This document shows, in pieces, positions 1-64,000 of a DNA stretch of 64,000 nucleotides (positions are counted from its first letter, which is position 1; the number at the start of each line of letters is the position of its first letter). The notes beneath the pieces are model-generated. The model was not told the origin of the DNA. It was given only the letters and a program-made list of their open reading frames with translations, and made no database searches. The position numbers and the translations under genes are program-made. Location of the stretch: contig CAWETU010000001.1 of NCBI GenBank assembly GCA_963812135.1, forward strand, positions 800,001 to 864,000, read 5' to 3'. Source of the stretch: Vulcanimicrobiota bacterium. GTDB lineage: Bacteria > Vulcanimicrobiota > Vulcanimicrobiia > Eremiobacterales > Eremiobacteraceae.

Positions 1-764
1 GGCTTCTTGGCGCAGTTCTTCTGATTCTGGGACTCGTTGGTGCTTGGCAAATACTTGGATGGCTCTGGCACCTATTTTCTTCACCAGCGGCCTGGATCGC
101 CGTAGCCGAATTCTGGCAGGAGCATATCGCGCCGAACGCAGCCACCTGGGTTCCGGCGGCGATCACAGCCTCGGCGACAACGGTTCTAGCTTTCGCAACC
201 TGGGCACTCTTACGAATCGCCAGAGCGCAGGTATCGTCGGATGCGCCGTTCCTTTCGCTCGGCATAATAGACCCGCCGGCGCAGCCAGCCTTCCCACAGC
301 TTGCACCCCATTTTGCGGCAGCACCGCAGATGTACGCACAGCCCTTCCCAACGGAAGACCTCGCGCACCCACAGCTAGCTCCATACATAGTTAACCAGGC
401 GCCGAATTATGTTCAACTGGTCGTCTCCAATGATCAGCAGAAGCCGCACGGCGCGGCAGCTGATATCGCAATTGATATGACCTTGTGGTTTGGTGCAGCG
501 GATACCGCACTCGCGCATCCGTACATGCTTAGGCGAACGGCACGTATCTCGGCTCTGCGAGCGAGCAGCAGCACCACTGGCCCAATTTTCAACATTGGCA
601 GTTTGACCGGATATACCGTGATGATTAACGATATTTCATATAAGGATGTTCAAGGTCGTACACGTCGCTCAGCTGTTGGCACTAGCTTCTTCCGCAGATA
701 CCAGTCTGGCGCGCAAGTACTGTTGACGAGGGTCTTCCAACCCGTGAGAGGGGAACTTGGTTAG
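1..764 (+). CDS. Hypothetical membrane protein, 5'-truncated by the window edge
   Basis: Frame of ORF 330..764 is open back to base 3 (LLGAVLLILGLVGAWQILGWLWHLF...TVLAFATWALLRIA), giving two hydrophobic segments; visibly lower GC than the rest of the window. Confidence 0.6.
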   Translation, partial: LLGAVLLILGLVGAWQILGWLWHLFSSPAAWIAVAEFWQEHIAPNAATWVPAAITASATTVLAFATWALLRIARAQVSSDAPFLSLGIIDPPAQPAFPQLAPHFAAAPQMYAQPFPTEDLAHPQLAPYIVNQAPNYVQLVVSNDQQKPHGAAADIAIDMTLWFGAADTALAHPYMLRRTARISALRASSSTTGPIFNIGSLTGYTVMINDISYKDVQGRTRRSAVGTSFFRRYQSGAQVLLTRVFQPVRGELG

Positions 765-796
765 CGCACGAATCGTGTAGCTAGAGGTGAATTGCT

Positions 797-991
797 ATGC
801 CATCTACGGTGGATTGGCCTGAGGCCGCCGAGAAACTGAACCCCAAGGTAGACGACTCGATTGGATCCGAGTCGCGCGTAGAGTTCGTGCCTCCGCCATC
901 GTTCCTCGGGTGGATTGTTTTCATTCTTCTTGCCCCATTTGCAACGTATTCTCGTCCGAAGCCTGATCAACCCGGGGAAGAAGCGGCCTAA
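797..991 (+). CDS. Small hypothetical protein with one hydrophobic segment
   Basis: AGAGGTG RBS before the ATG; FLGWIVFILLAPFA segment. Confidence 0.45.
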   Translation: MPSTVDWPEAAEKLNPKVDDSIGSESRVEFVPPPSFLGWIVFILLAPFATYSRPKPDQPGEEAA

Positions 992-1229
992 CTCGATTCC
1001 ATCGAGCTGACCAAGGCCTCCAAAATCGGATATAGTTACAACTGGGCTTCGGCTGACAGCCGCGATTTCTGTTTGTGCGTGCAATGGGTTTCGCGGGTGC
1101 CGCTTACTTTTATGGTAGTTCCAAAAGGCAATGTGGCCCGGACCATCCATTAGTCGCAATCGAATCCGCTTTTCTTTTCCGACTGGCAAGCAGTTAGCTC
1201 AAGGTTCCACAAACGGCGCCACGAGGCAG

Positions 1230-2619
1230 CTACTGGACGAGCGTGGGCCAGCGCTCCAAGTCGCTGATGAGGTCGTCGACGATCGATTCGTGCTCCGGCT
1301 TCATCAGCACGCATCGCACGACTGAGCAATCCTGTGCATCCCAATCGACTGATGGTAGCGCGGCGCGGCCAAACGCGCCACCAATGCGCCACTTCGCGAC
1401 GTAGAATGGCCGGCGTGCGTCGCGCATCAGGGCGACGAACAGCGCTTCGGTGCGAGCCGAGATCGCCGTGACGGCGACTCGTTCGTCCGGTCGGCACGGC
1501 GCGAACGTCACGATATCGAGTTCGGGCTCGACCACCGGCAGCAATGCACCACCGCGGCGCGCTCGCTCGATCGCCGCGAGCGCAGCGCGTCTGCACGCGA
1601 GCAAGATCGGTCCGAGTCCTTCCGATGGACGCAGCGGCAGCGCGCGCAGCGTCGTCCACAACGCCGCCGCGGCGGCTCCGGCGCGCGAGCACTCAAGGCT
1701 GATCTCACCCAAGTGCAACTCCGCCGATGTGAAGTAGGTGTACGGCGAGTCGTGCTTGTACAACGCGCCGACGCTCGGATCGGCGAACAGCACACAGCCG
1801 CAGCCATACGGCTGAAGCCCATGTTTATGGGGATCGACCACGATCGAATCACAGCGCCGGAAGCGCGGCCCAAGTCTGCGGCCGCATTCGCGCTTCCGGG
1901 AGATCGGCGATCAACGCATAGAAACCGCCATAGGCGGCGTCAGCGTGCACGCGCCAACCGCGCTCGCGCGCGAGAGCGGTGATCTCGTCAAGCGGATCGA
2001 TCGCCCCGGCAGCAGTGGTTCCGGGAGTCGCCACGATCGTTCCGATGTTCGCGTCACTCTTCAAGGCGCGCAGCGCGGCCACATCGAGTCTGCCGCGCGC
2101 GTCGACCGGCAGCACGACCGTTTCGACGCCGAGCACTTCGCACATGCGCGCGTGCGTGTAATGCGCTTCGCTGGAAAATGCGATGCGCTTGCCTGGATGA
2201 AGCCGCGACGCTACCCATAGCGCTTCAAGATTCGCGATGGTGCCCGAACTCGTCAGATGGCCGAGCGCGCCGTCATCGTATCCGAAGAGTTGCGCGATCT
2301 GCGCGACGCACTCCCGTTCCAGCGCAGCGGTGGCCGGTCCGCCGTCGAGCGCGTGATTGTTGGGATTGATGCGAGCTGCGGTAAGATATGCCGCGAGCGC
2401 CACGGGATGCGGCGGCTTGAGCATCTGCCCGGCGTAGTCAGGATGGAAGAAGGGATAGTTGTCGCGCAGTCGCTCGACGAGCGCGTCTATCGCAGCCTCG
2501 GCAGTTGCAGCATCGACATCGGAAACCGCAGCCGTCTCAAAGGGACGCCAGTTACGCTCCCATGCCGCAACGCCGTCCAAACCGCGAGCGATCAGGCCAC
2601 GGAATTGAGACTCGTCCAT
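1230..2619 (-). CDS. Group II PLP-dependent decarboxylase (Asp/Tyr/Glu decarboxylase family), frameshifted near 1857
   Basis: ORF 1849..2619 has TSSGTIAN and HADAAYGG; ORF 1230..1841 has the PLP-lysine motif VDPHKH; removing one base gives continuous WAALPRCDSIVVDPHKH. Confidence 0.85.
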
Positions 2620-2634
2620 ATGGGCGACCTCTGA

Positions 2635-5600
2635 TCAGAGTTCGGTGACGGTCGAGAACAGGTCGTCGAGGTCTTCGCGCGTCAAGCTCTTGGCGAACGC
2701 GGCGTCGCTTGAAATCACCGAATCGGCTAGCGCTTGTTTGCGCTGCTGCAACGCTTGGATCTTCTGCTCGACCGATCCGATCGTGACGAGCCGGTACGCG
2801 GTGACCGGTTTGGTCTGGCCGATGCGGTGCGTGCGATCGATGGCTTGGCGTTCGATCGCCGGATTCCACCACGGGTCGTACAGCACGACGTAGTCGGCTT
2901 CGGTCACGGTCAATCCCACGCCGCCCGCCTTGAGGCTCATGAGGAAGATCGGCGGACCGTCTTCGCGCTTGAAGTCCTCGAGCACTTTGGCGCGGTTCTT
3001 GGTCGTGCCGTCAAGATACGAATATGTGCGGCCGCGCGCATCGAACGCCTCGCGGATGATGCCGAGCATCTCGGTGAACGACGAGAACACAAGCACGCGA
3101 TGGCCCGACTCGACGATCGACTCGGCGAGTTCCATAAACGCCGAGAACTTGCCCGACGCGTCTTCGTCTTCGCGCCAGTGTTCGCCGACCAGACCCGGAT
3201 GGTTGCAGATCTGGCGCAGCTTGGTGAGCGCGGCGAGGATCGAGAGCTGCGCGCGCCCGATGCCGTGCTCGTCGACTTCGCGCATGATCTCGCGCCGCGC
3301 GCGCAGGACGACTTCCTTATACGCTTTGCGCTGCGACTGCGTCATCTCGCACTCGATGGTCTGCTCGGTGCGCGACGGCAAGTCGGCGGCGACCTGTGTC
3401 TTGAGACGCCGGATCATAAAGGGCTGGACGCGCTTGGCGAGACGCTGCTGCTTCTCGACGTCGCCGTCGCGCATGATGGGCGTTTCAAACGTCGCGCGGA
3501 AATGGCTCTCGTTGCCCAGCAGGCCCGGCATGACGAAGTCCATGATCGACCATAGATCGAGCACGGAGTTTTCGATCGGCGTGCCGGTGAGCGCGAGGCG
3601 CTGCTCGGAGACGAGCGACTTGATGACCTGCGAGATCTTGGCTTGCGGATTCTTGATCTGCTGCGCTTCGTCCAGCACGACCGTCCGGAACTGGATCTTC
3701 GACAAGCTCTCCGCGTCGCGGCGCGCCAGCGCGTAGGAGGTCACGAGCAGATCGTACTTGTCGGCGCTGTTGTAGACGTCTTCACGCCCGGCGCCGGCGG
3801 ACAGCAACGAGACTTTCAATTCGGGCGTGAAGCGTGCGACCTCGCCGACCCACGTGTGCGTGACGGACGTCGGGCAGACGATCAGGCTTGGCGCGCTGCC
3901 GCGGCGTTGGCGCTCGCGCTCGAGATAGGAGAGCACTTGCAGCGTCTTGCCGAGGCCCATGTCGTCGGCCAGGATGCCGCCGAAGGCGTAGCGTCCGAGA
4001 TACGCGAGAAAATCAAGACCGCGGCGTTGATATGGACGCAAGATCTTCGCGAGATGCTTGGGCGGCTCGCATTCTTCGATGCCGGAGAAGCCGCGCACCG
4101 CTTCGCGCAACGCGCGCAACTGCTCGGGGAGTTCGGCGTCGCCGCATGCCTTGGCGAGATCGTCGTAGACCGAAAGCATCTGCGCGGCCGTGAGCCTCGT
4201 CTTGCCGCCACGCTCGAGGCCGCCGCCGAATCCGCCGGTCGCTTCGCGCAGCAGCGCGAACGACGAGAGGTCGATGAACTGCCCGTCGGAGAGCCGGTGA
4301 TATCGGCCGGCGCTTTGCCACAGCGCTTTGATGTCGTCGGCGGTGAGCTTTTGTCCGTCGAGCAGCAGTTCGACCGAGATCTCCAACCAGTCGATCGGGC
4401 CGAAGAGATTTGCCGCGCCCTTCGCGCCTTTGACTTTGGTCGCCGGCTTCTCATCGCTGTCGACGGTGACCGAGACCTGCAGCACCTTCGGGCCTTGCAC
4501 GAGAGACTTGACGGTCTCGTCCATGTCGAGCTGATAATCCGCGCGCCATCCCGGCAAGATCTCGGTGCCAAATTGATACGCGGCGTCGGTCGGCTCGACG
4601 CGCCAGCCGGTCTCGTCGTAGCGCGGCACCGTTTCGTCGGGTCGCAGCGCGGCGAGTTGTTCATACACGTCAGCGGCTGGCCGGCAGCCGGCCGCCTCGA
4701 TACGCGCGCGCAATCGTTGTGCCAGCTCGGGCGTGCAATACGCGTAGCGCGCTTCGACGCCTTTCTTGCCGCTGTCCACGCGTTGGAGCGGATTGAAATC
4801 CTGCGGCGTCACGCGCCAGTTCGCGCCGCTGCGCGCATCTTCGATCGACGCCTCGACGGTGATGCCATCGCCCTGCCAGTACAACTTGAGCAGCGTCTGC
4901 AGCGACATCTCGTCCGCCAACACCATGAGCGACGAGGCCGTGTCGCGGTCGAGGAAACCATGAGCGCGCGCCAAGAACAGCGGCACTTCGTTCGCGGCGA
5001 TCGGCACGCTGCCGCTCGCCAGCCGCTCGACGATGCGCAGGCTGAAGCTGCCGTCGTGCAGATAGAACGTGCCACCGTCGTACAACCACGCGGGCGTTCC
5101 GTCGATCGGGCGCACCGCAGAGACGTCGACCGTCGTGCCGTCGGGCCGCACGAAGACGCCGGAGAGCACCAGGTCGCCGTGCTCGTCGCGCGTGCCGGAG
5201 AGGCGCAGATGCAACGGCGCGAGCGCGATCTTGACGAGCGGCATGGCTTCAGGGTGAGCGCCGAGGTGGTCGTCGTAGCGCACGCGGGGATGGGAGATCA
5301 GCCGCAAGAGCAGCTGCGAGAAATTGTTGGTCAGCGCTTTGGTCTGCTCGCTCGTCGCGCGCGCGAGCGCATAGTCGGCGGGCGTGCCGAACATCGAGCC
5401 CAACGACGCGTCGGCGAGCAGCGCGCTATCGTGACGATCCCACTCTTCGCCGGTGAGGTTCGCTTGCCGCGTCGTGCGGTAGAGCTGCTGAAGATCGGCA
5501 TGCGTGCGCGCGACGCCATGCAGCTTCGGCGCATCGAGGCACAGCCGCGCGTAGAAGACGCCGAGGCGATCGTCGAACCCGACCACGACCCAGAGGCGCC

Positions 5601-6168
5601 GGCGCGGGGCCACGCTTTCGTGGTGCGGCGTGAGCAGGTCGAGCAGCTCGGGCGGCGTCGGAGCGACGGCGACCGGCGAGCCGTTGCGTGGCTGCTCGCC
5701 GTTGGCGGTGGCTTTGCCGTTGCCAACGGTGTGGCCGTTGCCCGCGGCAGGCGAGGCCGCCGGCGGAGTCGCGGGCGCTTCGGTGTCGCGCGTCGAGAGC
5801 TCGATCAAGGTGTACAGCGCTGCGACCGCGTGCTTGCAATCGTAGCCGTATCGGCACGTGCAATTGCACCGCATCCCCAAGGGAAGGCGCGACGAGTCGC
5901 GGGTGAGCGTGGTGGTGTGGGTCTCGGTGTCTGCGACGGTGCCGACGATGTCGTTGCGCCGTAGATTCAGACTGCGGACTTTGCTGCGCTGGAATGCGGC
6001 GAGCCCTTGCGCGATGATCGTCTTGGGAAACGTGCCTTCGATCGCCGCTTGCGTCGGAATGCTTGCTTGCCAGGCCCCCAGCGGCGCGCCGCCTCGTTCG
6101 GGCGCGACGCCCTCTTCGAAACGCAACATGACAGGTTGTGCGGACTTGCTCGCCGCGCGGACAGCCAT
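2635..6168 (-). CDS. SNF2/SWI2-family helicase with N-terminal SWIM zinc finger
   Basis: CNCTC...CKH SWIM motif; LADDMGLGKT, DEAQ, LTGTPIEN, SLKAGGVGL, DPWWNP and QAIDRTHRIGQ helicase motifs. Confidence 0.95.
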   Translation of the reverse strand: MAVRAASKSAQPVMLRFEEGVAPERGGAPLGAWQASIPTQAAIEGTFPKTIIAQGLAAFQRSKVRSLNLRRNDIVGTVADTETHTTTLTRDSSRLPLGMRCNCTCRYGYDCKHAVAALYTLIELSTRDTEAPATPPAASPAAGNGHTVGNGKATANGEQPRNGSPVAVAPTPPELLDLLTPHHESVAPRRRLWVVVGFDDRLGVFYARLCLDAPKLHGVARTHADLQQLYRTTRQANLTGEEWDRHDSALLADASLGSMFGTPADYALARATSEQTKALTNNFSQLLLRLISHPRVRYDDHLGAHPEAMPLVKIALAPLHLRLSGTRDEHGDLVLSGVFVRPDGTTVDVSAVRPIDGTPAWLYDGGTFYLHDGSFSLRIVERLASGSVPIAANEVPLFLARAHGFLDRDTASSLMVLADEMSLQTLLKLYWQGDGITVEASIEDARSGANWRVTPQDFNPLQRVDSGKKGVEARYAYCTPELAQRLRARIEAAGCRPAADVYEQLAALRPDETVPRYDETGWRVEPTDAAYQFGTEILPGWRADYQLDMDETVKSLVQGPKVLQVSVTVDSDEKPATKVKGAKGAANLFGPIDWLEISVELLLDGQKLTADDIKALWQSAGRYHRLSDGQFIDLSSFALLREATGGFGGGLERGGKTRLTAAQMLSVYDDLAKACGDAELPEQLRALREAVRGFSGIEECEPPKHLAKILRPYQRRGLDFLAYLGRYAFGGILADDMGLGKTLQVLSYLERERQRRGSAPSLIVCPTSVTHTWVGEVARFTPELKVSLLSAGAGREDVYNSADKYDLLVTSYALARRDAESLSKIQFRTVVLDEAQQIKNPQAKISQVIKSLVSEQRLALTGTPIENSVLDLWSIMDFVMPGLLGNESHFRATFETPIMRDGDVEKQQRLAKRVQPFMIRRLKTQVAADLPSRTEQTIECEMTQSQRKAYKEVVLRARREIMREVDEHGIGRAQLSILAALTKLRQICNHPGLVGEHWREDEDASGKFSAFMELAESIVESGHRVLVFSSFTEMLGIIREAFDARGRTYSYLDGTTKNRAKVLEDFKREDGPPIFLMSLKAGGVGLTVTEADYVVLYDPWWNPAIERQAIDRTHRIGQTKPVTAYRLVTIGSVEQKIQALQQRKQALADSVISSDAAFAKSLTREDLDDLFSTVTEL

Positions 6169-6296
6169 ACTTGTTTCGTATTCGCCAAGACGGGCCCAGG
6201 CCTCCCGCCTAGGACGCCGCCATCATTTGACCGAATCGGCTCTCAGCGTCGAACATATCGCTTCGTGTCATTCGTCTTTGATGGAGGATTTGCACC

Positions 6297-7200
6297 ATGG
6301 AGCGCCGATTGCGGTTTCTTTCCTTCGCATTGTATGCTGGCTTCGCGGCACTCGTCGTTGCCGCGCTTCCGCTGTTCGGCGCGACTGCGCCGCCAGACGC
6401 AGCTCCAGTACACTAGGACGTCGAAGGCGTCGATGCCGGGCCCGATGAGCATGTTCGTCCATCCCAAAGCGACCAGCGAGACGACGACGATCGGGCCGAC
6501 CCGCATGCGCACCGACGACGGCAGCAACAACACGAGTCAAATCATCCAATGCGACATGAAGCGCATCATAAGTGTCGACAACAACGCGAAGACGTACTGG
6601 TCGATGACCTTCGATCAGATGAAAGCCGCGATGGCGGCCGCTCAGGCGCAAATGCAGGCGCAGATGAAGGGCCGGACGCCGCCGCCGGCTCCATCGGGTC
6701 CCGCCCAGCCTCCGGTCGAAGGGTCGGGCGGCCTGACGCTCAGCGTCAACACCGTCAACGATCCGAACACGCGCCAGTTCTTCGGCATGACCGCACACCA
6801 CGTCACCGAGACGATCAGCGGCACCGCGAATGGGACCGGCCAATGTCCGAGCGGAACGCTGACCATGACCAACGACGAATGGTACATCGCGAACCCGGTC
6901 ACGTTCTCGTGCCCGGTCCCCCGTATGCAGGCGCCGCCACCGCCGCCGATGCAGCAAGGCGGTCCGAAGGGGTCGAACCCGTGCATGTCGAGTTTCCAAT
7001 TCCAAGCGAGCGGCAAAGCGCATACCACGGATCGCTTCGCGTTTATTCAAGACACCACGATCAACCTCGGTATCAAGATCGCCACACACGAAGAAGTGAC
7101 GAAGTACGAAACGCAGCCGTACGATCCGTCGTTCTTCAACCCACCCGCGGGCTACAGCCAAGTCTCGCCGCCCTCGGACTTCTCGGGCGGGGCGCACTAA
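6297..7200 (+). CDS. Secreted protein (DUF4412-like), frameshifted near 6385-6400
   Basis: GGAGG RBS, then ATG 6297 encoding signal peptide MERRLRFLSFALYAGFAALVVAALPLFGATA; mature part continues in the frame of ORF 6007..7200 and ends DPSFFNPPAGYSQV. Confidence 0.65.
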
Positions 7201-7233
7201 GCCGACAGGATTGCGCGCGGGGCGCACCGGAAA

Positions 7234-8323
7234 GTGCGTCCCGTGCAACCGCTCTCGATACCAGGTCTCTTCACGTGGTCGGTGTGGCAACCCGACCGCA
7301 ACGTGTTCTTCAACTCGTACTTCATCGGGCGCGATGACGGCAATATCGTCGTCGACCCGCTCGCGTGGACCCCGCAGGACGAAGCAGAGATGCGCGAGCG
7401 CGGCGGCGTGGCGTGGATCATCATCACCAATCGCGATCACGAGCGCCGCTCGCGCGACCTCGCGGCGCTTTTCGCGGCGAAGATCGCAGCGAGCGAGCGC
7501 GATGCACCGTTGCTCTCGGGTCCAGTCGATCGCATCCTGCGTGAGGGCGATAAAGTGTTCCCCGGCATCGCGATCATCGAGCTCGAGGGTCTGAAGTCGC
7601 CGGGCGAGATCGCGCTGCACCTGCTCCGGCACAAAACCACGATCGTCGGCGACAGCTTGTGGGGCGATCCAGCCGGGCGCGTCCGCTTGCTCCCCGACGA
7701 GAAACTGCTCGATCCAAAAAAAGCGGTGCTCTCGCTGCGCAAGTTGTGGGCGCTGCAGCTTGACGCGCTGCTCGTCGGCGACGGCGCCTGCATCTTCCAC
7801 GGCGCCGACGCGGTGATCGGCGAGTATCTGCAGTCGCGCACCGACGTCTATGTCAACCGCATCAACATCGACGAAGCGCCGGCGGAGACGTCCGACGATA
7901 CGAGCGCAAAAGGGGTGCGCTTCGCCGCCGACGACAAAGAGATCGGGCTGCTACATCGGCGCGCGCAAGCTCGGCTATCGCGTGTCGACGTTGCCTCCCG
8001 GGTCAAGCTTTTGTCCGATGCATTCGCACGCCCGCGAGGAGGAGATGTTCTTCGTGCTGGACGGCACGCCGACGATCCGCACCCCGCGGGGCGACGTCGC
8101 GTGCCGGCGCGGCGACTTCATCTGTTTCCCGATCGGCGTGGCAGGCACGCATCAATTGGCAAACGCGTCCGATGCGCCGTGCACCGTGCTGCTCGTCGGC
8201 AACTACGAGCCTACCGACGAGGTCTGCCGCTATCCGGATTCAGGGAAAGTGATGATCGACTCGGTCGACGGTAGTGTCATTTTGCGCGACGCGCCGGCGC
8301 TCGAGTACTTCGACGGCGAGTAG
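7234..8323 (+). CDS. MBL-fold protein fused to a C-terminal cupin domain, frameshifted at ~7953
   Basis: MBL-like N-terminus (TNRDHER, GKSPGE-like, GD motifs); cupin motif PMHSHAREEEMFFVLDG...GTHQLAN in ORF 7850..8323; removing a7953 joins EIGLL-IGARKLGY. Confidence 0.75.
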
Positions 8324-8350
8324 TCCGGTCGAATAAATTTGACCGCTACA
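8320..8350. repeat. GTAG-type REP-like palindrome, family A
   Basis: GTAGTCCGGTCGAATAAATTTGACCGCTACA between convergent genes; its TAG is the cupin stop codon. Confidence 0.8.
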
Positions 8351-8351
8351 T

Positions 8352-10697
8352 CTAGATCCTGATTTGTTTGAGATAGGTCGCGAGGATGCGGTTGAATTCT
8401 TCGGGTTCGACCGCGTCAGCCGTGCGGAAATCCAACTTCGCCGACGCCTGAGCGCCCGGCCCGTTGGCGGGATTCACGGCCGTGATACTGACCTGAGGTA
8501 AGGTCGCGCGCCACGGTCGCACGTCGGGCGTTTGGGAGAAGACACCGCTAAGCGGCGTCGCCGAAGCGTCGAACATGCTCATCGACGGTAGTCCGAGCGC
8601 GAGCTCGATCGTGCGCAGCACGCTCGACGTCGTGTAATGGGTGTGGTCGACCGCCCCGCGATTGACATATGCCGAGACGACGAGCGCCTCGATGCGCTGA
8701 TTGCTCACGTGATCCGGGCCTGCCTGAGCGTCATCCTCGATGCTGACGAGCAGCGTGTCCTTCCAATACCGGCTGTGGCTCAACGCCTCCACCATCCGGC
8801 CAAGCGCGTAATCGTTGTCGGCGATCATCGCGTAGGGCGTGCGCGCGCCGGGTTTCATCGCAGCCGTGTGATCGCTGGGCAGCCAGATCACTTCGAGCTG
8901 CGGCAGTTCACCATTGGCCTCGAACTGGCGGAATTCGCGCAACCACTCGACGATGCGATCTTGGTCCGAATACGACACATCGAAAGGCCGGTAGGCGACA
9001 TCGAGCAACGCGTCGATTGAAGGCTGCACGCCACGCGCGGGCGAGCTCTCGGAGACCGCTCCCTCACCATAGAGGCGGACGTTGACGCCGTGCTTGACGG
9101 CCACGTCCCAGATGTAGCCCGCGCTCGGCCGTAAGATCGGGTTCGAGAAATCGTAGAAACCGCCGTCGCGTCCGGCGTACGACGCGGGCCACATGCGCTG
9201 CACGTAATCGCTTGCATACGCGCCGTCAGCCCACTCATGACCGTCGGCGCTCACCGTTCCCTCGCCGTCAAAATTATCGAGCAGCACGAATTCGTCGGCG
9301 AGACGATGGATGTTGGGCGTGATGCGCTGTCCGAAGATCGCAAGCGACGCCTGGCCGTTGCCACGCGTGTCGTCACCGAGCACCTCGTCGTACGTGCGGT
9401 TCTCTTTGATGACGTAGATAACGTGTTTGAACGGCGGCAGCGCCGCGGGCGACTGCGGTTGCGGACTGAATGGTGAGTTGGCGCGCGCGATGGCGAGCCC
9501 ACCGGCGAGCGCGCTGCGCGAAAGCGACGTGACGGTCTCGAGGTCGCCGTTGGCGGTATTCGGCGCGTAGTACGTCGAGTTGCGCTGGCCCGGCGGCGTC
9601 ACCGACGAATGCATGAAATCCGGATTGGCGTGCCCCGAGAGTCCTTTGCCGTCGAGCACGTATAAGCGCTTGCCATCCTTGCTCTGCGCGACATCGGTCG
9701 GATACCAGCCCACCGGCACCGCGCCGAACACGAGTGGCGCAGTGCTGGAGACATCGATTGCGACCACGGCATTGGCATCCGCGTCGGCGACGAACAGCGT
9801 GCGGCCGTCGGCGGACATCGTCAGGCCGCTCGGCGTTGCGCCTTCGGGCGATCCCGGGTACAGCCCGACATCGATCTTGCCGCGCAACCGGTCGGTGAGC
9901 GTGTCGATCACGTCGACGGTGTTCTCGTTCGCGCACGCGACGTACAACGTACGCCCGTCGTTGCCCATCAGCAAGGCGCTCGGATGGTCGTCGGTGTTGA
10001 TCGTCGAGACGACGGCTCCGCTGCTCGAGTCGACGACGCTGACTGAGGCAGCGCCCCAATTCGAGACGTAAACGCGCGCGCCGCTGCTCGACAGCGCCAC
10101 GCCGTAGGGCGTGTTTCCGACGTGCGCGGCGAACAGCGTCGTGCTGCTGCGGGTGTTGACCGCGACGAGCGCGTCAGCTCCCGCCACCGCCGCGAAGACG
10201 GTCGAGCTGTCGAGCGACACCGCGAGACCATTGACCCAGATCTTGCCCGAGCCTAACGGCAAAAAGCTACGATCGCCGAGCTTGCCGGTCGACTGATCGA
10301 ATGCGAAACGCGTGATACCGCCGTCATTCGCGGCCGATGCGTACAGCGCATCGCCGCTCGGCGAGAACGCCAGGCCGTAAAACGTATGGGCGATCGATTG
10401 CTGATCGACGATTTTGCCCGTCTCTTGGTTCACGACGTCGATCGAGAGATCGCCAAAGCCCGCGTTTGAGATCGCGAGCCAGTGCCCGTTCTGGTCTTGC
10501 GCGAGCCGCAGCGGCAGGGTGCCGAGCGGCAGGATCGTCGATCCCGCCGGCGTGACGTGCCAGCCGTTTGGAAGGACCGCCACCAAGGCGGCACGCGGCG
10601 CCGAGACTGTGCCCAAAGCACACGCTAGAGCGGCGAGCGCGAACGCAAGGACGGCAAGCCCGATGCGCTGCGTGCGGACAACCATCGGCAACCTCAT
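8352..10697 (-). CDS. Secreted YVTN/YncE beta-propeller plus phosphoesterase (alkaline-phosphatase superfamily) protein
   Basis: Signal peptide; repeated SxDGxxLYV blades; KHVIYVIKENRTYDEVLGD, SADGHEW and EDDAQAGPDHV motifs. Confidence 0.9.
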   Translation of the reverse strand: MRLPMVVRTQRIGLAVLAFALAALACALGTVSAPRAALVAVLPNGWHVTPAGSTILPLGTLPLRLAQDQNGHWLAISNAGFGDLSIDVVNQETGKIVDQQSIAHTFYGLAFSPSGDALYASAANDGGITRFAFDQSTGKLGDRSFLPLGSGKIWVNGLAVSLDSSTVFAAVAGADALVAVNTRSSTTLFAAHVGNTPYGVALSSSGARVYVSNWGAASVSVVDSSSGAVVSTINTDDHPSALLMGNDGRTLYVACANENTVDVIDTLTDRLRGKIDVGLYPGSPEGATPSGLTMSADGRTLFVADADANAVVAIDVSSTAPLVFGAVPVGWYPTDVAQSKDGKRLYVLDGKGLSGHANPDFMHSSVTPPGQRNSTYYAPNTANGDLETVTSLSRSALAGGLAIARANSPFSPQPQSPAALPPFKHVIYVIKENRTYDEVLGDDTRGNGQASLAIFGQRITPNIHRLADEFVLLDNFDGEGTVSADGHEWADGAYASDYVQRMWPASYAGRDGGFYDFSNPILRPSAGYIWDVAVKHGVNVRLYGEGAVSESSPARGVQPSIDALLDVAYRPFDVSYSDQDRIVEWLREFRQFEANGELPQLEVIWLPSDHTAAMKPGARTPYAMIADNDYALGRMVEALSHSRYWKDTLLVSIEDDAQAGPDHVSNQRIEALVVSAYVNRGAVDHTHYTTSSVLRTIELALGLPSMSMFDASATPLSGVFSQTPDVRPWRATLPQVSITAVNPANGPGAQASAKLDFRTADAVEPEEFNRILATYLKQIRI

Positions 10698-10785
10698 ATT
10701 AACTGAAGACATTAGCGGCAAGGCGCTGACGCCGCTAGCTTTTTGGGGCGCAGGTGGCGATGCCTGCCGTTCGAACGAAGCAGCG

Positions 10786-12075
10786 ATGGCCCACACAACC
10801 GGCGCCGCGTCCCACCGGATCGTGATCCTCGGCGGAGGATTCGGCGGTCTCTATGCGGCGATGGCGTTGCAACGCGCGGCGCGCCATCGGCCCGACATCG
10901 ACATCACGTTGATCGCGCGCGAAAATTTCTTCTTGTTCACGCCGATGCTGCCCCAGGCGGCCACGAGCAGCATCGACACCAACCACGTCGCGGTGAGTCT
11001 CCGCCGCGTGCTGCCGAGGGTACGAGTCTTGGAGGCGGAGATCGACGCGATCGACTTGGCGGCGCACACGGTGGCGATCACGCATGGCGACGGCCATCCG
11101 CATAGCGTAGGTTGGGACCAACTCGTGATCGCGGTCGGCGGCGACCCGAATTTCTTCGGCCTACCCGGGGTCGCCGAGTATGCGCTGACGATCCGCACGC
11201 TCGTGGACGCGGTCGTGCTGCGCAACCGCGTCATCGACATGCTCGAACAAGCCGAGCTCGAAGACGATCCAGCAGTGCGCAAGCGCCTGCTGACCGTCGT
11301 CGTCGCGGGCGCCGGGTTCGCCGGGATCGAGACCGCTGCGGAGATGGACCTGTACATGCGCACGGCGGCGAAGACGTATCGCAACGTCAAGCCGTCGGAA
11401 GTCACGACGATCGTGCTCGACTTGCGCAACAGCATCTTGCCCGAGCTGTCGCCGCAGCTGGGTATGTGGACGCAGCGCGCGCTCGAGAAGCGCGGCGTGC
11501 AATTCCGGCTGGGCATCGGCGTGAAATCCGCCGACGCGCAGGGCGTCACATTGGCGGATGGCACGCGCATCGATACGCAGGTGTTCGTCTGGGCGGGTGG
11601 CGTTTCGGCAAATCCGCTCGTGGCCGCGCTGCCATGGGCGACCGAACACGGCCGAGTGCCGGTCGACCCGAATCTGGCTGTTCCCGGCTACCCTGGCGTG
11701 TGGGCAGTGGGCGACGCGGCGGTCGTGACGCCGCCCGGTGGCGGGCCCCCGTATCCGCCGACCGCGCAACACGCGCTGCGCGAGGGCATACACGTCGCCC
11801 GCAACGTGATGGCGGCGATCGATGGGAAACCGCTGCGGCCGTTCGCCTATACCACCATTGGCCAGATGGCGCATCTGGGCGAGCGCCAAGCGGTGGTCAT
11901 GCTCGGCGGCCTGAAGATATCGGGGTTCCCGGCGTGGTGGCTGTGGCGCACGTACTACTTGTTCCGCATCCCGACGCTGGAGCGCAAGATACGTGTCGCC
12001 ATCGACTGGACGCTGGACCTGCTCTTCTCGCGCGATACCGTGCAGATGAAGCTGCCACCTGGAAAAAGCGGATAG
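10786..12075 (+). CDS. ndh: Type II NADH dehydrogenase / FAD-dependent pyridine nucleotide oxidoreductase
   Basis: GGGFGG and GAGFAGIE Rossmann motifs, LFTPML, WAVGDAA, PPTAQHA, amphipathic C-terminus. Confidence 0.85.
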   Translation: MAHTTGAASHRIVILGGGFGGLYAAMALQRAARHRPDIDITLIARENFFLFTPMLPQAATSSIDTNHVAVSLRRVLPRVRVLEAEIDAIDLAAHTVAITHGDGHPHSVGWDQLVIAVGGDPNFFGLPGVAEYALTIRTLVDAVVLRNRVIDMLEQAELEDDPAVRKRLLTVVVAGAGFAGIETAAEMDLYMRTAAKTYRNVKPSEVTTIVLDLRNSILPELSPQLGMWTQRALEKRGVQFRLGIGVKSADAQGVTLADGTRIDTQVFVWAGGVSANPLVAALPWATEHGRVPVDPNLAVPGYPGVWAVGDAAVVTPPGGGPPYPPTAQHALREGIHVARNVMAAIDGKPLRPFAYTTIGQMAHLGERQAVVMLGGLKISGFPAWWLWRTYYLFRIPTLERKIRVAIDWTLDLLFSRDTVQMKLPPGKSG

Positions 12076-12110
12076 ATATGGGACGCCGGGTCGACTACGA
12101 TAAGGGCATC

Positions 12111-12938
12111 ATGAAGAACAACAACGATGTCGTCGTCGTGCAGCGCGCGTGCCGCGTCCTTGAATCGGATTTCGAAGCGATGCCCACGCTGCGCCAGCTG
12201 GCCAACGAACTCGGCGTGCCGCCGGCGCGCTTGCACCGTGCGTTCAAGCGGATCGCGGGCGTATCGCCTCGCCAATACGGCCAAGAACAGCGCCTCGCAA
12301 AACTCAAAGCTCGCTTGCGCGATGGCGAACCGGTCAGCCGCGCGATCTACGACGCGGGCTTCGGTTCGAGTCGCAGTGTGTACGAGCGGGCGCGCGAAGA
12401 TTTTGGGATGACGCCGGCGCTGTATCGGCGCGGCGGTGATGGGATGCGTATCGGCTACGAGATCGTGTCGTCGCCGCTCGGACGTCTGCTGGTCGGCGCG
12501 ACCGACACGGGCGTCAGCTCCGTGTGCATCGGCGATTCGGACCGCGCGCTCGAGCGCGCGCTGCGCGACGAGTATCCCGCGGCGAGCATCGAGCGCGGCG
12601 GACCGAACCTGAAGCGATTCGTCGAAGCGATCATCGACTATCTCAAGGGCGATCAACCGCACCTCGATCTGCCGATCGACATCCAGGCGACCGCGTTCCG
12701 GCGCCGCGTGTGGCAGGCCTTGCGCGACATCCCGTACGGTCAGACGCGGACATACGGCCAGATCGCAACGGCGATCGGCGAACCGAAGGCGGCGCGTGCT
12801 GTCGGCCAGGCGTGCGGTGCGAACCCCGTCGCGCTGGTGATCCCGTGCCACCGCGCGGTGCGCGGGGATGGCGCGAGCGGTGGCTATCGCTGGGGTCCGA
12901 AGCGCAAGCAGAAACTGCTCGCGCAAGAGCGCGCCTGA
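12111..12938 (+). CDS. ada: AraC-HTH plus methylated-DNA--protein-cysteine methyltransferase (Ada-like, lacking the N-terminal Zn domain)
   Basis: HTH_AraC (LHRAFKRIAGVSPRQY; AIYDAGFGSS), IPYGQTRTY, ARAVGQAC, active site IPCHR; alternative start 12078. Confidence 0.85.
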   Translation: MKNNNDVVVVQRACRVLESDFEAMPTLRQLANELGVPPARLHRAFKRIAGVSPRQYGQEQRLAKLKARLRDGEPVSRAIYDAGFGSSRSVYERAREDFGMTPALYRRGGDGMRIGYEIVSSPLGRLLVGATDTGVSSVCIGDSDRALERALRDEYPAASIERGGPNLKRFVEAIIDYLKGDQPHLDLPIDIQATAFRRRVWQALRDIPYGQTRTYGQIATAIGEPKAARAVGQACGANPVALVIPCHRAVRGDGASGGYRWGPKRKQKLLAQERA

Positions 12939-12944
12939 CGCAAA

Positions 12945-12974
12945 CGTAGGACCCGGCTTCGCTCGGGTCCTACG
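12945..12974. repeat. GTAG-type palindrome, family B; probable terminator between convergent genes
   Basis: CGTAGGACCCG-GCTTCGCT-CGGGTCCTACG, 11-bp perfect stem. Confidence 0.65.
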
Positions 12975-13364
12975 CTATTCAGGCCAGTTGCCTGACTTGA
13001 TCCGCGGCAGCCCTTTGACATCGCGATTATAGAGATAGACCCACGCCGATATCGTCGTGGCTTCTTTATCAAGCACCGCCTGCTTCACGACACGGACGTA
13101 CAGGCTGTTTTCAGGATTCTGCGGATCGTATTCCTCGATCTCGTCGAGCAGCTCGAGCGCGACCGCGATGTCTGGAAAGCGGTAGAGCTCGCCGTGGACG
13201 CTGCCATCGCCATCCACCATGCCTGGATACTCGCCGACCGAGTAGAGCGCGCCGCGCACGGTCGCATCGCCGATAAAGGTTCCTTGCGCGCAGTAATGGT
13301 TCAGCGCGAAACCCCGTTTCAGCAAACCGTAGACGAAGACGCAATCGCCGCCGTCGCCGGACAT
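12975..13364 (-). CDS. Gamma-glutamylcyclotransferase (AIG2/YtfP-like) family protein
   Basis: VFVYGLLKRG, YPGMV, VHGELY, LDEIEEY, AWVYLYN motifs. Confidence 0.9.
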   Translation of the reverse strand: MSGDGGDCVFVYGLLKRGFALNHYCAQGTFIGDATVRGALYSVGEYPGMVDGDGSVHGELYRFPDIAVALELLDEIEEYDPQNPENSLYVRVVKQAVLDKEATTISAWVYLYNRDVKGLPRIKSGNWPE

Positions 13365-13437
13365 TCCAGCCAAGGAAGCACCCTCCCGTGCACGAAGCCA
13401 GGCATAACCTGCTACGGAGTTCTTTCACCCGCCTGCC

Positions 13438-14487
13438 ATGATCATCCGCGCCGACCGCCTCACTAAGCAATTCAAAACCCTGCGCCGCAAGGAGGGCGCG
13501 CTTGGCGCGCTCGCGACGCTGTTCTCGCGCGACTACGAGGTCAAAGACGCGGTCCGCGACGTCAGCTTCGAACTCGACAAGGGCGAGCTCGTGGGTTACA
13601 TCGGCCCCAACGGCGCCGGCAAGTCCACCACGATCAAGATGCTCACCGGGATCCTCGTGCCTACCAGCGGCGCGTGCACGGTCAATGGCATCGTGCCATG
13701 GGCTGATCGCCAAGGCAACGGCAAACAGATCGGCGTCGTCTTCGGACAACGCACGCAACTGTATTGGGATCTGCCGCTGATCGAGTCGTTCCGACTGCTG
13801 CGCGCCATCTACGATATTCCCGCGCCGATGTACGAACGCAATCTCAAAGAGTTCACCGAACTGCTCGGCCTCGACGAATTCATCCGTACGCCGGTGCGCC
13901 AGCTGAGTCTCGGCCAGCGCATGCGCGGCGATTTCGCGGCCGCCATGCTCCACGAACCCAAAGTCGTGTTCCTCGACGAGCCGACGATCGGCCTGGACGT
14001 CGTCGCGAAGGAGAACATCCGCCAGTTCATCGCGCGCGTCAACCGCGAGCGCGGCACGACGTTCATCCTCACGACCCACGACCTCGCCGACATCGAGAAA
14101 CTGTGCGCCCGCATCATCCTCATCGACCACGGCCACAAGCTGTACGACGGCAGCGTCGAGACGATCAAGCAGCGCTACGGCCGCAATCGCACGCTCACCG
14201 CCGATTTGGCGTGCGAGAACTGCGACGGCATCCAGATCTCGATCCGCGGCGCGACCGTCGTGGCGCGCGAGGGCCCGCGCATCGTCATCGAATTCAACCG
14301 CGATGTCGTGCGCGCCGATGAGCTGGTCGTCGAATTGACCAAGTATGCAGAGCTCGTCGACGTCACCATCGCCGAACCGCCGCTCGAGACGATCATCCGC
14401 GGCATCTATCAACACGGTTTCGAGCCCGGCGAAGGCGGCGCGCCGCCGGACTTCGCCCTGCCGAGCGAGATCAAGGTAGCGCCATGA
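13438..14487 (+). CDS. ABC transporter ATP-binding protein
   Basis: Walker A GPNGAGKST, signature LSLGQRMR, Walker B VFLDEPT, H-loop TTHD. Confidence 0.95.
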   Translation: MIIRADRLTKQFKTLRRKEGALGALATLFSRDYEVKDAVRDVSFELDKGELVGYIGPNGAGKSTTIKMLTGILVPTSGACTVNGIVPWADRQGNGKQIGVVFGQRTQLYWDLPLIESFRLLRAIYDIPAPMYERNLKEFTELLGLDEFIRTPVRQLSLGQRMRGDFAAAMLHEPKVVFLDEPTIGLDVVAKENIRQFIARVNRERGTTFILTTHDLADIEKLCARIILIDHGHKLYDGSVETIKQRYGRNRTLTADLACENCDGIQISIRGATVVAREGPRIVIEFNRDVVRADELVVELTKYAELVDVTIAEPPLETIIRGIYQHGFEPGEGGAPPDFALPSEIKVAP

Positions 14488-15569
14488 GCGGATCGCCGCG
14501 CTTGCGCGAATTGCTGCTCGTCGTGGCGCTGTGCATCGCTGCGGCGCTGCCCGCCTCCGGCGCGGCTGAGATCGGCAGCGAAGCCGGCGTGCAAGTCGAT
14601 CTCAACAAGGGCGTGTGGGTGCACGGCCCCGATCTTCCGTCGGCGCGCCAAGACGCCGCCGTCGCCGTGATGGGCGGGCGCATCTACGTCGCTGGCGGTT
14701 TCGGTCCGCACGATGAACAGATGGCGACCTTGCTGGTGCTCGAGCCGACCTTTCCATCACCCGAGGCCAGACCCGATGTCGCGGGCCCGATCATCTCGCG
14801 GCCGGGTGAATGGCATGCCGCGGCCACAATGCCCGAGCCGGTGGATCACGCGGCTGCCGCAGGCATGGGCGGATATCTCTACGTCGCAGGCGGCCGGATC
14901 GAAGATCTGGTCACGAACAAGTTCTGGCGCTACGATCCGATCGAAGATGTGTGGACTGAGATGCCGTCGATGCCGTACCCGCGTTACGGCCCGATGCTGC
15001 AGGCGGTCGGCGGGAAGCTCTATCTCTTGGGCGGGCAGTCGTCGCACGGTAACGATGAGACGAGTCTGATGATCTTCGACCCTGCGACCAATCAGTGGCG
15101 TTCGGAAGAGTACGCGCTCGGCAACGAGCGTTTCATGGCGGCATCGATCGTCCTCAACAACAAGATCTATGTCGTCGGCGGCCGCGGACGCGAAGAAGTC
15201 AACTATCGCTCTTGCGATATCTACGATCCGGCGCATGACCGCTGGAGCACGTGCAGCAGCCTTCACGAAGGACGCTCCGACTTCGGCCTGGCGGTCGTCA
15301 ACAGCCGGCTGATGGCGATCGGCGGCGAGAATGTGCTCAACGACACCAACACGCAGACGACCGAGATTTCCGCGACGGACGGCACCGGCTGGATGAGCGG
15401 CCCCTGGCTCCCGAGCCCGCGCCACGGCATGGCGGTGGCCACGCTCGGCAATCAGATCTGGGTGATCGGCGGTTCGCCCTACATCGGCACCGGCCCGACG
15501 CCGACCGTGTTGCGCTACGTCAGCCCCGTCACGAAGATCAAATTCAAAGGGCGCGTCCCCGCGCACTGA
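14484..15569 (+). CDS. Secreted Kelch-repeat beta-propeller protein
   Basis: Signal peptide; six Kelch-like repeats (IYVAGG, LYVAGG, LYLLGG, IYVVGG, LMAIGG, IWVIGG) with YDP...W. Confidence 0.9.
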   Translation: MSGSPRLRELLLVVALCIAAALPASGAAEIGSEAGVQVDLNKGVWVHGPDLPSARQDAAVAVMGGRIYVAGGFGPHDEQMATLLVLEPTFPSPEARPDVAGPIISRPGEWHAAATMPEPVDHAAAAGMGGYLYVAGGRIEDLVTNKFWRYDPIEDVWTEMPSMPYPRYGPMLQAVGGKLYLLGGQSSHGNDETSLMIFDPATNQWRSEEYALGNERFMAASIVLNNKIYVVGGRGREEVNYRSCDIYDPAHDRWSTCSSLHEGRSDFGLAVVNSRLMAIGGENVLNDTNTQTTEISATDGTGWMSGPWLPSPRHGMAVATLGNQIWVIGGSPYIGTGPTPTVLRYVSPVTKIKFKGRVPAH

Positions 15570-16378
15570 TGGCACGCGCGGCCTACGTCGAGTTCGCGAA
15601 GGTCGCATTTTCCCGGGAAGCGACGTACCGCGAAGAGGTCTTCACGCACATCGGCTCGATCGCGCTGCGCGTCTATCTGTTCTACGCGCTGTGGAGCGCG
15701 CTGTACGCGAACAACGGGCCGAGCCAAGGGTTCTCGTTTCAAGACATCATCACGTACGCGACGCTGTCGCTGCTCATCGGGCTGATCTACAACGTCCAAG
15801 GCCCCTACGTGGTGCGCGAGAAGATCCGCGAAGGCAACATCGCGATCGACCTCATGCGACCGATCAGCGTGCCGTGGTACGTCTTCGCCGACACGGTCGG
15901 CCAAGCCGGGTTCGCGCTTGCGCAGATCATCGTGGCGTTGCCGATCGCGATCGGCTTGCTCGCGCTCACCGGCACGCACTTGAGCCTGCCGCCGTCGCCG
16001 CTGATGGCGCTCGCCTTTCTCGTGAGCGTCATCCTCGGCTTTCTCGTCAACTTCTTCCTCGATCTGCTGATGGCGACCATCACGTTCTGGACGATGGAGA
16101 TCTTCGGCTTCCAGCTGATGGTGCAATTCATCACCTCGCTGCTCGCGGGAGCGTACGTACCGATCCAATTCTTCCCGGATTGGATCAAGCCGTTTGCGCT
16201 CGCGTCGCCCTTTGCGGCCATCTACAACGCGCCATTGTCGATTTACCTCGGCAAGTATCAGGGACAGGAGCTGCTGGCGACACTGGGCTTGCAAGTCTTC
16301 TGGGTCATCATCTTCGCCGTCGGTTCGCTTGCGCTGTGGCGCGTGGGCGAGCGGCGCGTGCTGGTGCAAGGTGGCTAG
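15569..16378 (+). CDS. ABC-2 family transporter permease
   Basis: TGATG coupling; multiple TM helices; IREGNIAIDLMRP motif. Confidence 0.9.
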   Translation: MARAAYVEFAKVAFSREATYREEVFTHIGSIALRVYLFYALWSALYANNGPSQGFSFQDIITYATLSLLIGLIYNVQGPYVVREKIREGNIAIDLMRPISVPWYVFADTVGQAGFALAQIIVALPIAIGLLALTGTHLSLPPSPLMALAFLVSVILGFLVNFFLDLLMATITFWTMEIFGFQLMVQFITSLLAGAYVPIQFFPDWIKPFALASPFAAIYNAPLSIYLGKYQGQELLATLGLQVFWVIIFAVGSLALWRVGERRVLVQGG

Positions 16379-17186
16379 CCTCGCGCCGTACTGGCGCACG
16401 TACAAAGAGTTCTGGCGCCTCAACTTCCTGACGTTGGCCGAATACCGCGCCAATTTCTTCGTCTGGCTCGTCTTCACGCTCGTGCTGCACGGCTCGGCGG
16501 TCGCCACGATCTGGTTGACGATGCAGCGCTTTCCGAGCATGAACGGCTGGACGTGGCAGCAAGTCGTTTTTCTGTACGCGCTCTACTGGCTCGCATCGTC
16601 GCTCAACGGCACGTTTTTCTTCACCATCGGCGACGTGCCGTATCACATCCGCGAAGGTAGATTCGACCGTTTCCTGGTGAGGCCGCTCGACCCGCTCTTC
16701 CAAATCATCTCGCAGCCGGGCCAGATCTGGCCGGACGAACTCGTCGTCGCGATCATCTTCTTCGCCGTCGTGCAAGGCCTGGTGCACGTCCAATGGACGC
16801 TCGCAACCGTCGTGTTGCTGCTCGGCGCGATGATCGGCGGCGCGTTGATCGACTTCGCGATCCAGCTCGCCGTCGCGACGCTCGCGTTCTGGGTGATCCG
16901 GCTCGACACGCTGCGCTGGGTCGTCATGTCGCTCGAGACCGATTTCACACGCTATCCGCTGTCGATCTACAATCGCGGCGTGCGCTTCGTGCTCTCGTTC
17001 ATCTTCCCGTTCGCCTTCATCAACTATTTCCCGGCGGCGACGGTGCTTCACAAAAGCGTCGAGGGACAATACCACATCAATCCGGTGTTCGGATGGCTCA
17101 CGCCGCTTGTCGGGCTGGTCTGGTTCGGCGCGGCGTACTTGTTCTGGCGGCGCGGACTGGACCATCACCAGAGCACCGGCTCATGA
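16371..17186 (+). CDS. ABC-2 family transporter permease (second subunit)
   Basis: GTG start overlapping the previous stop; IREGRFDRFLVRPLDP and YPLSIY motifs; TM helices. Confidence 0.9.
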   Translation: MASLAPYWRTYKEFWRLNFLTLAEYRANFFVWLVFTLVLHGSAVATIWLTMQRFPSMNGWTWQQVVFLYALYWLASSLNGTFFFTIGDVPYHIREGRFDRFLVRPLDPLFQIISQPGQIWPDELVVAIIFFAVVQGLVHVQWTLATVVLLLGAMIGGALIDFAIQLAVATLAFWVIRLDTLRWVVMSLETDFTRYPLSIYNRGVRFVLSFIFPFAFINYFPAATVLHKSVEGQYHINPVFGWLTPLVGLVWFGAAYLFWRRGLDHHQSTGS

Positions 17187-17199
17187 GCTATGCGCGGCG

Positions 17200-17406
17200 C
17201 TAGGCGCGGAACCGATCCATCAGCCGGCGGAAGTAGCTCTGCCGGGGTGACTCGCCGCTTTGGGGCCACAATGTGAGCCCGCACATGAAGCATGCGAACT
17301 CGCACTCGCTATATCCGAGGATAGGATAGGCGTAGCGCCGGCGCTCCATCCCGGGCGCGCGGCATTTGGGGCAATGGCTGAGTGCGATGGTAAGGTCGGC
17401 GATCAC
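17200..17406 (-). CDS. Small zinc-ribbon-like protein
   Basis: CPKC...CFMC pair in 68 aa; fills the intergenic gap. Confidence 0.55.
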   Translation of the reverse strand: MIADLTIALSHCPKCRAPGMERRRYAYPILGYSECEFACFMCGLTLWPQSGESPRQSYFRRLMDRFRA

Positions 17407-17481
17407 GGCCGCACACTACAAGCGACACGAGTGTGATTCCTTGGAAAATGAGCCGGATGCCATCGCGAAGAACGGACGCCT

Positions 17482-17904
17482 ATGGATTTGACCAAAGGAT
17501 TCCCGCGTAGTCCACGCGAGAAGCTTGGTGGCATTGCTATGTTTCCGCGCACGATCGACAAAGCGCGCGCGCACATGGCAGGCACATTGGGTGAATATAT
17601 CTACGACTGTCCGATGGATCGCGAACTGTTCGAAACGCTCGGCTGCAACGCGGAAGAGTTCGAACAAGCGGTGCGCGTGTCCGCAACCGACGGCGAAGTG
17701 CTCGATCTGCTGGTCCAAAAGCGCATCCCGGACGACAAGCTCGCCTCACATAACAATCGTATCAATACTTGGACGCCCTCCACGCCGGATGGCTGGGACC
17801 GTTTCAAGGCAGAACTGCAGACGATCGGCGGCGGCAACCCCAAGATCAAGTCTCGCACGGACTTGATCGACTTCGAAGAGGGACGATTCCCGGGCGCGAC
17901 GTGA
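17482..17904 (+). CDS. DUF5069-like protein
   Basis: PRSPREKLGG...PRTIDKARA...GEYIYDCPMD pattern; C-terminal LIDFEEGR. Confidence 0.8.
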   Translation: MDLTKGFPRSPREKLGGIAMFPRTIDKARAHMAGTLGEYIYDCPMDRELFETLGCNAEEFEQAVRVSATDGEVLDLLVQKRIPDDKLASHNNRINTWTPSTPDGWDRFKAELQTIGGGNPKIKSRTDLIDFEEGRFPGAT

Positions 17905-18000
17905 CCCGTGAGCACATCCTTTGAAAATATGACTCAGACGAAGCGCGATCCGCCCGCGCCCTTGACGCCTGCCATATTTCGCGTGATGGTGTGGCTCAAG

Positions 18001-18127
18001 AGGGCCGAGTTAGCGGCCTGTGGGGAGGGGCGCCGGGTTGCCGGACCTCAAAGATCCACGAAGCGCACTAGCGCCGGGGCGGACCCGGTCCACGCGGCTT
18101 CGGCTGCGTGAGGGTGCACGCAACGAG
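18001..18127 (+). promoter_or_regulatory. Structured 5' leader of the tryptophanase gene (candidate cis-regulatory RNA)
   Basis: About five consecutive hairpins, the last (CACGCGGC-TTCG-GCTGCGTG) abutting the putative RBS. Confidence 0.4.
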
Positions 18128-19540
18128 ATGACCTTCAAGACGATCATCGAGCCGTTCCGCATCAAGACCGTCGAACCGATCAAGATGACGACCCGGCCGC
18201 AACGCGAGCGATTGCTCGAAGCGGCCGGATATAATCCATTTCTGCTGCCCGCGCAAGACGTCATCATCGATCTGCTCACCGACAGTGGCACTGGCGCGAT
18301 GAGCGCCGAGCAGTGGGCCGCGCTGATGCGCGGCGACGAATCATATGCCGGCGCGCGATCGTATTACCGCTTCGCCGACGCCGTGCGCGAGGTGTTCGGA
18401 TTCACGCACGTCTTACCGACGCATCAAGGCCGCGCCGCCGAACGCATCTTGTTCTCGACGGTGTGCAAAGCAGGCGACGTCGTCCCCAACAACACCCATT
18501 TTGACACGACGCGCGCCAACATCGAGGCGACCGGCGCGCAAGCGATCGACTTGCCGATCCGCGAGGGCCTCGAACCCGCGACGTTTCATCCGTTCAAGGG
18601 CAATATGGACGTCGACGCGCTTGAGGCATTGATCGCCGAGACAGGCGCCGCGCGCATACCGCTCGTGATGATCACCGTCACCAACAATTCGGGCGGCGGC
18701 CAGCCGGTCTCGATGGCCAACATCAAAGCGGTCAGCGCGGTGTGCCGCACGCACGGGCTGCCGCTGTACATCGACGCATGCCGCTTCGCCGAGAATTGCT
18801 GGTTCATCCGCGAGCGCGAAGAGGGGTACGCCGACCGCGCCGTCGCCGACATCGCGCGCGAACTCTTCTCGTACGCGGACGGCTGCACGATGTCGGCCAA
18901 GAAAGATGGGCTCGTCAACATCGGCGGATTCTTGGCGACCAACGACGACGCGCTCGCCCGGCAAGAGGCGACGCTGCTGATCCTCACCGAGGGTTTTCCG
19001 ACCTATGGCGGCTTAGCGGGCCGCGACTTGGAAGCCATCGCCGTCGGGCTGCGTGAAGTGCTCGAGCACGACTATCTCCACTATCGCATCGCATCGACCG
19101 CCTACCTCGGCCGGCATTTCACCGAACTCGGCGTGCCGATCGTGCAGCCGCCGGGCGGCCACGCGATCTACATCGATGCCGCGGCGCTGCTCGGCCACAT
19201 CCCGCAATCGCAATATCCGGGTCAAGCGCTGCTCGCCGAGCTGTACGTGACGGGCGGCATCCGCGCGGTCGAGATCGGCAGCGTGATGTTCGGCAAGACC
19301 GATCCCGCAACCGGGCAGGAGCTGCTCGCGGCGATGGAGCTTGTGCGTCTCGCGATCCCGCGCCGCGTCTACACGCAGAGCCACATCGACTACGTCATCG
19401 AGGTGATGGCTGACGTCTACGAACGGCGCGCCACGATCAAAGGTCTCGACATCGTATGGCAGGCGCCGCCGCTGCGCCATTTCACCGCTCGCTTCGAACC
19501 GGCGAAGCACCGCCCGCGCGCGACGGCCTCGCGGTCGTAG
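18128..19540 (+). CDS. tnaA: Tryptophanase (tryptophan indole-lyase)
   Basis: EPFRIK, IDLLTDSGT, THQGRAAE; PLP-lysine MSAKKD and LRHFTARF (tryptophanase-type rather than TPL MSGKKD/LRFFT). Confidence 0.9.
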   Translation: MTFKTIIEPFRIKTVEPIKMTTRPQRERLLEAAGYNPFLLPAQDVIIDLLTDSGTGAMSAEQWAALMRGDESYAGARSYYRFADAVREVFGFTHVLPTHQGRAAERILFSTVCKAGDVVPNNTHFDTTRANIEATGAQAIDLPIREGLEPATFHPFKGNMDVDALEALIAETGAARIPLVMITVTNNSGGGQPVSMANIKAVSAVCRTHGLPLYIDACRFAENCWFIREREEGYADRAVADIARELFSYADGCTMSAKKDGLVNIGGFLATNDDALARQEATLLILTEGFPTYGGLAGRDLEAIAVGLREVLEHDYLHYRIASTAYLGRHFTELGVPIVQPPGGHAIYIDAAALLGHIPQSQYPGQALLAELYVTGGIRAVEIGSVMFGKTDPATGQELLAAMELVRLAIPRRVYTQSHIDYVIEVMADVYERRATIKGLDIVWQAPPLRHFTARFEPAKHRPRATASRS

Positions 19541-19544
19541 ACGC

Positions 19545-19985
19545 ATGCCGGCCAAGGGCATCGATCCGAAGGATATTCCGGAGCGCTTTCGGCGCATCTT
19601 CACCGAGAATCCCATCATCGATCACTTCGACCTTGAGGTGATCAGCTATGGCGACGGGATGTCCGTGCTGCGCTTTCCTTACAAGGAGATCTTCACGCAG
19701 TACCAGGGCGCCGTCCAAGGCGGCATCATCGCGGCGTACGCCGATGCGGCGATCGCAGTCGCGATGCTCTCCATCATTCCGGAAGGGCGCGATATGGTCA
19801 CGACAGATCTCCATGTGCAATATCTGCGGCCCGTAGTCTCTGGGCCGATCACCGCCCGCGCGGACGTGGTGCATCGCGGCAACACGTTGCTGCTCGGCAC
19901 GGCCGTCGTCGAAAACGAGGCGGGCGCGATTTGTGCGCGCTGCAGCGCGACCTACATGGTCGTCAGTCCGCGGGGGCTCACCTGA
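19545..19985 (+). CDS. PaaI-family hotdog thioesterase
   Basis: GAVQGGIIAAYAD, TTDLHVQYLRP motifs. Confidence 0.85.
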   Translation: MPAKGIDPKDIPERFRRIFTENPIIDHFDLEVISYGDGMSVLRFPYKEIFTQYQGAVQGGIIAAYADAAIAVAMLSIIPEGRDMVTTDLHVQYLRPVVSGPITARADVVHRGNTLLLGTAVVENEAGAICARCSATYMVVSPRGLT

Positions 19986-20392
19986 TGCGGTTCCACATCG
20001 ACGAGCCCGTCCGGTGGAGCGATGTGGATGCGGCAGGGGTCGTCTACTTCGGCACGTTCGTCCGTTTTTTTGAAGTCGCGGAAGAGGAGCTGTTCCGCGC
20101 CGCCGGCATGCCGTACGGCATCGTCTTCGATCGATTCGACTGCTGGCTGCCGCGCGTCCGCTACTCGTGCGAGTTCCGCGCGCCCGCGCGGCTCGGCGAG
20201 ATGATGCACGTGTGTGCGGGCGTGCGCCGGCTCGGCGATAAATCCATCACCCTTGGCTTCACGATCGACCGTCAGGATGGCGTGCGCGTCGCCGATTGTG
20301 AGATCGTGTTGGTATGTGTGGACCGTCAGACGTGGAAGGGCAAGTCGGTACCCGAGGGTTTGCGCGCGGCGCTCGCGCCGTTCAGCGAGTGA
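19985..20392 (+). CDS. YbgC/4HBT-family acyl-CoA thioesterase
   Basis: VRWSDVDAAGVVYF motif; TGATG coupling with the previous gene. Confidence 0.85.
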   Translation: MRFHIDEPVRWSDVDAAGVVYFGTFVRFFEVAEEELFRAAGMPYGIVFDRFDCWLPRVRYSCEFRAPARLGEMMHVCAGVRRLGDKSITLGFTIDRQDGVRVADCEIVLVCVDRQTWKGKSVPEGLRAALAPFSE

Positions 20393-20570
20393 TCGGCCGC
20401 GGCTCCTCGGCGCCGCTCATGCAAACGCCGCAGGGCTCCATGCCGACCTCATGCGCGAGCGCGGCGGTGATCGTCAAGACTTTGTCTCCGGCGGATGCCG
20501 AGAGCTGGCGGTGGCATTCACTGCCGGCCGCGTGATAGAGGCGCTCGCCCAGGATCGCGACGACTTCCAT
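20382..20570 (-). CDS. Small Cys/His metal-binding protein (resembles the Ada Zn-binding module)
   Basis: 62 aa, YH....EC...GMEPCGVC; ATG overlaps the TAA of the upstream gene (TAATG). Confidence 0.55.
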   Translation of the reverse strand: MEVVAILGERLYHAAGSECHRQLSASAGDKVLTITAALAHEVGMEPCGVCMSGAEEPRPITR

Positions 20571-21085
20571 TACTTCTCGACGACGCTCGTGCTGCCGAAC
20601 AGGTGGTGCTTCACCTGGGTGTAGTGGAGGTCGGCGGGTTTTTCTCCATCGTAGTGCGCGATGTACGTCACCGGGTTGAGCTCCATCCAACCGGCAGGAT
20701 AGTTGTTCGTCGGTTTGTCGAACTGCCGTGTCAGCGTGCCGCGCGCGACGACAAGATCGTTGCGGTGGAAGTGCAGGCTTCGGATGAAGTACTTCATCGA
20801 CCGGAACCGGCGTGGCGCTTCGACGATGACGAAGTCACCTTTATGGTCGATCAAATACACCTGCAGGTCACCATCGGTCTCGTCGGATTTGTGCGAATAG
20901 TAGCCGACGACGGTGATATCGGCGCCGACCGGCGTCCGATCGATGTCGGCGATCGCAACCCGTTGCCCGGGCGAGTTGACGTCGACCGTGACCGGCGGGG
21001 GCTTGATCGTGCGCTCGGCCGGAGCCGGCGAAACGCCGAGAATGAAAAACGCCGCGCTGAGCGCGGCAGCAGCAACACGTCTCAC
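20570..21085 (-). CDS. Secreted protein, probable OB fold
   Basis: GTG start with signal peptide RRVAAAALSAAFFILGVSPAPA; DGDLQVYL...MELNPV pattern. Confidence 0.6.
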   Translation of the reverse strand: MRRVAAAALSAAFFILGVSPAPAERTIKPPPVTVDVNSPGQRVAIADIDRTPVGADITVVGYYSHKSDETDGDLQVYLIDHKGDFVIVEAPRRFRSMKYFIRSLHFHRNDLVVARGTLTRQFDKPTNNYPAGWMELNPVTYIAHYDGEKPADLHYTQVKHHLFGSTSVVEK

Positions 21086-21122
21086 CAAGCTGCTTTCGGC
21101 GGTCCGAAAGAGCGCTGCCTCC

Positions 21123-21151
21123 TTGCCGCATGCCGAAAATCTTGGTATACT
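21123..21151 (+). promoter_or_regulatory. Sigma70-type promoter for rpoZ
   Basis: TTGCCG-N17-TATACT. Confidence 0.65.
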
Positions 21152-21228
21152 TAGCACTCAGCCATATTACGAGTAATACGCGCGGCGCGTCCCGCATTTG
21201 CGGACGTGAACAGTGATTGACGGACGGA

Positions 21229-21465
21229 ATGCAAGATAAAAAGCTCTCATCCTTTGGCAACATCGATCGGCTCGTCGAGGAGATCCCCAACAAGTACCTG
21301 CTCGTGAACACCGCGCGCGTCCGCGCGCAACAGCTCGTGAATGGGGCAGAGCCGATGACCGAGGGTTCAAATCCGGAGAAAGCCGTCAGCACCGCGTTCG
21401 CGGAGATCGCTGCCGGCCGGCTTGAGGTTTCGACCGAACCCGAAGTCCCCCCGACCGAAGAATAG
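21229..21465 (+). CDS. rpoZ: RNA polymerase omega subunit
   Basis: IDRLVEEIPNKYLLVNTARVRAQQL...KAVSTAFAEIAAG omega pattern. Confidence 0.9.
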   Translation: MQDKKLSSFGNIDRLVEEIPNKYLLVNTARVRAQQLVNGAEPMTEGSNPEKAVSTAFAEIAAGRLEVSTEPEVPPTEE

Positions 21466-21468
21466 TTT

Positions 21469-21498
21469 TGTAGCGGTCGAATTTATTCGACCGCTACA
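21469..21498. repeat. GTAG-type REP palindrome, family A (best-preserved copy)
   Basis: TGTAGCGGTCGAAT-TT-ATTCGACCGCTACA between convergent genes. Confidence 0.9.
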
Positions 21499-21771
21499 TC
21501 AAGGCCAGAATCGCCGCTGACGCTCTCGTCGGCGGTTTTTATATGCCGGCGCGAACGCGCCGATTAGCCAGAGGCCAAGATTGATCGACGCGACCACTGT
21601 TATCACCGTGAGAGCCAAGTTGCCTTTGGCGATCATGAAATCAAAAACATCCGTGACAGACAGAGGCGCGAGTCGATAGCCCGTCCAAGCCGCAACCAGC
21701 AGCACGATAATGGAGATGACCATGTACGCGACGGCTCCGTGTCGATGCTCGCGCTGATCGGGCGAGGCCAT
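21499..21771 (-). CDS. Small hypothetical membrane protein (2 TM)
   Basis: Two hydrophobic helices and a basic C-terminal tail. Confidence 0.55.
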   Translation of the reverse strand: MASPDQREHRHGAVAYMVISIIVLLVAAWTGYRLAPLSVTDVFDFMIAKGNLALTVITVVASINLGLWLIGAFAPAYKNRRRERQRRFWP

Positions 21772-21796
21772 TGTCGCGTGCGCTGAGTGAAACAAA

Positions 21797-22223
21797 ATGA
21801 ACCATCTCAACCAGCAGGCAGACTATCTTTCCGGCCGTCCGCTACACAAACGCGCACGCAGCCATCGACTGGCTGAAGCGCGCGTTCGGAGCGACGGAAC
21901 GCGCTGTCCACGTAAACCCAGACGGCACGGTTGCGCATGCCGAGCTGTTCATCGCAGACAACTTGATTATGTTGGGCGAGAGCGATGCGGCCGGCGACTA
22001 TCCTGTCCGCTCGCCAAAACAGGTCAACGCGGTCACCGCAAGCTTTTACGTCGTCTTGCCGAACGATGCCGCCGTGGACGCGCTTCACGAACGCGCAAAA
22101 ATATCGGGCGCGACGATCACGCATGCGCCGTACGACACCGACTACGGCTCGCACGATTTCTCGGCCTTCGATCTTGACGGTCATCCGTGGACGTTCGGCA
22201 CGTACGACCCGTTGGTTGATTGA
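21797..22223 (+). CDS. VOC/glyoxalase family protein, frameshifted just after the start codon
   Basis: Removing one A from ATGAACC gives MTISTSRQTIFPAVRY...AAIDWLKRAFG...HAEL...DTDYGSHDFSAFDLDGHPWTFGTY. Confidence 0.8.
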
Positions 22224-22236
22224 ATTCGGCCGCTAC
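22214..22236. repeat. Degenerate REP family A copy
   Basis: Minus strand GTAGCGGCCGAATTCAATCAACC; its TAG is the queD stop. Confidence 0.5.
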
Positions 22237-22586
22237 TTGTGCCAGCGGGCGGCGGTGGTCGACGACTCGCGCACGACGACCTCGTCGATGCTCACGCGTG
22301 CGCCGGCGGCCGCTTGCAGCTTGCGGGCGAGCACGAGCGCGATGTTCTCAGCGGTGGTCGGCACGTCTTTGAAGTCCGCGAGCGCGTTGAGATCGCGATG
22401 GTCGAATGCGTCAACGACGCGCGAGAGCACGTTGTAGTCGATCACCATGCCGTGTTCGAGCTGCTCGGCCGAGGCCGCGATCTCAACCTCGTAGCGGTGA
22501 CCGTGCGGGCGATTGCAGGGCGATTCGTACGGCAGCGCGAGCATGTGAGCCGCATCGAAGTGACAGACCAGCGAGATCGAGATCAA
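22233..22586 (-). CDS. queD: 6-carboxytetrahydropterin synthase
   Basis: FDAAH, CNRPHGHRY, DHRDLN, TTAENIA motifs; TTG start overlaps the queE stop. Confidence 0.9.
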   Translation of the reverse strand: MISISLVCHFDAAHMLALPYESPCNRPHGHRYEVEIAASAEQLEHGMVIDYNVLSRVVDAFDHRDLNALADFKDVPTTAENIALVLARKLQAAAGARVSIDEVVVRESSTTAARWHK

Positions 22587-23269
22587 CGCCCGGGTTCTCC
22601 GCCCCACAAGATGTAGTGGAGCTGCGGCAGCACGCGTCGATCGGTCGAGCCCCAACGATCGTCGGCGATCGCCTTTTCGGTCAGCGCGCGCAGCGTCGCG
22701 ATATAACGCTCACCGCGACCGGCGCTCGCGCTCTCGGGCTGCAAGATCACTGGAGTATGCGCCGGTAGCGAGGTATCGAGCTCGCGCACGCACGCGAGCG
22801 CCGCTTCGTAGTCGCGGTCGTCGGCGATCACGAATTTCAACTGCATCCGCCCCGCCGCGGTCGCGCAGAACTTGCGCAACGTCGCCGGCTTGGGCGCGTA
22901 ACCCGAGCTGCCGACCTTCGGGCTGATGGAGAACAGCGAAACGTCTGGAAGATCCGCGAAGATCGTGCCGCTCGTCTCGACCGTGATGTGCTTTCCGCGC
23001 AGCGCAGCGACCAACGGCGCGACGTCCTGCGCGAGCGGTTCGCCGCCCGTGATCACGACGGCGCGCACGCCCGACGCGGCCGCGGCGAGCGCATCGACGC
23101 TCATCGGCGTGCCGGAATCGCCTTCGAGCGCGTAGGGAGTGTCGCACCAAGCGCAGCGCAGCGGACAGCCGTCGAGTCTGATAAAAAATGCCGGCGTGCC
23201 GATCTCGCCGCCCTCTCCCTGGACGGAGAGGAAGGTCTCGTTCACGCGCAGCGTCGCAGTGGCGAGCAT
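22583..23269 (-). CDS. queE: 7-carboxy-7-deazaguanine synthase (radical SAM)
   Basis: ETFLSVQGEG, CPLRCAWCDT, ITGGEP, ETSGT, ISPK, PQLH. Confidence 0.92.
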   Translation of the reverse strand: MLATATLRVNETFLSVQGEGGEIGTPAFFIRLDGCPLRCAWCDTPYALEGDSGTPMSVDALAAAASGVRAVVITGGEPLAQDVAPLVAALRGKHITVETSGTIFADLPDVSLFSISPKVGSSGYAPKPATLRKFCATAAGRMQLKFVIADDRDYEAALACVRELDTSLPAHTPVILQPESASAGRGERYIATLRALTEKAIADDRWGSTDRRVLPQLHYILWGGEPGR

Positions 23270-23401
23270 CAGACGGTTTTTTCGCGTTCTTCCCTGCGCA
23301 GCCTCTACAAGGGCGCGCCCGCACAGCGTCGAACTGCGCTCATCCTCAACTCGCGTCCGGACGGTCGACGATTTTCGATCGCAAATAGGGGGTGATATCA
23401 A

Positions 23402-25468
23402 ATGGCTACACCTGCAGCCGCAGGCATTAGAAATGTGGCCTTTGTGGGACCGCATCATAGCGGCAAGACGACGCTGGTCGAAGCCTTGCTCGCGCACACC
23501 AGCGCGGTTCCGAGGAAGGGATCGGTGACCGATGGCACCGCCACCACCGACCACGATCCCGAATCGCACGCGCACCAGATGTCAGTCACGCCAAGCTTCG
23601 CGCACCTTCAGACCGACGGCGTCCGTGTCAATATCATCGATTGTCCGGGCGCTGTTGATTTTATCGAGGAGACGAAATACGCACTGCTCGGCGCCGATGC
23701 GGCCGTGATCGTCGTCGAAGCCGATCCGGCGCGCATCCCGCAAGTGGAGATCCTGCTCGACTATCTCGAAGCGCGCAAGACGCCGCATTGCTTTGTCATC
23801 AACCGGCTCGACCGCCCAGGCGCCGATTTTCCCGCCACCTACGCGCTGCTTCGTCAACGCTTCGGCAATCATGTCGTCGCCGAACAGCTGCCGATCGGCC
23901 AAGGCGAAAATTTCACCGGCTATGTGGACGTCGTCAGCCTCAAAGCGTTCGCGTACGGCGACGGCGGCGCGACGACGCCGTCGACGCTGCCCGAGCACAT
24001 GGCGGACAAGACGCACGAAGAACTCCTCGAAGCGCTCGCCGATTTCGACGATCACCTGATGGAGGAGATCCTCGAGGGGCAAGAGCCGCCGCTCGATGAG
24101 GTCGAACGCGACCTCGTCGCGGACGTGAGCGCTGACAAGATCGTGCCGGTGCTGGTCGCCGCGGGCGTGCGCGGCTGGGGCGCTCCGCAATTGTTGGAAG
24201 TCATCTTGCGCCAATTCCCCGACGCACTATTGACGCCGCGCGTCGACGCACAAGGCAAGCCGGTCGAGCCGAATCCCGCGGGTCCGCTCGTCGCGCAAGT
24301 GTGCAAGACATTCGTGCACCCGCAAAGCGGCAAGATCTCCGTGACCCGCGTGTTCGCGGGCACCATCACCGCCGACTCGCAGCTGACGAGCCCGGCGCGT
24401 CCGGACGTCAAAGAGCGGCCGGGCGGCTTGTTCATCCTGCAAGGCAAGAACCAGACCGCGGTCACGAGCGCAGGACCCGGCAGCATCGTCGCGCTCTCGC
24501 GGCTTGACGCGATGCACACCGGTGACACGCTGACGGTCGGCGGCGGCAAGACGTCCATGAGCGTGCCTCCGGCGGGCAAGCCGGCGTTTGCGCTGGCGAT
24601 CCGGCCGCACGATCGAGCGGACGAAGCCAAGTTGTCGCAGCTGCTCGTGCGCATGCGAGAAGAGGATCCCTCGGTGCTCGCCGAGCGCGCGCCGTTCACG
24701 GACGAGCTCGTGCTGCGCGGTCACGGCGAGATGCATCTGGCCGTCACGGTCGAGCGGCTGCAACGCAAGTACAGCGTCAAGCTGGACACCGCGCTGCCGC
24801 ACGTGCCGTACCGCGAGACCATCACGGGCAAGACGCAGCAACAAGGACGCTACAAGCATCAGACCGGCGGCCACGGCATGTTCGGCGACGTGCATCTCGA
24901 GATCCATCCGCAACCGCGCGGCACGGGCCTCAAGTTCGACGAGAAGATCGTCGGCGGCGTCGTGCCCAAGCAGTTCTTTCCGGGCGTGGAGAAAGGCGTG
25001 CGCGAAGCGCTTGAAAAGGGGCCGATCGCCGGCTTCCCGGTCGTCGACGTCCTCGTCACCTTGTACGACGGCTCGTACCACACCGTCGATTCGAACGAAG
25101 CATCGTTCCGGATGGCCGCGTCGCTCGCCATGCGCGAGGGCTTGCCCAAGTGCGCGCCCGCGTTGCTCGAACCGATCCTGCGCGTCGAGATCACGGTCCC
25201 GTCGCATTTCACGAGCGTCGTGCTGCAACAGGTCTCCGGTCATCGCGGACAGATCCTCAGCTACGGCGCGAGCGACGAGCGCTCGGGCTGGGATACGGTC
25301 AAGGCGCTCGTGCCGCAAGCGGAGCTGCCTCGATATCTCACCGAACTGCGCACGGCGACGCAAGGCCTGGGCTACTATGTCGCCGAGCACGACCACTTCG
25401 AATACGCGCCGCCGAAGGTCACGCAAACCGTGACCGCGGAGCGCAAGGAGGCGGCTGCGGCCAGATGA
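23402..25468 (+). CDS. Elongation factor G-like protein (EF-G2 paralogue)
   Basis: IRNVAFVGPHHSGKTT, DCPG, NRLD, GEMHL, VPYRETI, KHQTGGHGMFG, DGSYHTVDS. Confidence 0.92.
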   Translation: MATPAAAGIRNVAFVGPHHSGKTTLVEALLAHTSAVPRKGSVTDGTATTDHDPESHAHQMSVTPSFAHLQTDGVRVNIIDCPGAVDFIEETKYALLGADAAVIVVEADPARIPQVEILLDYLEARKTPHCFVINRLDRPGADFPATYALLRQRFGNHVVAEQLPIGQGENFTGYVDVVSLKAFAYGDGGATTPSTLPEHMADKTHEELLEALADFDDHLMEEILEGQEPPLDEVERDLVADVSADKIVPVLVAAGVRGWGAPQLLEVILRQFPDALLTPRVDAQGKPVEPNPAGPLVAQVCKTFVHPQSGKISVTRVFAGTITADSQLTSPARPDVKERPGGLFILQGKNQTAVTSAGPGSIVALSRLDAMHTGDTLTVGGGKTSMSVPPAGKPAFALAIRPHDRADEAKLSQLLVRMREEDPSVLAERAPFTDELVLRGHGEMHLAVTVERLQRKYSVKLDTALPHVPYRETITGKTQQQGRYKHQTGGHGMFGDVHLEIHPQPRGTGLKFDEKIVGGVVPKQFFPGVEKGVREALEKGPIAGFPVVDVLVTLYDGSYHTVDSNEASFRMAASLAMREGLPKCAPALLEPILRVEITVPSHFTSVVLQQVSGHRGQILSYGASDERSGWDTVKALVPQAELPRYLTELRTATQGLGYYVAEHDHFEYAPPKVTQTVTAERKEAAAAR

Positions 25469-27987
25469 GCCACATCACGCGACGCGCGTTTCCGCTGCCG
25501 GCGAGCAAGCCTCATTACGCGCCCGATCGGCGCGCGCGCGTCGACCATATCGCGTTGAAGCTGTCGTTCGATTTCGCGCGCAAGATACTCAAAGGGCGTT
25601 GCGACACGACGTTCACCGCGATCGGCGGTCCGCTCACGTCGTTCGAGCTGCAAGCCGGCAAGATGGTGATCAAGGGCGTCCGCTCCGGCGGCAAAACGCT
25701 GCCGAACGAGCTGATCGGCGAAACGCTGCGCATCGAGCTGCCGAGCCTCGCGCGCGGTAAATCCACGACGGTCAGCGTGGACTACGAAGTCCGTCAGCCG
25801 CAGCAGGGCATCTATTTCATCGGACCCGACAAGGGCTACCCCGACAAACCGTACCAGGTGTGGACCCAAGGCCAAGACGCCGACGCCCACTACTGGTTCC
25901 CGTGCGTCGATCATCCCAACGCCAAAGCGACGACTGAGGTCACCGCCACGGTGCCGTCGGATTACTTCGTGCTGAGCAACGGCACGCTCGTCTCCACCGA
26001 TGAAGATACGGCGAAGAAAACGCGCACCTACCATTGGAAGATGGACGTGCCGCACGTGACCTACCTGGTCAGCGTCGTCGCCGGCAAGTTCGTCGGCCGC
26101 ACCGATAGCTCGAACGGCGTGCCCGTGTCGTGGTACGTCGAGCCGGGGCGCGAGGCCGACGGCCGGCGTTCGTTCGGCAAGACGCCGAAGATGGTGAAGT
26201 TCTTCGGCGATCGCATCGGGGTCAAGTACCCGTACTCGAAGTACGCCCAGATCGCCGTGCGCGATTTCGTCTTCGGCGGCATGGAGAACACGACGTGCAC
26301 GACGCAGACCGACTCGACGCTGCACGACGCGCGCGCCGCCATCGACTTCACGAGCGACGACCTCGTGGCGCACGAGCTGGCCCATCAATGGTTCGGCGAC
26401 CTGCTGACGTGCAAGGACTGGTCGCACGCGTGGCTCAACGAAAGCTTTGCGACGTATTTCGACGCGCTCTTCAAAGAGTTCGATCTGGGGGAGGACGAGT
26501 TCGCCTACCAGCGCGTCATCAATCAAGACCTGTATCTAAAGGAAGATACCGACCGCTACCGCCGTCCGATCGTCACCAACGTCTATTACGAGCCGGTCGA
26601 TCTCTTCGACCGCCACCTCTATGAGAAGGGCAGTTGCGTCCTGCACATGCTGCGGACGCAGCTCGGCGACGCGCTCTGGTGGCGCGCGATCAACGAGTAC
26701 GTCAGCGCCAACGCGCAGGGCAGCGTGGAGACCGTCGATTTCGCGCGCGCGATCGAGCGCGCCAGCGGCCGCAACTTCGCGCGTTTCTTCGACCAATGGG
26801 TATATGGCGCGGGCCACCCCGAATTCATGGTCGCGTATCGCTGGGATGGTGACACCAAGACCGCAGTCGTGGACGTGAAGCAAACGCAGAGCGAATCCGA
26901 CAACACCGCGCTGTTCGCGGTCCCGGTCGAGCTCGAGTTCGGCCTTGCGCGCGGCAAACGCGAACGGCTCTCGGTCGTGTGCGATGCACGCGAACAGTCT
27001 TTCCGGATCCCGCTTGCAGCGCGCCCGCAGACGTTCGTCTTCGATCCGCCCGCTGACGTGCTCAAAACGGTCAAGCTCGACGTGCCTCGCGACATGCTGC
27101 TGCGCCAATTGGCTGAGCACCCTGAAGTCGGCGCACGGGTGGGCGCCGCGCGCGCGCTCGCGGATGATCCAGCATCGCAAGTCGTCGAAGCGCTCGCGTC
27201 GGCGCTCAACAAGGATCGGTTCTGGGGCGTGCAAGCCGAAGCAGCGAAGGCGCTTGGCGCGATCCGCACCGATGCCGCGTTGGCGGCGCTGATCCGCAGC
27301 ATCAAAGTGTCCAACCCAAAGGCACGGCGCGCCGTGGCCGAAGCGTTGGGCGAGTTCCGCGGCGACGAAGCATGCCGCGCTCTGGAGCCGCTCGCTAAAT
27401 CCGACCGCTCGTATTTCGTCGAAGCGACCGCGACGTCGTCGATCGGCAAGACGAAGTCGTCGAAATCGTTTGAGCTGCTGCGCAAAGCGCTGAGCAAGGA
27501 TTCGTTCAACGACGTCGTGCGCTCCGGTGCGCTGGCGGGCTTCGCCGCGCTTGGAGACGAGCGGGCCATCCCGATCCTGCTCGAGTGGACGACGTACGGC
27601 CGCTCGGGATTCGCACGGCGCGCCGCCGTGCACGGGTTGGCGAAACTCGGCGAGCGGCGCAAGGACGTGACCGAAGCGCTGATCGCGCTGCTGCGCGATA
27701 AGCAATTACGCGTTTGCCTCGCCGCGGTCGACGCGCTCGGCCGCATGAACGCCGTCGACGCGCTCACGGAGCTCGACCGGGTCGCCGGATCGGAGGTCGA
27801 GGGACGGTTGCGCAGCATGGCCATGGAGGCGGCGCAGAAGATCCGAGCGGGCACCCAGCAATCGGACGAGCTCAAGCGCTTGCGCGAAGACGTCGATCAA
27901 CTACGCGCGTCGAACGCGCGGCTGCAGTCGCGGCTCGCCGAGCTTGAGCCAGCGATCGCCGCAAACGGGAAACGGTCCAAGCGCTAG
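25465..27987 (+). CDS. M1-family aminopeptidase with C-terminal HEAT repeats and coiled coil
   Basis: GGMEN, HELAHQWFG...WLNESFA, YEKG; HEAT-like repeats; ATGA overlap with the EF-G-like gene. Confidence 0.92.
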   Translation: MSHITRRAFPLPASKPHYAPDRRARVDHIALKLSFDFARKILKGRCDTTFTAIGGPLTSFELQAGKMVIKGVRSGGKTLPNELIGETLRIELPSLARGKSTTVSVDYEVRQPQQGIYFIGPDKGYPDKPYQVWTQGQDADAHYWFPCVDHPNAKATTEVTATVPSDYFVLSNGTLVSTDEDTAKKTRTYHWKMDVPHVTYLVSVVAGKFVGRTDSSNGVPVSWYVEPGREADGRRSFGKTPKMVKFFGDRIGVKYPYSKYAQIAVRDFVFGGMENTTCTTQTDSTLHDARAAIDFTSDDLVAHELAHQWFGDLLTCKDWSHAWLNESFATYFDALFKEFDLGEDEFAYQRVINQDLYLKEDTDRYRRPIVTNVYYEPVDLFDRHLYEKGSCVLHMLRTQLGDALWWRAINEYVSANAQGSVETVDFARAIERASGRNFARFFDQWVYGAGHPEFMVAYRWDGDTKTAVVDVKQTQSESDNTALFAVPVELEFGLARGKRERLSVVCDAREQSFRIPLAARPQTFVFDPPADVLKTVKLDVPRDMLLRQLAEHPEVGARVGAARALADDPASQVVEALASALNKDRFWGVQAEAAKALGAIRTDAALAALIRSIKVSNPKARRAVAEALGEFRGDEACRALEPLAKSDRSYFVEATATSSIGKTKSSKSFELLRKALSKDSFNDVVRSGALAGFAALGDERAIPILLEWTTYGRSGFARRAAVHGLAKLGERRKDVTEALIALLRDKQLRVCLAAVDALGRMNAVDALTELDRVAGSEVEGRLRSMAMEAAQKIRAGTQQSDELKRLREDVDQLRASNARLQSRLAELEPAIAANGKRSKR

Positions 27988-28000
27988 CGCTGCGCAGCGC

Positions 28001-29533
28001 ATGAGCAGGCAGAAAGCATTCGTCAATGCCGACGTCACCACGTTGCATGCGGCGCAGCCGCGTGCGCGCGGCGTGCTGGTGCGCGATGGACGGATCGAGC
28101 GGCTGATCGAGGGCGTGCCGGTCGGCCTGCCGCGCGACGTTGAGATCGTCGACTGCGGCGGGGCGGCGTTGCTGCCCGGATTTCATGATTGTCATGTCCA
28201 TTTCACCGACACCGGGTTGCTGGCCGGCCCGTACGACATGCGCGACTGTGGGGACGTCGCTTCGATGCTGGGCCGGGTTGGCGAGCTTTGCGCCAGCCAA
28301 GCGTCATCCGATCCGCTGTACGCCGGCAATTTCGATGAGCAGCTGCTCGCGGAGCATCGGCCGCCGACGCGCGCCGAGCTCGATCGCGTCGCGCCCGACC
28401 GGCCGGTGCTGCTCACGCGCGTCGATGGTCACTCGAGCGTCGTCAACAGCGCCGCGCTCCATGCACTTGACGTCGGCGCGCTGGAGGGCGTCGAACTCGA
28501 CGAAGCGGGGGTGCCCACCGGGCAGCTGCGCGCTGCGGCGAACTATGCGGCGCAGAATGGCATCTTCGCGCGGCTGAGCGACGCGAGCAAGCGCGCCGCC
28601 GACGCGCGCGCCGCCGGCGTCGCTCTGCGCGCGGGCATCACGACGGCGCACAATGTGATCGTCGGCGACGAACCGCTCGAACGGCTCGAGGCGCAGTACC
28701 GAGGCGACGCAGCATTGCCGTTGCGCGTGATCTCCAAGACCTGCTCGAGCGACGTCGGCAAGGTCAAGCGCCTTGGCCGGCGCGTGTTCGGCGGCGACAT
28801 CTTCGTCGACGGCTCCATCGGTTCGCGCACAGCGGCAGTGAGCCACCCGTATCGCGACGGCGCGGGCGAAGGCATCCTGTATTTCACGCGGCAGCAGCTC
28901 ACCGAGCTCTTCGACGAGGCGTCCGAAGCGGGGCTGTCGCTCGGGGTGCACGCCATCGGCGATCGCGCCATCGAGGAGACCATCGCTGCTTGGGAGGCGG
29001 TGATCGCCAAACGCGGCCCGCTCACGAGCGTGCGGCCGTCGATCGACCACTTCGAGATCGCCACCAGTGATCAGATCGTGCGCGCGGCAAACTGCGGCAT
29101 GCTGCTCTCGGTCCAACCTGCATTCGACCAGCTGTGGGGCGGCACGGACGGGATGTACACGCGCCGGCTCGGCGAACCGGTCGCGGTCACGATGAATCTT
29201 TTCGCAAGCGCGAAGGTTGCCGGTTGCGTGATCTGCGGCGGGTCCGACTCGCCGGTGACTTCATTCTCCGCGCTGCTTGGGATCCACGGTTTGATGAACC
29301 ATCACGTCGCCGCCGAGCGATTCAGTGCAGCGGACGCGCTGCGCGCCTACACCGCAGACGCGGCGAAGCTGTCGTTCGACGAACTGCGCCGGGGTATCAT
29401 CGCCCCTGGCTTCGACGCCGATTTCGCGATCCTCGAGCGATCGCCGGATGCCGTGCCGCGCGAGACCGTCAAAGATCTGCGCGTGGTGATGACGGTCGTC
29501 GCCGGCGAGATTCGATGGGATTCAAGATTATGA
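28001..29533 (+). CDS. Amidohydrolase-3 (YtcJ-like) family protein
   Basis: PGFHDCHVH, DGHSSVVNS, HAIGDRA, GSDSP, GFDADFAIL. Confidence 0.9.
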   Translation: MSRQKAFVNADVTTLHAAQPRARGVLVRDGRIERLIEGVPVGLPRDVEIVDCGGAALLPGFHDCHVHFTDTGLLAGPYDMRDCGDVASMLGRVGELCASQASSDPLYAGNFDEQLLAEHRPPTRAELDRVAPDRPVLLTRVDGHSSVVNSAALHALDVGALEGVELDEAGVPTGQLRAAANYAAQNGIFARLSDASKRAADARAAGVALRAGITTAHNVIVGDEPLERLEAQYRGDAALPLRVISKTCSSDVGKVKRLGRRVFGGDIFVDGSIGSRTAAVSHPYRDGAGEGILYFTRQQLTELFDEASEAGLSLGVHAIGDRAIEETIAAWEAVIAKRGPLTSVRPSIDHFEIATSDQIVRAANCGMLLSVQPAFDQLWGGTDGMYTRRLGEPVAVTMNLFASAKVAGCVICGGSDSPVTSFSALLGIHGLMNHHVAAERFSAADALRAYTADAAKLSFDELRRGIIAPGFDADFAILERSPDAVPRETVKDLRVVMTVVAGEIRWDSRL

Positions 29534-29549
29534 TAAACAGGGGTGCTAA

Positions 29550-30140
29550 ATGTCGTTAGAGATCATCAGCACGACAGCGACGCTGATCACCGCTGCGGTC
29601 ATCGCCGCGACGGCGATCGCGGCGATCATCCAATTGCGGCACCTGCGCGCCGCGAATCAGATCACGGCGCTGTGGGCGGTTCAGAACGAGCTCGATAGCC
29701 AGGATTTTCGTGAAGCTGAGATCGTGGTCCGCACGGAGTTGGACAACGCGCTGGCCGATCCCCAGTACTGCCAGTTCGAGATCCGCATGTCACGCGGGGA
29801 CGTCCAACAAAAGGCCGACGATAGGTTCTTGAAAATTCGGCAGTCCGCGAACTTCATCGGGAACACGTTCGAGAACGTCGGTTCGATGGTGAAGAACGGC
29901 ATCTTGGACGAGCATCTGGTGATGGATATCTACTGTTGGATCGTGTTCTCGCATTGGAAGCGCCTGTCGGGCATCACGGCGCTGTCGCGCATCGCCACCG
30001 GGGAGCCGAGCATCTACGAGAACTTCGAGTACCTTGCGGTCTTATCGAAACGGTACTTGAAGGCGCATCCCGTCACGTACCCGCCAAATGTCGAACGCCT
30101 GAAGCTCGAAGTGCCGCCGGCCGCAAAGCCGTACCTATGA
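29550..30140 (+). CDS. Membrane-anchored hypothetical protein (DUF4760-like)
   Basis: N-terminal TM ...AATAIAAIIQLRHLR; NTFENVGSMVKNG and YENFEYLA pattern. Confidence 0.7.
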   Translation: MSLEIISTTATLITAAVIAATAIAAIIQLRHLRAANQITALWAVQNELDSQDFREAEIVVRTELDNALADPQYCQFEIRMSRGDVQQKADDRFLKIRQSANFIGNTFENVGSMVKNGILDEHLVMDIYCWIVFSHWKRLSGITALSRIATGEPSIYENFEYLAVLSKRYLKAHPVTYPPNVERLKLEVPPAAKPYL

Positions 30141-30344
30141 TCCCTTGGCGAGCATCACTGAGCTGGACTTGATAACGGCGGTGACCGCATCGCCAGTCTT
30201 GAGCTCCAGCTCGTCGATCGCCTCAGCCGTCACGATGGCGACGATATGGTTGTCGCCCACGCGGACGTCGACTTTCGCCTGAAGTCCGTCGATCTTGATC
30301 GACTCGACGATCCCCGGCAGCTTATTCCGCGCGCTGAGCTTCAT
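30135..30344 (-). CDS. TOBE/Mop molybdate-binding domain protein
   Basis: MKLSARNKLPG...AIVT...LELKTGDAVTAVIKSSSVM. Confidence 0.9.
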   Translation of the reverse strand: MKLSARNKLPGIVESIKIDGLQAKVDVRVGDNHIVAIVTAEAIDELELKTGDAVTAVIKSSSVMLAKGS

Positions 30345-30690
30345 TCACACCTTCCGTCGCTGCGCGATCGATGGAGAACGCCGCGATGAGCGTCGCACTG
30401 ACTGTTGGGTGGTCGATGTCGGCGCCGAGCAGCGCGCGCACGCGATCGAGCCGGTAGCGCACGCTATTGCGGTGCAAGAAGAGCGCGTCCGCCGTGATCG
30501 AGACGCTTGCGCCGCATGCGTAATACGCCCGCAGGGTCTTCTCGAGATCGCTGCCGCGCTCGGCATCGGCGCGCCGCAGCGCGAGCAAGAGCCGCCGGCA
30601 CGCATCCACCACGTCAGGGTCGCGCGCCGCAGCCGCCGCGGCGCGTTCGAGCACCTCGTGCGGGTCATGCAGGCGGCGCGGGGCGTCCAT
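30322..30690 (-). CDS. Short PucR/CdaR-type HTH protein
   Basis: DLEKTLRAYY...TADALFLHRNSVRYRLDRVRALLG PucR C-terminal HTH; no sensor domain. Confidence 0.8.
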   Translation of the reverse strand: MDAPRRLHDPHEVLERAAAAAARDPDVVDACRRLLLALRRADAERGSDLEKTLRAYYACGASVSITADALFLHRNSVRYRLDRVRALLGADIDHPTVSATLIAAFSIDRAATEGVNEAQRAE

Positions 30691-30742
30691 ACGACAAAAG
30701 GTTGCGCGCGCGGAGGGCGGGCCCCTACGTGCCGGGGAAAGA

Positions 30743-32209
30743 GTGCTCCCCGTGGCCAGTAACCTCAAGATAGGGTTCTCATCAATCGTGCGCATCGAGG
30801 CGCCCACGACGATCGGCACGTTCGCGCATATCGCGTCCGCCATCGCGGATGCCGGTGGGCGCATCGGTGCGGTCGACGTGAGCCGTGTCGGCATGAAGCG
30901 TGCGATCCGCGACATCAGCATCGACGTCGCCGATGAGGACCACCTGCACAAGGTGGTCGACGCGATCTCGCGGATCGACGGCGTGCGCGTCATGCACCTC
31001 ACCGATCGCACGTTCCTCGCGCACCTCGGCGGCAAGATCGAGGTCAATCCGAAGATCCCCGTGACCAATCGCGAGATACTCTCGCGCGTCTACACGCCGG
31101 GCGTCGCGCGCGTGAGCCTCGCGCTCGCCGAAGATCCGTCGAAGGCATACAGCCTCACCGTCAAGCGCAATATGGTCGCGATCGTCTCGGACGGCACCGC
31201 GGTGCTCGGGTTGGGTGACGTCGGGCCGTACGCCGCCCTGCCGGTGATGGAAGGCAAGGCGATGCTGTTCAAGCAGTTCGCCGGCGTGGACGCTTTCCCG
31301 ATCTGCCTGTCGACCACCGACCCGGATGAGATCGTGAAGACAGTCATCAACATCTCGCCGGTGTTCGGCGGCATCAACCTCGAAGACATCTCGTCGCCGC
31401 GCTGCTTCGAGATCGAACGGCGCTTGAGCGAGGCGCTGGAGATGCCCGTCATGCACGACGATCAGCATGGCACGGCGATCGTGATCCTCGCGGCGCTGAT
31501 CAACGCGCTCAAAGTTGTGCACAAAAAGATCGAAGACGTGCGCATCGTCATCAACGGCATCGGCGCGGCCGGCTCCGCGTGCGCGAAGATCTTGATCTCC
31601 GCGGGCGCCGGCGACGTCATCGGCGTCGATCGCAACGGCGCGCTGGTCGCGGGCCGCGATTATTCCGGCAACGCGATGCAGCAATGGGTCGCAGAGCATA
31701 GCAACAAGCAACGCCGTTCCGGCCCGCTCAGCGAGGTGCTCAAAGGCGCCGACGTCTTCATCGGGCTGTCGATGCCGAACATCGTCAGCGTCGAGGATCT
31801 GCAGCGCATGGCGAAAGATCCGATCGTGTTCGCGATGGCCAATCCTTTGCCGGAGATCGCGCCCGATATCGCGGAGCCGTATGTCGCGGTCATGGGCACA
31901 GGCCGCTCCGACTATCCGAACCAGATCAACAATCTGCTCGCATTTCCCGGTGTGTTCCGCGGCGCGCTCGACGCGCGCGCGCGCTGCATCAACGAACCCA
32001 TGAAGCTTGCGGCGGCGCACGCGATCGCGTCGGTGATCGCGCCCGATGAACTTTCATCTGAATACATCATCCCAAGCGTGTTCGACACACGCGTCGTCGA
32101 AGCGGTGAGCAAAGCGGTGGTCAACGCCGCCTTCGACTCGGGCGTCGCGCGCAAGGCGCCGTCGGGCGAGGAGATCGAGGCGGAACAGCGCCCGCATGCG
32201 CATCTCTAA
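30743..32209 (+). CDS. NAD(P)-dependent malic enzyme with N-terminal ACT domain
   Basis: VYTPGVA, DGTAVLGLGD, PVMEGKAMLFK, INLEDI, HDDQHGTA, GRSDYPNQINN. Confidence 0.93.
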   Translation: MLPVASNLKIGFSSIVRIEAPTTIGTFAHIASAIADAGGRIGAVDVSRVGMKRAIRDISIDVADEDHLHKVVDAISRIDGVRVMHLTDRTFLAHLGGKIEVNPKIPVTNREILSRVYTPGVARVSLALAEDPSKAYSLTVKRNMVAIVSDGTAVLGLGDVGPYAALPVMEGKAMLFKQFAGVDAFPICLSTTDPDEIVKTVINISPVFGGINLEDISSPRCFEIERRLSEALEMPVMHDDQHGTAIVILAALINALKVVHKKIEDVRIVINGIGAAGSACAKILISAGAGDVIGVDRNGALVAGRDYSGNAMQQWVAEHSNKQRRSGPLSEVLKGADVFIGLSMPNIVSVEDLQRMAKDPIVFAMANPLPEIAPDIAEPYVAVMGTGRSDYPNQINNLLAFPGVFRGALDARARCINEPMKLAAAHAIASVIAPDELSSEYIIPSVFDTRVVEAVSKAVVNAAFDSGVARKAPSGEEIEAEQRPHAHL

Positions 32210-32239
32210 GAGGAAGAGCGCCGCCGGGGAGTAACCGAT

Positions 32240-33262
32240 ATGGCTATGAAAAGCGAGCCTCGCATCCGCGCGGCGTTGCCCGATGGGCTGACGCCGGACA
32301 AATTGCGCGAGATGTACTCGAAGATGGTGCTGACGCGGCTGTGCGACGATCGCGCGTTCGCGCTCAACCGCCAAGGCAAGATCCCGTTCGCCGCGACGTG
32401 CCAGGGCCACGAGGCGGTCCAGGTCGGCGCTGCGTATGCGCTGCGCCGCGGCACCGACTGGCTCGTTCCGTATTACCGTGACACGTGTCTGGCGCTCGCG
32501 TCGGGCGTCACCGCCAAAGAGCAACTCATGTGCCTGTTCGCCCGCAAAGCCGACATCTTCTCGAGCGGCCGCCAATTCCCGAACCACTACAGCGTGCCGG
32601 ATCGCAACATCGCGAGCATCTCGAGCATCATCGCCGCGCACGTGACGCACGGCGTCGGCATGGCGTTGGCGTTCCAGATGCGCAAAGAACCGGCGGTCGT
32701 GCTCATCACGTTCGGCGAAGGGTCGACGAGCGAAGGCGAGTGGCATGAGGCGCTCAACTTCGCGAGCGTGCATAAGGTGCCGTGCGTGTTCCTGTGCGAG
32801 AACAACGAATACGCGATTTCGGTGCCGCAGAAGATGCAGATGGCGATCCAAAACGTGGCGGACCGCGCCGCCGGCTACGGCATGCCGGGCGTGATCTGCG
32901 ACGGCACCGATCCGGTCGTCACGTATTCGTGCGTCCACGAGGCCATCGAACGCGCGCGGCGCGGCGACGGGCCGACGTTGGTCGAGGCCAAGTGCTATCG
33001 CGCCATGTCGCACACCTCCGACGACAACCAGCTCACATATCGCACGCCGGAAGAGATCGAAGCCGTCAAGGCGCGCGATCCAATCCCCAAGTTCGAGTCC
33101 TGGCTGAAGGATCGCGGGCTGGCTGACGACGCTTTCTTCGAACAGACGCGCGCAGCGGCGCAGAAAGAAGTCGACGAAGCCACGGATTGGGCCGAAGCGC
33201 AGCCGCCGCCCACTGAGGCCGATCTGTACACGCACGTCTACGCGTCGGGGCCGTTGTCCTGA
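32240..33262 (+). CDS. 2-oxoacid dehydrogenase E1 alpha (branched-chain type likely)
   Basis: QGHEA, PYYRD, TPP motif GEGSTSEG...ENNEYAIS, HTSDD. Confidence 0.9.
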   Translation: MAMKSEPRIRAALPDGLTPDKLREMYSKMVLTRLCDDRAFALNRQGKIPFAATCQGHEAVQVGAAYALRRGTDWLVPYYRDTCLALASGVTAKEQLMCLFARKADIFSSGRQFPNHYSVPDRNIASISSIIAAHVTHGVGMALAFQMRKEPAVVLITFGEGSTSEGEWHEALNFASVHKVPCVFLCENNEYAISVPQKMQMAIQNVADRAAGYGMPGVICDGTDPVVTYSCVHEAIERARRGDGPTLVEAKCYRAMSHTSDDNQLTYRTPEEIEAVKARDPIPKFESWLKDRGLADDAFFEQTRAAAQKEVDEATDWAEAQPPPTEADLYTHVYASGPLS

Positions 33263-34245
33263 TGCCGACCAAGACCGTGCTCGAAGGCGTCCGCGACGCC
33301 ATGTACAACGAGATGGTGCGCGACGAGCGCGTCTTCATCATGGGCGAAGACGTGGGCTCGCGAGGCAACGTCTTTCTCATCACGCAAGGCTTTCTCGACA
33401 AGTTCGGCCGCCAGCGCGTCATCGACACGCCGCTTGCCGAGGCGTCGATCGTCGGCGTCGCGATCGGCGCCGCGATGGCCGGCATGCGGCCCATCGCGGA
33501 GATCCAGTTCGCCGATTTTATCTATCCCGCGTACAACCAGATCGTCGGCGAAGCGGCGAAGATCCGCTATCGCAGCGCGGGCGGCAACACGTGTCCGCTC
33601 GTCATCCGCACGCCATACGGCGGCGGCGTGCGCGGCGCGCTCTCGCATTCGGTCAGCGTCGAGGCGCTGTTCTACCACGTGCCAGGTTTGAAGATCGTCG
33701 TGCCGTCGACGCCCGCGGACGCGCAGGGACTGCTTACCAGCGCCATCCGCGACGAAGATCCCGTGATGGTGTTAGAGCACAAGCGCACGTATCGCTTGAT
33801 CAAAGGCGAGGTTCCCGAAGGCGAATTCACGGTGCCCATCGGCAAAGCTGCGGTTGCCCGCGAAGGCAAGGACCTCTCGGTCATCACCTACGGGCTGATG
33901 CGGCACTTCGCGCTGGAGGCGGCCGAGAAGCTCGCCGCCGAGGGCATCGACGCGGAAATTGTGGACTTGCGTTCGATTCGGCCGATGGATAGAGAGACGA
34001 TTCTGGCGAGCGTCACCAAGACGCGGCGCGCGATGATCGTCCACGAAGACAACAAATTCGGCGGGGTGGGCGCGGAGATCGCCGCGATCATCGCCGAGGA
34101 AGCGCTCTTCGAGCTCGATGCGCCGGTCCGGCGCGTCGCAGGCCCGGACGTTCCGGCGATGGGCTACGCGAAAGAGTACGAGGAGGCGTTCATGCCCAGC
34201 CCGGATCGCATCGCGAAAGAGATGCGCGAGCTCGCCGCCTACTAG
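33262..34245 (+). CDS. 2-oxoacid dehydrogenase E1 beta
   Basis: GEDVG, DTPLAE, EIQFADF, HSVSVE, PGLKIV. Confidence 0.92.
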   Translation: MPTKTVLEGVRDAMYNEMVRDERVFIMGEDVGSRGNVFLITQGFLDKFGRQRVIDTPLAEASIVGVAIGAAMAGMRPIAEIQFADFIYPAYNQIVGEAAKIRYRSAGGNTCPLVIRTPYGGGVRGALSHSVSVEALFYHVPGLKIVVPSTPADAQGLLTSAIRDEDPVMVLEHKRTYRLIKGEVPEGEFTVPIGKAAVAREGKDLSVITYGLMRHFALEAAEKLAAEGIDAEIVDLRSIRPMDRETILASVTKTRRAMIVHEDNKFGGVGAEIAAIIAEEALFELDAPVRRVAGPDVPAMGYAKEYEEAFMPSPDRIAKEMRELAAY

Positions 34246-34273
34246 ATGACCGGGGACCGCGAGGGATAGCGTC

Positions 34274-35761
34274 GTGCCACAAGTGTTCATGCCGCAGCTC
34301 GGCGAGACGGTGACAGAAGGCACCGTCGGCCGTTGGCTCAAGAAACCTGGCGAACCGGTCGCCAAGTACGAGCCGCTGCTCGAAGTCGAGACGGACAAGG
34401 TCGCCTCGGAGATCCCGTCGCCGTTCGCCGGCACGTTGTCCGCGATTCTTGCCGAAGAAGGCACCACGGTGCCGGTCGGCGCGCCTGTGTGCGAGATCCT
34501 CGCCGCCGGCGAAGCGCCGAGCGCGACATCAGTTACCGCATCGGCGCCGCCAGAGCTCGAACCGTCGCCATCACCAGCGCAGGCACCGGTACCGCCGGCG
34601 GTTGCGAACGCGGCTGAAGAAAACATCGAGTCCGTCGCGCCCTCCGCCGCCGCCCCAGCCGATACAGCGGCCGCCGGCAACGGCGCGCGCCACTCGCCTG
34701 CGGTGCGCCGGCTCGCGCGGATGCATCACATCGATCTCTCCGGCGTCGCCGGCTCCGGGCGCGGCGGGCGCTTGACCGCGCGCGACGTGATCGCGCACGT
34801 CGAATCTGGAGCGGCGAAGACCGCGGCAAGCGTTGCGCCGCCAGCCGCGGCGAAACCACAACCGGCGCCGCAACCATCGGCGCCGCCGCAACCGCCGGCC
34901 CTAACGCCATCGCCGGTGACCGCTGTCGCAAAAACAGCACCGCCGTCGCTGGTCCCACCGCAAACCGCCGGAGCATCGCACGCGCCGGCGGCACCCGCCG
35001 CAACACCCGCTGCAGCCGGCACGCCGATCAAAGTGGCCGCCGCGTCGGTGCAGCCGTTGCCGATCGCGCCTCCAGGTCCGGACGATGTCGTCATCCGTCT
35101 GTCGCAGATGCGCAAGACGATCGCCGATCGGATGGTGTTGTCGAAGACGACGATTCCGCATGCATGGTCGATGGTCGAAGCCGACGTCACGAACCTCGTC
35201 AAATGGCGCACGAAAGAGAAGGACGCGTTCAAGGCCCGCGAGGGCGTGTCGCTGACATATCTGCCGATCGTCATCCAGGCCGTGTGTGCCGCGATCCGCG
35301 AGTACCCGATGGTCAACGCCACCTGGGCCGGCGACTCGATCATCCAACGGCGCCATATCAACGTCGGCGTCGCGGTGGACATCGAGGACGGGCTCATCGT
35401 GCCCGTCGTCAAAGACGCCGACCGCTACAGCATGGCCGGGCTTGCGACGACCATCAACGAGCTCGTCTCACGGGCCCGGTCACGCAAGCTGACGATGGAC
35501 GACCTTTCAGACGGCACCATCACCGTCGACAATACCGGAAGCCTGGGCAGCATCGCGTCGGTGCCGATCATCAATCCGCCGCAGGCCGCTATCATCACGA
35601 CTGAAGCCATTGTGCGGCGTCCGTGGGTGGTCGAGGACGCGATCGCCATCCGCCATATCATGAACCTTTGCTTGTGCCTAGACCACCGGGTGCTCGACGG
35701 TGCAGTGGCGTCCCATTTCCTGCAAGCGGTCAAAAAACGGCTCGAAACCTTCTCGGCCTGA
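34274..35761 (+). CDS. Dihydrolipoamide acyltransferase (E2)
   Basis: Lipoyl motif ETDKV, E3-binding SPAVRRLA, Ala/Pro linkers, catalytic DHRVLDG. Confidence 0.93.
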   Translation: MPQVFMPQLGETVTEGTVGRWLKKPGEPVAKYEPLLEVETDKVASEIPSPFAGTLSAILAEEGTTVPVGAPVCEILAAGEAPSATSVTASAPPELEPSPSPAQAPVPPAVANAAEENIESVAPSAAAPADTAAAGNGARHSPAVRRLARMHHIDLSGVAGSGRGGRLTARDVIAHVESGAAKTAASVAPPAAAKPQPAPQPSAPPQPPALTPSPVTAVAKTAPPSLVPPQTAGASHAPAAPAATPAAAGTPIKVAAASVQPLPIAPPGPDDVVIRLSQMRKTIADRMVLSKTTIPHAWSMVEADVTNLVKWRTKEKDAFKAREGVSLTYLPIVIQAVCAAIREYPMVNATWAGDSIIQRRHINVGVAVDIEDGLIVPVVKDADRYSMAGLATTINELVSRARSRKLTMDDLSDGTITVDNTGSLGSIASVPIINPPQAAIITTEAIVRRPWVVEDAIAIRHIMNLCLCLDHRVLDGAVASHFLQAVKKRLETFSA

Positions 35762-35886
35762 CCCGATTTTGGGGGCAGGTTCCACGGGGCAGGGACGCTC
35801 GGGCCCTGGGCGAAACAGGCGCGGGGTAGTCAATCGCAAAGTTGCCCTTTGCGACCATCTCTCGCATCCTTGAGGAAAGGACCTCT

Positions 35887-36801
35887 ATGCGGATGAGCTT
35901 CTCACGTTTCGCCGCTATTGGTGCTTCGCTTGTGGCCGGGGTAACTTTGGCGTCCTGTGCCGGCAGCAGTGCTCCGATACCGGGAACGGGTCCGAATCAG
36001 TCTGTCATCAACTTCCCGGGCGGCTCAGGCCGTGTCGAGTTCGTCATGGGATCGCCGCAATTGAATCTTGGAGTGACGAACGCTGATCTGTACATCGACA
36101 ATCAGCTCGCGTTCCCCAATTTCTTCTATCCGTATAGCGCTCCGTCACCCGCCACGAGCGGTCCCACTGTCATCGGCCCTGTGACGCCGTTCATCGAGCT
36201 GCCGTTCGGCGTGCATGACTTCAAACTCGTGCAGCATGGAACGTTGGCTCCGACGTTCCTCGATCAGACGATCACCATCAAAGCGAACACGAAGTATATG
36301 CTCGTCGCTGAAGGCGACGCCGGGTTCCACACCACGACGTGGGGCGTGTTCATCCTGCCGACGTACAGCACCGCGAATGGGTCGATCGCGATCAGCTATC
36401 TCAACGCGTCGCCCAAGGCCGGTACGACGGATTTCTGGTACAACTGCCCAGTCCCCGGACCGGCGTGCAGAACAAAAATCAACAGTGCCGGGGTAACGGT
36501 CGGGTCGAATGCAGCGGCGACATCGTCGTGGAAGACCAACGTCATTCTCTTCCCGTCGACCAACAACGCGTACTGCTTCGCGGCGTACGTCGTAAGCACG
36601 GTGACCCTCGTGCCGGGCGCGGTCAACCAGCCGGATCCAACCGGGAGTGATCCCCAAAACGCCCAGTGCCCCTCCCCTGGAGTCAACGCGGCGCCTGGAA
36701 TCAACGCTGACTTTGTGCTGATCGATGGGGCTAGCGTACCACCCCTCGTGCCGCCGGGCGGCCCGTCGTCGTTCCTGATCATACCGGACGCGAACGGCTA
36801 G
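35887..36801 (+). CDS. Lipoprotein (DUF4397-like)
   Basis: GAGGAAAGG RBS; lipobox TLASC; YLNASP motif. Confidence 0.7.
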   Translation: MRMSFSRFAAIGASLVAGVTLASCAGSSAPIPGTGPNQSVINFPGGSGRVEFVMGSPQLNLGVTNADLYIDNQLAFPNFFYPYSAPSPATSGPTVIGPVTPFIELPFGVHDFKLVQHGTLAPTFLDQTITIKANTKYMLVAEGDAGFHTTTWGVFILPTYSTANGSIAISYLNASPKAGTTDFWYNCPVPGPACRTKINSAGVTVGSNAAATSSWKTNVILFPSTNNAYCFAAYVVSTVTLVPGAVNQPDPTGSDPQNAQCPSPGVNAAPGINADFVLIDGASVPPLVPPGGPSSFLIIPDANG

Positions 36802-36824
36802 GCTCGCTCGATACCGACCGCGAC

Positions 36825-36856
36825 GAACGGCGCCCGAAAGGGCGCCGTTCTCTTTT
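36825..36856 (+). terminator. Intrinsic terminator
   Basis: GAACGGCGCCC-GAAA-GGGCGCCGTTC followed by TCTTTT, between convergent genes. Confidence 0.85.
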
Positions 36857-38138
36857 ACGTCAGCGCGCGGATGTCGGGCCGGCGCGCTGTGATGGCGACC
36901 GCCACGATCAACGCCACGCCGCCAAGCGCGAATGCGACCGGCAGCGAGGTGACGCTGGCGATGGATCCCAGCAGCCATGAGCCGAGCGGCATGAAGCCCA
37001 AGAATATCATCGTGTAGATCGACATGACGCGCCCGCGCATCGCGATCGGCGTGTGGGTCTGCAAGATCGTATTGGCCGTGCCGAGATAGAGCATTGCTGC
37101 GACGCCCAACGCGAGCAACACCGTCGCGGCGGACCACAACGTGTGCATGGCGCCGAGCAGCGCCAGCAAAGCGCCGGAGGCCGCGGCGCTGGCGATGAGC
37201 AGCCTGCCGCGTGGGGCGCGGCCGCCGATGAATGCGGTGGCGATCGAGCCCACGAGCGCGCCCGCGCCTGAGACCGCCAACAAGATGCCGAGCTCGCGCG
37301 CCCCTGCGCCCAGCTGGGCCTTTGAGAACGCGGGCAAGAGCTGGATGTAGGGGCGGCCGATGAGCGCTTGCAGCGCCGAGAGCACCACGACTGCGAAGAT
37401 CAGCGCGTTGGCGCGGACGTAGCGGAAGCCTTCGATCACGTCGCTCCAGATGTCCGTCTCGGGCAACGCGTTGAACGGGGGTTTGGGCTTCATGAGAAGC
37501 ACGGCGGCGTAGACCGCCATGTACGACGCCGCATTTATATAGAAGCAATCCGCAACGCCATACGCGTTGACGATGAGACCGCCGAGCGCCGGACCGATGA
37601 TCGCCGGCCCGTTGAAAGCGGCAGAATTGAGACCGATCGCGTTCATGAGCTCGCGCTTGCCGACGAGCACCGAGACCAGCGATTGGCGGGTCGGCGCCTC
37701 GAACGCGCTCGCCGCAGCTGACAGCGCGGCGATGAGCAGCACCTGCCACACCCGCACGACGCCGGTCTGCGCCAGAATGCCCAGCAGCAGGGTCAGGAGG
37801 CCGAGCAGCAGCTCGCAGACGGCGAGGATGCGCCGGCGGTCTCGCCGGTCCGCGAGTGCGCCGGCGACGCCGGACAACGCGAAGACCGGGATCGCGCGGG
37901 CGAAGCCGACCAGCCCGAGATACAACGATGCCAATGATGCGTTGGGGGCGAGTTGGACCACGAGCCAGCCCTGGGCCAGGATGGCCATCCAGCCGCCCGT
38001 GTTGGAGACGAGCAGGCCGAACCACAGGAGCCGGAACTCGCGGTAAGCGAGGGCGCCAAAGCGCGTGCGCGCGTGGGGGCTGGGCTGATCGTCGAGCGCT
38101 TCTTGCGACGCGGAGGCTTCTTCGAATGAGGAGGGCAC
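36855..38138 (-). CDS. MFS transporter (DHA3/MFS_3 exporter-like)
   Basis: ~12 TM; FRLLW, GALADRRDRRR motif A, GPALGG, MRGRVMS. Confidence 0.92.
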   Translation of the reverse strand: MPSSFEEASASQEALDDQPSPHARTRFGALAYREFRLLWFGLLVSNTGGWMAILAQGWLVVQLAPNASLASLYLGLVGFARAIPVFALSGVAGALADRRDRRRILAVCELLLGLLTLLLGILAQTGVVRVWQVLLIAALSAAASAFEAPTRQSLVSVLVGKRELMNAIGLNSAAFNGPAIIGPALGGLIVNAYGVADCFYINAASYMAVYAAVLLMKPKPPFNALPETDIWSDVIEGFRYVRANALIFAVVVLSALQALIGRPYIQLLPAFSKAQLGAGARELGILLAVSGAGALVGSIATAFIGGRAPRGRLLIASAAASGALLALLGAMHTLWSAATVLLALGVAAMLYLGTANTILQTHTPIAMRGRVMSIYTMIFLGFMPLGSWLLGSIASVTSLPVAFALGGVALIVAVAITARRPDIRALT

Positions 38139-38188
38139 GTCATCGGCATTTCGCGCGACGGCACGTCAAGTCCGGTCAACAAATTCGA

Positions 38189-38213
38189 CGGTCGAGTAAA
38201 CTCGACCGCCACA
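38189..38213. repeat. REP family A variant with a compensatory base change
   Basis: Minus strand TGTGGCGGTCGAGT-TT-ACTCGACCG versus consensus GAAT..ATTC. Confidence 0.7.
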
Positions 38214-38248
38214 AAACAGTAACGACCGGGCGTGAGCCCGGTCGTAAC
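38210..38248 (-). terminator. Probable intrinsic terminator of the candidate ncRNA
   Basis: ACGACCGGGC-TCAC-GCCCGGTCGT stem followed by TACTGTTTTGT on the minus strand. Confidence 0.65.
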
Positions 38249-38467
38249 TGGTCTGGTCGATGGCGCTGAAGCCTCATTTTCGGACTGGTCAACGGCCGTT
38301 GCCGGTCCGCTTACTTTGGCTTTACTGGGACGCGATCCCCAGGTCCATCACTAGGCGTGAGCCTAGTCCCCAACGGCAGGGGTACCATTCCCGAGGAGCT
38401 CAGCTCTGTGCGATTGCACTCGCACCATCCGTTGTTGCTTCGCTTCCCCGGCACCGCGGTCGGTGTA
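38213..38467 (-). ncRNA. Candidate ~250-nt structured non-coding RNA, family not recognised
   Basis: Bounded by a sigma70 promoter and a terminator; long-range closing helices, A-rich internal bubble, several hairpins; no credible ORF. Confidence 0.6.
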
Positions 38468-38472
38468 GTGGC

Positions 38473-38501
38473 AGTATACAATCCAATGTTAATGGATACA
38501 A
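38473..38501 (-). promoter_or_regulatory. Sigma70-type promoter
   Basis: TTGTAT (38501-38496)-N17-TATACT (38478-38473), with an AT-rich tract upstream. Confidence 0.75.
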
Positions 38502-38531
38502 GCCGAACGACTGTTCCTTTTGCAATTAAAT

Positions 38532-38582
38532 TGTGGATAAGCGACCATTTGCGGAACTTTGTTGTGGACGAGTTGTGGATAA
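38532..38582. promoter_or_regulatory. DnaA-box cluster
   Basis: Perfect TGTGGATAA (=TTATCCACA) at 38532-38540 and 38574-38582; 7/9 TGTGGACGA at 38563-38571; all co-oriented in an AT-rich intergenic region. Confidence 0.75.
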
Positions 38583-38620
38583 GCTGTTTGAAAGAGCGCG
38601 CGCTGGGCTGAAGCGAATGA

Positions 38621-39976
38621 TTACGCGAGCGATTCGCCGATTTTTTCAACGCCAAACGCCAATTGTTCGGTCGCGATGACGAGCGGCGGCGACAGCGAGA
38701 GCACGTTGTTGCCGGGCCCGCCGGCGAGCACCACGACGCCGCGACGCAGCGCCTCAGTGACCGTCTTCGACGCTCGCGCCTGATCCGGCGCGCCGTCGTC
38801 TCCCACAAGCTCGATCCCCCACATGAGTCCACAGCCGCGAACGTCGCCGATACAAGGACCCACCTTCTCCGCCAGGGCCTTCAACATTTCTCCTAACGCC
38901 GCACCGGTGGTGGCCGAGCGCGCAACGAGGCCGAGCCGCTCGATCTCGCTGATCGAGGCGAGCGCCGCCGCGCACGCCGTCGGATGACCGAGGAACGTGC
39001 TCGTGTGCACCGACTCGCCTTGCGATACCGGCCATGCGTCCATGACTTCCGCGCGTCCGATGCACGCCGAAATGGGGAAGCCCGAGGCCATGCCTTTGCC
39101 GACGCACAGCAGATCGGGCACGACGCCGGCGTGCTCGCACGCGAACCAGCGACCGGTGCGGCCGAATCCGGTGTACACCTCGTCGACGATGAGCAGCAGC
39201 TTACGGCGATCGCACAGCTCGCGCAGCTCGAGCAGCCAATCGAAGGGCGCGTCGACGTCGCCGCCGCGGCCTTGGATCGCCTCGACGATGACGGCGCCGA
39301 TGGTATCAGCGTCTTCTGAGTCCATCGCCTCCTCGACGAAGCTCAGGCATGCGTTCTCGCACGCCGGATGCGTAAGACTTAAGGGGCAGCGATAGCAGTA
39401 TGCATACGGCACGCGCGTCGCGAAATGCCCGAGTTGCTTGTCGAACGGCGCGCGGAAGAAATCGCGATCGGTGACCTCGAGCGCTCCGTAGGTCAGCCCG
39501 TGGTAGGCGCCGGTAAAGCACAGCACGCCCGGCTTGCCCGACGCGACCGCCGCGGTCTTGAGCGCCGACTCCACCGCTTCGGCGCCGGTCGAAGAGAAGA
39601 TGACGCGCTTGGCGCCCTCTCCCGGGGCCAACGCGCACAGTTTTTCTGCGAGCGCGACTTTGACTTCATTCGGATGCACGTCGCCGATGCCGTGCAACAG
39701 CAGCTCGGCTTGCTCCGCGACGGCTTTGACGACCGCCGGATTGCTATGGCCGGTCGCGGCGACGCCGAACGCGGCGGTGAGATCGACGTAGACGTTGCCG
39801 TCGACGTCCACCAGATTCGCACCGCTGCCGCGCTCGAAGAAGACGGGAAAGCGATCGCTCGCAAAAGTGATGTTCGGGCTCTCGACGTCGCGCAGCCGGC
39901 GCATCAACTCGCGGCTGCGAGGTCCGGGCGGATCGACGACGATGCGGCCGAGCTCGTTGCCGAGCGATGTGCTCAT
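38621..39976 (-). CDS. Class III PLP-dependent aminotransferase
   Basis: DVDGNVYVD, TGAEAVE, AYHG, DEVYTGFGRTG, PDLLCVGKGM, STFLGHP. Confidence 0.93.
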   Translation of the reverse strand: MSTSLGNELGRIVVDPPGPRSRELMRRLRDVESPNITFASDRFPVFFERGSGANLVDVDGNVYVDLTAAFGVAATGHSNPAVVKAVAEQAELLLHGIGDVHPNEVKVALAEKLCALAPGEGAKRVIFSSTGAEAVESALKTAAVASGKPGVLCFTGAYHGLTYGALEVTDRDFFRAPFDKQLGHFATRVPYAYCYRCPLSLTHPACENACLSFVEEAMDSEDADTIGAVIVEAIQGRGGDVDAPFDWLLELRELCDRRKLLLIVDEVYTGFGRTGRWFACEHAGVVPDLLCVGKGMASGFPISACIGRAEVMDAWPVSQGESVHTSTFLGHPTACAAALASISEIERLGLVARSATTGAALGEMLKALAEKVGPCIGDVRGCGLMWGIELVGDDGAPDQARASKTVTEALRRGVVVLAGGPGNNVLSLSPPLVIATEQLAFGVEKIGESLA

Positions 39977-41151
39977 GCGGCTTGGAAATCGCGCGGCGTG
40001 GGGCGATAGCCGAACGGCGGGCGCTGCATTTCGCCGAGCTCGCAGAGCCGGCGCGCGCCGGCCAGCGCGAACGCCGAGCGGTCGCGTTCGGGGGTGTTCA
40101 GCGCGAATCCGATCGTCTCGACCGGCCGCCCGAAATGCTTGAGCTGCGTCACGACATCCCGCGCGCTGGGCGCGTGCTTGACGATCACGATGCGCCCAAA
40201 GCCGGCACACGTCGGCTGCCCGAACGGCTCGAGCGCGACCACGAATTCGGGCACATTCTGGCGCAGCAGGCCCTTCACGAGCGTGTCGAGCCCATGCGGC
40301 AGCGGCGCTACAGCGGTCAGCCCCAAACGACGGACGAAATCGGCGACCTGCGCGCCCTCGTCTGGTGCGAAGGCGGCGCGTGGCAGCTGACCGGCTTTGG
40401 AGCGGATCTCGCCGGCCAGCGCGCGCGTGAACAGGAGCGCTTTTCCATTGTCGCCTGCCACGTAGATGGTCTGGGGCGACATGCAGCCACGCTGATCGAA
40501 CAAGCACACATCCGAGGCAGCTGCGGCGGCAGCCTTACCGACCTCCGCATCGGCGTGGAGGTAGCCGATGCTGTATGACTCGCCATACCCCGTCACGCGG
40601 ACGTGCGATGCGCGATCACGGACCTGCTCGATCGTCGCGTCCTCGCCGAAGACGATCAGATTGTCGATGCTTGAAAGCGCGGCCGACTCCGCGTCCAGAT
40701 CTCCGCCGCGCCAATAGCGCGCCTCGACCAGGCCGCGCAGCGGAGCGCCCGATTCGTCGAATTGGCGGCTGACGATCTGCGCGAGGTGCTGCTCCGCGCT
40801 CGCAGCTTTAAGAATGGTCGGGGTCTCGGCTATGGCCGCGCAAAACGCGGCGTGGATCGCCGGCCCGATTATATTGCCGGGGAGAATCACCACCGTCCGA
40901 GCACCCGCTCGGACGGGCACCCGAGCGTTCGCTCGGGTACTACATTCTTCTATGAGCGCCAGAGCGCGAGGCTCGTCCAGATCCCACAGCGCGTTGTCGA
41001 GCGCCGCTTCGACCACCTCGGCGGGCCAGATCCCGCCCGCGAGCGCTTCACGCGCCCGTGCGCGGACCGTCGACGCGCGATCGCGCCACTGCGCCGCTGC
41101 GCTCGCGATCGCATGCGCGCGGGTGACGCCGGCGGCGATCTCGGTTTTCAT
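39973..41151 (-). CDS. LuxC-like acyl-CoA/acyl-protein reductase
   Basis: ILPGN, LKAAS, VFGEDATI, catalytic-Cys motif FDQRGCMSPQ, RLCELGEMQRPP. Confidence 0.82.
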   Translation of the reverse strand: MKTEIAAGVTRAHAIASAAAQWRDRASTVRARAREALAGGIWPAEVVEAALDNALWDLDEPRALALIEECSTRANARVPVRAGARTVVILPGNIIGPAIHAAFCAAIAETPTILKAASAEQHLAQIVSRQFDESGAPLRGLVEARYWRGGDLDAESAALSSIDNLIVFGEDATIEQVRDRASHVRVTGYGESYSIGYLHADAEVGKAAAAAASDVCLFDQRGCMSPQTIYVAGDNGKALLFTRALAGEIRSKAGQLPRAAFAPDEGAQVADFVRRLGLTAVAPLPHGLDTLVKGLLRQNVPEFVVALEPFGQPTCAGFGRIVIVKHAPSARDVVTQLKHFGRPVETIGFALNTPERDRSAFALAGARRLCELGEMQRPPFGYRPTPRDFQAA

Positions 41152-42257
41152 GACAGTGCCGCATCGATGGCGATGCTGCAGCCTCTCGGCGGCTCGCCTG
41201 GCGCGCGTCCGAACAGCTCGAAGCCGCCGTCGACGTGACGCGCAAGATCGCCGGTCAGCACGGACGCGACAGAGCCGCGGTTGCTCAGGTCGAAGATCTG
41301 CAAGAGCCCGATATCCCCGTCAGGCAAGGGCGCGGCGGTCACGCGATCGACGACAAGCGTCTTGGCCCAGTGCGGCCCGACTTTGAGATGCGTGCGCGGT
41401 GCGTGGCCGCTGGAAAAGTCGCCGAGGTTGGCATCGTACCACTGGCTGCCCAGCTCGCACATGCCGTATTCGGAGACGCAGAGCTCGCGCGGCACGCCGA
41501 GCAGCGCGGAAAACCAGCCATAAAGCTCGTCGCGGTCAACCTCGCGCGATTTGCCCTTGAAACCGCCTGTCTCGACCACTCGACTGCCCGGCGGCAGCGA
41601 GAAGCGCTCGCCTGTGTCGGAACAGCGATCGAAGAGATGGACGAACGCGAAGGCGGTGCCGATGACCAGCACCGGGCTCTCGGCCGTTCGCAGCGCGCGA
41701 GCAGCGCCGGCGAAATCGATCGACGCTCCGTCGTGGAAGAAGCCGTCGCGGGGCGTGCCGAAGACGTCGCTGATCTTTGAGATCATGTACGAGAGCGAAG
41801 AGTTCGGCGCGAGCGAAAACGGCGGCGCAAGCGCCACGACTTGCATCGGGGCGGCGTCGAGCAGCACGCGCTGGCGGAAATGGGTCAAGAGAGACGAGTC
41901 GTACAGTTTCGTGTTCTCGAGCTCGAGTCGCGAGCGGCTCGCATGGGTCGTGCCGCTCGACAAGAATGCGATGCGCGCACGCTCCGGAGGAAAGCACGCC
42001 AATCTGACCTGCGAGAACGCCGCGGTCGGCACGGCCGGCACGTCCTGCCAACGGTACACCGACAACGGAGTGCTGCCTACGCGATCGCAATAGCGCCGGT
42101 ATGGCTCGTTGGCGGCGTACTGATACGCGAACAAGTCGACCGCAAGCCGGCCGAATGCCGCCGCGTCACCGTCCTCGCGCGCGATGAAACGGCCGATGCG
42201 CTCGTCAAGCTCGCCGGCGGATGGCGCGGTGCTGCGAAGCGCCCCTGAAGGTTGCAC
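41148..42257 (-). CDS. LuxE-like acyl-protein synthetase
   Basis: FAYQY, FLSSGTT, ETGGFKG, SEYGMCELGSQ, TGDL, C-terminal GR...RGCS acylation Cys; start uncertain (GTG 42257). Confidence 0.85.
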   Translation of the reverse strand: MQPSGALRSTAPSAGELDERIGRFIAREDGDAAAFGRLAVDLFAYQYAANEPYRRYCDRVGSTPLSVYRWQDVPAVPTAAFSQVRLACFPPERARIAFLSSGTTHASRSRLELENTKLYDSSLLTHFRQRVLLDAAPMQVVALAPPFSLAPNSSLSYMISKISDVFGTPRDGFFHDGASIDFAGAARALRTAESPVLVIGTAFAFVHLFDRCSDTGERFSLPPGSRVVETGGFKGKSREVDRDELYGWFSALLGVPRELCVSEYGMCELGSQWYDANLGDFSSGHAPRTHLKVGPHWAKTLVVDRVTAAPLPDGDIGLLQIFDLSNRGSVASVLTGDLARHVDGGFELFGRAPGEPPRGCSIAIDAALS

Positions 42258-42315
42258 GATGCATGCATTTTTTGACAGGACAACGCGCTTCTCATCCGAA
42301 GCCGGACGACCCACC

Positions 42316-42714
42316 ATGCGGCAGCTCGAGATCGGCTTGACGTCGAGCAATGATTACGTGGCAACCCCCGAGCGGCTTGCAGACCGCTACGGCAATCCGG
42401 GCGTGCCGGTGCTTGCGACGCCGCACCTCGTGCACCTCGCCGAAGCCGAATGCGTGCGCTGCGTCCAGCCGTATCTGCGCGAGGGCGAATCCACCGTCGG
42501 CGTACGCCTCGACGTCCGACACGTGGCGGCGACTCCGGCGGGCATGCGCTTCACGATGCACGCGAAGCTCGCCGAGATCGATCGGCGCCGGCTGGTCTTC
42601 GAGGTCGAGGCGCGCGATGAGCACGGCGTGTGTTTCGCGGGCAGTCACGAACGTTTCGTCATCGAAACGGCGCCGTTTCTCGCGAAGGCGTTGGAGCGGG
42701 GGAAACGGACGTGA
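42316..42714 (+). CDS. FlK-type (fluoroacetyl-CoA thioesterase-like) hotdog thioesterase
   Basis: VLATP...E...TVG...H..ATP (Thr/Glu/His triad pattern), GSHER. Confidence 0.85.
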   Translation: MRQLEIGLTSSNDYVATPERLADRYGNPGVPVLATPHLVHLAEAECVRCVQPYLREGESTVGVRLDVRHVAATPAGMRFTMHAKLAEIDRRRLVFEVEARDEHGVCFAGSHERFVIETAPFLAKALERGKRT

Positions 42715-42718
42715 CGCG

Positions 42719-43354
42719 GTGATCGTCGAGACCATCCCGGTTGGTGCGCTCATGTGCAACTGCGTCATTCTCGGGGACGAGCGCACGAAAGAGGCCATCG
42801 TCATCGACCCCGGCGATGACATCGATCAGATCAGCGCGGTGCTCGACAAACACGGCTTGCGCCTGCGGGCGATCGTCGCCACGCACGGCCATATCGACCA
42901 TGTCGGCGGCATCGCCAAGCTCAAGGCGCTGACCGGAGCCCCGGCGATGCTGCACGAAGCAGACCTTCCCATGTACCAGAATCTCGCCGAACAAGCGCGC
43001 TGGCTCGGCGTGCCGGCGCCGCCGACGACGGACATCGATAAGCATCTAAGCGATGCGCAGTCGCTCGAATTCGGCAGCCAAAAACTCGAAGTGCGGCATA
43101 CGCCCGGCCATTCGCCCGGCAGTGTCTCGTTCGTGCTGCCGCATGACGTGCCCGTGATCTTTGCCGGCGATACGCTATTCGCGGGCAGCATCGGACGAAC
43201 AGACCTGTGGGGTGGTTCGCTGGACCAGATCCTCAGGTCGATCCGCGGCACGCTGCTGCGCATGCCCGATGAGTCGATCGTGCTCCCCGGCCACGGGCCG
43301 CGCACGACGATCGGCATCGAGCGCGCGACTAACCCGTTTCTCGTGGAGAAGTGA
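42719..43354 (+). CDS. MBL-fold metallo-hydrolase (glyoxalase II/YcbL-like)
   Basis: THGHIDH, HTPGHSPGS, GDTLF, GRTDL, PGHG. Confidence 0.92.
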   Translation: MIVETIPVGALMCNCVILGDERTKEAIVIDPGDDIDQISAVLDKHGLRLRAIVATHGHIDHVGGIAKLKALTGAPAMLHEADLPMYQNLAEQARWLGVPAPPTTDIDKHLSDAQSLEFGSQKLEVRHTPGHSPGSVSFVLPHDVPVIFAGDTLFAGSIGRTDLWGGSLDQILRSIRGTLLRMPDESIVLPGHGPRTTIGIERATNPFLVEK

Positions 43355-43764
43355 TGTCAGAGAAGATAGGCAACGTCATACCGCCGCCCTTGCGATTCGA
43401 GATGGGAGCAGCCGAGCCCGCGAACGAGCCGGTTCGCGCGTTCTTGCTCGTCACCATCGATCAAGACCATCAACCACGCGTCGCGGTCCTCGCGCCCACC
43501 GAGGTGAACGCGCTCGACGAGCGGCGCTTGACTGTGAAAGTGCATTCCAAGAGCACGACGCAGAAGAACCTGCGGCGCAGCTTCAGCGCCTTGCTCTGGT
43601 GCGTGTTGGACGGGGCCGCCTATTCGATACGCGGCGGCGCCAAGCTGCACAAAGAACAAGATGAGTACGCGACCTTTGAGATGAGCGTCACCGAAGTGCT
43701 GCGCGACTTCTATGCCGACGCGCCGATGATCTCAGGCCCGACGTTCAAACGGATCCAGAAATAA
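43354..43764 (+). CDS. Pyridoxamine 5'-phosphate oxidase-like (split-barrel FMN-binding) protein
   Basis: LLVTIDQDHQPRVA...STTQKNL pattern; coupled to the previous gene. Confidence 0.6.
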   Translation: MSEKIGNVIPPPLRFEMGAAEPANEPVRAFLLVTIDQDHQPRVAVLAPTEVNALDERRLTVKVHSKSTTQKNLRRSFSALLWCVLDGAAYSIRGGAKLHKEQDEYATFEMSVTEVLRDFYADAPMISGPTFKRIQK

Positions 43765-43766
43765 AA

Positions 43767-43794
43767 TAGCGGTCGAATAAATTCGACCGCTACA
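43767..43794. repeat. REP family A copy
   Basis: TAGCGGTCGAATAAATTCGACCGCTACA between convergent genes. Confidence 0.88.
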
Positions 43795-43809
43795 AAGCCG
43801 CGAAACTGG

Positions 43810-44187
43810 TTAAGAGGCGATGCCGCTTGCGAGCGAGGCTTGCAGCCGCCGTGCGTCCTCGAGCCGCTTGACCACCGGAGCTAGCCGGCTCACCGACGTC
43901 ACTTCGAACAGCTTGCGGATGGCAGGGTTCGCGCACACGACGACGGCACGCGCGCCGGCCTCTTCGAGCCTGCGCAGCGCCATGCTGAGCGCGCCGAAGC
44001 CGCCCGAGTCAGCGCTCTCGACCGACGACATGTCGATCGTGCACGTCCGCATGCCTGCCTCGATAAGCTTGGCGACGGCGCGGGTAAAGCGCCGCGAAAT
44101 GCTCGAATCGAGCTTGCGTCCGACCGAGATCGTGTCCGAAACTTTGAGGGCGCGCCGCGAGGCGAGCGATGTCGTATTGTTCTTCAT
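43810..44187 (-). CDS. STAS-domain anti-sigma-factor antagonist
   Basis: IDMSSVESADSGGFGAL, NPAIRKLFEVT. Confidence 0.8.
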   Translation of the reverse strand: MKNNTTSLASRRALKVSDTISVGRKLDSSISRRFTRAVAKLIEAGMRTCTIDMSSVESADSGGFGALSMALRRLEEAGARAVVVCANPAIRKLFEVTSVSRLAPVVKRLEDARRLQASLASGIAS

Positions 44188-44359
44188 ATGTATTCTTTTA
44201 CGCATCGAACGCGAGCTCGATGCAAACACCTGAGCTTTGCTCAGGTTCTACCTAAGCTTACCTTGCTATGCTGTATATGTTACGAGAATGGGGTGAAAGC
44301 AAGATTAAACGACGGGGAGAAGCGCGGGCGTGCGACCATTGTCGCAGCGAGCTTAAGGG

Positions 44360-44767
44360 CTAGTTAAGCTTGGCGAACGCGTCCGCCGCCGTGCCGGCCT
44401 TTGACCCCTTGCGGTAGTTCTCGATCGTGATGCGCAGCGCCTCAAGAACGCGTTCCGGGTAGTCTTTCTTGCGCTCTGGGTATCCGCCGAGAAAGGCCTC
44501 GATCTGGTCCGGGGTGATGGCCGCCGCCTCGTCCACGGTCTTGCCCTTGGCGAGCTCGGTCAGGATGGCGCAAGTCGCGATCCCGAAGCCGCAACCGGTC
44601 GTGAAATAGGAGATGTCCTCGATGCGCTCGCTGCCGTCGACCTTAAGATAGATCGTATACATATCGCCGCACGAATCGGAGAAATACTCGCCCGTCGCGG
44701 TCGGGTCGGCCATTTGCGCGAACCCCGTGCGATTGGTCACGAGCTCTTGGAACTTCGGGAAATCCAT
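44360..44767 (-). CDS. NifU/IscU-like scaffold paralogue
   Basis: SCGD, GCG, ELAKGKTVDEA; the usual C-terminal HC is absent. Confidence 0.8.
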   Translation of the reverse strand: MDFPKFQELVTNRTGFAQMADPTATGEYFSDSCGDMYTIYLKVDGSERIEDISYFTTGCGFGIATCAILTELAKGKTVDEAAAITPDQIEAFLGGYPERKKDYPERVLEALRITIENYRKGSKAGTAADAFAKLN

Positions 44768-45408
44768 TATTTGCCTCCGGCGTGTGCGGGAATCGCGAAT
44801 TCGCAGATGTCGTCGCCACGGGCGATCGACTGTCGCTGTTCGGCTTTGGCCGGCAACACCTCTTCCATGAGGGCGTGCACGACCGAGCAGACTTCTGGGT
44901 GGGTGGCCACGGTGTCGCGGAAAGGGCAGTTGTGCTCGCGTAGCACGAAGCCGTCGGCGCTGACCTCGTAGTCCGCCACCACGCCTTGCTCGCGCAGGAT
45001 CGTCGTCAATTCGGCGACCCGCTCTTGCGGCGTCTTGCCGGCGAAGCGCGCGGCGTACTTGCGCGCCGAGCGCTGTCCGATGTTGTGGAACAGCTCTTTG
45101 ACCTTGTCGCCGCCTTGCGACGCGGAGATCTCTTCGATCACAGCATTGAGCAATGTGCTGTAGCGCTGCGGGAAGAGCCGCCGGCCCTCGGCCGTCAGTG
45201 AGAAGACCAGGCTGGGTTTGGTCGGCCCGCGCCGCTCGGAAGTCTCGGCCACCAGCCCGTCGCGCTCCAAGCGCGCCAAATGCTGGCGGATGGCGTTTTG
45301 GGTCAGCTCATGCCCGGCCGCCAGCTCGGCGGCGGTCTGTGGGCCGCGCCGTTGAAGTGACTCGACGATGCGTCCGCGGGTCGTTTGGAAAAAGCGTGCT
45401 TCTCGCAT
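44767..45408 (-). CDS. SufR-like winged-HTH transcriptional regulator
   Basis: AIRQHLARLERDGLV HTH, FPQRY, C-terminal HNCPF...C...C Fe-S ligand pattern; divergent from the suf operon. Confidence 0.82.
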   Translation of the reverse strand: MREARFFQTTRGRIVESLQRRGPQTAAELAAGHELTQNAIRQHLARLERDGLVAETSERRGPTKPSLVFSLTAEGRRLFPQRYSTLLNAVIEEISASQGGDKVKELFHNIGQRSARKYAARFAGKTPQERVAELTTILREQGVVADYEVSADGFVLREHNCPFRDTVATHPEVCSVVHALMEEVLPAKAEQRQSIARGDDICEFAIPAHAGGK

Positions 45409-45435
45409 AGTGTTGCCAGGTTTCCCGGCCCCTTA

Positions 45436-45478
45436 AGTATAAGGCACTATTGCAAGAATTTCAACATTTATCTATACT
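45436..45478. promoter_or_regulatory. Overlapping divergent sigma70 promoters for the regulator and sufC
   Basis: Plus strand TTGCAA(45450)-N17-TATACT(45473); minus strand TTGAAA(45464)-N17-TATACT(45441). Confidence 0.75.
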
Positions 45479-45499
45479 ATCTAGGCCGGACCACCCGGT

Positions 45500-45523
45500 C
45501 GGTCGGTTAGAATCGACCGCTAC
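45500..45523. repeat. Degenerate REP family A copy in the sufC leader
   Basis: Minus strand GTAGCGGTCGATTCTAACCGACCG. Confidence 0.6.
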
Positions 45524-45543
45524 GAGCACCCTGAAAGGACCCC

Positions 45544-46305
45544 ATGGCTGACGTTATCCTTGAAGTCCGGGACCTGCACGTCAAGGTCGGCGACAATGAG
45601 ATCATCCGCGGCATCGACCTGAAGATCGAGCGCGGCACCGTGCACGCCCTCATGGGACCGAACGGCTCCGGCAAGAGTACGCTCTCGCTGGTGCTCATGG
45701 GGCATCCGAAGTACGCAGTGACGAGCGGTGACATCCTGTACCAGGGCCGCAGTATCCTCGAGATGCCGACGAACGAGCGCTCGCTGGCGGGCATGTTCCT
45801 CGCGTTCCAGTACCCGTCATCGGTGCCCGGCGTGAGCGTCGCCAATTTCATGCGCAACACGCTGATGGCGCGGCACAAGGGCGATGCGCCCTTGACGCCG
45901 GCGAAGTTTAAGGCGCTGCTCGACAACGCGGCGGCGAAACTCAAGGTGGATCCGAAGGTGCTGGGCCGCTACGTCAACGACGGTTTTTCCGGCGGCGAGA
46001 AAAAGCGCCTCGAAATGCTCCAGATGCTCGTGCTCCAACCCACGCTCGCGATCTTGGACGAAACCGACTCGGGGCTGGACATCGATGCGCTGCGCATCAT
46101 CGCCGAAGGCATCGAAGCTCAGCGCTCGCCCGAGCACTCGATTCTGCTCATCACGCATTACCAGCGCATCCTCAACTACGTGAAGCCGGACAAAGTACAC
46201 GTGCTCGTCAAGGGACGCATCGTCAAAGAAGGCGGACCGGAGCTCGCGCAAGAGCTCGAGCGCACCGGGTACGACCCCATCATCAAAGAATTGGCAACGG
46301 TGTAA
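45544..46305 (+). CDS. sufC: Fe-S assembly ATPase SufC
   Basis: [44 protein letters not shown]. Confidence 0.97.
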
Positions 46306-46306
46306 T

Positions 46307-47719
46307 ATGGCGCTCAAAGAGCAGCAGCTCGTCGACAAAGACTATAAGTACGGGTTCAGCGATCAGACCGAGAGCTACTCGTTCAAGTCGCGCAAGGGCA
46401 TCGATCACGACATCGTCGAGCAGATCTCGCAGATGAAGAAAGAGCCGCAGTGGATGCGCGATTTCCGCCACCGCGCGCTCGACATCTTCCTCGCCAAGCC
46501 GATGCCGGCGTGGGCGCACAACGAAGTCCTCGAGGCGATTGACTTTGACGACATCTACTATTATATGCGCGCGTCCGACCAAGAGGGCAAAACGTGGGAA
46601 GACGTGCCCGAGGACATCAAGCGCACGTTCGATCGGCTCGGCATCCCTGAGGCCGAGCGCAAGTTCCTGGGCGGCGTCACCGCGCAGTACGATTCCGAAG
46701 TGGTCTACCATAGCATCCGCAAGGATCTCGAGGCCAAGGGCGTGCTGTTCTCCGACATGGACACCGGCCTGCGCGAGCACGAGGACATCGTGCGCGAGCA
46801 TTTCGCGACCATCATCCCGCCCGGCGACAACAAGTTCTCCGCGCTCAACTCGGCGGTCTGGTCGGGCGGTTCGTTCATCTGGGTCCCGCCGGGAGTCCGC
46901 GTGGATATCCCGCTGCAGGCCTACTTCCGCATCAACTCTGAGAACATGGGTCAGTTCGAGCGCACGCTGATCATCGCCGAGCCCGGTTCGTTCGTGCACT
47001 ATATCGAAGGGTGCACGGCGCCGACGTTTTCGAGCAACTCGCTGCACTCGGCCGTCGTCGAGCTGATCGCCAAGGAAGGCGCGCACATCCGCTACACGAC
47101 GATCCAGAACTGGTACAAGACGGTCTACAACCTCGTGACCAAGCGCGCGATGGCGCACAAGAACGCGCACGTCGAGTGGGTCGATGGCAACATCGGGTCC
47201 AAGCTCACGATGAAGTATCCTTCAGTCTACCTCATGGGTGAGGGCGCGCGCGGCGAAGTGCTTTCCATCGCGTACGCGAGCGAAGGCCAGCATCAAGACG
47301 CCGGTGCGAAGATGATCCATGCTGCGCCGAACACGACCTCGATCATCACGAGCAAGTCGGTGAGCAAGAACGGCGGACGTACGAGCTATCGCGGTCTCAT
47401 CAAGGTGTACGAAGGCTGCGACGGCGTCAAGTCCAACGTGCGCTGCGACGCATTGCTGATGGATCCCGAATCGCGCTCGGACACGTACCCGACGATCGAA
47501 GTCGACGCCAAGGACGTACGCGTCGAGCACGAAGCGACCGTCTCCAAGGTCGGCGAAGAACAGCTGTTCTACGTCATGAGCCGCGGCCTCACCGAAGTCG
47601 AAGCGACGACGATGATCGTCAACGGCTTCTTCGAGCCCTTCGTCAAGGAACTTCCCATGGAATACGCGGTCGAGCTCAACCGGCTCATCGCGCTCGAGAT
47701 GGAAGGCTCCGTTGGCTAA
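46307..47719 (+). CDS. sufB: Fe-S assembly protein SufB
   Basis: [52 protein letters not shown]. Confidence 0.97.
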
Positions 47720-48932
47720 GACGGAGTCCTCTGTAGCGGTCGAATTAATTCGACCGTCTCTTAGCCTCGACTCGATCAACGCATCATCCACCACCGAGCC
47801 GTCGTGGCTGCGCGAGATCCGCGCTGGCGCGTTCGGACGTTACGAAGCGATTCCGGCGCCGACCGAGCGCACTGAAGGGTGGCGCAGGCTCTCGCTCAAG
47901 GGCATCGACCTCACGCCGCCGGCGCAGGAGAGCTCTCCATTCAAAGTGACTGTCGCGAGCGTTGATCGCGCGCGTGGCGTGATCGCCAAGACGCTCGCCG
48001 ACGCGCTGGTCTCGCATGCGGAGCTCGTCAAAGAGGCGCTGGTCCAGGCACGCGGCGGCCGCACCGTCGGCAAGTATTCAGCCCTGGCCGAAGCGGCCTG
48101 GCTCGGCGGCGCATTCGTGTACGTCCCCGACGGCGTCGAGCTGAGCGGTCCGATTCTCGTCGAGGCGCAAAGCGGTACCTATCCTCGATTGGTCGTGATT
48201 CTCGGCAAGCAGGCGCGCGCATCGATCGCGGAAACGCACCGCGAGCGGGGGCCGTTCAGCGCGGGCATCACCGACCTCATCGTCGGCGCTGACTCGCGTC
48301 TGACCTACGCGCACGTGCAGGAGTGCGGGCCTGAGACGATCGTCTTCTCGCATCAACACGCGCGCGTCTCCAGCGGCGCGAAACTCGTGACGCTGAATCT
48401 CGGATCCGGCGGCACCCTCTCTAAGAGCGACATCGAAGTCGAACTCCTCGGCAGAGGCGCCGAGAGCGACATGCTCGGTCTGGTGTTCGGCCGGGGAACG
48501 CAGCAGTTCGACTATCATACGCTCCAAGGCCACCGCGCCACCGACACGCACAGCGATCTCCTCTTCAAGAGCGCGCTCGACGGACACGCGCATTCGCTGT
48601 ATACCGGCGTCATCGTCATCGAAAAGGGCGCGCAGCGCAGCGATGCGTATCAGGCGAACCGCAACTTGCTGCTCGCCGAAGGCGCCCGCGCCGACACCGA
48701 GCCGAAACTGGAGATCGAAGCCGACGACGTGCGCTGCACGCACGGCGCAACCGTCGGTCCGATCGACGCAGAGCAATTGTTTTACCTGGCGAGCCGCGGG
48801 CTCGACCGCGACACCGCCGCACGCCTGATCGTCGAAGGCTTCTTCCAAGACGTGCTCGACAAGGTCGGCGACGAGCGCCTCACGCGCCCGCTTGAGACAA
48901 AGTTCGCGCCGCACCTCGAGCACGAGGGCTAG
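47712..48932 (+). CDS. sufD: Fe-S assembly protein SufD
   Basis: TTG start overlapping the sufB stop; [36 protein letters not shown]. Confidence 0.93.
47732..47756. repeat. REP family A copy inside the sufD coding sequence
   Basis: TGTAGCGGTCGAATTAATTCGACCG, read in frame as VAVELIRP. Confidence 0.82.
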
Positions 48933-48942
48933 CGACCCCGTC

Positions 48943-49257
48943 GTGGCTACGCTGGTCGAGGTCGCCAAACTCGATGACGTGCCCGTCGGCAAGATCAAGG
49001 TCGTCGAGGTCAACGACAAGCGAATCGCGCTGTGTAACTACGATGGCAAGATCTATGCCATTGATGATGAGTGCACGCACGACCGCGGACCGCTCGACCA
49101 GGGCGAACTCATCGGCCACGAGGTCGAATGCCCGCGCCACGGCGCGCGTTTCGACATCGGGACCGGCCGCGCGACCTGCCTGCCTGCCGTCCGGCCGGTG
49201 AAGACATACCAGGTGACCGTCAACGGCGACGCCATCGCGGTGGAGGTGGACCAATGA
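48943..49257 (+). CDS. Rieske-type ferredoxin
   Basis: CTH...CPRH Rieske motifs. Confidence 0.92.
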   Translation: MATLVEVAKLDDVPVGKIKVVEVNDKRIALCNYDGKIYAIDDECTHDRGPLDQGELIGHEVECPRHGARFDIGTGRATCLPAVRPVKTYQVTVNGDAIAVEVDQ

Positions 49258-50516
49258 GCGCGCTGGCGCGGCCGCTCGTCCAAAGCCTCTCCGATGCGGA
49301 CGTCGAGCGCATTCGCGCAGACTTTCCCATCCTCAACGAGCGCCCGCACGGCAAAAAGCTCGTCTTCTTGGACAGCGCGGCGTCTTCGCAAAAACCGATT
49401 CAGGTCATCGATGCGATGGACGATTATTACCGGCGCTACCACGCCAACATCCATCGCGGCGTCTACCACATCAGCGAGCTCGCGACCGAAGCGTATGAAG
49501 AAGCGCGCGCCGCGGTGGCGCGCTTCATCGGCACGCCCTGCGCGGCCGAATGCATCTACGTCCGCAACGCGACCGAAGGTCTCAACCTCGTCGCCTACTC
49601 GTGGGGCCGCACCAACATCAAGCGCGGCGACGTCATCTTGCTCACCGAGATGGAACATCACTCCAATCTCGTGCCCTGGCAAGTCCTCGCTGAGCAGACC
49701 GGCGCGCACCTGCGCTTCGTGCCGGTGACGGACGACGGCCGGCTCGACCTCGCGCAGCTCGACACGCTGCTCGACGGCGCCAAGATCTTCGCGTTCACCG
49801 CGGTGAGCAACACCCTTGGGACCATCAACCCCGTGAAGCAACTCGCCGCGCGCGCGCGGGCCGCGGGCGCGATCAGCGTCGTCGACGCCTGCCAGGCCGT
49901 GCCGCGCATGCCGGTCGACGTCGTCGATTGGGGCGCGGATTTCGCCGCGTTCTCCGCCCATAAGATGCTGGGACCCACCGGCGTCGGCATCCTGTGGGGT
50001 CGCAAGGAACTGCTCGATGCGATGCCGCCCTTCTTGACGGGCGGCGGCATGATCGGCATCGTCGGGCTGGAGCATTCGACGTACGCCGACGTGCCCGCGC
50101 GCTTTGAGGCAGGCACGCCGGCGATCGCAGAAGCTGTCGGACTCAGCGCGGCGGTGCGCTATCTCGAAGCGGTCGGAATGGACCGCATCCACCAATATGA
50201 GATGTTCTTGGCGGACTACGCGCTGCGCCAGCTCGCCGAGGTGCCCAATGTGACGCTGTACGGTCCCGGCATCGAACACCGCAGCGGCGTGATCTCGATG
50301 ACCGTGGGCGACATCCATGCGCACGACTTGGCGAGCATCCTCGACAGCGAAGGCGTCTGCGTGCGTGCCGGCCACCATTGCAACCAGCCGCTCATGGAGA
50401 AGCTCGGCGTGGCGGCGACCGCGCGCGCGTCGTTCTACCTGTACAACACGCTGGCTGAAGTCGACGCGCTGATCAGCGCGATCGAGAAAGCGAAGCGGAT
50501 CTTCAAGATCGCGTGA
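49254..50516 (+). CDS. sufS: Cysteine desulfurase SufS
   Basis: LDSAASSQKP, ANIHRG, MEHHSN, SAHKMLGPTG, RAGHHC. Confidence 0.96.
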   Translation: MSALARPLVQSLSDADVERIRADFPILNERPHGKKLVFLDSAASSQKPIQVIDAMDDYYRRYHANIHRGVYHISELATEAYEEARAAVARFIGTPCAAECIYVRNATEGLNLVAYSWGRTNIKRGDVILLTEMEHHSNLVPWQVLAEQTGAHLRFVPVTDDGRLDLAQLDTLLDGAKIFAFTAVSNTLGTINPVKQLAARARAAGAISVVDACQAVPRMPVDVVDWGADFAAFSAHKMLGPTGVGILWGRKELLDAMPPFLTGGGMIGIVGLEHSTYADVPARFEAGTPAIAEAVGLSAAVRYLEAVGMDRIHQYEMFLADYALRQLAEVPNVTLYGPGIEHRSGVISMTVGDIHAHDLASILDSEGVCVRAGHHCNQPLMEKLGVAATARASFYLYNTLAEVDALISAIEKAKRIFKIA

Positions 50517-50926
50517 CCGACGATACGTATACCGGGATGGACGAGCTTTATCGCGACTTCATCCTCGACCACTACCGCAACCCGCGCAACGCCGGCACGC
50601 TCGACGATGCCGATGCGTCCTTTGAGGACATCAACCCGCTATGCGGCGACAAGATCCGCATGGATCTGAAGATCCGCGACAACGTCGTCACGGATGTGAA
50701 GTTCAAAGGGCGCGGCTGCGCGATCTCGCAAGCCTCAGCCTCGCTGCTCACCGAGCAGATCAAGGGCAAGACGCTCGCCGAGATCAGCAAGATCGGCAAG
50801 GAAGACGTGCTCGAAAACGTGGGGATCAACATCTCCGCGGCGCGGCTCAAGTGCGCGCTCTTGGGACTCAAGGTCCTCAAACAGGCGCTGGCGTTGAAGT
50901 ATTCTGACGAGGACGCGGCCGGCTGA
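50513..50926 (+). CDS. sufU: SufU/NifU-type sulfur acceptor or scaffold
   Basis: ILDHYRNPRN, NPLCGD, GCAISQAS, RLKCA. Confidence 0.9.
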   Translation: MTDDTYTGMDELYRDFILDHYRNPRNAGTLDDADASFEDINPLCGDKIRMDLKIRDNVVTDVKFKGRGCAISQASASLLTEQIKGKTLAEISKIGKEDVLENVGINISAARLKCALLGLKVLKQALALKYSDEDAAG

Positions 50927-51070
50927 CACATGCACGCAGCTTTTGCGTGATTTAACACAGATTCGCCAGGAAATGACGGTTCATCGCGTCGTAACAGGGC
51001 GATAGGCTTTTCAACGCTTAGAAACGCTTTTCGCTCCGCTTCGCTCGTAACGGGGACCAACTCACACCGC

Positions 51071-51472
51071 ATGCCAGTGCATCCAGTCCACCACCTCGCC
51101 ATCGGCACCGATGCCCTCAAGGTGGCGAAGAAGTTCTACGACGTGCTGTTGCCGGCGCTCGGCTTCGACTTGGTGTTCGACAAGGACGACCATTTCGGAT
51201 ATCAGCGCGAAGGCTTCGAACTCGTCGTCTACAAGGCCGAGCGCACCGCCGACGACCTGTACGACGGCAAACGCCACGTCGGATTCGACCATCTGGCGCT
51301 CAACGCCGATTCTCGCGCGGTCGTCGACCAGTGCGCCGCGCAGCTCGACGAGCTCGGCGCTGAGATCGACGAGGCGCCGGCCGTGGTCAGCGAGCTCGGC
51401 GAGGATTATTACGCGATGTGGGTGCGGGACCCGAGCGGGTTGCGCATCGAGGTCGTCTACCAAGGAGCGTAA
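51071..51472 (+). CDS. VOC family protein
   Basis: VHHLAI, GFDHLAL, YYAMWVRDPSGLRIEVV. Confidence 0.88.
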   Translation: MPVHPVHHLAIGTDALKVAKKFYDVLLPALGFDLVFDKDDHFGYQREGFELVVYKAERTADDLYDGKRHVGFDHLALNADSRAVVDQCAAQLDELGAEIDEAPAVVSELGEDYYAMWVRDPSGLRIEVVYQGA

Positions 51473-51476
51473 CCCG

Positions 51477-52268
51477 ATCGCGCAGCGCGCATACCGCTAC
51501 GTCCCTGTCATCGTCGCCAGCTACGACGTCGTCTACGGCCAACTGCGCAAAGACGACGTCGAGTTCTATGTGGACCTCGCGATGCACGCGCGTGGTCCGG
51601 TGCTCGAGCTCGGCTGCGGCACCGGTCGCATCCTCATCCCCTCCGCGGCTGCCGGCGCGAACATCACCGGTCTCGATCTCTCTCCCCTCATGCTCGACGC
51701 ATGCCGGCGCAAGGTCGCCGCGCTGCCGCCTGAGGTGGCGGTGCGGATCGAACTGATCGAAGACTCGATGACCGCGTTTGATCTCGGGCGGCGCTTCGCG
51801 CTCGTCACGATCCCGTTCCGCGCGTTTTCCCACCTCATCACCGTGGACGAACAGCTCGCATGCTTGGCGAGCGTGCGCCGCCATCTGGCAGAGGACGGCG
51901 AGCTCGTTTTTGACGTCTTCCAGCCGCGCTTGGACTTCATGCTCGACCCGCGCAGCGCGGACGAGGCGGAAGATGTGCCCGAATCGCCGTTGCCGGACGG
52001 TCGGACCGTGCGGCGCACTGCACGGCGGACGCAGTGGCATCCATCGGAGCAGACGTTCCAGGTCGAGTTCAACTACTATATAAAGGATGAGAGCGGCAAC
52101 GTCGAGCGTCTGCAAGAGACGTTCCCGTTCCGTTACTACTTCCGGTTCGAATTAGAGCACCTGCTCGCGCGTGCCGGCTTTGAGGTCGCCGCGCTCTATG
52201 GCTGGTACGATAAGTCGGCGCTGACGGACGAGCCTCACGAGATGATCTTCACCGCTCGCCCAAAGTAG
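51477..52268 (+). CDS. Class I SAM-dependent methyltransferase
   Basis: DVEFY, VLELGCGTGRI, GLDLS, HLAEDG; apparent ATC start 9 nt after AAGGAG. Confidence 0.85.
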   Translation: MAQRAYRYVPVIVASYDVVYGQLRKDDVEFYVDLAMHARGPVLELGCGTGRILIPSAAAGANITGLDLSPLMLDACRRKVAALPPEVAVRIELIEDSMTAFDLGRRFALVTIPFRAFSHLITVDEQLACLASVRRHLAEDGELVFDVFQPRLDFMLDPRSADEAEDVPESPLPDGRTVRRTARRTQWHPSEQTFQVEFNYYIKDESGNVERLQETFPFRYYFRFELEHLLARAGFEVAALYGWYDKSALTDEPHEMIFTARPK

Positions 52269-52288
52269 CGGTCGAATTTATTCGACCG
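52265..52288. repeat. REP family A copy
   Basis: GTAGCGGTCGAATTTATTCGACCG; its TAG is the methyltransferase stop. Confidence 0.85.
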
Positions 52289-52302
52289 AGGGAGGACTCG
52301 AT

Positions 52303-53487
52303 ATGTTCGGACGTGTCTGCGCTATCATCGCCTTAGCGCTGCTTCAAGGGACGCCGGCATTCGCAGCGGGATCCGACGAGGCGCTGCGCGCCGCCATGCA
52401 GCAGTCGCTCAGCAACTACGTCACGACCTACGCGAAATCCGAACATATCTCTGCCGCGTCGCTCTCGGTCAGCCTGCCGGGCGAATCGCAGAACATCAAC
52501 CTCACTGCCGGGCGAAGGTCGTGGCAGAGCGGTGGCCCCGTCGCCACCGACGACCTTTGGCAGATCGGGAGCAACACCAAAGCATTCACCGCCGCAGCGC
52601 TTCTGCAACTCGAAGCGGAGGGCAAGCTCACGATCGATCAGACCGTCGGCGACTGGTTGCCGCAATACCCGGCGTGGAAGAACGTCACGATTCGCAGGCT
52701 GCTGGACATGACGAGCGGCATCCAAGGCTACGACAACGTTCCCGCGATGTCCGAGGCGTGGACCACCATTGACCGCCGCTTCACGCCCGAGCAGCTCGTG
52801 GGATTCGCCGATCCGATCTATCCCAACGCGCCGAAACCGACGCATGGCTGGAATTACTCGAACACCAACTACATGCTGGCCGGCATGATCATCGAGCGCG
52901 CCAGTGGACATTCGTACGGCGACGAGATCAAGCGCCGCTTCTTCGTACCGCTCGGCCTGACGAACACATTCTATAGCCCGAACGTCTACCCGAAGTCCGT
53001 GACCGATCGCATGGTTTCCGGTTATTGGGCGAACACGGGACCCGGCAACGAGGCGTTGGCGCACTTCCTTAATAAAGACATGCGGCTCTCCGACATGTCG
53101 TGGGCGGGCGCCGCGGGCGGCATCGTCTCGACGCCGGAAGACGTGACGCGCTGGGTCCGCGCGCTCTACAAAGGCGACCTGCTCGCGGCGAAGCAGCGGC
53201 GCGAGCTGATGACCATCGTCTCCGTCAAAACCGGGCAGCCGATAGCCGTCACATCCGTCTCCGACCCGCAAGGCTTTGGGCTGGGCGTCGGCCAGGGCAC
53301 CAGACCAAAGCTCGGGACGTACTGGTACTATCAGGGGGAGACCCTAGGGTACCGCATGGTCTATGCCTGGTTCCCGACAAGCGATGTCGTCCTGGCAGTG
53401 GGCGTCAACAGCCAGCCGACCGATAACCATATCGGGGACCTCTTAGAAGGCCTTTGGACCGCCCTGCATCGTTATGGAAAAGTATAG
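52303..53487 (+). CDS. Secreted serine hydrolase (beta-lactamase/D-Ala-D-Ala carboxypeptidase family)
   Basis: Signal peptide; SxxK (GSNTK), YSNTNY, AGGIVST. Confidence 0.92.
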   Translation: MFGRVCAIIALALLQGTPAFAAGSDEALRAAMQQSLSNYVTTYAKSEHISAASLSVSLPGESQNINLTAGRRSWQSGGPVATDDLWQIGSNTKAFTAAALLQLEAEGKLTIDQTVGDWLPQYPAWKNVTIRRLLDMTSGIQGYDNVPAMSEAWTTIDRRFTPEQLVGFADPIYPNAPKPTHGWNYSNTNYMLAGMIIERASGHSYGDEIKRRFFVPLGLTNTFYSPNVYPKSVTDRMVSGYWANTGPGNEALAHFLNKDMRLSDMSWAGAAGGIVSTPEDVTRWVRALYKGDLLAAKQRRELMTIVSVKTGQPIAVTSVSDPQGFGLGVGQGTRPKLGTYWYYQGETLGYRMVYAWFPTSDVVLAVGVNSQPTDNHIGDLLEGLWTALHRYGKV

Positions 53488-53513
53488 GGGGCGTTCAAAA
53501 GGGGGGTGGATAT

Positions 53514-53606
53514 ATGGCTCTCTGGCAGATCATACTCGTCGTCGTCTTGGTCATCGGACTTGTCGGTTTGTTCATCGCCCGCGCGAACGAGAAGAAAAAA
53601 GCCTAA
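53514..53606 (+). CDS. 30-aa single-TM small protein (below the ORF-track size cutoff)
   Basis: AAGGGGGGTGG RBS; MALWQIILVVVLVIGLVGLFIARANEKKKA. Confidence 0.7.
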   Translation: MALWQIILVVVLVIGLVGLFIARANEKKKA

Positions 53607-53612
53607 GAACGC

Positions 53613-55448
53613 CTAGGTGGCGGCTGCAGCGCGTTGGCGCGCGGCCGTCTTGGATTTGCGGCGGCCGTCTTCGGTCAAGACGCGCTTGCGCAAGCGTATC
53701 GATTTCGGAGTGACCTCGACCAGCTCGTCGTCTTCGATGAACTCGAGCGCGCGCTCCAGTGACATCGGTTCGGGCGGCGGCAGGTTCGGCGCGTCGTCGG
53801 AACCCGACGCGCGCATGTTCGTCAGTTTCTTGGCTTTACAGACGTTAACGGTGATGTCGTCGTCGGTCTTGCCGCGGCCGACGATCATGCCCTCATACAC
53901 CTCCGTCTGCGGCGCGATGAAGAACGCACCGCGTGCCTGGAGGTTGTCGAGCGCATAGGCTGTCGCGAGGCCGGTTTCCGCGCTCACGAGCACCCCGGTG
54001 CTGCGGCCCGGGATCTCGCCGGCCAGCGGCTGGTGATCGTAATACGTGTGGTTGATGACGGCGGTGCCGCGCGTGAGCGTGAGCAGCTCGTTGCGCAGTC
54101 CGAATAGCGCGCGCGTCGGCATCGTGTACTCAAGCCTTTGTTGCGATCCGTAGCCCACCATGTTGAGCATCTGCGCGCGCCTGCGTCCTAGCGACTCGAT
54201 GACCGAGCCCGCATACGCCTCGGCGACGTCGACGACCACATATTCCACCGGTTCCATGCGCTGGCCGTCGCGCTCGATCACGATCACCTGCGGTTTGGAG
54301 ACTCCGAGTTCGTAGCCTTCGCGACGCATCGTCTCGATAAGCACCGAGAGGTGGAGCTCACCGCGCCCAGACACGTGAAACGTGTCAGGCGACGCCGTCG
54401 GCTCGACCCGCAACGCGACATTGCTCTCGAGCTCGCGCTCGAGCCGCTCTTTGAGATGCCGGCTGGTAAGATATTTCCCCTCGCGCCCCGCGAACGGCGA
54501 CGTGTTGACGACGAAGTCGACCGAGACGGTCGGTTCATCCACCAGCACCGCGTCCACCGCCTCCGGCTGATTCGCGTCAGCCAAAGTCTCGGCGATGTTG
54601 ACCTCTTCGACGCCTGAGAGCGCGATGATGTCGCCGGCGCGCGCCTCGGCGAGCTCGCGCCGCTGCAAACCGTAGAACTCGAAGATCTTCGTCACGCGAT
54701 GCGTGGTGCGTTCGGCACCACGGATGCGCACGATCGGATCGCCCGGCCGGATCACGCCGCGGAACAGCCGGCCGATCGCGATGCGCCCGACATATTCGTT
54801 GTGGTCGATGTTCGAGACCAACATCTGGAACGGGCCTTCATCGTCGCCGGGCGGCTCGGGCACATTCGTGATGATGGATTCCATGAGCGGCCGCAGGTCG
54901 GTCCCCGGCGATGCGAGATCGCGCGTGGCGGTGCCGGCGCGCGCGTTCGTATAGATGACCGGGAAATCGAGCTGATGGTCGGCGCAACCGATGTCGATGA
55001 ACAATGCGAGCACTTCGTCGAGCACTTCGACGGGGCGCGCGTCCTTGCGGTCGATCTTGTTGATGACCGTGACCACCGGCAAGTCTTGCTCGAGCGCCTT
55101 GCGCAGCACGAAGCGCGTCTGCGGCAGCGGCCCCTCCGCCGCGTCGACCAGCAGGAGCACGCCGTTGACCATCTGCAACACGCGTTCGACTTCGCCGCCG
55201 AAATCCGCGTGGCCGGGGGTATCGACGATGTTGATCTTGACGTCGCCCCACACGATGCCGGTGTTCTTGGCGAGAATGGTGATGCCGCGTTCGCGCTCGA
55301 TCGGATTGGAGTCCATGACGAGGTCGCCAGCCGCCGACGGATCGCGGAACACGCCGGCCTGGCGCAGCATAGCATCGACCAACGTCGTCTTGCCGTGGTC
55401 GACGTGAGCGACGATCGCGATATTACGGACATCAGGACGTGTGTGCAC
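53613..55448 (-). CDS. typA: Translational GTPase TypA/BipA
   Basis: RNIAIVAHVDHGKTT, ERERGITILAK, DTPGHADFGGEVER, GRGELHL, KKLTNMRASG, VEVTPKSIRLRK. Confidence 0.97.
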   Translation of the reverse strand: MHTRPDVRNIAIVAHVDHGKTTLVDAMLRQAGVFRDPSAAGDLVMDSNPIERERGITILAKNTGIVWGDVKINIVDTPGHADFGGEVERVLQMVNGVLLLVDAAEGPLPQTRFVLRKALEQDLPVVTVINKIDRKDARPVEVLDEVLALFIDIGCADHQLDFPVIYTNARAGTATRDLASPGTDLRPLMESIITNVPEPPGDDEGPFQMLVSNIDHNEYVGRIAIGRLFRGVIRPGDPIVRIRGAERTTHRVTKIFEFYGLQRRELAEARAGDIIALSGVEEVNIAETLADANQPEAVDAVLVDEPTVSVDFVVNTSPFAGREGKYLTSRHLKERLERELESNVALRVEPTASPDTFHVSGRGELHLSVLIETMRREGYELGVSKPQVIVIERDGQRMEPVEYVVVDVAEAYAGSVIESLGRRRAQMLNMVGYGSQQRLEYTMPTRALFGLRNELLTLTRGTAVINHTYYDHQPLAGEIPGRSTGVLVSAETGLATAYALDNLQARGAFFIAPQTEVYEGMIVGRGKTDDDITVNVCKAKKLTNMRASGSDDAPNLPPPEPMSLERALEFIEDDELVEVTPKSIRLRKRVLTEDGRRKSKTAARQRAAAAT

Positions 55449-55542
55449 ATCTCATTATACCACCGAGCGTGGCCCGATGCCTGGTCGCAAGACGCGCGAT
55501 GCGCAGGCGGCATGAGACGTTTGACCGAACACGCCGCGTGCC

Positions 55543-56286
55543 ATGAACGACTCAGAGTTTTCTGACGGTGATAGTCCCGCGCGCCAAGAGCGATCGCACC
55601 CGGTTCCCGCTGACATCGCGAAGGACGTCGATCCGAACTACGACCCCGATCAAGATCCGACAGTCCGTTCGTTCGGCGTGATGGGCGCGTCCGGCGGCGA
55701 GTTGCCGCCCGAGGTGCGGGTCAGAGCGTTCAATATCGGACGCGCGATCGCGCAGGCAGGCTGCGTCACCGTCACCGGCGCATGTCCGGGCTTGCCGTAC
55801 GACGCGGCGCGCGGCGCGCAGTCCGAAGGCGGTCTGTCGATCGGCATCTCGCCAGGATTGTCGCGCAGCGAGCACGTCAAACACTACGAGTCACCCGTCG
55901 ACGCCTACGACGTCATCATCTACACGGGCAGCGGCTTGATGGGCCGCGAGGTGCACAACATCCACTCGTCCGACATCATCATCATCGTCGGCGGCCGCTC
56001 GGGCACGCTCGGCGAGTTCTGCATCGCGTTCGACGAGGGCAAGCTGATCGGCGTGTTGGAAGGATCTGGCGGCATCGCCGACGCGTTGCCCGAGATCGTT
56101 CCCGACCTCGGCAAGCGCACGGGAGCCGTCATCATCTACGACCGCGATCCGCACAAGCTCGTGGAGCGCTGCATCGTCGAATACCGTACGTCGCATTTCC
56201 GCCATCCGTCGACATTCGTCGAGGCGGTGCCAGCAGAGGATGGGCAATGGCCCGAATCACCTTCATCGGCGCCGCAGGCGTCGTAA
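55543..56286 (+). CDS. LOG/SLOG-family Rossmann-fold nucleotide-binding protein
   Basis: GVMGAS, TGACPG, GISP, GGRSGTLGE. Confidence 0.85.
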   Translation: MNDSEFSDGDSPARQERSHPVPADIAKDVDPNYDPDQDPTVRSFGVMGASGGELPPEVRVRAFNIGRAIAQAGCVTVTGACPGLPYDAARGAQSEGGLSIGISPGLSRSEHVKHYESPVDAYDVIIYTGSGLMGREVHNIHSSDIIIIVGGRSGTLGEFCIAFDEGKLIGVLEGSGGIADALPEIVPDLGKRTGAVIIYDRDPHKLVERCIVEYRTSHFRHPSTFVEAVPAEDGQWPESPSSAPQAS

Positions 56287-57611
56287 CCGGCAGCAAACAC
56301 CTCGTCGAGACCGATTCGGGCGCGCGCGTGCTGCTCGACTGCGGCATGTTCCAGGGTCTGCCCGAACTCACGCAGCGCAACTGGACGCCGCCGCCCGTCG
56401 ATCCGAAGACGCTCGACGCCGTGCTGCTCTCGCACGCGCACTTGGATCACTGCGGCTATTTGCCGGCGCTCACGCAGCAAGGCTTCACCGGACCCGTTTA
56501 TACCACGGCTGCGACCGCGGAGGTCGCGACGCTCGTGCTGCGAGACTCGGCCGGCTTGCAAGAGGACGAAGCCGCGCGCGCCGCGCGCCATCCCGAACGC
56601 GGCTTGCATACCAAGCCGCTGTACACGGATGATGACGTCACCGCCGTGACCAAGCTGTTCAAGACGGTCGCGTATCTCGAGAACCGCACGGATATCGCCG
56701 GCTGTCGCTTCTGCCTCGTCGACGCCGGGCACATCCTCGGTTCGGCGATCATCCAGCTCTGGTTCGCTGAGGGCAAGCTGACGTTCTCGGGAGACATCGG
56801 ACGCTACGGGCGCCCGCTGCTCAACGATCCGACGCCGGTGGCGGAGAGCACGATCGTGCTCTGCGAGTCGACCTATGGCAATCGCGTCCATCCGCCCGAC
56901 GATCCGAAGGACGATCTTGGCGTCGTCATCAACGCGGCGTACAAGCGCAATGGCGTGCTCGTCATCCCTGCGTTCGCGATCGGCCGGACGCAGGAGCTGC
57001 TCTACGCGATCGGCCAGCTGCAGCGCGCCGGCACGATTCCGCAGCTCGACATCTACGTCGACAGCCCGATGGGCATCGAAGCGAACCAGATCATGGCACG
57101 CCATCCCGAAGCGATGCGCATCAACCTTACTACGCTGTTCGGCGCACAGGCGGACAGCATGGGCGCGCAGCGCGTCACCATGGTGTCGTCGGTCGACCAG
57201 TCCAAAGCGCTGAACAACATCGCGTCAAAAGCGATCATCATCGCCTCGAGCGGCATGGCGACCGGCGGTCGCGTCCAGCATCACCTGCGCAATCGCTTGC
57301 CGCGCGCGAACGACACGGTGTTGTTCGTGGGGTTCGAGTCGCCCGGTACGCCCGGCAACGCGCTGCTCAACGGCGCGAAGACGCTCAAGATCATGGGCGT
57401 GCCGGTTCCCGTGCATGCGACCGTCACCCACATCGACGGCTTCTCAGCGCACGCCGACAAGAACGAGCTGCTGCGCTGGTTCGGCGGCTTCACGGACAAG
57501 CCGCAGGTCTATCTCGTCCACGCCGATCCGGCCGCGGCCGAAGCGCTCGCGGCGGCCGTGGCGCAGAAGTACGGTTTCCCGACGCAGGTGGCAAAGGCGG
57601 CGAAGTCGTGA
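56247..57611 (+). CDS. MBL/beta-CASP ribonuclease-like protein
   Basis: VTGSKHL, DCGMFQG, SHAHLDH, AGHILGS, ESTYG, FSAHAD. Confidence 0.92.
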   Translation: MARITFIGAAGVVTGSKHLVETDSGARVLLDCGMFQGLPELTQRNWTPPPVDPKTLDAVLLSHAHLDHCGYLPALTQQGFTGPVYTTAATAEVATLVLRDSAGLQEDEAARAARHPERGLHTKPLYTDDDVTAVTKLFKTVAYLENRTDIAGCRFCLVDAGHILGSAIIQLWFAEGKLTFSGDIGRYGRPLLNDPTPVAESTIVLCESTYGNRVHPPDDPKDDLGVVINAAYKRNGVLVIPAFAIGRTQELLYAIGQLQRAGTIPQLDIYVDSPMGIEANQIMARHPEAMRINLTTLFGAQADSMGAQRVTMVSSVDQSKALNNIASKAIIIASSGMATGGRVQHHLRNRLPRANDTVLFVGFESPGTPGNALLNGAKTLKIMGVPVPVHATVTHIDGFSAHADKNELLRWFGGFTDKPQVYLVHADPAAAEALAAAVAQKYGFPTQVAKAAKS

Positions 57612-58054
57612 CCATAGTGCGCGAGCGCTTCACGCCGGTCGACGGGCACTGGGAACGGCGCGTGGTCGAAAGCTTCGCGCGACCAGGGCACCATGACTCT
57701 CTAGGCGCGCGCATCCTTCATCTAAAGCCCGGCGTGTGCTCAATCGGCGACGCCTATCGGCCCGCACTTTCGCAGCAGACGGGTTTTTCCCGCAGGCGTC
57801 ACGAGCGGGTCGCGGATGCGCAGGAGCTACGCTGCGCCGACGCTTTTCGATTTCGCTTCAGAAGTGCTGACGGTGGAGTTCGCCATCAACCTTTTGGCGC
57901 CGTGCTCTGCGACGAGCTCGTCGCCTATGGCCAAGTCATACGGTCCGGCAAGACGATCAGCGTATGCAGGGTGGACGTTGAAGCGATCAAGGGCGGCAAG
58001 ACCACAGTGTGTGCCCTGCTGCAGCAGACGCTGATGCGGGTGGATATCCCCTAG
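57608..58054 (+). pseudogene. PaaI-family thioesterase with several indels (pseudogene or consensus errors)
   Basis: Family-like segments switch frames: ESFAR...LSQQ and GQVIRSGKTISVC in one frame, SEVLTVEFAINLLAP in ORF 57816..58034. Confidence 0.7.
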
Positions 58055-59058
58055 CCGCTTGAGCGGTGCAGGTGTTGCTCGACGATCTTGTGCGCCGCAG
58101 CGCGCGGGTCCAGCTCGCGCGCGAGCACGGCAGCGAGCACTTGTTCCATCGAGCCGTCGCGCGACAACTCAGCGCTGACGTACTCGCCCACGTGCCGCTG
58201 CACCGCCTCGATGACTTCTTCGCGCAAATGGTCGTGCGAACGTCCCATACGTTGGTCTGCTTCAAGCACGACCTCGTGTTGCAGGCATGCTTGCCACAAC
58301 GCCTCGACGCCTTGTCCAGTCGTCCCGATCGTCTCCAACACCGGCGGCTTCCAACGCCGGCGCCGTTCTTCCGAGCCGCCGAGCGTCAGCATCGATTTAA
58401 GATCGGAAACGGCTTGATGCGCGCCCGGCCTGTCCGCCATGTTCACGACGAACACGTCGGCGATCTCCAACAAGCCGGCCTTGATGGTCTGCACGCCATC
58501 GCCAAGACCCGGCACCGTCACGACGATGATCGTGTCGGCGACCTTGACCACCTCAAGCTCGATCTGTCCGACGCCGACCGTTTCGACGATCACGACGTCG
58601 CGGCCCGATGCGTCCATCGCGCGCACGACGTCGCGCGTCGCGGGCGCGAGCCCACCTGAGTTTTTGCGCGAGGCCATGCTGCGGATGAAGACGCCGGTGT
58701 CGCCGGCATGGCGTTGCATGCGCACGCGATCGCCCAGCACCGCGCCGCCCGTGAACGGACTCGAGGGGTCGACCGCGACGATGCCGACCGTGAGCCCGCT
58801 CTTGCGGATGACGGCGGCGAGTCCATCGACCAGCGTGCTCTTACCGGAGCCCGGCGGGCCGGTCACGCCGATGATGTGCGCGTGTCCGGTGCGCGGATAC
58901 AGCGTGGCGACGAGCGCCGCGGCGGCTTCGTCGTCATTTTCGATGAGTGTGATCGCACGCGCTAACGCCCGCCAATCGCCGGAGAGCACCCGTTCCGCGA
59001 GTTCGACTCCCCGAGTTTTCGCGCTCCGCGCTGTACTGGTCCCGGATTGCATGTGCAT
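58051..59058 (-). CDS. meaB: Methylmalonyl-CoA mutase-associated GTPase MeaB/ArgK
   Basis: ALARAITLIE, GVTGPPGSGKST, AVDPSSPFTGGAVLGDRVRM, ETVGVGQ, KAGLLEIAD. Confidence 0.93.
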   Translation of the reverse strand: MHMQSGTSTARSAKTRGVELAERVLSGDWRALARAITLIENDDEAAAALVATLYPRTGHAHIIGVTGPPGSGKSTLVDGLAAVIRKSGLTVGIVAVDPSSPFTGGAVLGDRVRMQRHAGDTGVFIRSMASRKNSGGLAPATRDVVRAMDASGRDVVIVETVGVGQIELEVVKVADTIIVVTVPGLGDGVQTIKAGLLEIADVFVVNMADRPGAHQAVSDLKSMLTLGGSEERRRRWKPPVLETIGTTGQGVEALWQACLQHEVVLEADQRMGRSHDHLREEVIEAVQRHVGEYVSAELSRDGSMEQVLAAVLARELDPRAAAHKIVEQHLHRSSG

Positions 59059-59110
59059 TTTGTTTCCCGCACCCACTAGGGGTCGCCTGCGATGCATCGA
59101 AGCGCCGCCC

Positions 59111-59893
59111 ATGTCCGCTCTGCGTCTGCGATGCATACTGACCGGTGTTCTCATGCTCGTCGCGATGACGCTTGTGACGCCGGCGCGTGCTGCGGGCTGC
59201 CCACTCTCGGTCGTCGAGCTCAATGTCACGGGGCACGGCACAGCTCGCGGTCTCGTGCGCTATTGGGTGTGGCTCTACGCGGATCCGGGCGGTGAACCAT
59301 TGGCTGCGATGTTGCGTGTGAGTTCGCATCGCCATCTCGATCCCGAAACGGTCTGGGTGCCGGTCATCAACTTTCGGGCGCCCCAGAGTTACGCCGGCGT
59401 CGTCTTCTATTGGCCGAATCAAGACCCGACATGGATCACCGTCGATCACGTCGTTCGCTTTTTGGACGGAAGCACCGTGCAATGCGACGATGAATCGTTA
59501 AGGATCGAGGAGGTCTCCACGACGCCTTTCGACGACAGCAAGGTTGTCACGTCAAACCCTGTCATCGGGCATTCGAGCTATTTCCCGAACATCACATCGG
59601 TGGTCAATCCAACACCGCCGACATCGGATGCTGTTACGGGTGCCCTCGGAACGGTTGTGCTTCGCATATCGGTGCGCGGTGTGGAACACCCCGAATCCAT
59701 CGCCGTCGTGCGCAGTTCGGGCGACAAGGCGATCGACGATGCGGCGAAGGCGGCGGCAACGGCAAGTGTTTTCTCCTCGCTTGAGATCGACGGCGTGCCC
59801 GTTACCGGCGAGTACACGCTCACGTACCGTTTCGCGGGCGCGAAGACGTACGTTAACGTGAAACCGGAGGGGCTTCTCGGGGAGTATGAGTGA
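59111..59893 (+). CDS. Secreted protein with a C-terminal TonB_C-like domain
   Basis: Signal peptide; GTVVLRISV...VVRSSGDKAIDDAAKAAA...F TonB_C pattern. Confidence 0.7.
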   Translation: MSALRLRCILTGVLMLVAMTLVTPARAAGCPLSVVELNVTGHGTARGLVRYWVWLYADPGGEPLAAMLRVSSHRHLDPETVWVPVINFRAPQSYAGVVFYWPNQDPTWITVDHVVRFLDGSTVQCDDESLRIEEVSTTPFDDSKVVTSNPVIGHSSYFPNITSVVNPTPPTSDAVTGALGTVVLRISVRGVEHPESIAVVRSSGDKAIDDAAKAAATASVFSSLEIDGVPVTGEYTLTYRFAGAKTYVNVKPEGLLGEYE

Positions 59894-60841
59894 GCCGCAC
59901 GCTGCGGATTTCCGTACGTAAACCATTTTCCGTGTTCGCGACCGCCATCTCGCACGGTTGGTATCAGACGATGCCCTTTCGGCTGGATCCAAAGCGCGGC
60001 GTGCTGCAGCGCGCTGAGCAACTGATGGATGGCAGCGTCGTTTTGCTTGAGATGTGGGATGAGCCTTCGAGCTCGGCGCGGCTATCGCGACGCGGTCGTC
60101 AAGGTGATCGGTGAGCGCGCCGGCGATCCCGGCGTCGCGCAAGAGATGGCGCGGCGTGCCACGGTCATGCTGCACCTCGACGAAGATCTGCGCGGTTTTT
60201 ACAAGCTCGCGCGCGAGCGCCGCGACCTCGCGCACGTGATCGAGCACGGCGCGGGCAGAGTCATGCGCGCGTCGACGTTATGGGAAGACGTCGTCAAAAC
60301 GGTGCTCGGCACGAACGTGCTCTGGAGCCAGGCTGTCGCCATGATCAACCGGGTCGCCGAGCTTGGCGATCCGTACCCTGACGATCCGACCATGCGAGCC
60401 TGGCCGGGGCCATGGCGGGTCGCGCGCGTCGGTGAGCGCCATCTTCGCGACGTCGTCCGCGCCGGCTACCGCGCGCCCTACATCATCGAGCTCGCGCAAG
60501 CGCAGAATTCCGGCGAGCTCGACCTCGCGTCGATCGAGGCGCAATCGAAGACCGACGAGTCAGACGTTCTCTACAAGAAGCTGCTGGCGCTCAAAGGCGT
60601 CGGCAAGTCGTCGGCCCATTTCCTGATGAATCTGCTTGGCCACTACGACCACATCGCGGTGGATAGCGCGACGTATGCGTACGCCAAGCGCGCGCTCTTC
60701 CGTGGCAAGCGGCCGACCGAGAAGCAGATCAGAAAACGCTTCGCGGAATTCGGCCGTTGGCAGTCGCTGGTCTATTGGTTCGGCCGTTGGGCGATGAAGC
60801 CGGAGTGGTGGGAAGACGCGAGCGGCAGGGCGTCGATGTGA
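59890..60841 (+). CDS. HhH-family DNA glycosylase (AlkA/OGG-like), frameshifted near 60060-60090
   Basis: N-terminal SHGWYQTMPF in ORF 59890; TLWEDVVKTVLGTN, AGYRA, LLALKGVG and IAVDS in ORF 60029. Confidence 0.8.
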
Positions 60842-60876
60842 CTCCAGAGTACACGGCTAGGATGGGGAGTCGCAGC

Positions 60877-62682
60877 ATGACGCCACTCGTGATCCGTTAT
60901 TGCAGCGGGGCGCTTTGCATCTGTCTGCTTGCTTGCGGTTTGGTGATGAGCGCTGCGCCGGCAATGGCAGGCGACGCATCGTACGACCAATTGCAGGCGT
61001 TGGCCCACGACACCGTGTTCGAGTGGGCCAAGCTACACCCGATCTATGCGACCACATTAGGCATTCCCGGCGAGGACGGGATGCTCGATACGCCATCGCT
61101 GGCGGAGGACGAGCACGACCTGGCCTTGATCAAGACGTGGGAGAAACGGCTCGATGCGATCCCACTGGCCGGTGAGCCGCGCCAGGTCCGCGACGATGCG
61201 GCGTTGCTGCGCGCCCAGCTCCTCGCTACGGAGCGCACCTATACCGTCTATCGCCCGGATCGCAAGGATTACTCCGGACCAGGTAATACGATCGTCCAGA
61301 CGATCTTCGTCCAGTTCCAGCACTTGCCGATCGCGGGGCAAAGTGGCGCCACGGCGTCAGACGTCCATAACGCTTGGAACGACATCATCGCGCGTCTCGA
61401 GCACGCGCCCGCGTACATCGCGGCTGGCGAGTCGATCGTGACCGAGCCTGGACACCTCCAAAACGTCGTCGGTTCCGCAGAGCTTGCCGGTGCGCCGGAT
61501 TTTTTCAGCGGCGCACTCACCACGGCCGCGAAAGCGCAGCTGCCGGCGGCTCAGTTCGAGCGCTTCGTCTCGGCACGCGACGCAACGCTGCGGGCTATGG
61601 CCAAGGAAAAAGCCTACATCGATGCGCACGTCGTCGCCTGGCCTGAGAACTTCGTGATCGGCCGGCGCGCATACGAAGCGATGCTGCGCGACGAGCAACT
61701 CATCCCGTACAGCGCTGACGCGATCGAGCATATGGCGGCGGACGAGCTGGCGCATGGATGGGCGGAGTCGTACTGGATCGAGCATCTGGCGAAACAACGC
61801 AACACGCCGCTCGGCCCCTCAACCGGCGGCGGCCTGGCGCCGGGCGGCGCCGCGCTCATCCCGTACTACCGCAAGCAGATCGCGTACTTGCGCCAATTCG
61901 TCACCGAGAATCACATCATCGACGTGCCAGCCTGGCTGGGCGAGATCAAGGTCATCGAGACGCCGAAGTTCTTGCAGCCGGTGTCACCGGGCGCGTCTAT
62001 GGATGCGCCGCGTCTCTTTTCCCCGGAGACGAACGGATTCTATCTGATCACCCCGCCGGTCTCGCTTACCGCGGCCGCGGCGCGCCTGGACCCCAACGAG
62101 GATTTCGATCGCGATCGCATCCTCTCAACAGCGGCGCACGAGGCGATGCCGGGGCACTTCCTCCAGTTCTCGATCGCGCGGCGCAACCCGGACTTCATCC
62201 GCAAGATCGCGTTCAGCTCGTCGTTCTCAGAAGGCTGGGCGTTCTACGGTGAGGAGATGTTCGTGGTGCTCTGGCTGTACGAGGGCCACCTCGACGGGCG
62301 TTACGATGTCGCCCAATGGGAGCGCGTGCGCGGCGCGCGGGCGATCGTTGACGCCAAGCTCGCGAGCGGGGAGATGACCGAGCCGCAAGCCGTCGCATAT
62401 TTCGCGGAGCAGACCGGTTTCAGCAAGGAAGCCGCGAAAGCCGCGGTCGACGGCATCGCGCTCTCGCCCGGTTTCGTCGTCGCATACACCGTCGGTCGCC
62501 AGCAGATCGAGCTGCTCGAGCACGAATATTTCGTGGCGGCGGGCGCGCATGGATCGCTTGCCGACTTCCACGATCGTCTGCTCTGCTACGGCACGACACC
62601 GTATTCCATCGTCGGACCTGAACTGCTCGACGATCTCTCAAAGCCGGTCTCGCAGGTGTGCGCGGTGACCTCGGGAGGCTGA
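60877..62682 (+). CDS. Secreted DUF885-family metallopeptidase-like protein
   Basis: Signal peptide; AHEAMPGHFLQ, SEGWAFYGE, FHDRLL. Confidence 0.9.
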   Translation: MTPLVIRYCSGALCICLLACGLVMSAAPAMAGDASYDQLQALAHDTVFEWAKLHPIYATTLGIPGEDGMLDTPSLAEDEHDLALIKTWEKRLDAIPLAGEPRQVRDDAALLRAQLLATERTYTVYRPDRKDYSGPGNTIVQTIFVQFQHLPIAGQSGATASDVHNAWNDIIARLEHAPAYIAAGESIVTEPGHLQNVVGSAELAGAPDFFSGALTTAAKAQLPAAQFERFVSARDATLRAMAKEKAYIDAHVVAWPENFVIGRRAYEAMLRDEQLIPYSADAIEHMAADELAHGWAESYWIEHLAKQRNTPLGPSTGGGLAPGGAALIPYYRKQIAYLRQFVTENHIIDVPAWLGEIKVIETPKFLQPVSPGASMDAPRLFSPETNGFYLITPPVSLTAAAARLDPNEDFDRDRILSTAAHEAMPGHFLQFSIARRNPDFIRKIAFSSSFSEGWAFYGEEMFVVLWLYEGHLDGRYDVAQWERVRGARAIVDAKLASGEMTEPQAVAYFAEQTGFSKEAAKAAVDGIALSPGFVVAYTVGRQQIELLEHEYFVAAGAHGSLADFHDRLLCYGTTPYSIVGPELLDDLSKPVSQVCAVTSGG

Positions 62683-62701
62683 CAAGAATTTTGAGCTTCG
62701 G

Positions 62702-63906
62702 CTAGCGCAGCGTCGGGTTGACCAGCGTCGTTCCGGGGAAATACGCCGCCAGGATTTGCGCGGCTAGCTGGCCTGCGTTCGCGCGGCCTTTCGCTCCCCA
62801 CTGGCACATGCCGACGCCATGCCCCAGGCCGTGGCCCGTAAACGTGTAGCCTTCGAGGCCGGGCAAAACGTCGAACATCGCGCTCGGCACGACCTTGTAG
62901 CCGAGCACCGAGCTGCATTGCATGTAGAAATGCTGGCCGTCGATGTCGTACGCGGGGGCGCCCGGCCGCGCGATGCGCACCGTTTTCGCCCTGCCGTCGA
63001 TCCAGCGATCCGTGACGATGATGTCGGAAAGATCGCCGACCACCCGGCTCATCGCCTCGGCGGTCACCGAGTTCTGCCACGCGAAGAATGGCGCCGGCGT
63101 GCAATACGGCCGCCCGCTATCGTCGACGTCGGCGATGCCGCCGAGATACGATGGGCCGGGCCGTCCGGTGATCTGGATGGAGGCCGCGGTGTGGCCGCCG
63201 CACACGGCGTGATAGAAGACGTCGGCCGGAGCGCCACCGGCCATCAATATCATGCCAGTGGTCGCTGTGGCGGCGGTGCTGAACGACGGCGTGATGCCGT
63301 CAATGCCGCGATAGACTTGATTCGATGTGTCGTCGGTGACATCATACGGTTTCGTCGCGCTGTGCTGCGGCGGCGCGCAACGCATACGTGCGCGCCACGA
63401 TCGCCTGTGCCTTCATCGATTCGGGCGGCCAGCCCGGGCTGATCTCAGAGACGAGCGTGGACGTGACGTACGAATCGACGTCGACCGCGTTCACCACGAG
63501 CAGCGACGACCCGATGCGCTGCAGCGAGATCGAGCCGTTGTAGTGTCTGGGCGCGATCGGGACTGACGAGACCGTGGCGGTCACGGTGAGAGGCCCCGGT
63601 AGATGAAACGCTGATGGGCGCACTACCTGGCGTTGACGATTCGCGCCGTCAAGCGGTGAGTGCGCCGCTGAGCCCATCGAACGTGAGCGTCGAAGCAGGC
63701 CGCGTGCTCGACCCGATGGAGATCAGCAGCGGCACGGTGCCGGCGATATCCACTCGCGTGACGCTTTGACCGGAGAAGAGATGCACCCGGATCGTCTGCG
63801 GCAGCGCCGGAGGGCTGGTCGGCCGAGCCAATGCGGGCCACGGCACGCTCGACGCGGCCAATGCGACGCCGCCTGCAAGAAAACCGCGGCGCGTGAATCG
63901 GTGCAC
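62702..63906 (-). CDS. SpoIID/LytB-family lytic transglycosylase with Tat signal; two frameshifts (~63655, ~63375)
   Basis: TRRGFL Tat motif (ORF 63649..63906); SEISPGWPPESMKAQAIVARTYA (63342..63677); QVYRG and GHGLGHGVGMCQWGA (62702..63385). Confidence 0.85.
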
Positions 63907-64000
63907 GACCTACTCTTTGGGCTTTGATCGAACGCCTTCCTCGCCGCGCCGGAGCGCGAGGCGGCGCGCTGACGGTCACCGAAAGGGCGGCGCATGTTCA

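Follow-up and report, generated by a model that had tools for sequence, protein, structure and literature searches.

Gene organization of the locus

The window analysed here, a stretch of 64,000 nucleotides from a Vulcanimicrobiota bacterium, contains three minus-strand genes for a LuxE-like protein, a LuxC-like protein and a class-III aminotransferase, hereafter the triad (Table 1). The layout given in the original prediction is present in the sequence, with one ATGA (41148-41151) serving as LuxE stop and LuxC start and a second (39973-39976) linking LuxC to the aminotransferase gene in the same way. The start of the LuxE-like frame, which is open from 41148 up to a TTG at 42350, is uncertain; an in-frame GTG gives a protein whose length agrees with that of its relatives.

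Table 1. Features of the window discussed in the text
Feature	Position	Strand	Family match and remarks
QueD-like 6-carboxytetrahydropterin synthase (PTPS family)	22233..22655	-	adjoins queE
QueE-like radical SAM (7-carboxy-7-deazaguanine synthase)	22583..23575	-	best NCBIfam matches all QueE models
MFS_3 (EntS-like) transporter	36855..38138	-	PF05977, E 2e-64
Class-III aminotransferase	38621..39976	-	PF00202 (Aminotran_3), E 2e-103; 451 aa
LuxC-like protein	39973..41151	-	PF05893; 392 aa
LuxE-like protein	41148..42257	-	PF04443; 369 aa from GTG 42257
FlK-type hot-dog thioesterase	42316..42714	+	PF22636, E 9e-32; divergent from luxE
GloB-like MBL-fold hydrolase	42719-43354	+	PF00753, E 3e-32
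PNPOx-like protein	43351-43764	+	PF01243, E 2e-5, below cut-off

All the close relatives examined show the arrangement, which is thus far from chance. The aminotransferase adjoins LuxC in 19 of 21 close-relative loci, both misses being contig ends, in 14/14 sister-family loci and in 40 of the 58 other-phylum loci (30/39 where at least 4 kb lie on both sides), and the pairing is found in at least five phyla, with two distinct aminotransferase subgroups. Both the expected co-conservation of the aminotransferase with LuxC/LuxE homologues and the view that the three genes are a single unit are supported. LuxE does not adjoin the LuxC-aminotransferase pair in 4/14 sister-family loci, and a PF04443 search found no LuxE at all in two of five such genomes, which counts against the route proposed below.

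The LuxE-like and LuxC-like proteins

The LuxE-like protein matches PF04443 (LuxE) with 50.8 bits (cut-off 24.9) and the LuxC-like protein PF05893 (LuxC) with 110.6 bits (cut-off 21), and their sole PDB matches are LuxE (7xc6_E) and LuxC (7xc6_A), respectively. With the NCBIfam equivalog models they reach 46 bits (LuxE, cut-off 550) and 58 bits (LuxC, cut-off 750). Each family has one copy in the genome. The motifs reported earlier for the LuxE-like protein, SSGTT, ETGGFKG and a C-terminal RGC, are all there; in a profile of 47 sequences the RGC cysteine corresponds to Cys364 of LuxE in 7XC6, and the (R/K)GC cysteine is invariant across the LuxE-like relatives. The catalytic cysteine claimed for the reductase was located as Cys223, whose FDQRGC motif aligns to YDQQAC of LuxC in PDB 7XC6 and which is invariant in 39 relatives.

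The absence of luxA/B and luxD, claimed for the window, could be extended to the whole 2.79-Mb genome, in which LuxD (PF02273) has no match. The single genome-wide match to PF00296 lies 1.13 Mb from the triad and is a LLM monooxygenase of the Atu2307/SP_0267 type (517 bits, cut-off 462); as a luciferase alpha subunit it was rejected, with 59 bits against a cut-off of 600.

The aminotransferase

The third protein is a fold type I, class-III PLP enzyme of a separate subfamily with the signature YHGL / QGRGG. In an alignment with E. coli GabT, Lys294 corresponds to the Schiff-base Lys268, and Arg141, Glu211 and Arg398 of GabT are replaced by Leu161, Arg237 and Ser; none of 43 relatives deviates at Leu161 or Arg237. 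Arg141 and Arg398 are described as the carboxylate-binding arginines of GabT (PMC9309667), so that an aminotransferase without both of them fits a substrate that lacks a distal carboxylate. Nine more class-III paralogues are encoded in the genome, among them GabT, an AcOAT-family member, PatA and HemL, all of which exceed their curated cut-offs, and in a tree the subfamily forms a clade separate from the GabT, AcOAT-like and PatA paralogues. Every NCBIfam equivalog cut-off is missed. The possibility that the enzyme is an ordinary GabT or ArgD, which would have spoken against the original prediction, is thus not borne out by its sequence.

Neighbouring genes

A transporter gene does lie downstream on the same strand, as predicted, but the export of the product by it found no support, since the MFS_3 gene is separated from the aminotransferase gene by a gap of 482 bp and is kept only among close relatives. 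Of the 21 close-relative loci (L002-L022), 15 have it downstream of the aminotransferase gene; it was not found in the 14 loci of families f2 and f3 (L084-L097) or in the other-phylum loci (L023-L080), and weak matches, with 25-30% identity, occur only in L098-L100, from other classes. The divergent thioesterase gene was likewise found, its ATG (42316) lying 58 bp from the LuxE-like GTG, but the LuxD-like role suggested for it is not supported, because the gene is present only in the closest three of the 21 close-relative loci (L002-L004); in the others, an MBL gene directly abuts luxE. The thioesterase is probably not part of the triad unit.

Among the divergent neighbours in the close-relative loci, MBL is conserved in 19/21 and PNPOx in 15/21, and neither is found among the other-phylum loci. 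The MBL-fold protein of the window scores 96 bits with TIGR03413 (GloB), below the cut-off of 201. The route proposed below gives no account of the MFS_3, MBL and PNPOx-like genes conserved nearby.

Queuosine genes in the genome, the class and other phyla

7-Carboxy-7-deazaguanine (CDG) is the product of QueE, and preQ1 (7-aminomethyl-7-deazaguanine) is the substrate base of bacterial Tgt, which builds it into tRNA en route to queuosine. The QueE-like protein of the window scores 114 bits with TIGR04349 and 104 bits with TIGR03365, both under cut-off; the match spans 22586-23251, and the true start is probably well within the open reading frame. Its QueD-like neighbour matches PF01242 with 93 bits (cut-off 22.4) and TIGR03367 (QueD) with 70.6 bits, below the cut-off of 89. 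The genome, with a completeness of 98.4%, also encodes Tgt (499 bits) and QueA and has no match to QueF; its best QueC match (23.5 bits) was rejected as QueC, being MnmA (PF03054, 212 bits).

In a survey of 231 genomes from three families of the same class (f1, f2 and f3, the own genome left out), in which relatives are not independent samples, QueE was found in 228 (21/21, 204/207 and 3/3), the LuxC family in 223 (20/21, 200/207 and 3/3) and QueF in none (0/21, 0/207 and 0/3); Tgt is present in 147 of 150 genomes of a separate sample of this class. QueC at E <= 1e-20 occurs in only four of the 231 (G165, G063, G118 and G273). The usual matches of 27-35 bits were rejected as QueC, since they represent MnmA, as checked on G097. 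Full-strength QueC (217 bits) is restricted to G273, which is one of the seven f2 genomes without a LuxC match.

Other classes of the phylum show the standard pathway: QueE, QueC, QueF and LuxC are found in 5/5, 5/5, 4/5 and 1/5 genomes of family f12, and in 6/6, 6/6, 1/6 and 0/6 genomes of family f13. Because f13 has QueC throughout and QueF in a single genome, the absence of QueF alone is weak evidence. In other phyla, 16 genomes with LuxC-aminotransferase loci, including the chromosomes of Labilithrix luteola and Minicystis rosea, have Tgt (15/16) and QueE (13/16), with QueC in two (one split and weak, one partial) and QueF in one.

Physical linkage to queE

Among 80 metagenome loci anchored on the triad-type aminotransferase subfamily, queE lies directly upstream of the aminotransferase gene in about 38. 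Eight of these (L122, L124, L126, L128, L129, L130, L132 and L134) carry queE, the aminotransferase gene, luxE and luxC in this order on one strand, and in 29-30 further loci queE is immediately 5′ of the aminotransferase gene. The QueE proteins of the four-gene loci score 306.7-311.1 bits, above the TIGR04349 cut-off of 300, in five of the six scanned. L124 is contiguous (QueE 6054-6701, aminotransferase 6965-8203, LuxE 8181-9299, LuxC 9296-10597), L130 has a LuxE::LuxC fusion, and L038 and L065 (Armatimonadota / Fervidibacter) show the order QueE-HAD-LuxC-aminotransferase.

Proposed pathway

Since the triad is a unit and its aminotransferase is co-conserved and no ordinary GabT or ArgD, the logic of carboxylic acid to aldehyde to primary amine stands, and it is the best chemical logic for these genes. 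The fatty-acid or amino-lipid substrate that the original prediction attached to it is not favoured by the context, which speaks for CDG; a fatty acid is improbable as the substrate. Gene context suggests that the acid is CDG and the amine preQ1, and the chemistry is an exact fit: R-COOH to R-CHO to R-CH2NH2, with 7-deazaguanin-7-yl as R, yields preQ1.

We consider it likely, judging from sequence and gene context, that the triad constitutes a nitrile-free route, independent of QueC and QueF, from CDG via 7-formyl-7-deazaguanine to preQ1. With the QueE-like enzyme as supplier of CDG, the LuxE-like protein would adenylate the CDG carboxylate with ATP and form a thioester on its own C-terminal cysteine, the acyl group would move to Cys223 of the LuxC-like protein and be reduced with NAD(P)H to 7-formyl-7-deazaguanine, and the class-III aminotransferase would convert this aldehyde into preQ1, all steps being drawn from family mechanism and gene context. 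QueF variants are described as yielding 7-formyl-7-deazaguanine by hydrolysis (PMC13740343). In the literature searched, no published description of a LuxE/LuxC/aminotransferase route from CDG to preQ1 was found.

Several observations count against the preQ1 route. To our knowledge, all characterised LuxE/LuxC proteins act on fatty acyl groups. The queD-queE pair lies 16 kb from the triad, separate from its operon (the same spacing in the relatives G071, G087 and G128 may be plain synteny), and no preQ1 riboswitch was detected in the 15 sources scanned. The QueE-like and QueD-like proteins of the window, moreover, fall short of their NCBIfam cut-offs. QueC-like genes (81-101 bits) coexist with LuxC in G165, G063 and G118, G307 has a QueF match, and G035 has QueC and, in addition, a QueE next to a LuxE-LuxC fusion that has no aminotransferase in its vicinity. 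In the aminotransferase tree, the LuxCE-linked label requires at least nine changes. Members of the subfamily also occur in non-queuosine settings, which count against the route as well: L152 and L154 have a serine-palmitoyltransferase-like gene together with a reductase as neighbours, L142 a GNAT, and L136, L140 and L144 PTS EIIA.

Alternative explanations

It is unlikely, in our estimate, that a fatty, other aliphatic or aromatic acid is converted through the aldehyde into a primary amine, with a role as amino-lipid or small-molecule precursor and the MFS protein as its possible exporter. LuxE/LuxC of luminous bacteria are reported to reduce myristic acid (PMC12041015), and TabE, a reductase that clusters by sequence with LuxC, is described as providing, with the transaminase TabA, dodecylamine for tambjamine BE-18591 (bioRxiv 10.1101/2025.08.11.669332); loss of the carboxylate-binding arginines suits a hydrophobic aldehyde too, and the MFS_3 gene behind the operon in close relatives and the serine-palmitoyltransferase-like neighbours in L152 and L154 also agree with such a product. 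However, lipid, ACP, PKS and NRPS genes are absent beside the triad in all annotated loci, the thioesterase and MFS genes have the narrow distributions given above, and a fatty amine leaves unaccounted for both the repeated queE-aminotransferase-luxE-luxC operons and the failure to find QueC and QueF in lineages with QueE and Tgt.

There is also a small chance that the triad takes a 7-deazapurine or pterin compound of the pathway as its substrate, with another end product or direction, such as the conversion of 7-formyl-7-deazaguanine or a derived amine into another 7-deazaguanine product (DNA modification, a secondary metabolite), the use of 6-carboxytetrahydropterin as the acid, or the recycling of preQ1-like compounds. 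The linkage to queE shows only a relation to the substrate or product of QueE, and G035 and the few genomes that combine QueC-like genes with the triad would be in line with such a role. On the other hand, the retention of Tgt and QueA implies a need for preQ1, for which no other source is encoded; reduction and transamination of CDG yield preQ1 and no other product; and the annotated units showed neither dpdA-type nor other tailoring genes alongside.

That the adjacency is meaningless, an ordinary GabT/ArgD-type enzyme having come by chance to lie behind a LuxEC-type reductase with another purpose, is very improbable: the aminotransferase does match models of acetylornithine and GABA aminotransferases best in NCBIfam, and among solved structures a mycobacterial GabT (4ffc) is closest to it, but this explanation already fails on the conservation data, with the pairing spread over phyla and aminotransferase subgroups, and has against it the start/stop codon overlaps, the missed equivalog cut-offs, the replaced arginines and the nine further class-III paralogues.

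Comparison with known systems

The ArgB/ArgC/ArgD and LysZ/LysY/LysJ systems follow the same logic from acid through semialdehyde to amine, with a class-III aminotransferase last, but they activate the acid with a kinase (acyl phosphate) and reduce it with a semialdehyde dehydrogenase; their substrates are described as having a carboxylate held by an arginine, which is missing in the triad aminotransferase. TabE/TabA of Streptomyces (tambjamine BE-18591) and TamA/TamH of Pseudoalteromonas likewise lead from a thioester through an aldehyde to a primary amine by transamination. Compared by description, TabE differs in taking acyl-ACP or acyl-CoA with no LuxE-type activator, and TabE/TabA in their C12 fatty acyl substrate and their location in a secondary-metabolite cluster.

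The triad shares with LuxC-LuxE of Photobacterium phosphoreum (PDB 7XC6) the two protein families, the adenylation motifs, the acyl-carrying cysteine of LuxE and the catalytic cysteine of LuxC, as well as the adjacent, translationally coupled genes of luminous bacteria, and the expected mechanism is the same: an ATP-dependent thioester, transfer from cysteine to cysteine and formation of the aldehyde with NAD(P)H as reductant. Its proteins are nevertheless distant kin, as the equivalog scores indicate; the LuxC-like protein has 392 aa, compared with a 477-aa chain in 7XC6, and the match begins at chain residue 109. Unlike the lux systems, the LuxE-like/LuxC-like pair is coupled to an aminotransferase and comes without luxA/B or luxD, and its proposed substrate is the heteroaromatic acid CDG instead of myristic acid.

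QueC (preQ0 synthase) and QueF (preQ0 nitrile reductase) have the same start, CDG, and the same end, preQ1, as proposed for the triad, with a carboxylate activated by ATP and reducing power from NAD(P)H. The protein families are unrelated, however, and the triad would involve no amide or nitrile intermediate and would take its nitrogen from an amino donor via PLP instead of from ammonia. The cost would come to one ATP and one NAD(P)H, whereas QueC and QueF require two of each. If the preQ1 route is correct, the triad would replace QueC and QueF between QueE and Tgt.

The three-gene unit and its distance from luciferase operons

The minus-strand unit at 38621-42257 lies in a genome of 2.79 Mb with 64% G+C that is 98.4% complete, and it consists of genes for a LuxE-like protein, a LuxC-like protein and a class III aminotransferase. 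An ATGA at 41148-41151 is common to the LuxE stop and the LuxC start, and another at 39973-39976 to the LuxC stop and the aminotransferase start, which bears out the original prediction of an overlapping triad in every point. The LuxE frame is open as far as 42350. Starting instead at the GTG found in frame at 42257 gives a protein of 369 residues, a length typical among relatives, and leaves 58 bp to the divergent gene of a FlK-type thioesterase. Housekeeping genes are found on both flanks, for malic enzyme with an ACT domain and the E1 alpha, E1 beta and E2 components of a 2-oxoacid dehydrogenase at 30743-35761, and for a NifU-like protein, an ArsR-type regulator and SufC/SufB/SufD at 44360-48932.

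Features of the window and of a related locus (L124) in which the unit is joined by queE
Feature	Sequence	Coordinates	Strand	Remarks
LuxE-like gene	window	41148-42257	-	PF04443, 50.8 bits (cut-off 24.9)
LuxC-like gene	window	39973-41151	-	PF05893, 110.6 bits (cut-off 21)
Class III aminotransferase gene	window	38621-39976	-	PF00202, E 2e-103
FlK-type thioesterase gene	window	42316-42714	+	divergent from luxE
GloB-like MBL hydrolase gene	window	42719-43354	+	
PNPOx-like gene	window	43351-43764	+	
MFS_3 transporter gene	window	36855-38138		482 bp downstream of aminotransferase gene
QueE-like gene	window	22586-23251		below NCBIfam cut-off
QueD-like gene	window	22233-22655		adjacent to QueE-like gene; below NCBIfam cut-off
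QueE gene	L124	6054-6701		contiguous locus
Aminotransferase gene	L124	6965-8203		contiguous locus
LuxE gene	L124	8181-9299		contiguous locus
LuxC gene	L124	9296-10597		contiguous locus

LuxC and LuxE are each represented by one gene in the genome, and LuxD (PF02273) gives no match in the whole of it. Its sole luciferase-family protein (PF00296), encoded 1.13 Mb from the triad, is an LLM monooxygenase of the Atu2307/SP_0267 type, to which the model for luciferase alpha gives 59 bits (cut-off 600). The genome-wide search for luxA, luxB and luxD thus finds no bioluminescence operon.

In the PDB, the LuxE- and LuxC-like proteins match by sequence only the two chains of 7XC6, the LuxC-LuxE complex of Photobacterium phosphoreum. 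A LuxE-like profile of 47 relatives matches 7xc6_E with an E-value of 1.2e-32 and aligns PRGCS, with Cys360 in the 369-residue numbering, with its QKGCS (Cys364); the cysteine of this C-terminal motif, (R/K)GC(S/A), is invariant in all 64 aligned sequences, the window's included, and in alignment A2. The FDQRGC of the LuxC-like protein (Cys223) is aligned with YDQQAC of LuxC (7xc6_A), and Cys223 is invariant in 39 sequences. In LuxE it is this C-terminal cysteine that brings the acyl group into LuxC, and a cysteine of LuxC then accepts it ahead of the reduction by NADPH (PMC12041015). Because the catalytic cysteines are aligned, invariant and matched to 7XC6, this mechanism is probably kept in the LuxE- and LuxC-like proteins.

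The two proteins remain far below the NCBIfam equivalog cut-offs, the LuxE-like protein with 46.3 bits for NF052244 (long-chain-fatty-acid--protein ligase, cut-off 550) and the LuxC-like protein, which lacks about 85 N-terminal residues in comparison with 7xc6_A, with 58.4 bits for NF052251 (LuxC, cut-off 750). Judged at the sequence level, they are not orthologues of the enzymes of luminous bacteria.

Conservation of the reductase-aminotransferase pairing

When one genome per species was searched with an alignment of LuxC-like proteins, 79 loci were returned, in which gene presence was counted with profiles. Among the 21 closest (L002-L022), LuxE is always present and the aminotransferase gene adjoins LuxC in 19, the two misses being contig ends. 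The 58 loci of other phyla, which belong to Polyangiaceae and other Myxococcota, Binatia, Nitrospirota, Armatimonadota, Verrucomicrobiota and others, have an aminotransferase gene within 5 kb of LuxC in 40 cases (30 of the 39 with at least 4 kb on both sides) and LuxE in 46. In sister families of the same class (f2 and f3), the aminotransferase gene lies beside LuxC at all 14 loci and LuxE is found at 10. The co-conservation on which the original prediction depended is therefore supported. Gene order varies by lineage, being LuxE-LuxC-aminotransferase in Eremiobacterota and aminotransferase-LuxE-LuxC in Polyangiaceae. As the aminotransferase comes from two different subgroups, its pairing with LuxC is functional rather than a matter of inherited synteny.

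At six loci of other classes of the phylum, LuxE is always present, fused to LuxC (about 890 aa), and the aminotransferase gene is found at none. The fused proteins of these loci (L098-L103) measure about 885-1060 aa and match the LuxC profile with E-values of 1e-75 to 1e-100; some of the genomes carry QueC, and at L102 (genome G035) the fusion adjoins QueE.

The genes surrounding the unit are less constant. The FlK-type thioesterase, for which a LuxD role had been suggested, is rejected as its equivalent, since it is present in only three of the 21 close relatives (L002-L004). The MBL, PNPOx-like and MFS_3 genes are kept among these 21 relatives only, and no link to the unit was found; the idea of the MFS protein as product exporter is thus not supported. 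Annotation of seven distant loci shows no lipid, ACP or PKS/NRPS genes beside the unit. In Labilithrix and Minicystis, a gene for an FHA-GGDEF diguanylate cyclase directly precedes the aminotransferase-LuxE-LuxC unit (L077:4978-5883 and L080:6165-7184), and Minicystis has a PTPS/QueD-family gene (13359-13721) about 3 kb downstream of it. In a Candidatus Manganitrophus locus (L028), the LuxE-LuxC-aminotransferase unit is preceded at a distance of about 0.8 kb by a fluoride riboswitch on the opposite strand (7669-7736, minus strand, 61.8 bits).

A distinct aminotransferase subfamily

Lys294 of the aminotransferase corresponds by alignment to the Schiff-base lysine of E. coli GabT, Lys268, and is invariant in 43 relatives, as are Leu161 and Arg237. 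Three other GabT residues are replaced, Arg141 by Leu, Glu211 by Arg and Arg398 by Ser. Arg141 of GabT binds the carboxylate of a GABA analogue, and Arg398 is the conserved arginine of fold-type-I aminotransferases (PMC9309667). No NCBIfam equivalog cut-off is reached (best scores 384 vs 552, 327 vs 507 and 279 vs 410). The genome holds nine further class III genes, ten in all, among which GabT (549 vs 507), an AcOAT-family protein (581 vs 552), PatA (690 vs 612) and HemL exceed theirs; the genes of the putrescine aminotransferase and GabT are neighbours at G000:C1:91293-93877, outside the window. With no cut-off reached, Arg141 and Arg398 replaced and separate GabT, AcOAT-like and PatA genes present, the enzyme does not belong with the usual GabT or ArgD, as had been anticipated. 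The missing carboxylate-binding arginines and the genome's own GabT, AcOAT-like and PatA genes are also the reasons for setting aside a semialdehyde pathway of the arginine or lysine type, and likewise GABA, beta-alanine or ornithine as product.

A FastTree phylogeny of 145 sequences separates the subfamily of this enzyme, group A (YHGL/QGRGG, 127 rows), with support 99 from the paralogues of the genome and from group B (FHGD/QGEGG, 10 rows), which keeps Arg398 and is found with LuxC in Nitrospirota, Binatia and Armatimonadota. The LuxCE-linked label needs at least nine changes on the aminotransferase tree.

Linkage of the aminotransferase to queE

The decisive lead to queuosine is the reciprocal scan, in which metagenome contigs were searched with the group-A aminotransferase alignment, giving 80 loci. 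Many of these relatives have no adjacent LuxC or LuxE, and a small radical SAM gene, whose best models are all QueE, is located directly upstream of aminotransferase relatives. This queE gene precedes the aminotransferase gene without luxE or luxC at 29-30 of the 80 loci, and eight others (L122, L124, L126, L128, L129, L130, L132 and L134) carry queE, aminotransferase, luxE and luxC genes on one strand, with a LuxE::LuxC fusion in L130; LuxE/LuxC only are found at nine, and neither at 33-34, where many contigs are short. QueE exceeds the curated cut-off of TIGR04349 in five of the six four-gene loci scanned (306.7-311.1 vs 300). Two Armatimonadota loci (L038 and L065) show the order QueE-like, HAD, LuxC, group-B aminotransferase. 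Clustering with queuosine genes is thus seen in relatives and not in the window.

In L152 (4608-10856) and L154 (6884-12820), aminotransferase relatives are accompanied by genes for an NAD-dependent epimerase/thioester-reductase-like protein, a serine-palmitoyltransferase-like protein (550 bits, cut-off 640) and PAP2, a cluster that may represent an amino-lipid or sphingolipid-type pathway with the same kind of aminotransferase. In L170, two Acido-Lenti-1 RNAs, at 8384-8429 (minus strand) and 8546-8591 (plus strand), score 46 and 44 bits, above the gathering score of 37, just downstream of a queE-linked aminotransferase gene.

Queuosine genes without QueC and QueF

Queuosine is a widespread modification of the tRNA wobble position, and the product of QueE, 7-carboxy-7-deazaguanine (CDG), is a carboxylic acid. 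Besides the QueE- and QueD-like genes, the genome encodes Tgt (499 bits) and QueA, while QueF gives no match in it and its best QueC match, of 23.5 bits, is MnmA. With the former four present, the genome is predicted to make CDG and to use 7-aminomethyl-7-deazaguanine (preQ1), and no gene was found for either known step between. QueA has three matches, two of which are adjacent pieces in different frames (profile 2-124 and 124-322) at G000:C1:1552439-1553450 and thus probably one copy that is split or has a frameshift; the third match, at G000:C1:1318821-1319801, is another copy of full length.

A survey of the phylum sampled 301 genomes. The raw QueC count of 288 is inflated by cross-matches to MnmA, with which the common 27-35-bit matches were identified (checked on G097), and only strong matches (E <= 1e-20) were counted.

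Queuosine and LuxC-family genes in families of the same class (f1-f3) and of other classes (f12, f13) of the phylum
Family	QueE	LuxC family	QueF	QueC
f1	21/21	20/21	0/21	strong 1 (G165)
f2	204/207	200/207	0/207	strong 3 (G063, G118, G273)
f3	3/3	3/3	0/3	strong none
f12	5/5	1/5	4/5	5/5
f13	6/6	0/6	1/6	6/6

Across the class, QueE is found in 228 of 231 genomes, LuxC in 223, QueF in none and strong QueC in four, related genomes not being independent samples. The sole full-strength QueC (217 bits) is that of G273, one of the seven f2 genomes in which LuxC gives no match. A separate draw of 150 other genomes from the class has Tgt in 147. The window's own protein as query recovers LuxC in 61 of the 207 sister-family genomes at E <= 1e-10, an undercount relative to the Pfam profile. 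The tallies take in unpublished genomes (G128, G212, G232, G237, G245, G247, G263 and G319), on no one of which a claim hinges. As f13 illustrates, QueF can be missed or absent despite QueC.

A similar distribution is met in 16 genomes of other phyla with LuxC-aminotransferase loci, which include the chromosomes of Labilithrix luteola, Minicystis rosea and a Candidatus Manganitrophus: Tgt is present in 15, QueE in 13, QueC in two, once split and weak and once partial, and QueF in one. In Labilithrix luteola DSM 27648 and Minicystis rosea DSM 24000, neither QueC nor QueF gives a match. In genomes in which no QueC or QueF is found, the unit is thus accompanied by QueD, QueE, Tgt and QueA.

A putative nitrile-free route to preQ1

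Reduction and transamination of the CDG carboxyl group would yield preQ1. In such a route, the LuxE-like and LuxC-like proteins and the class III aminotransferase would convert CDG into preQ1 through 7-formyl-7-deazaguanine, and this nitrile-free replacement of QueC and QueF is the best explanation of the gene distribution and quite probably the right one. The original prediction of acid, aldehyde and amine as successive stages is right in its chemical logic; its fatty-acid substrate is not supported. Known enzyme families and known reaction types would thus take on a new pathway role.

Several findings weigh against the preQ1 route. Within the window, 16 kb lie between the triad and queD-queE, and group-A aminotransferase genes are also found in non-queuosine contexts, in the serine-palmitoyltransferase-like clusters of L152 and L154, beside GNAT in L142 and beside PTS EIIA in L136, L140 and L144. 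The nine or more changes of the LuxCE-linked label on the tree weigh in the same direction. Mixed genomes exist, namely G165, G063 and G118, where QueC-like genes (81-101 bits) occur together with LuxC, G307 with a QueF match, and G035 with QueC in addition to QueE and fused LuxE-LuxC. LuxE and LuxC are not neighbours in the largest sister genus; there PF04443 has a match elsewhere in three of five genomes and none in the other two (G097 and G024). No preQ1 riboswitch reaches the Rfam gathering score in the window and 14 loci, where the only Rfam matches are the fluoride riboswitch of L028 and the Acido-Lenti-1 RNAs of L170.

The de novo pathway is treated as complete with FolE, QueD, QueE, QueC, QueF, Tgt, QueA and QueG/H (PMC11130926). 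The literature search, which covered few subscription journals, found among the matches listed no paper linking queuosine with LuxC/LuxE or acyl-protein synthetase, and none mentioning Eremiobacterota together with LuxC. Two papers that mention LuxC/LuxE and aminotransferases together concern, respectively, a luxCDABE reporter and flagellin glycosylation islands with a DegT/VioA-type aminotransferase and are irrelevant here. The nearest described logic is that of TabE/TabA of tambjamine BE-18591, which, by the preprint's description, differs in acting on C12 acyl-ACP without a LuxE (bioRxiv 10.1101/2025.08.11.669332).

Implications

One entire class within the Eremiobacterota, the Polyangiaceae and members of several other phyla are likely, with slightly less assurance than for the route itself, to make preQ1 without QueC and QueF by means of a LuxE/LuxC-type carboxylate reductase and a dedicated class III aminotransferase. 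De novo synthesis of preQ1, which counts as fully solved, would then have a second branch that avoids the nitrile. For 7-formyl-7-deazaguanine, one paper was found, which describes it as a hydrolysis product of QueF variants (PMC13740343); this side product would then be a metabolite that occurs in nature. The biocatalysis toolbox would gain a natural reductase for the carboxylate of a heteroaromatic acid, along with a matching transaminase, and gene names such as "LuxC/LuxE" and "GabT-like" would be misleading on function. The non-orthologous replacement of two steps would fill the hole in lineages with QueD, QueE and Tgt in which QueC and QueF are not found. Genomes scored as salvage-dependent or queuosine-deficient would then be prototrophs, and genome-based predictions of which organisms make queuosine precursors and which scavenge them would change, in soils and other communities.
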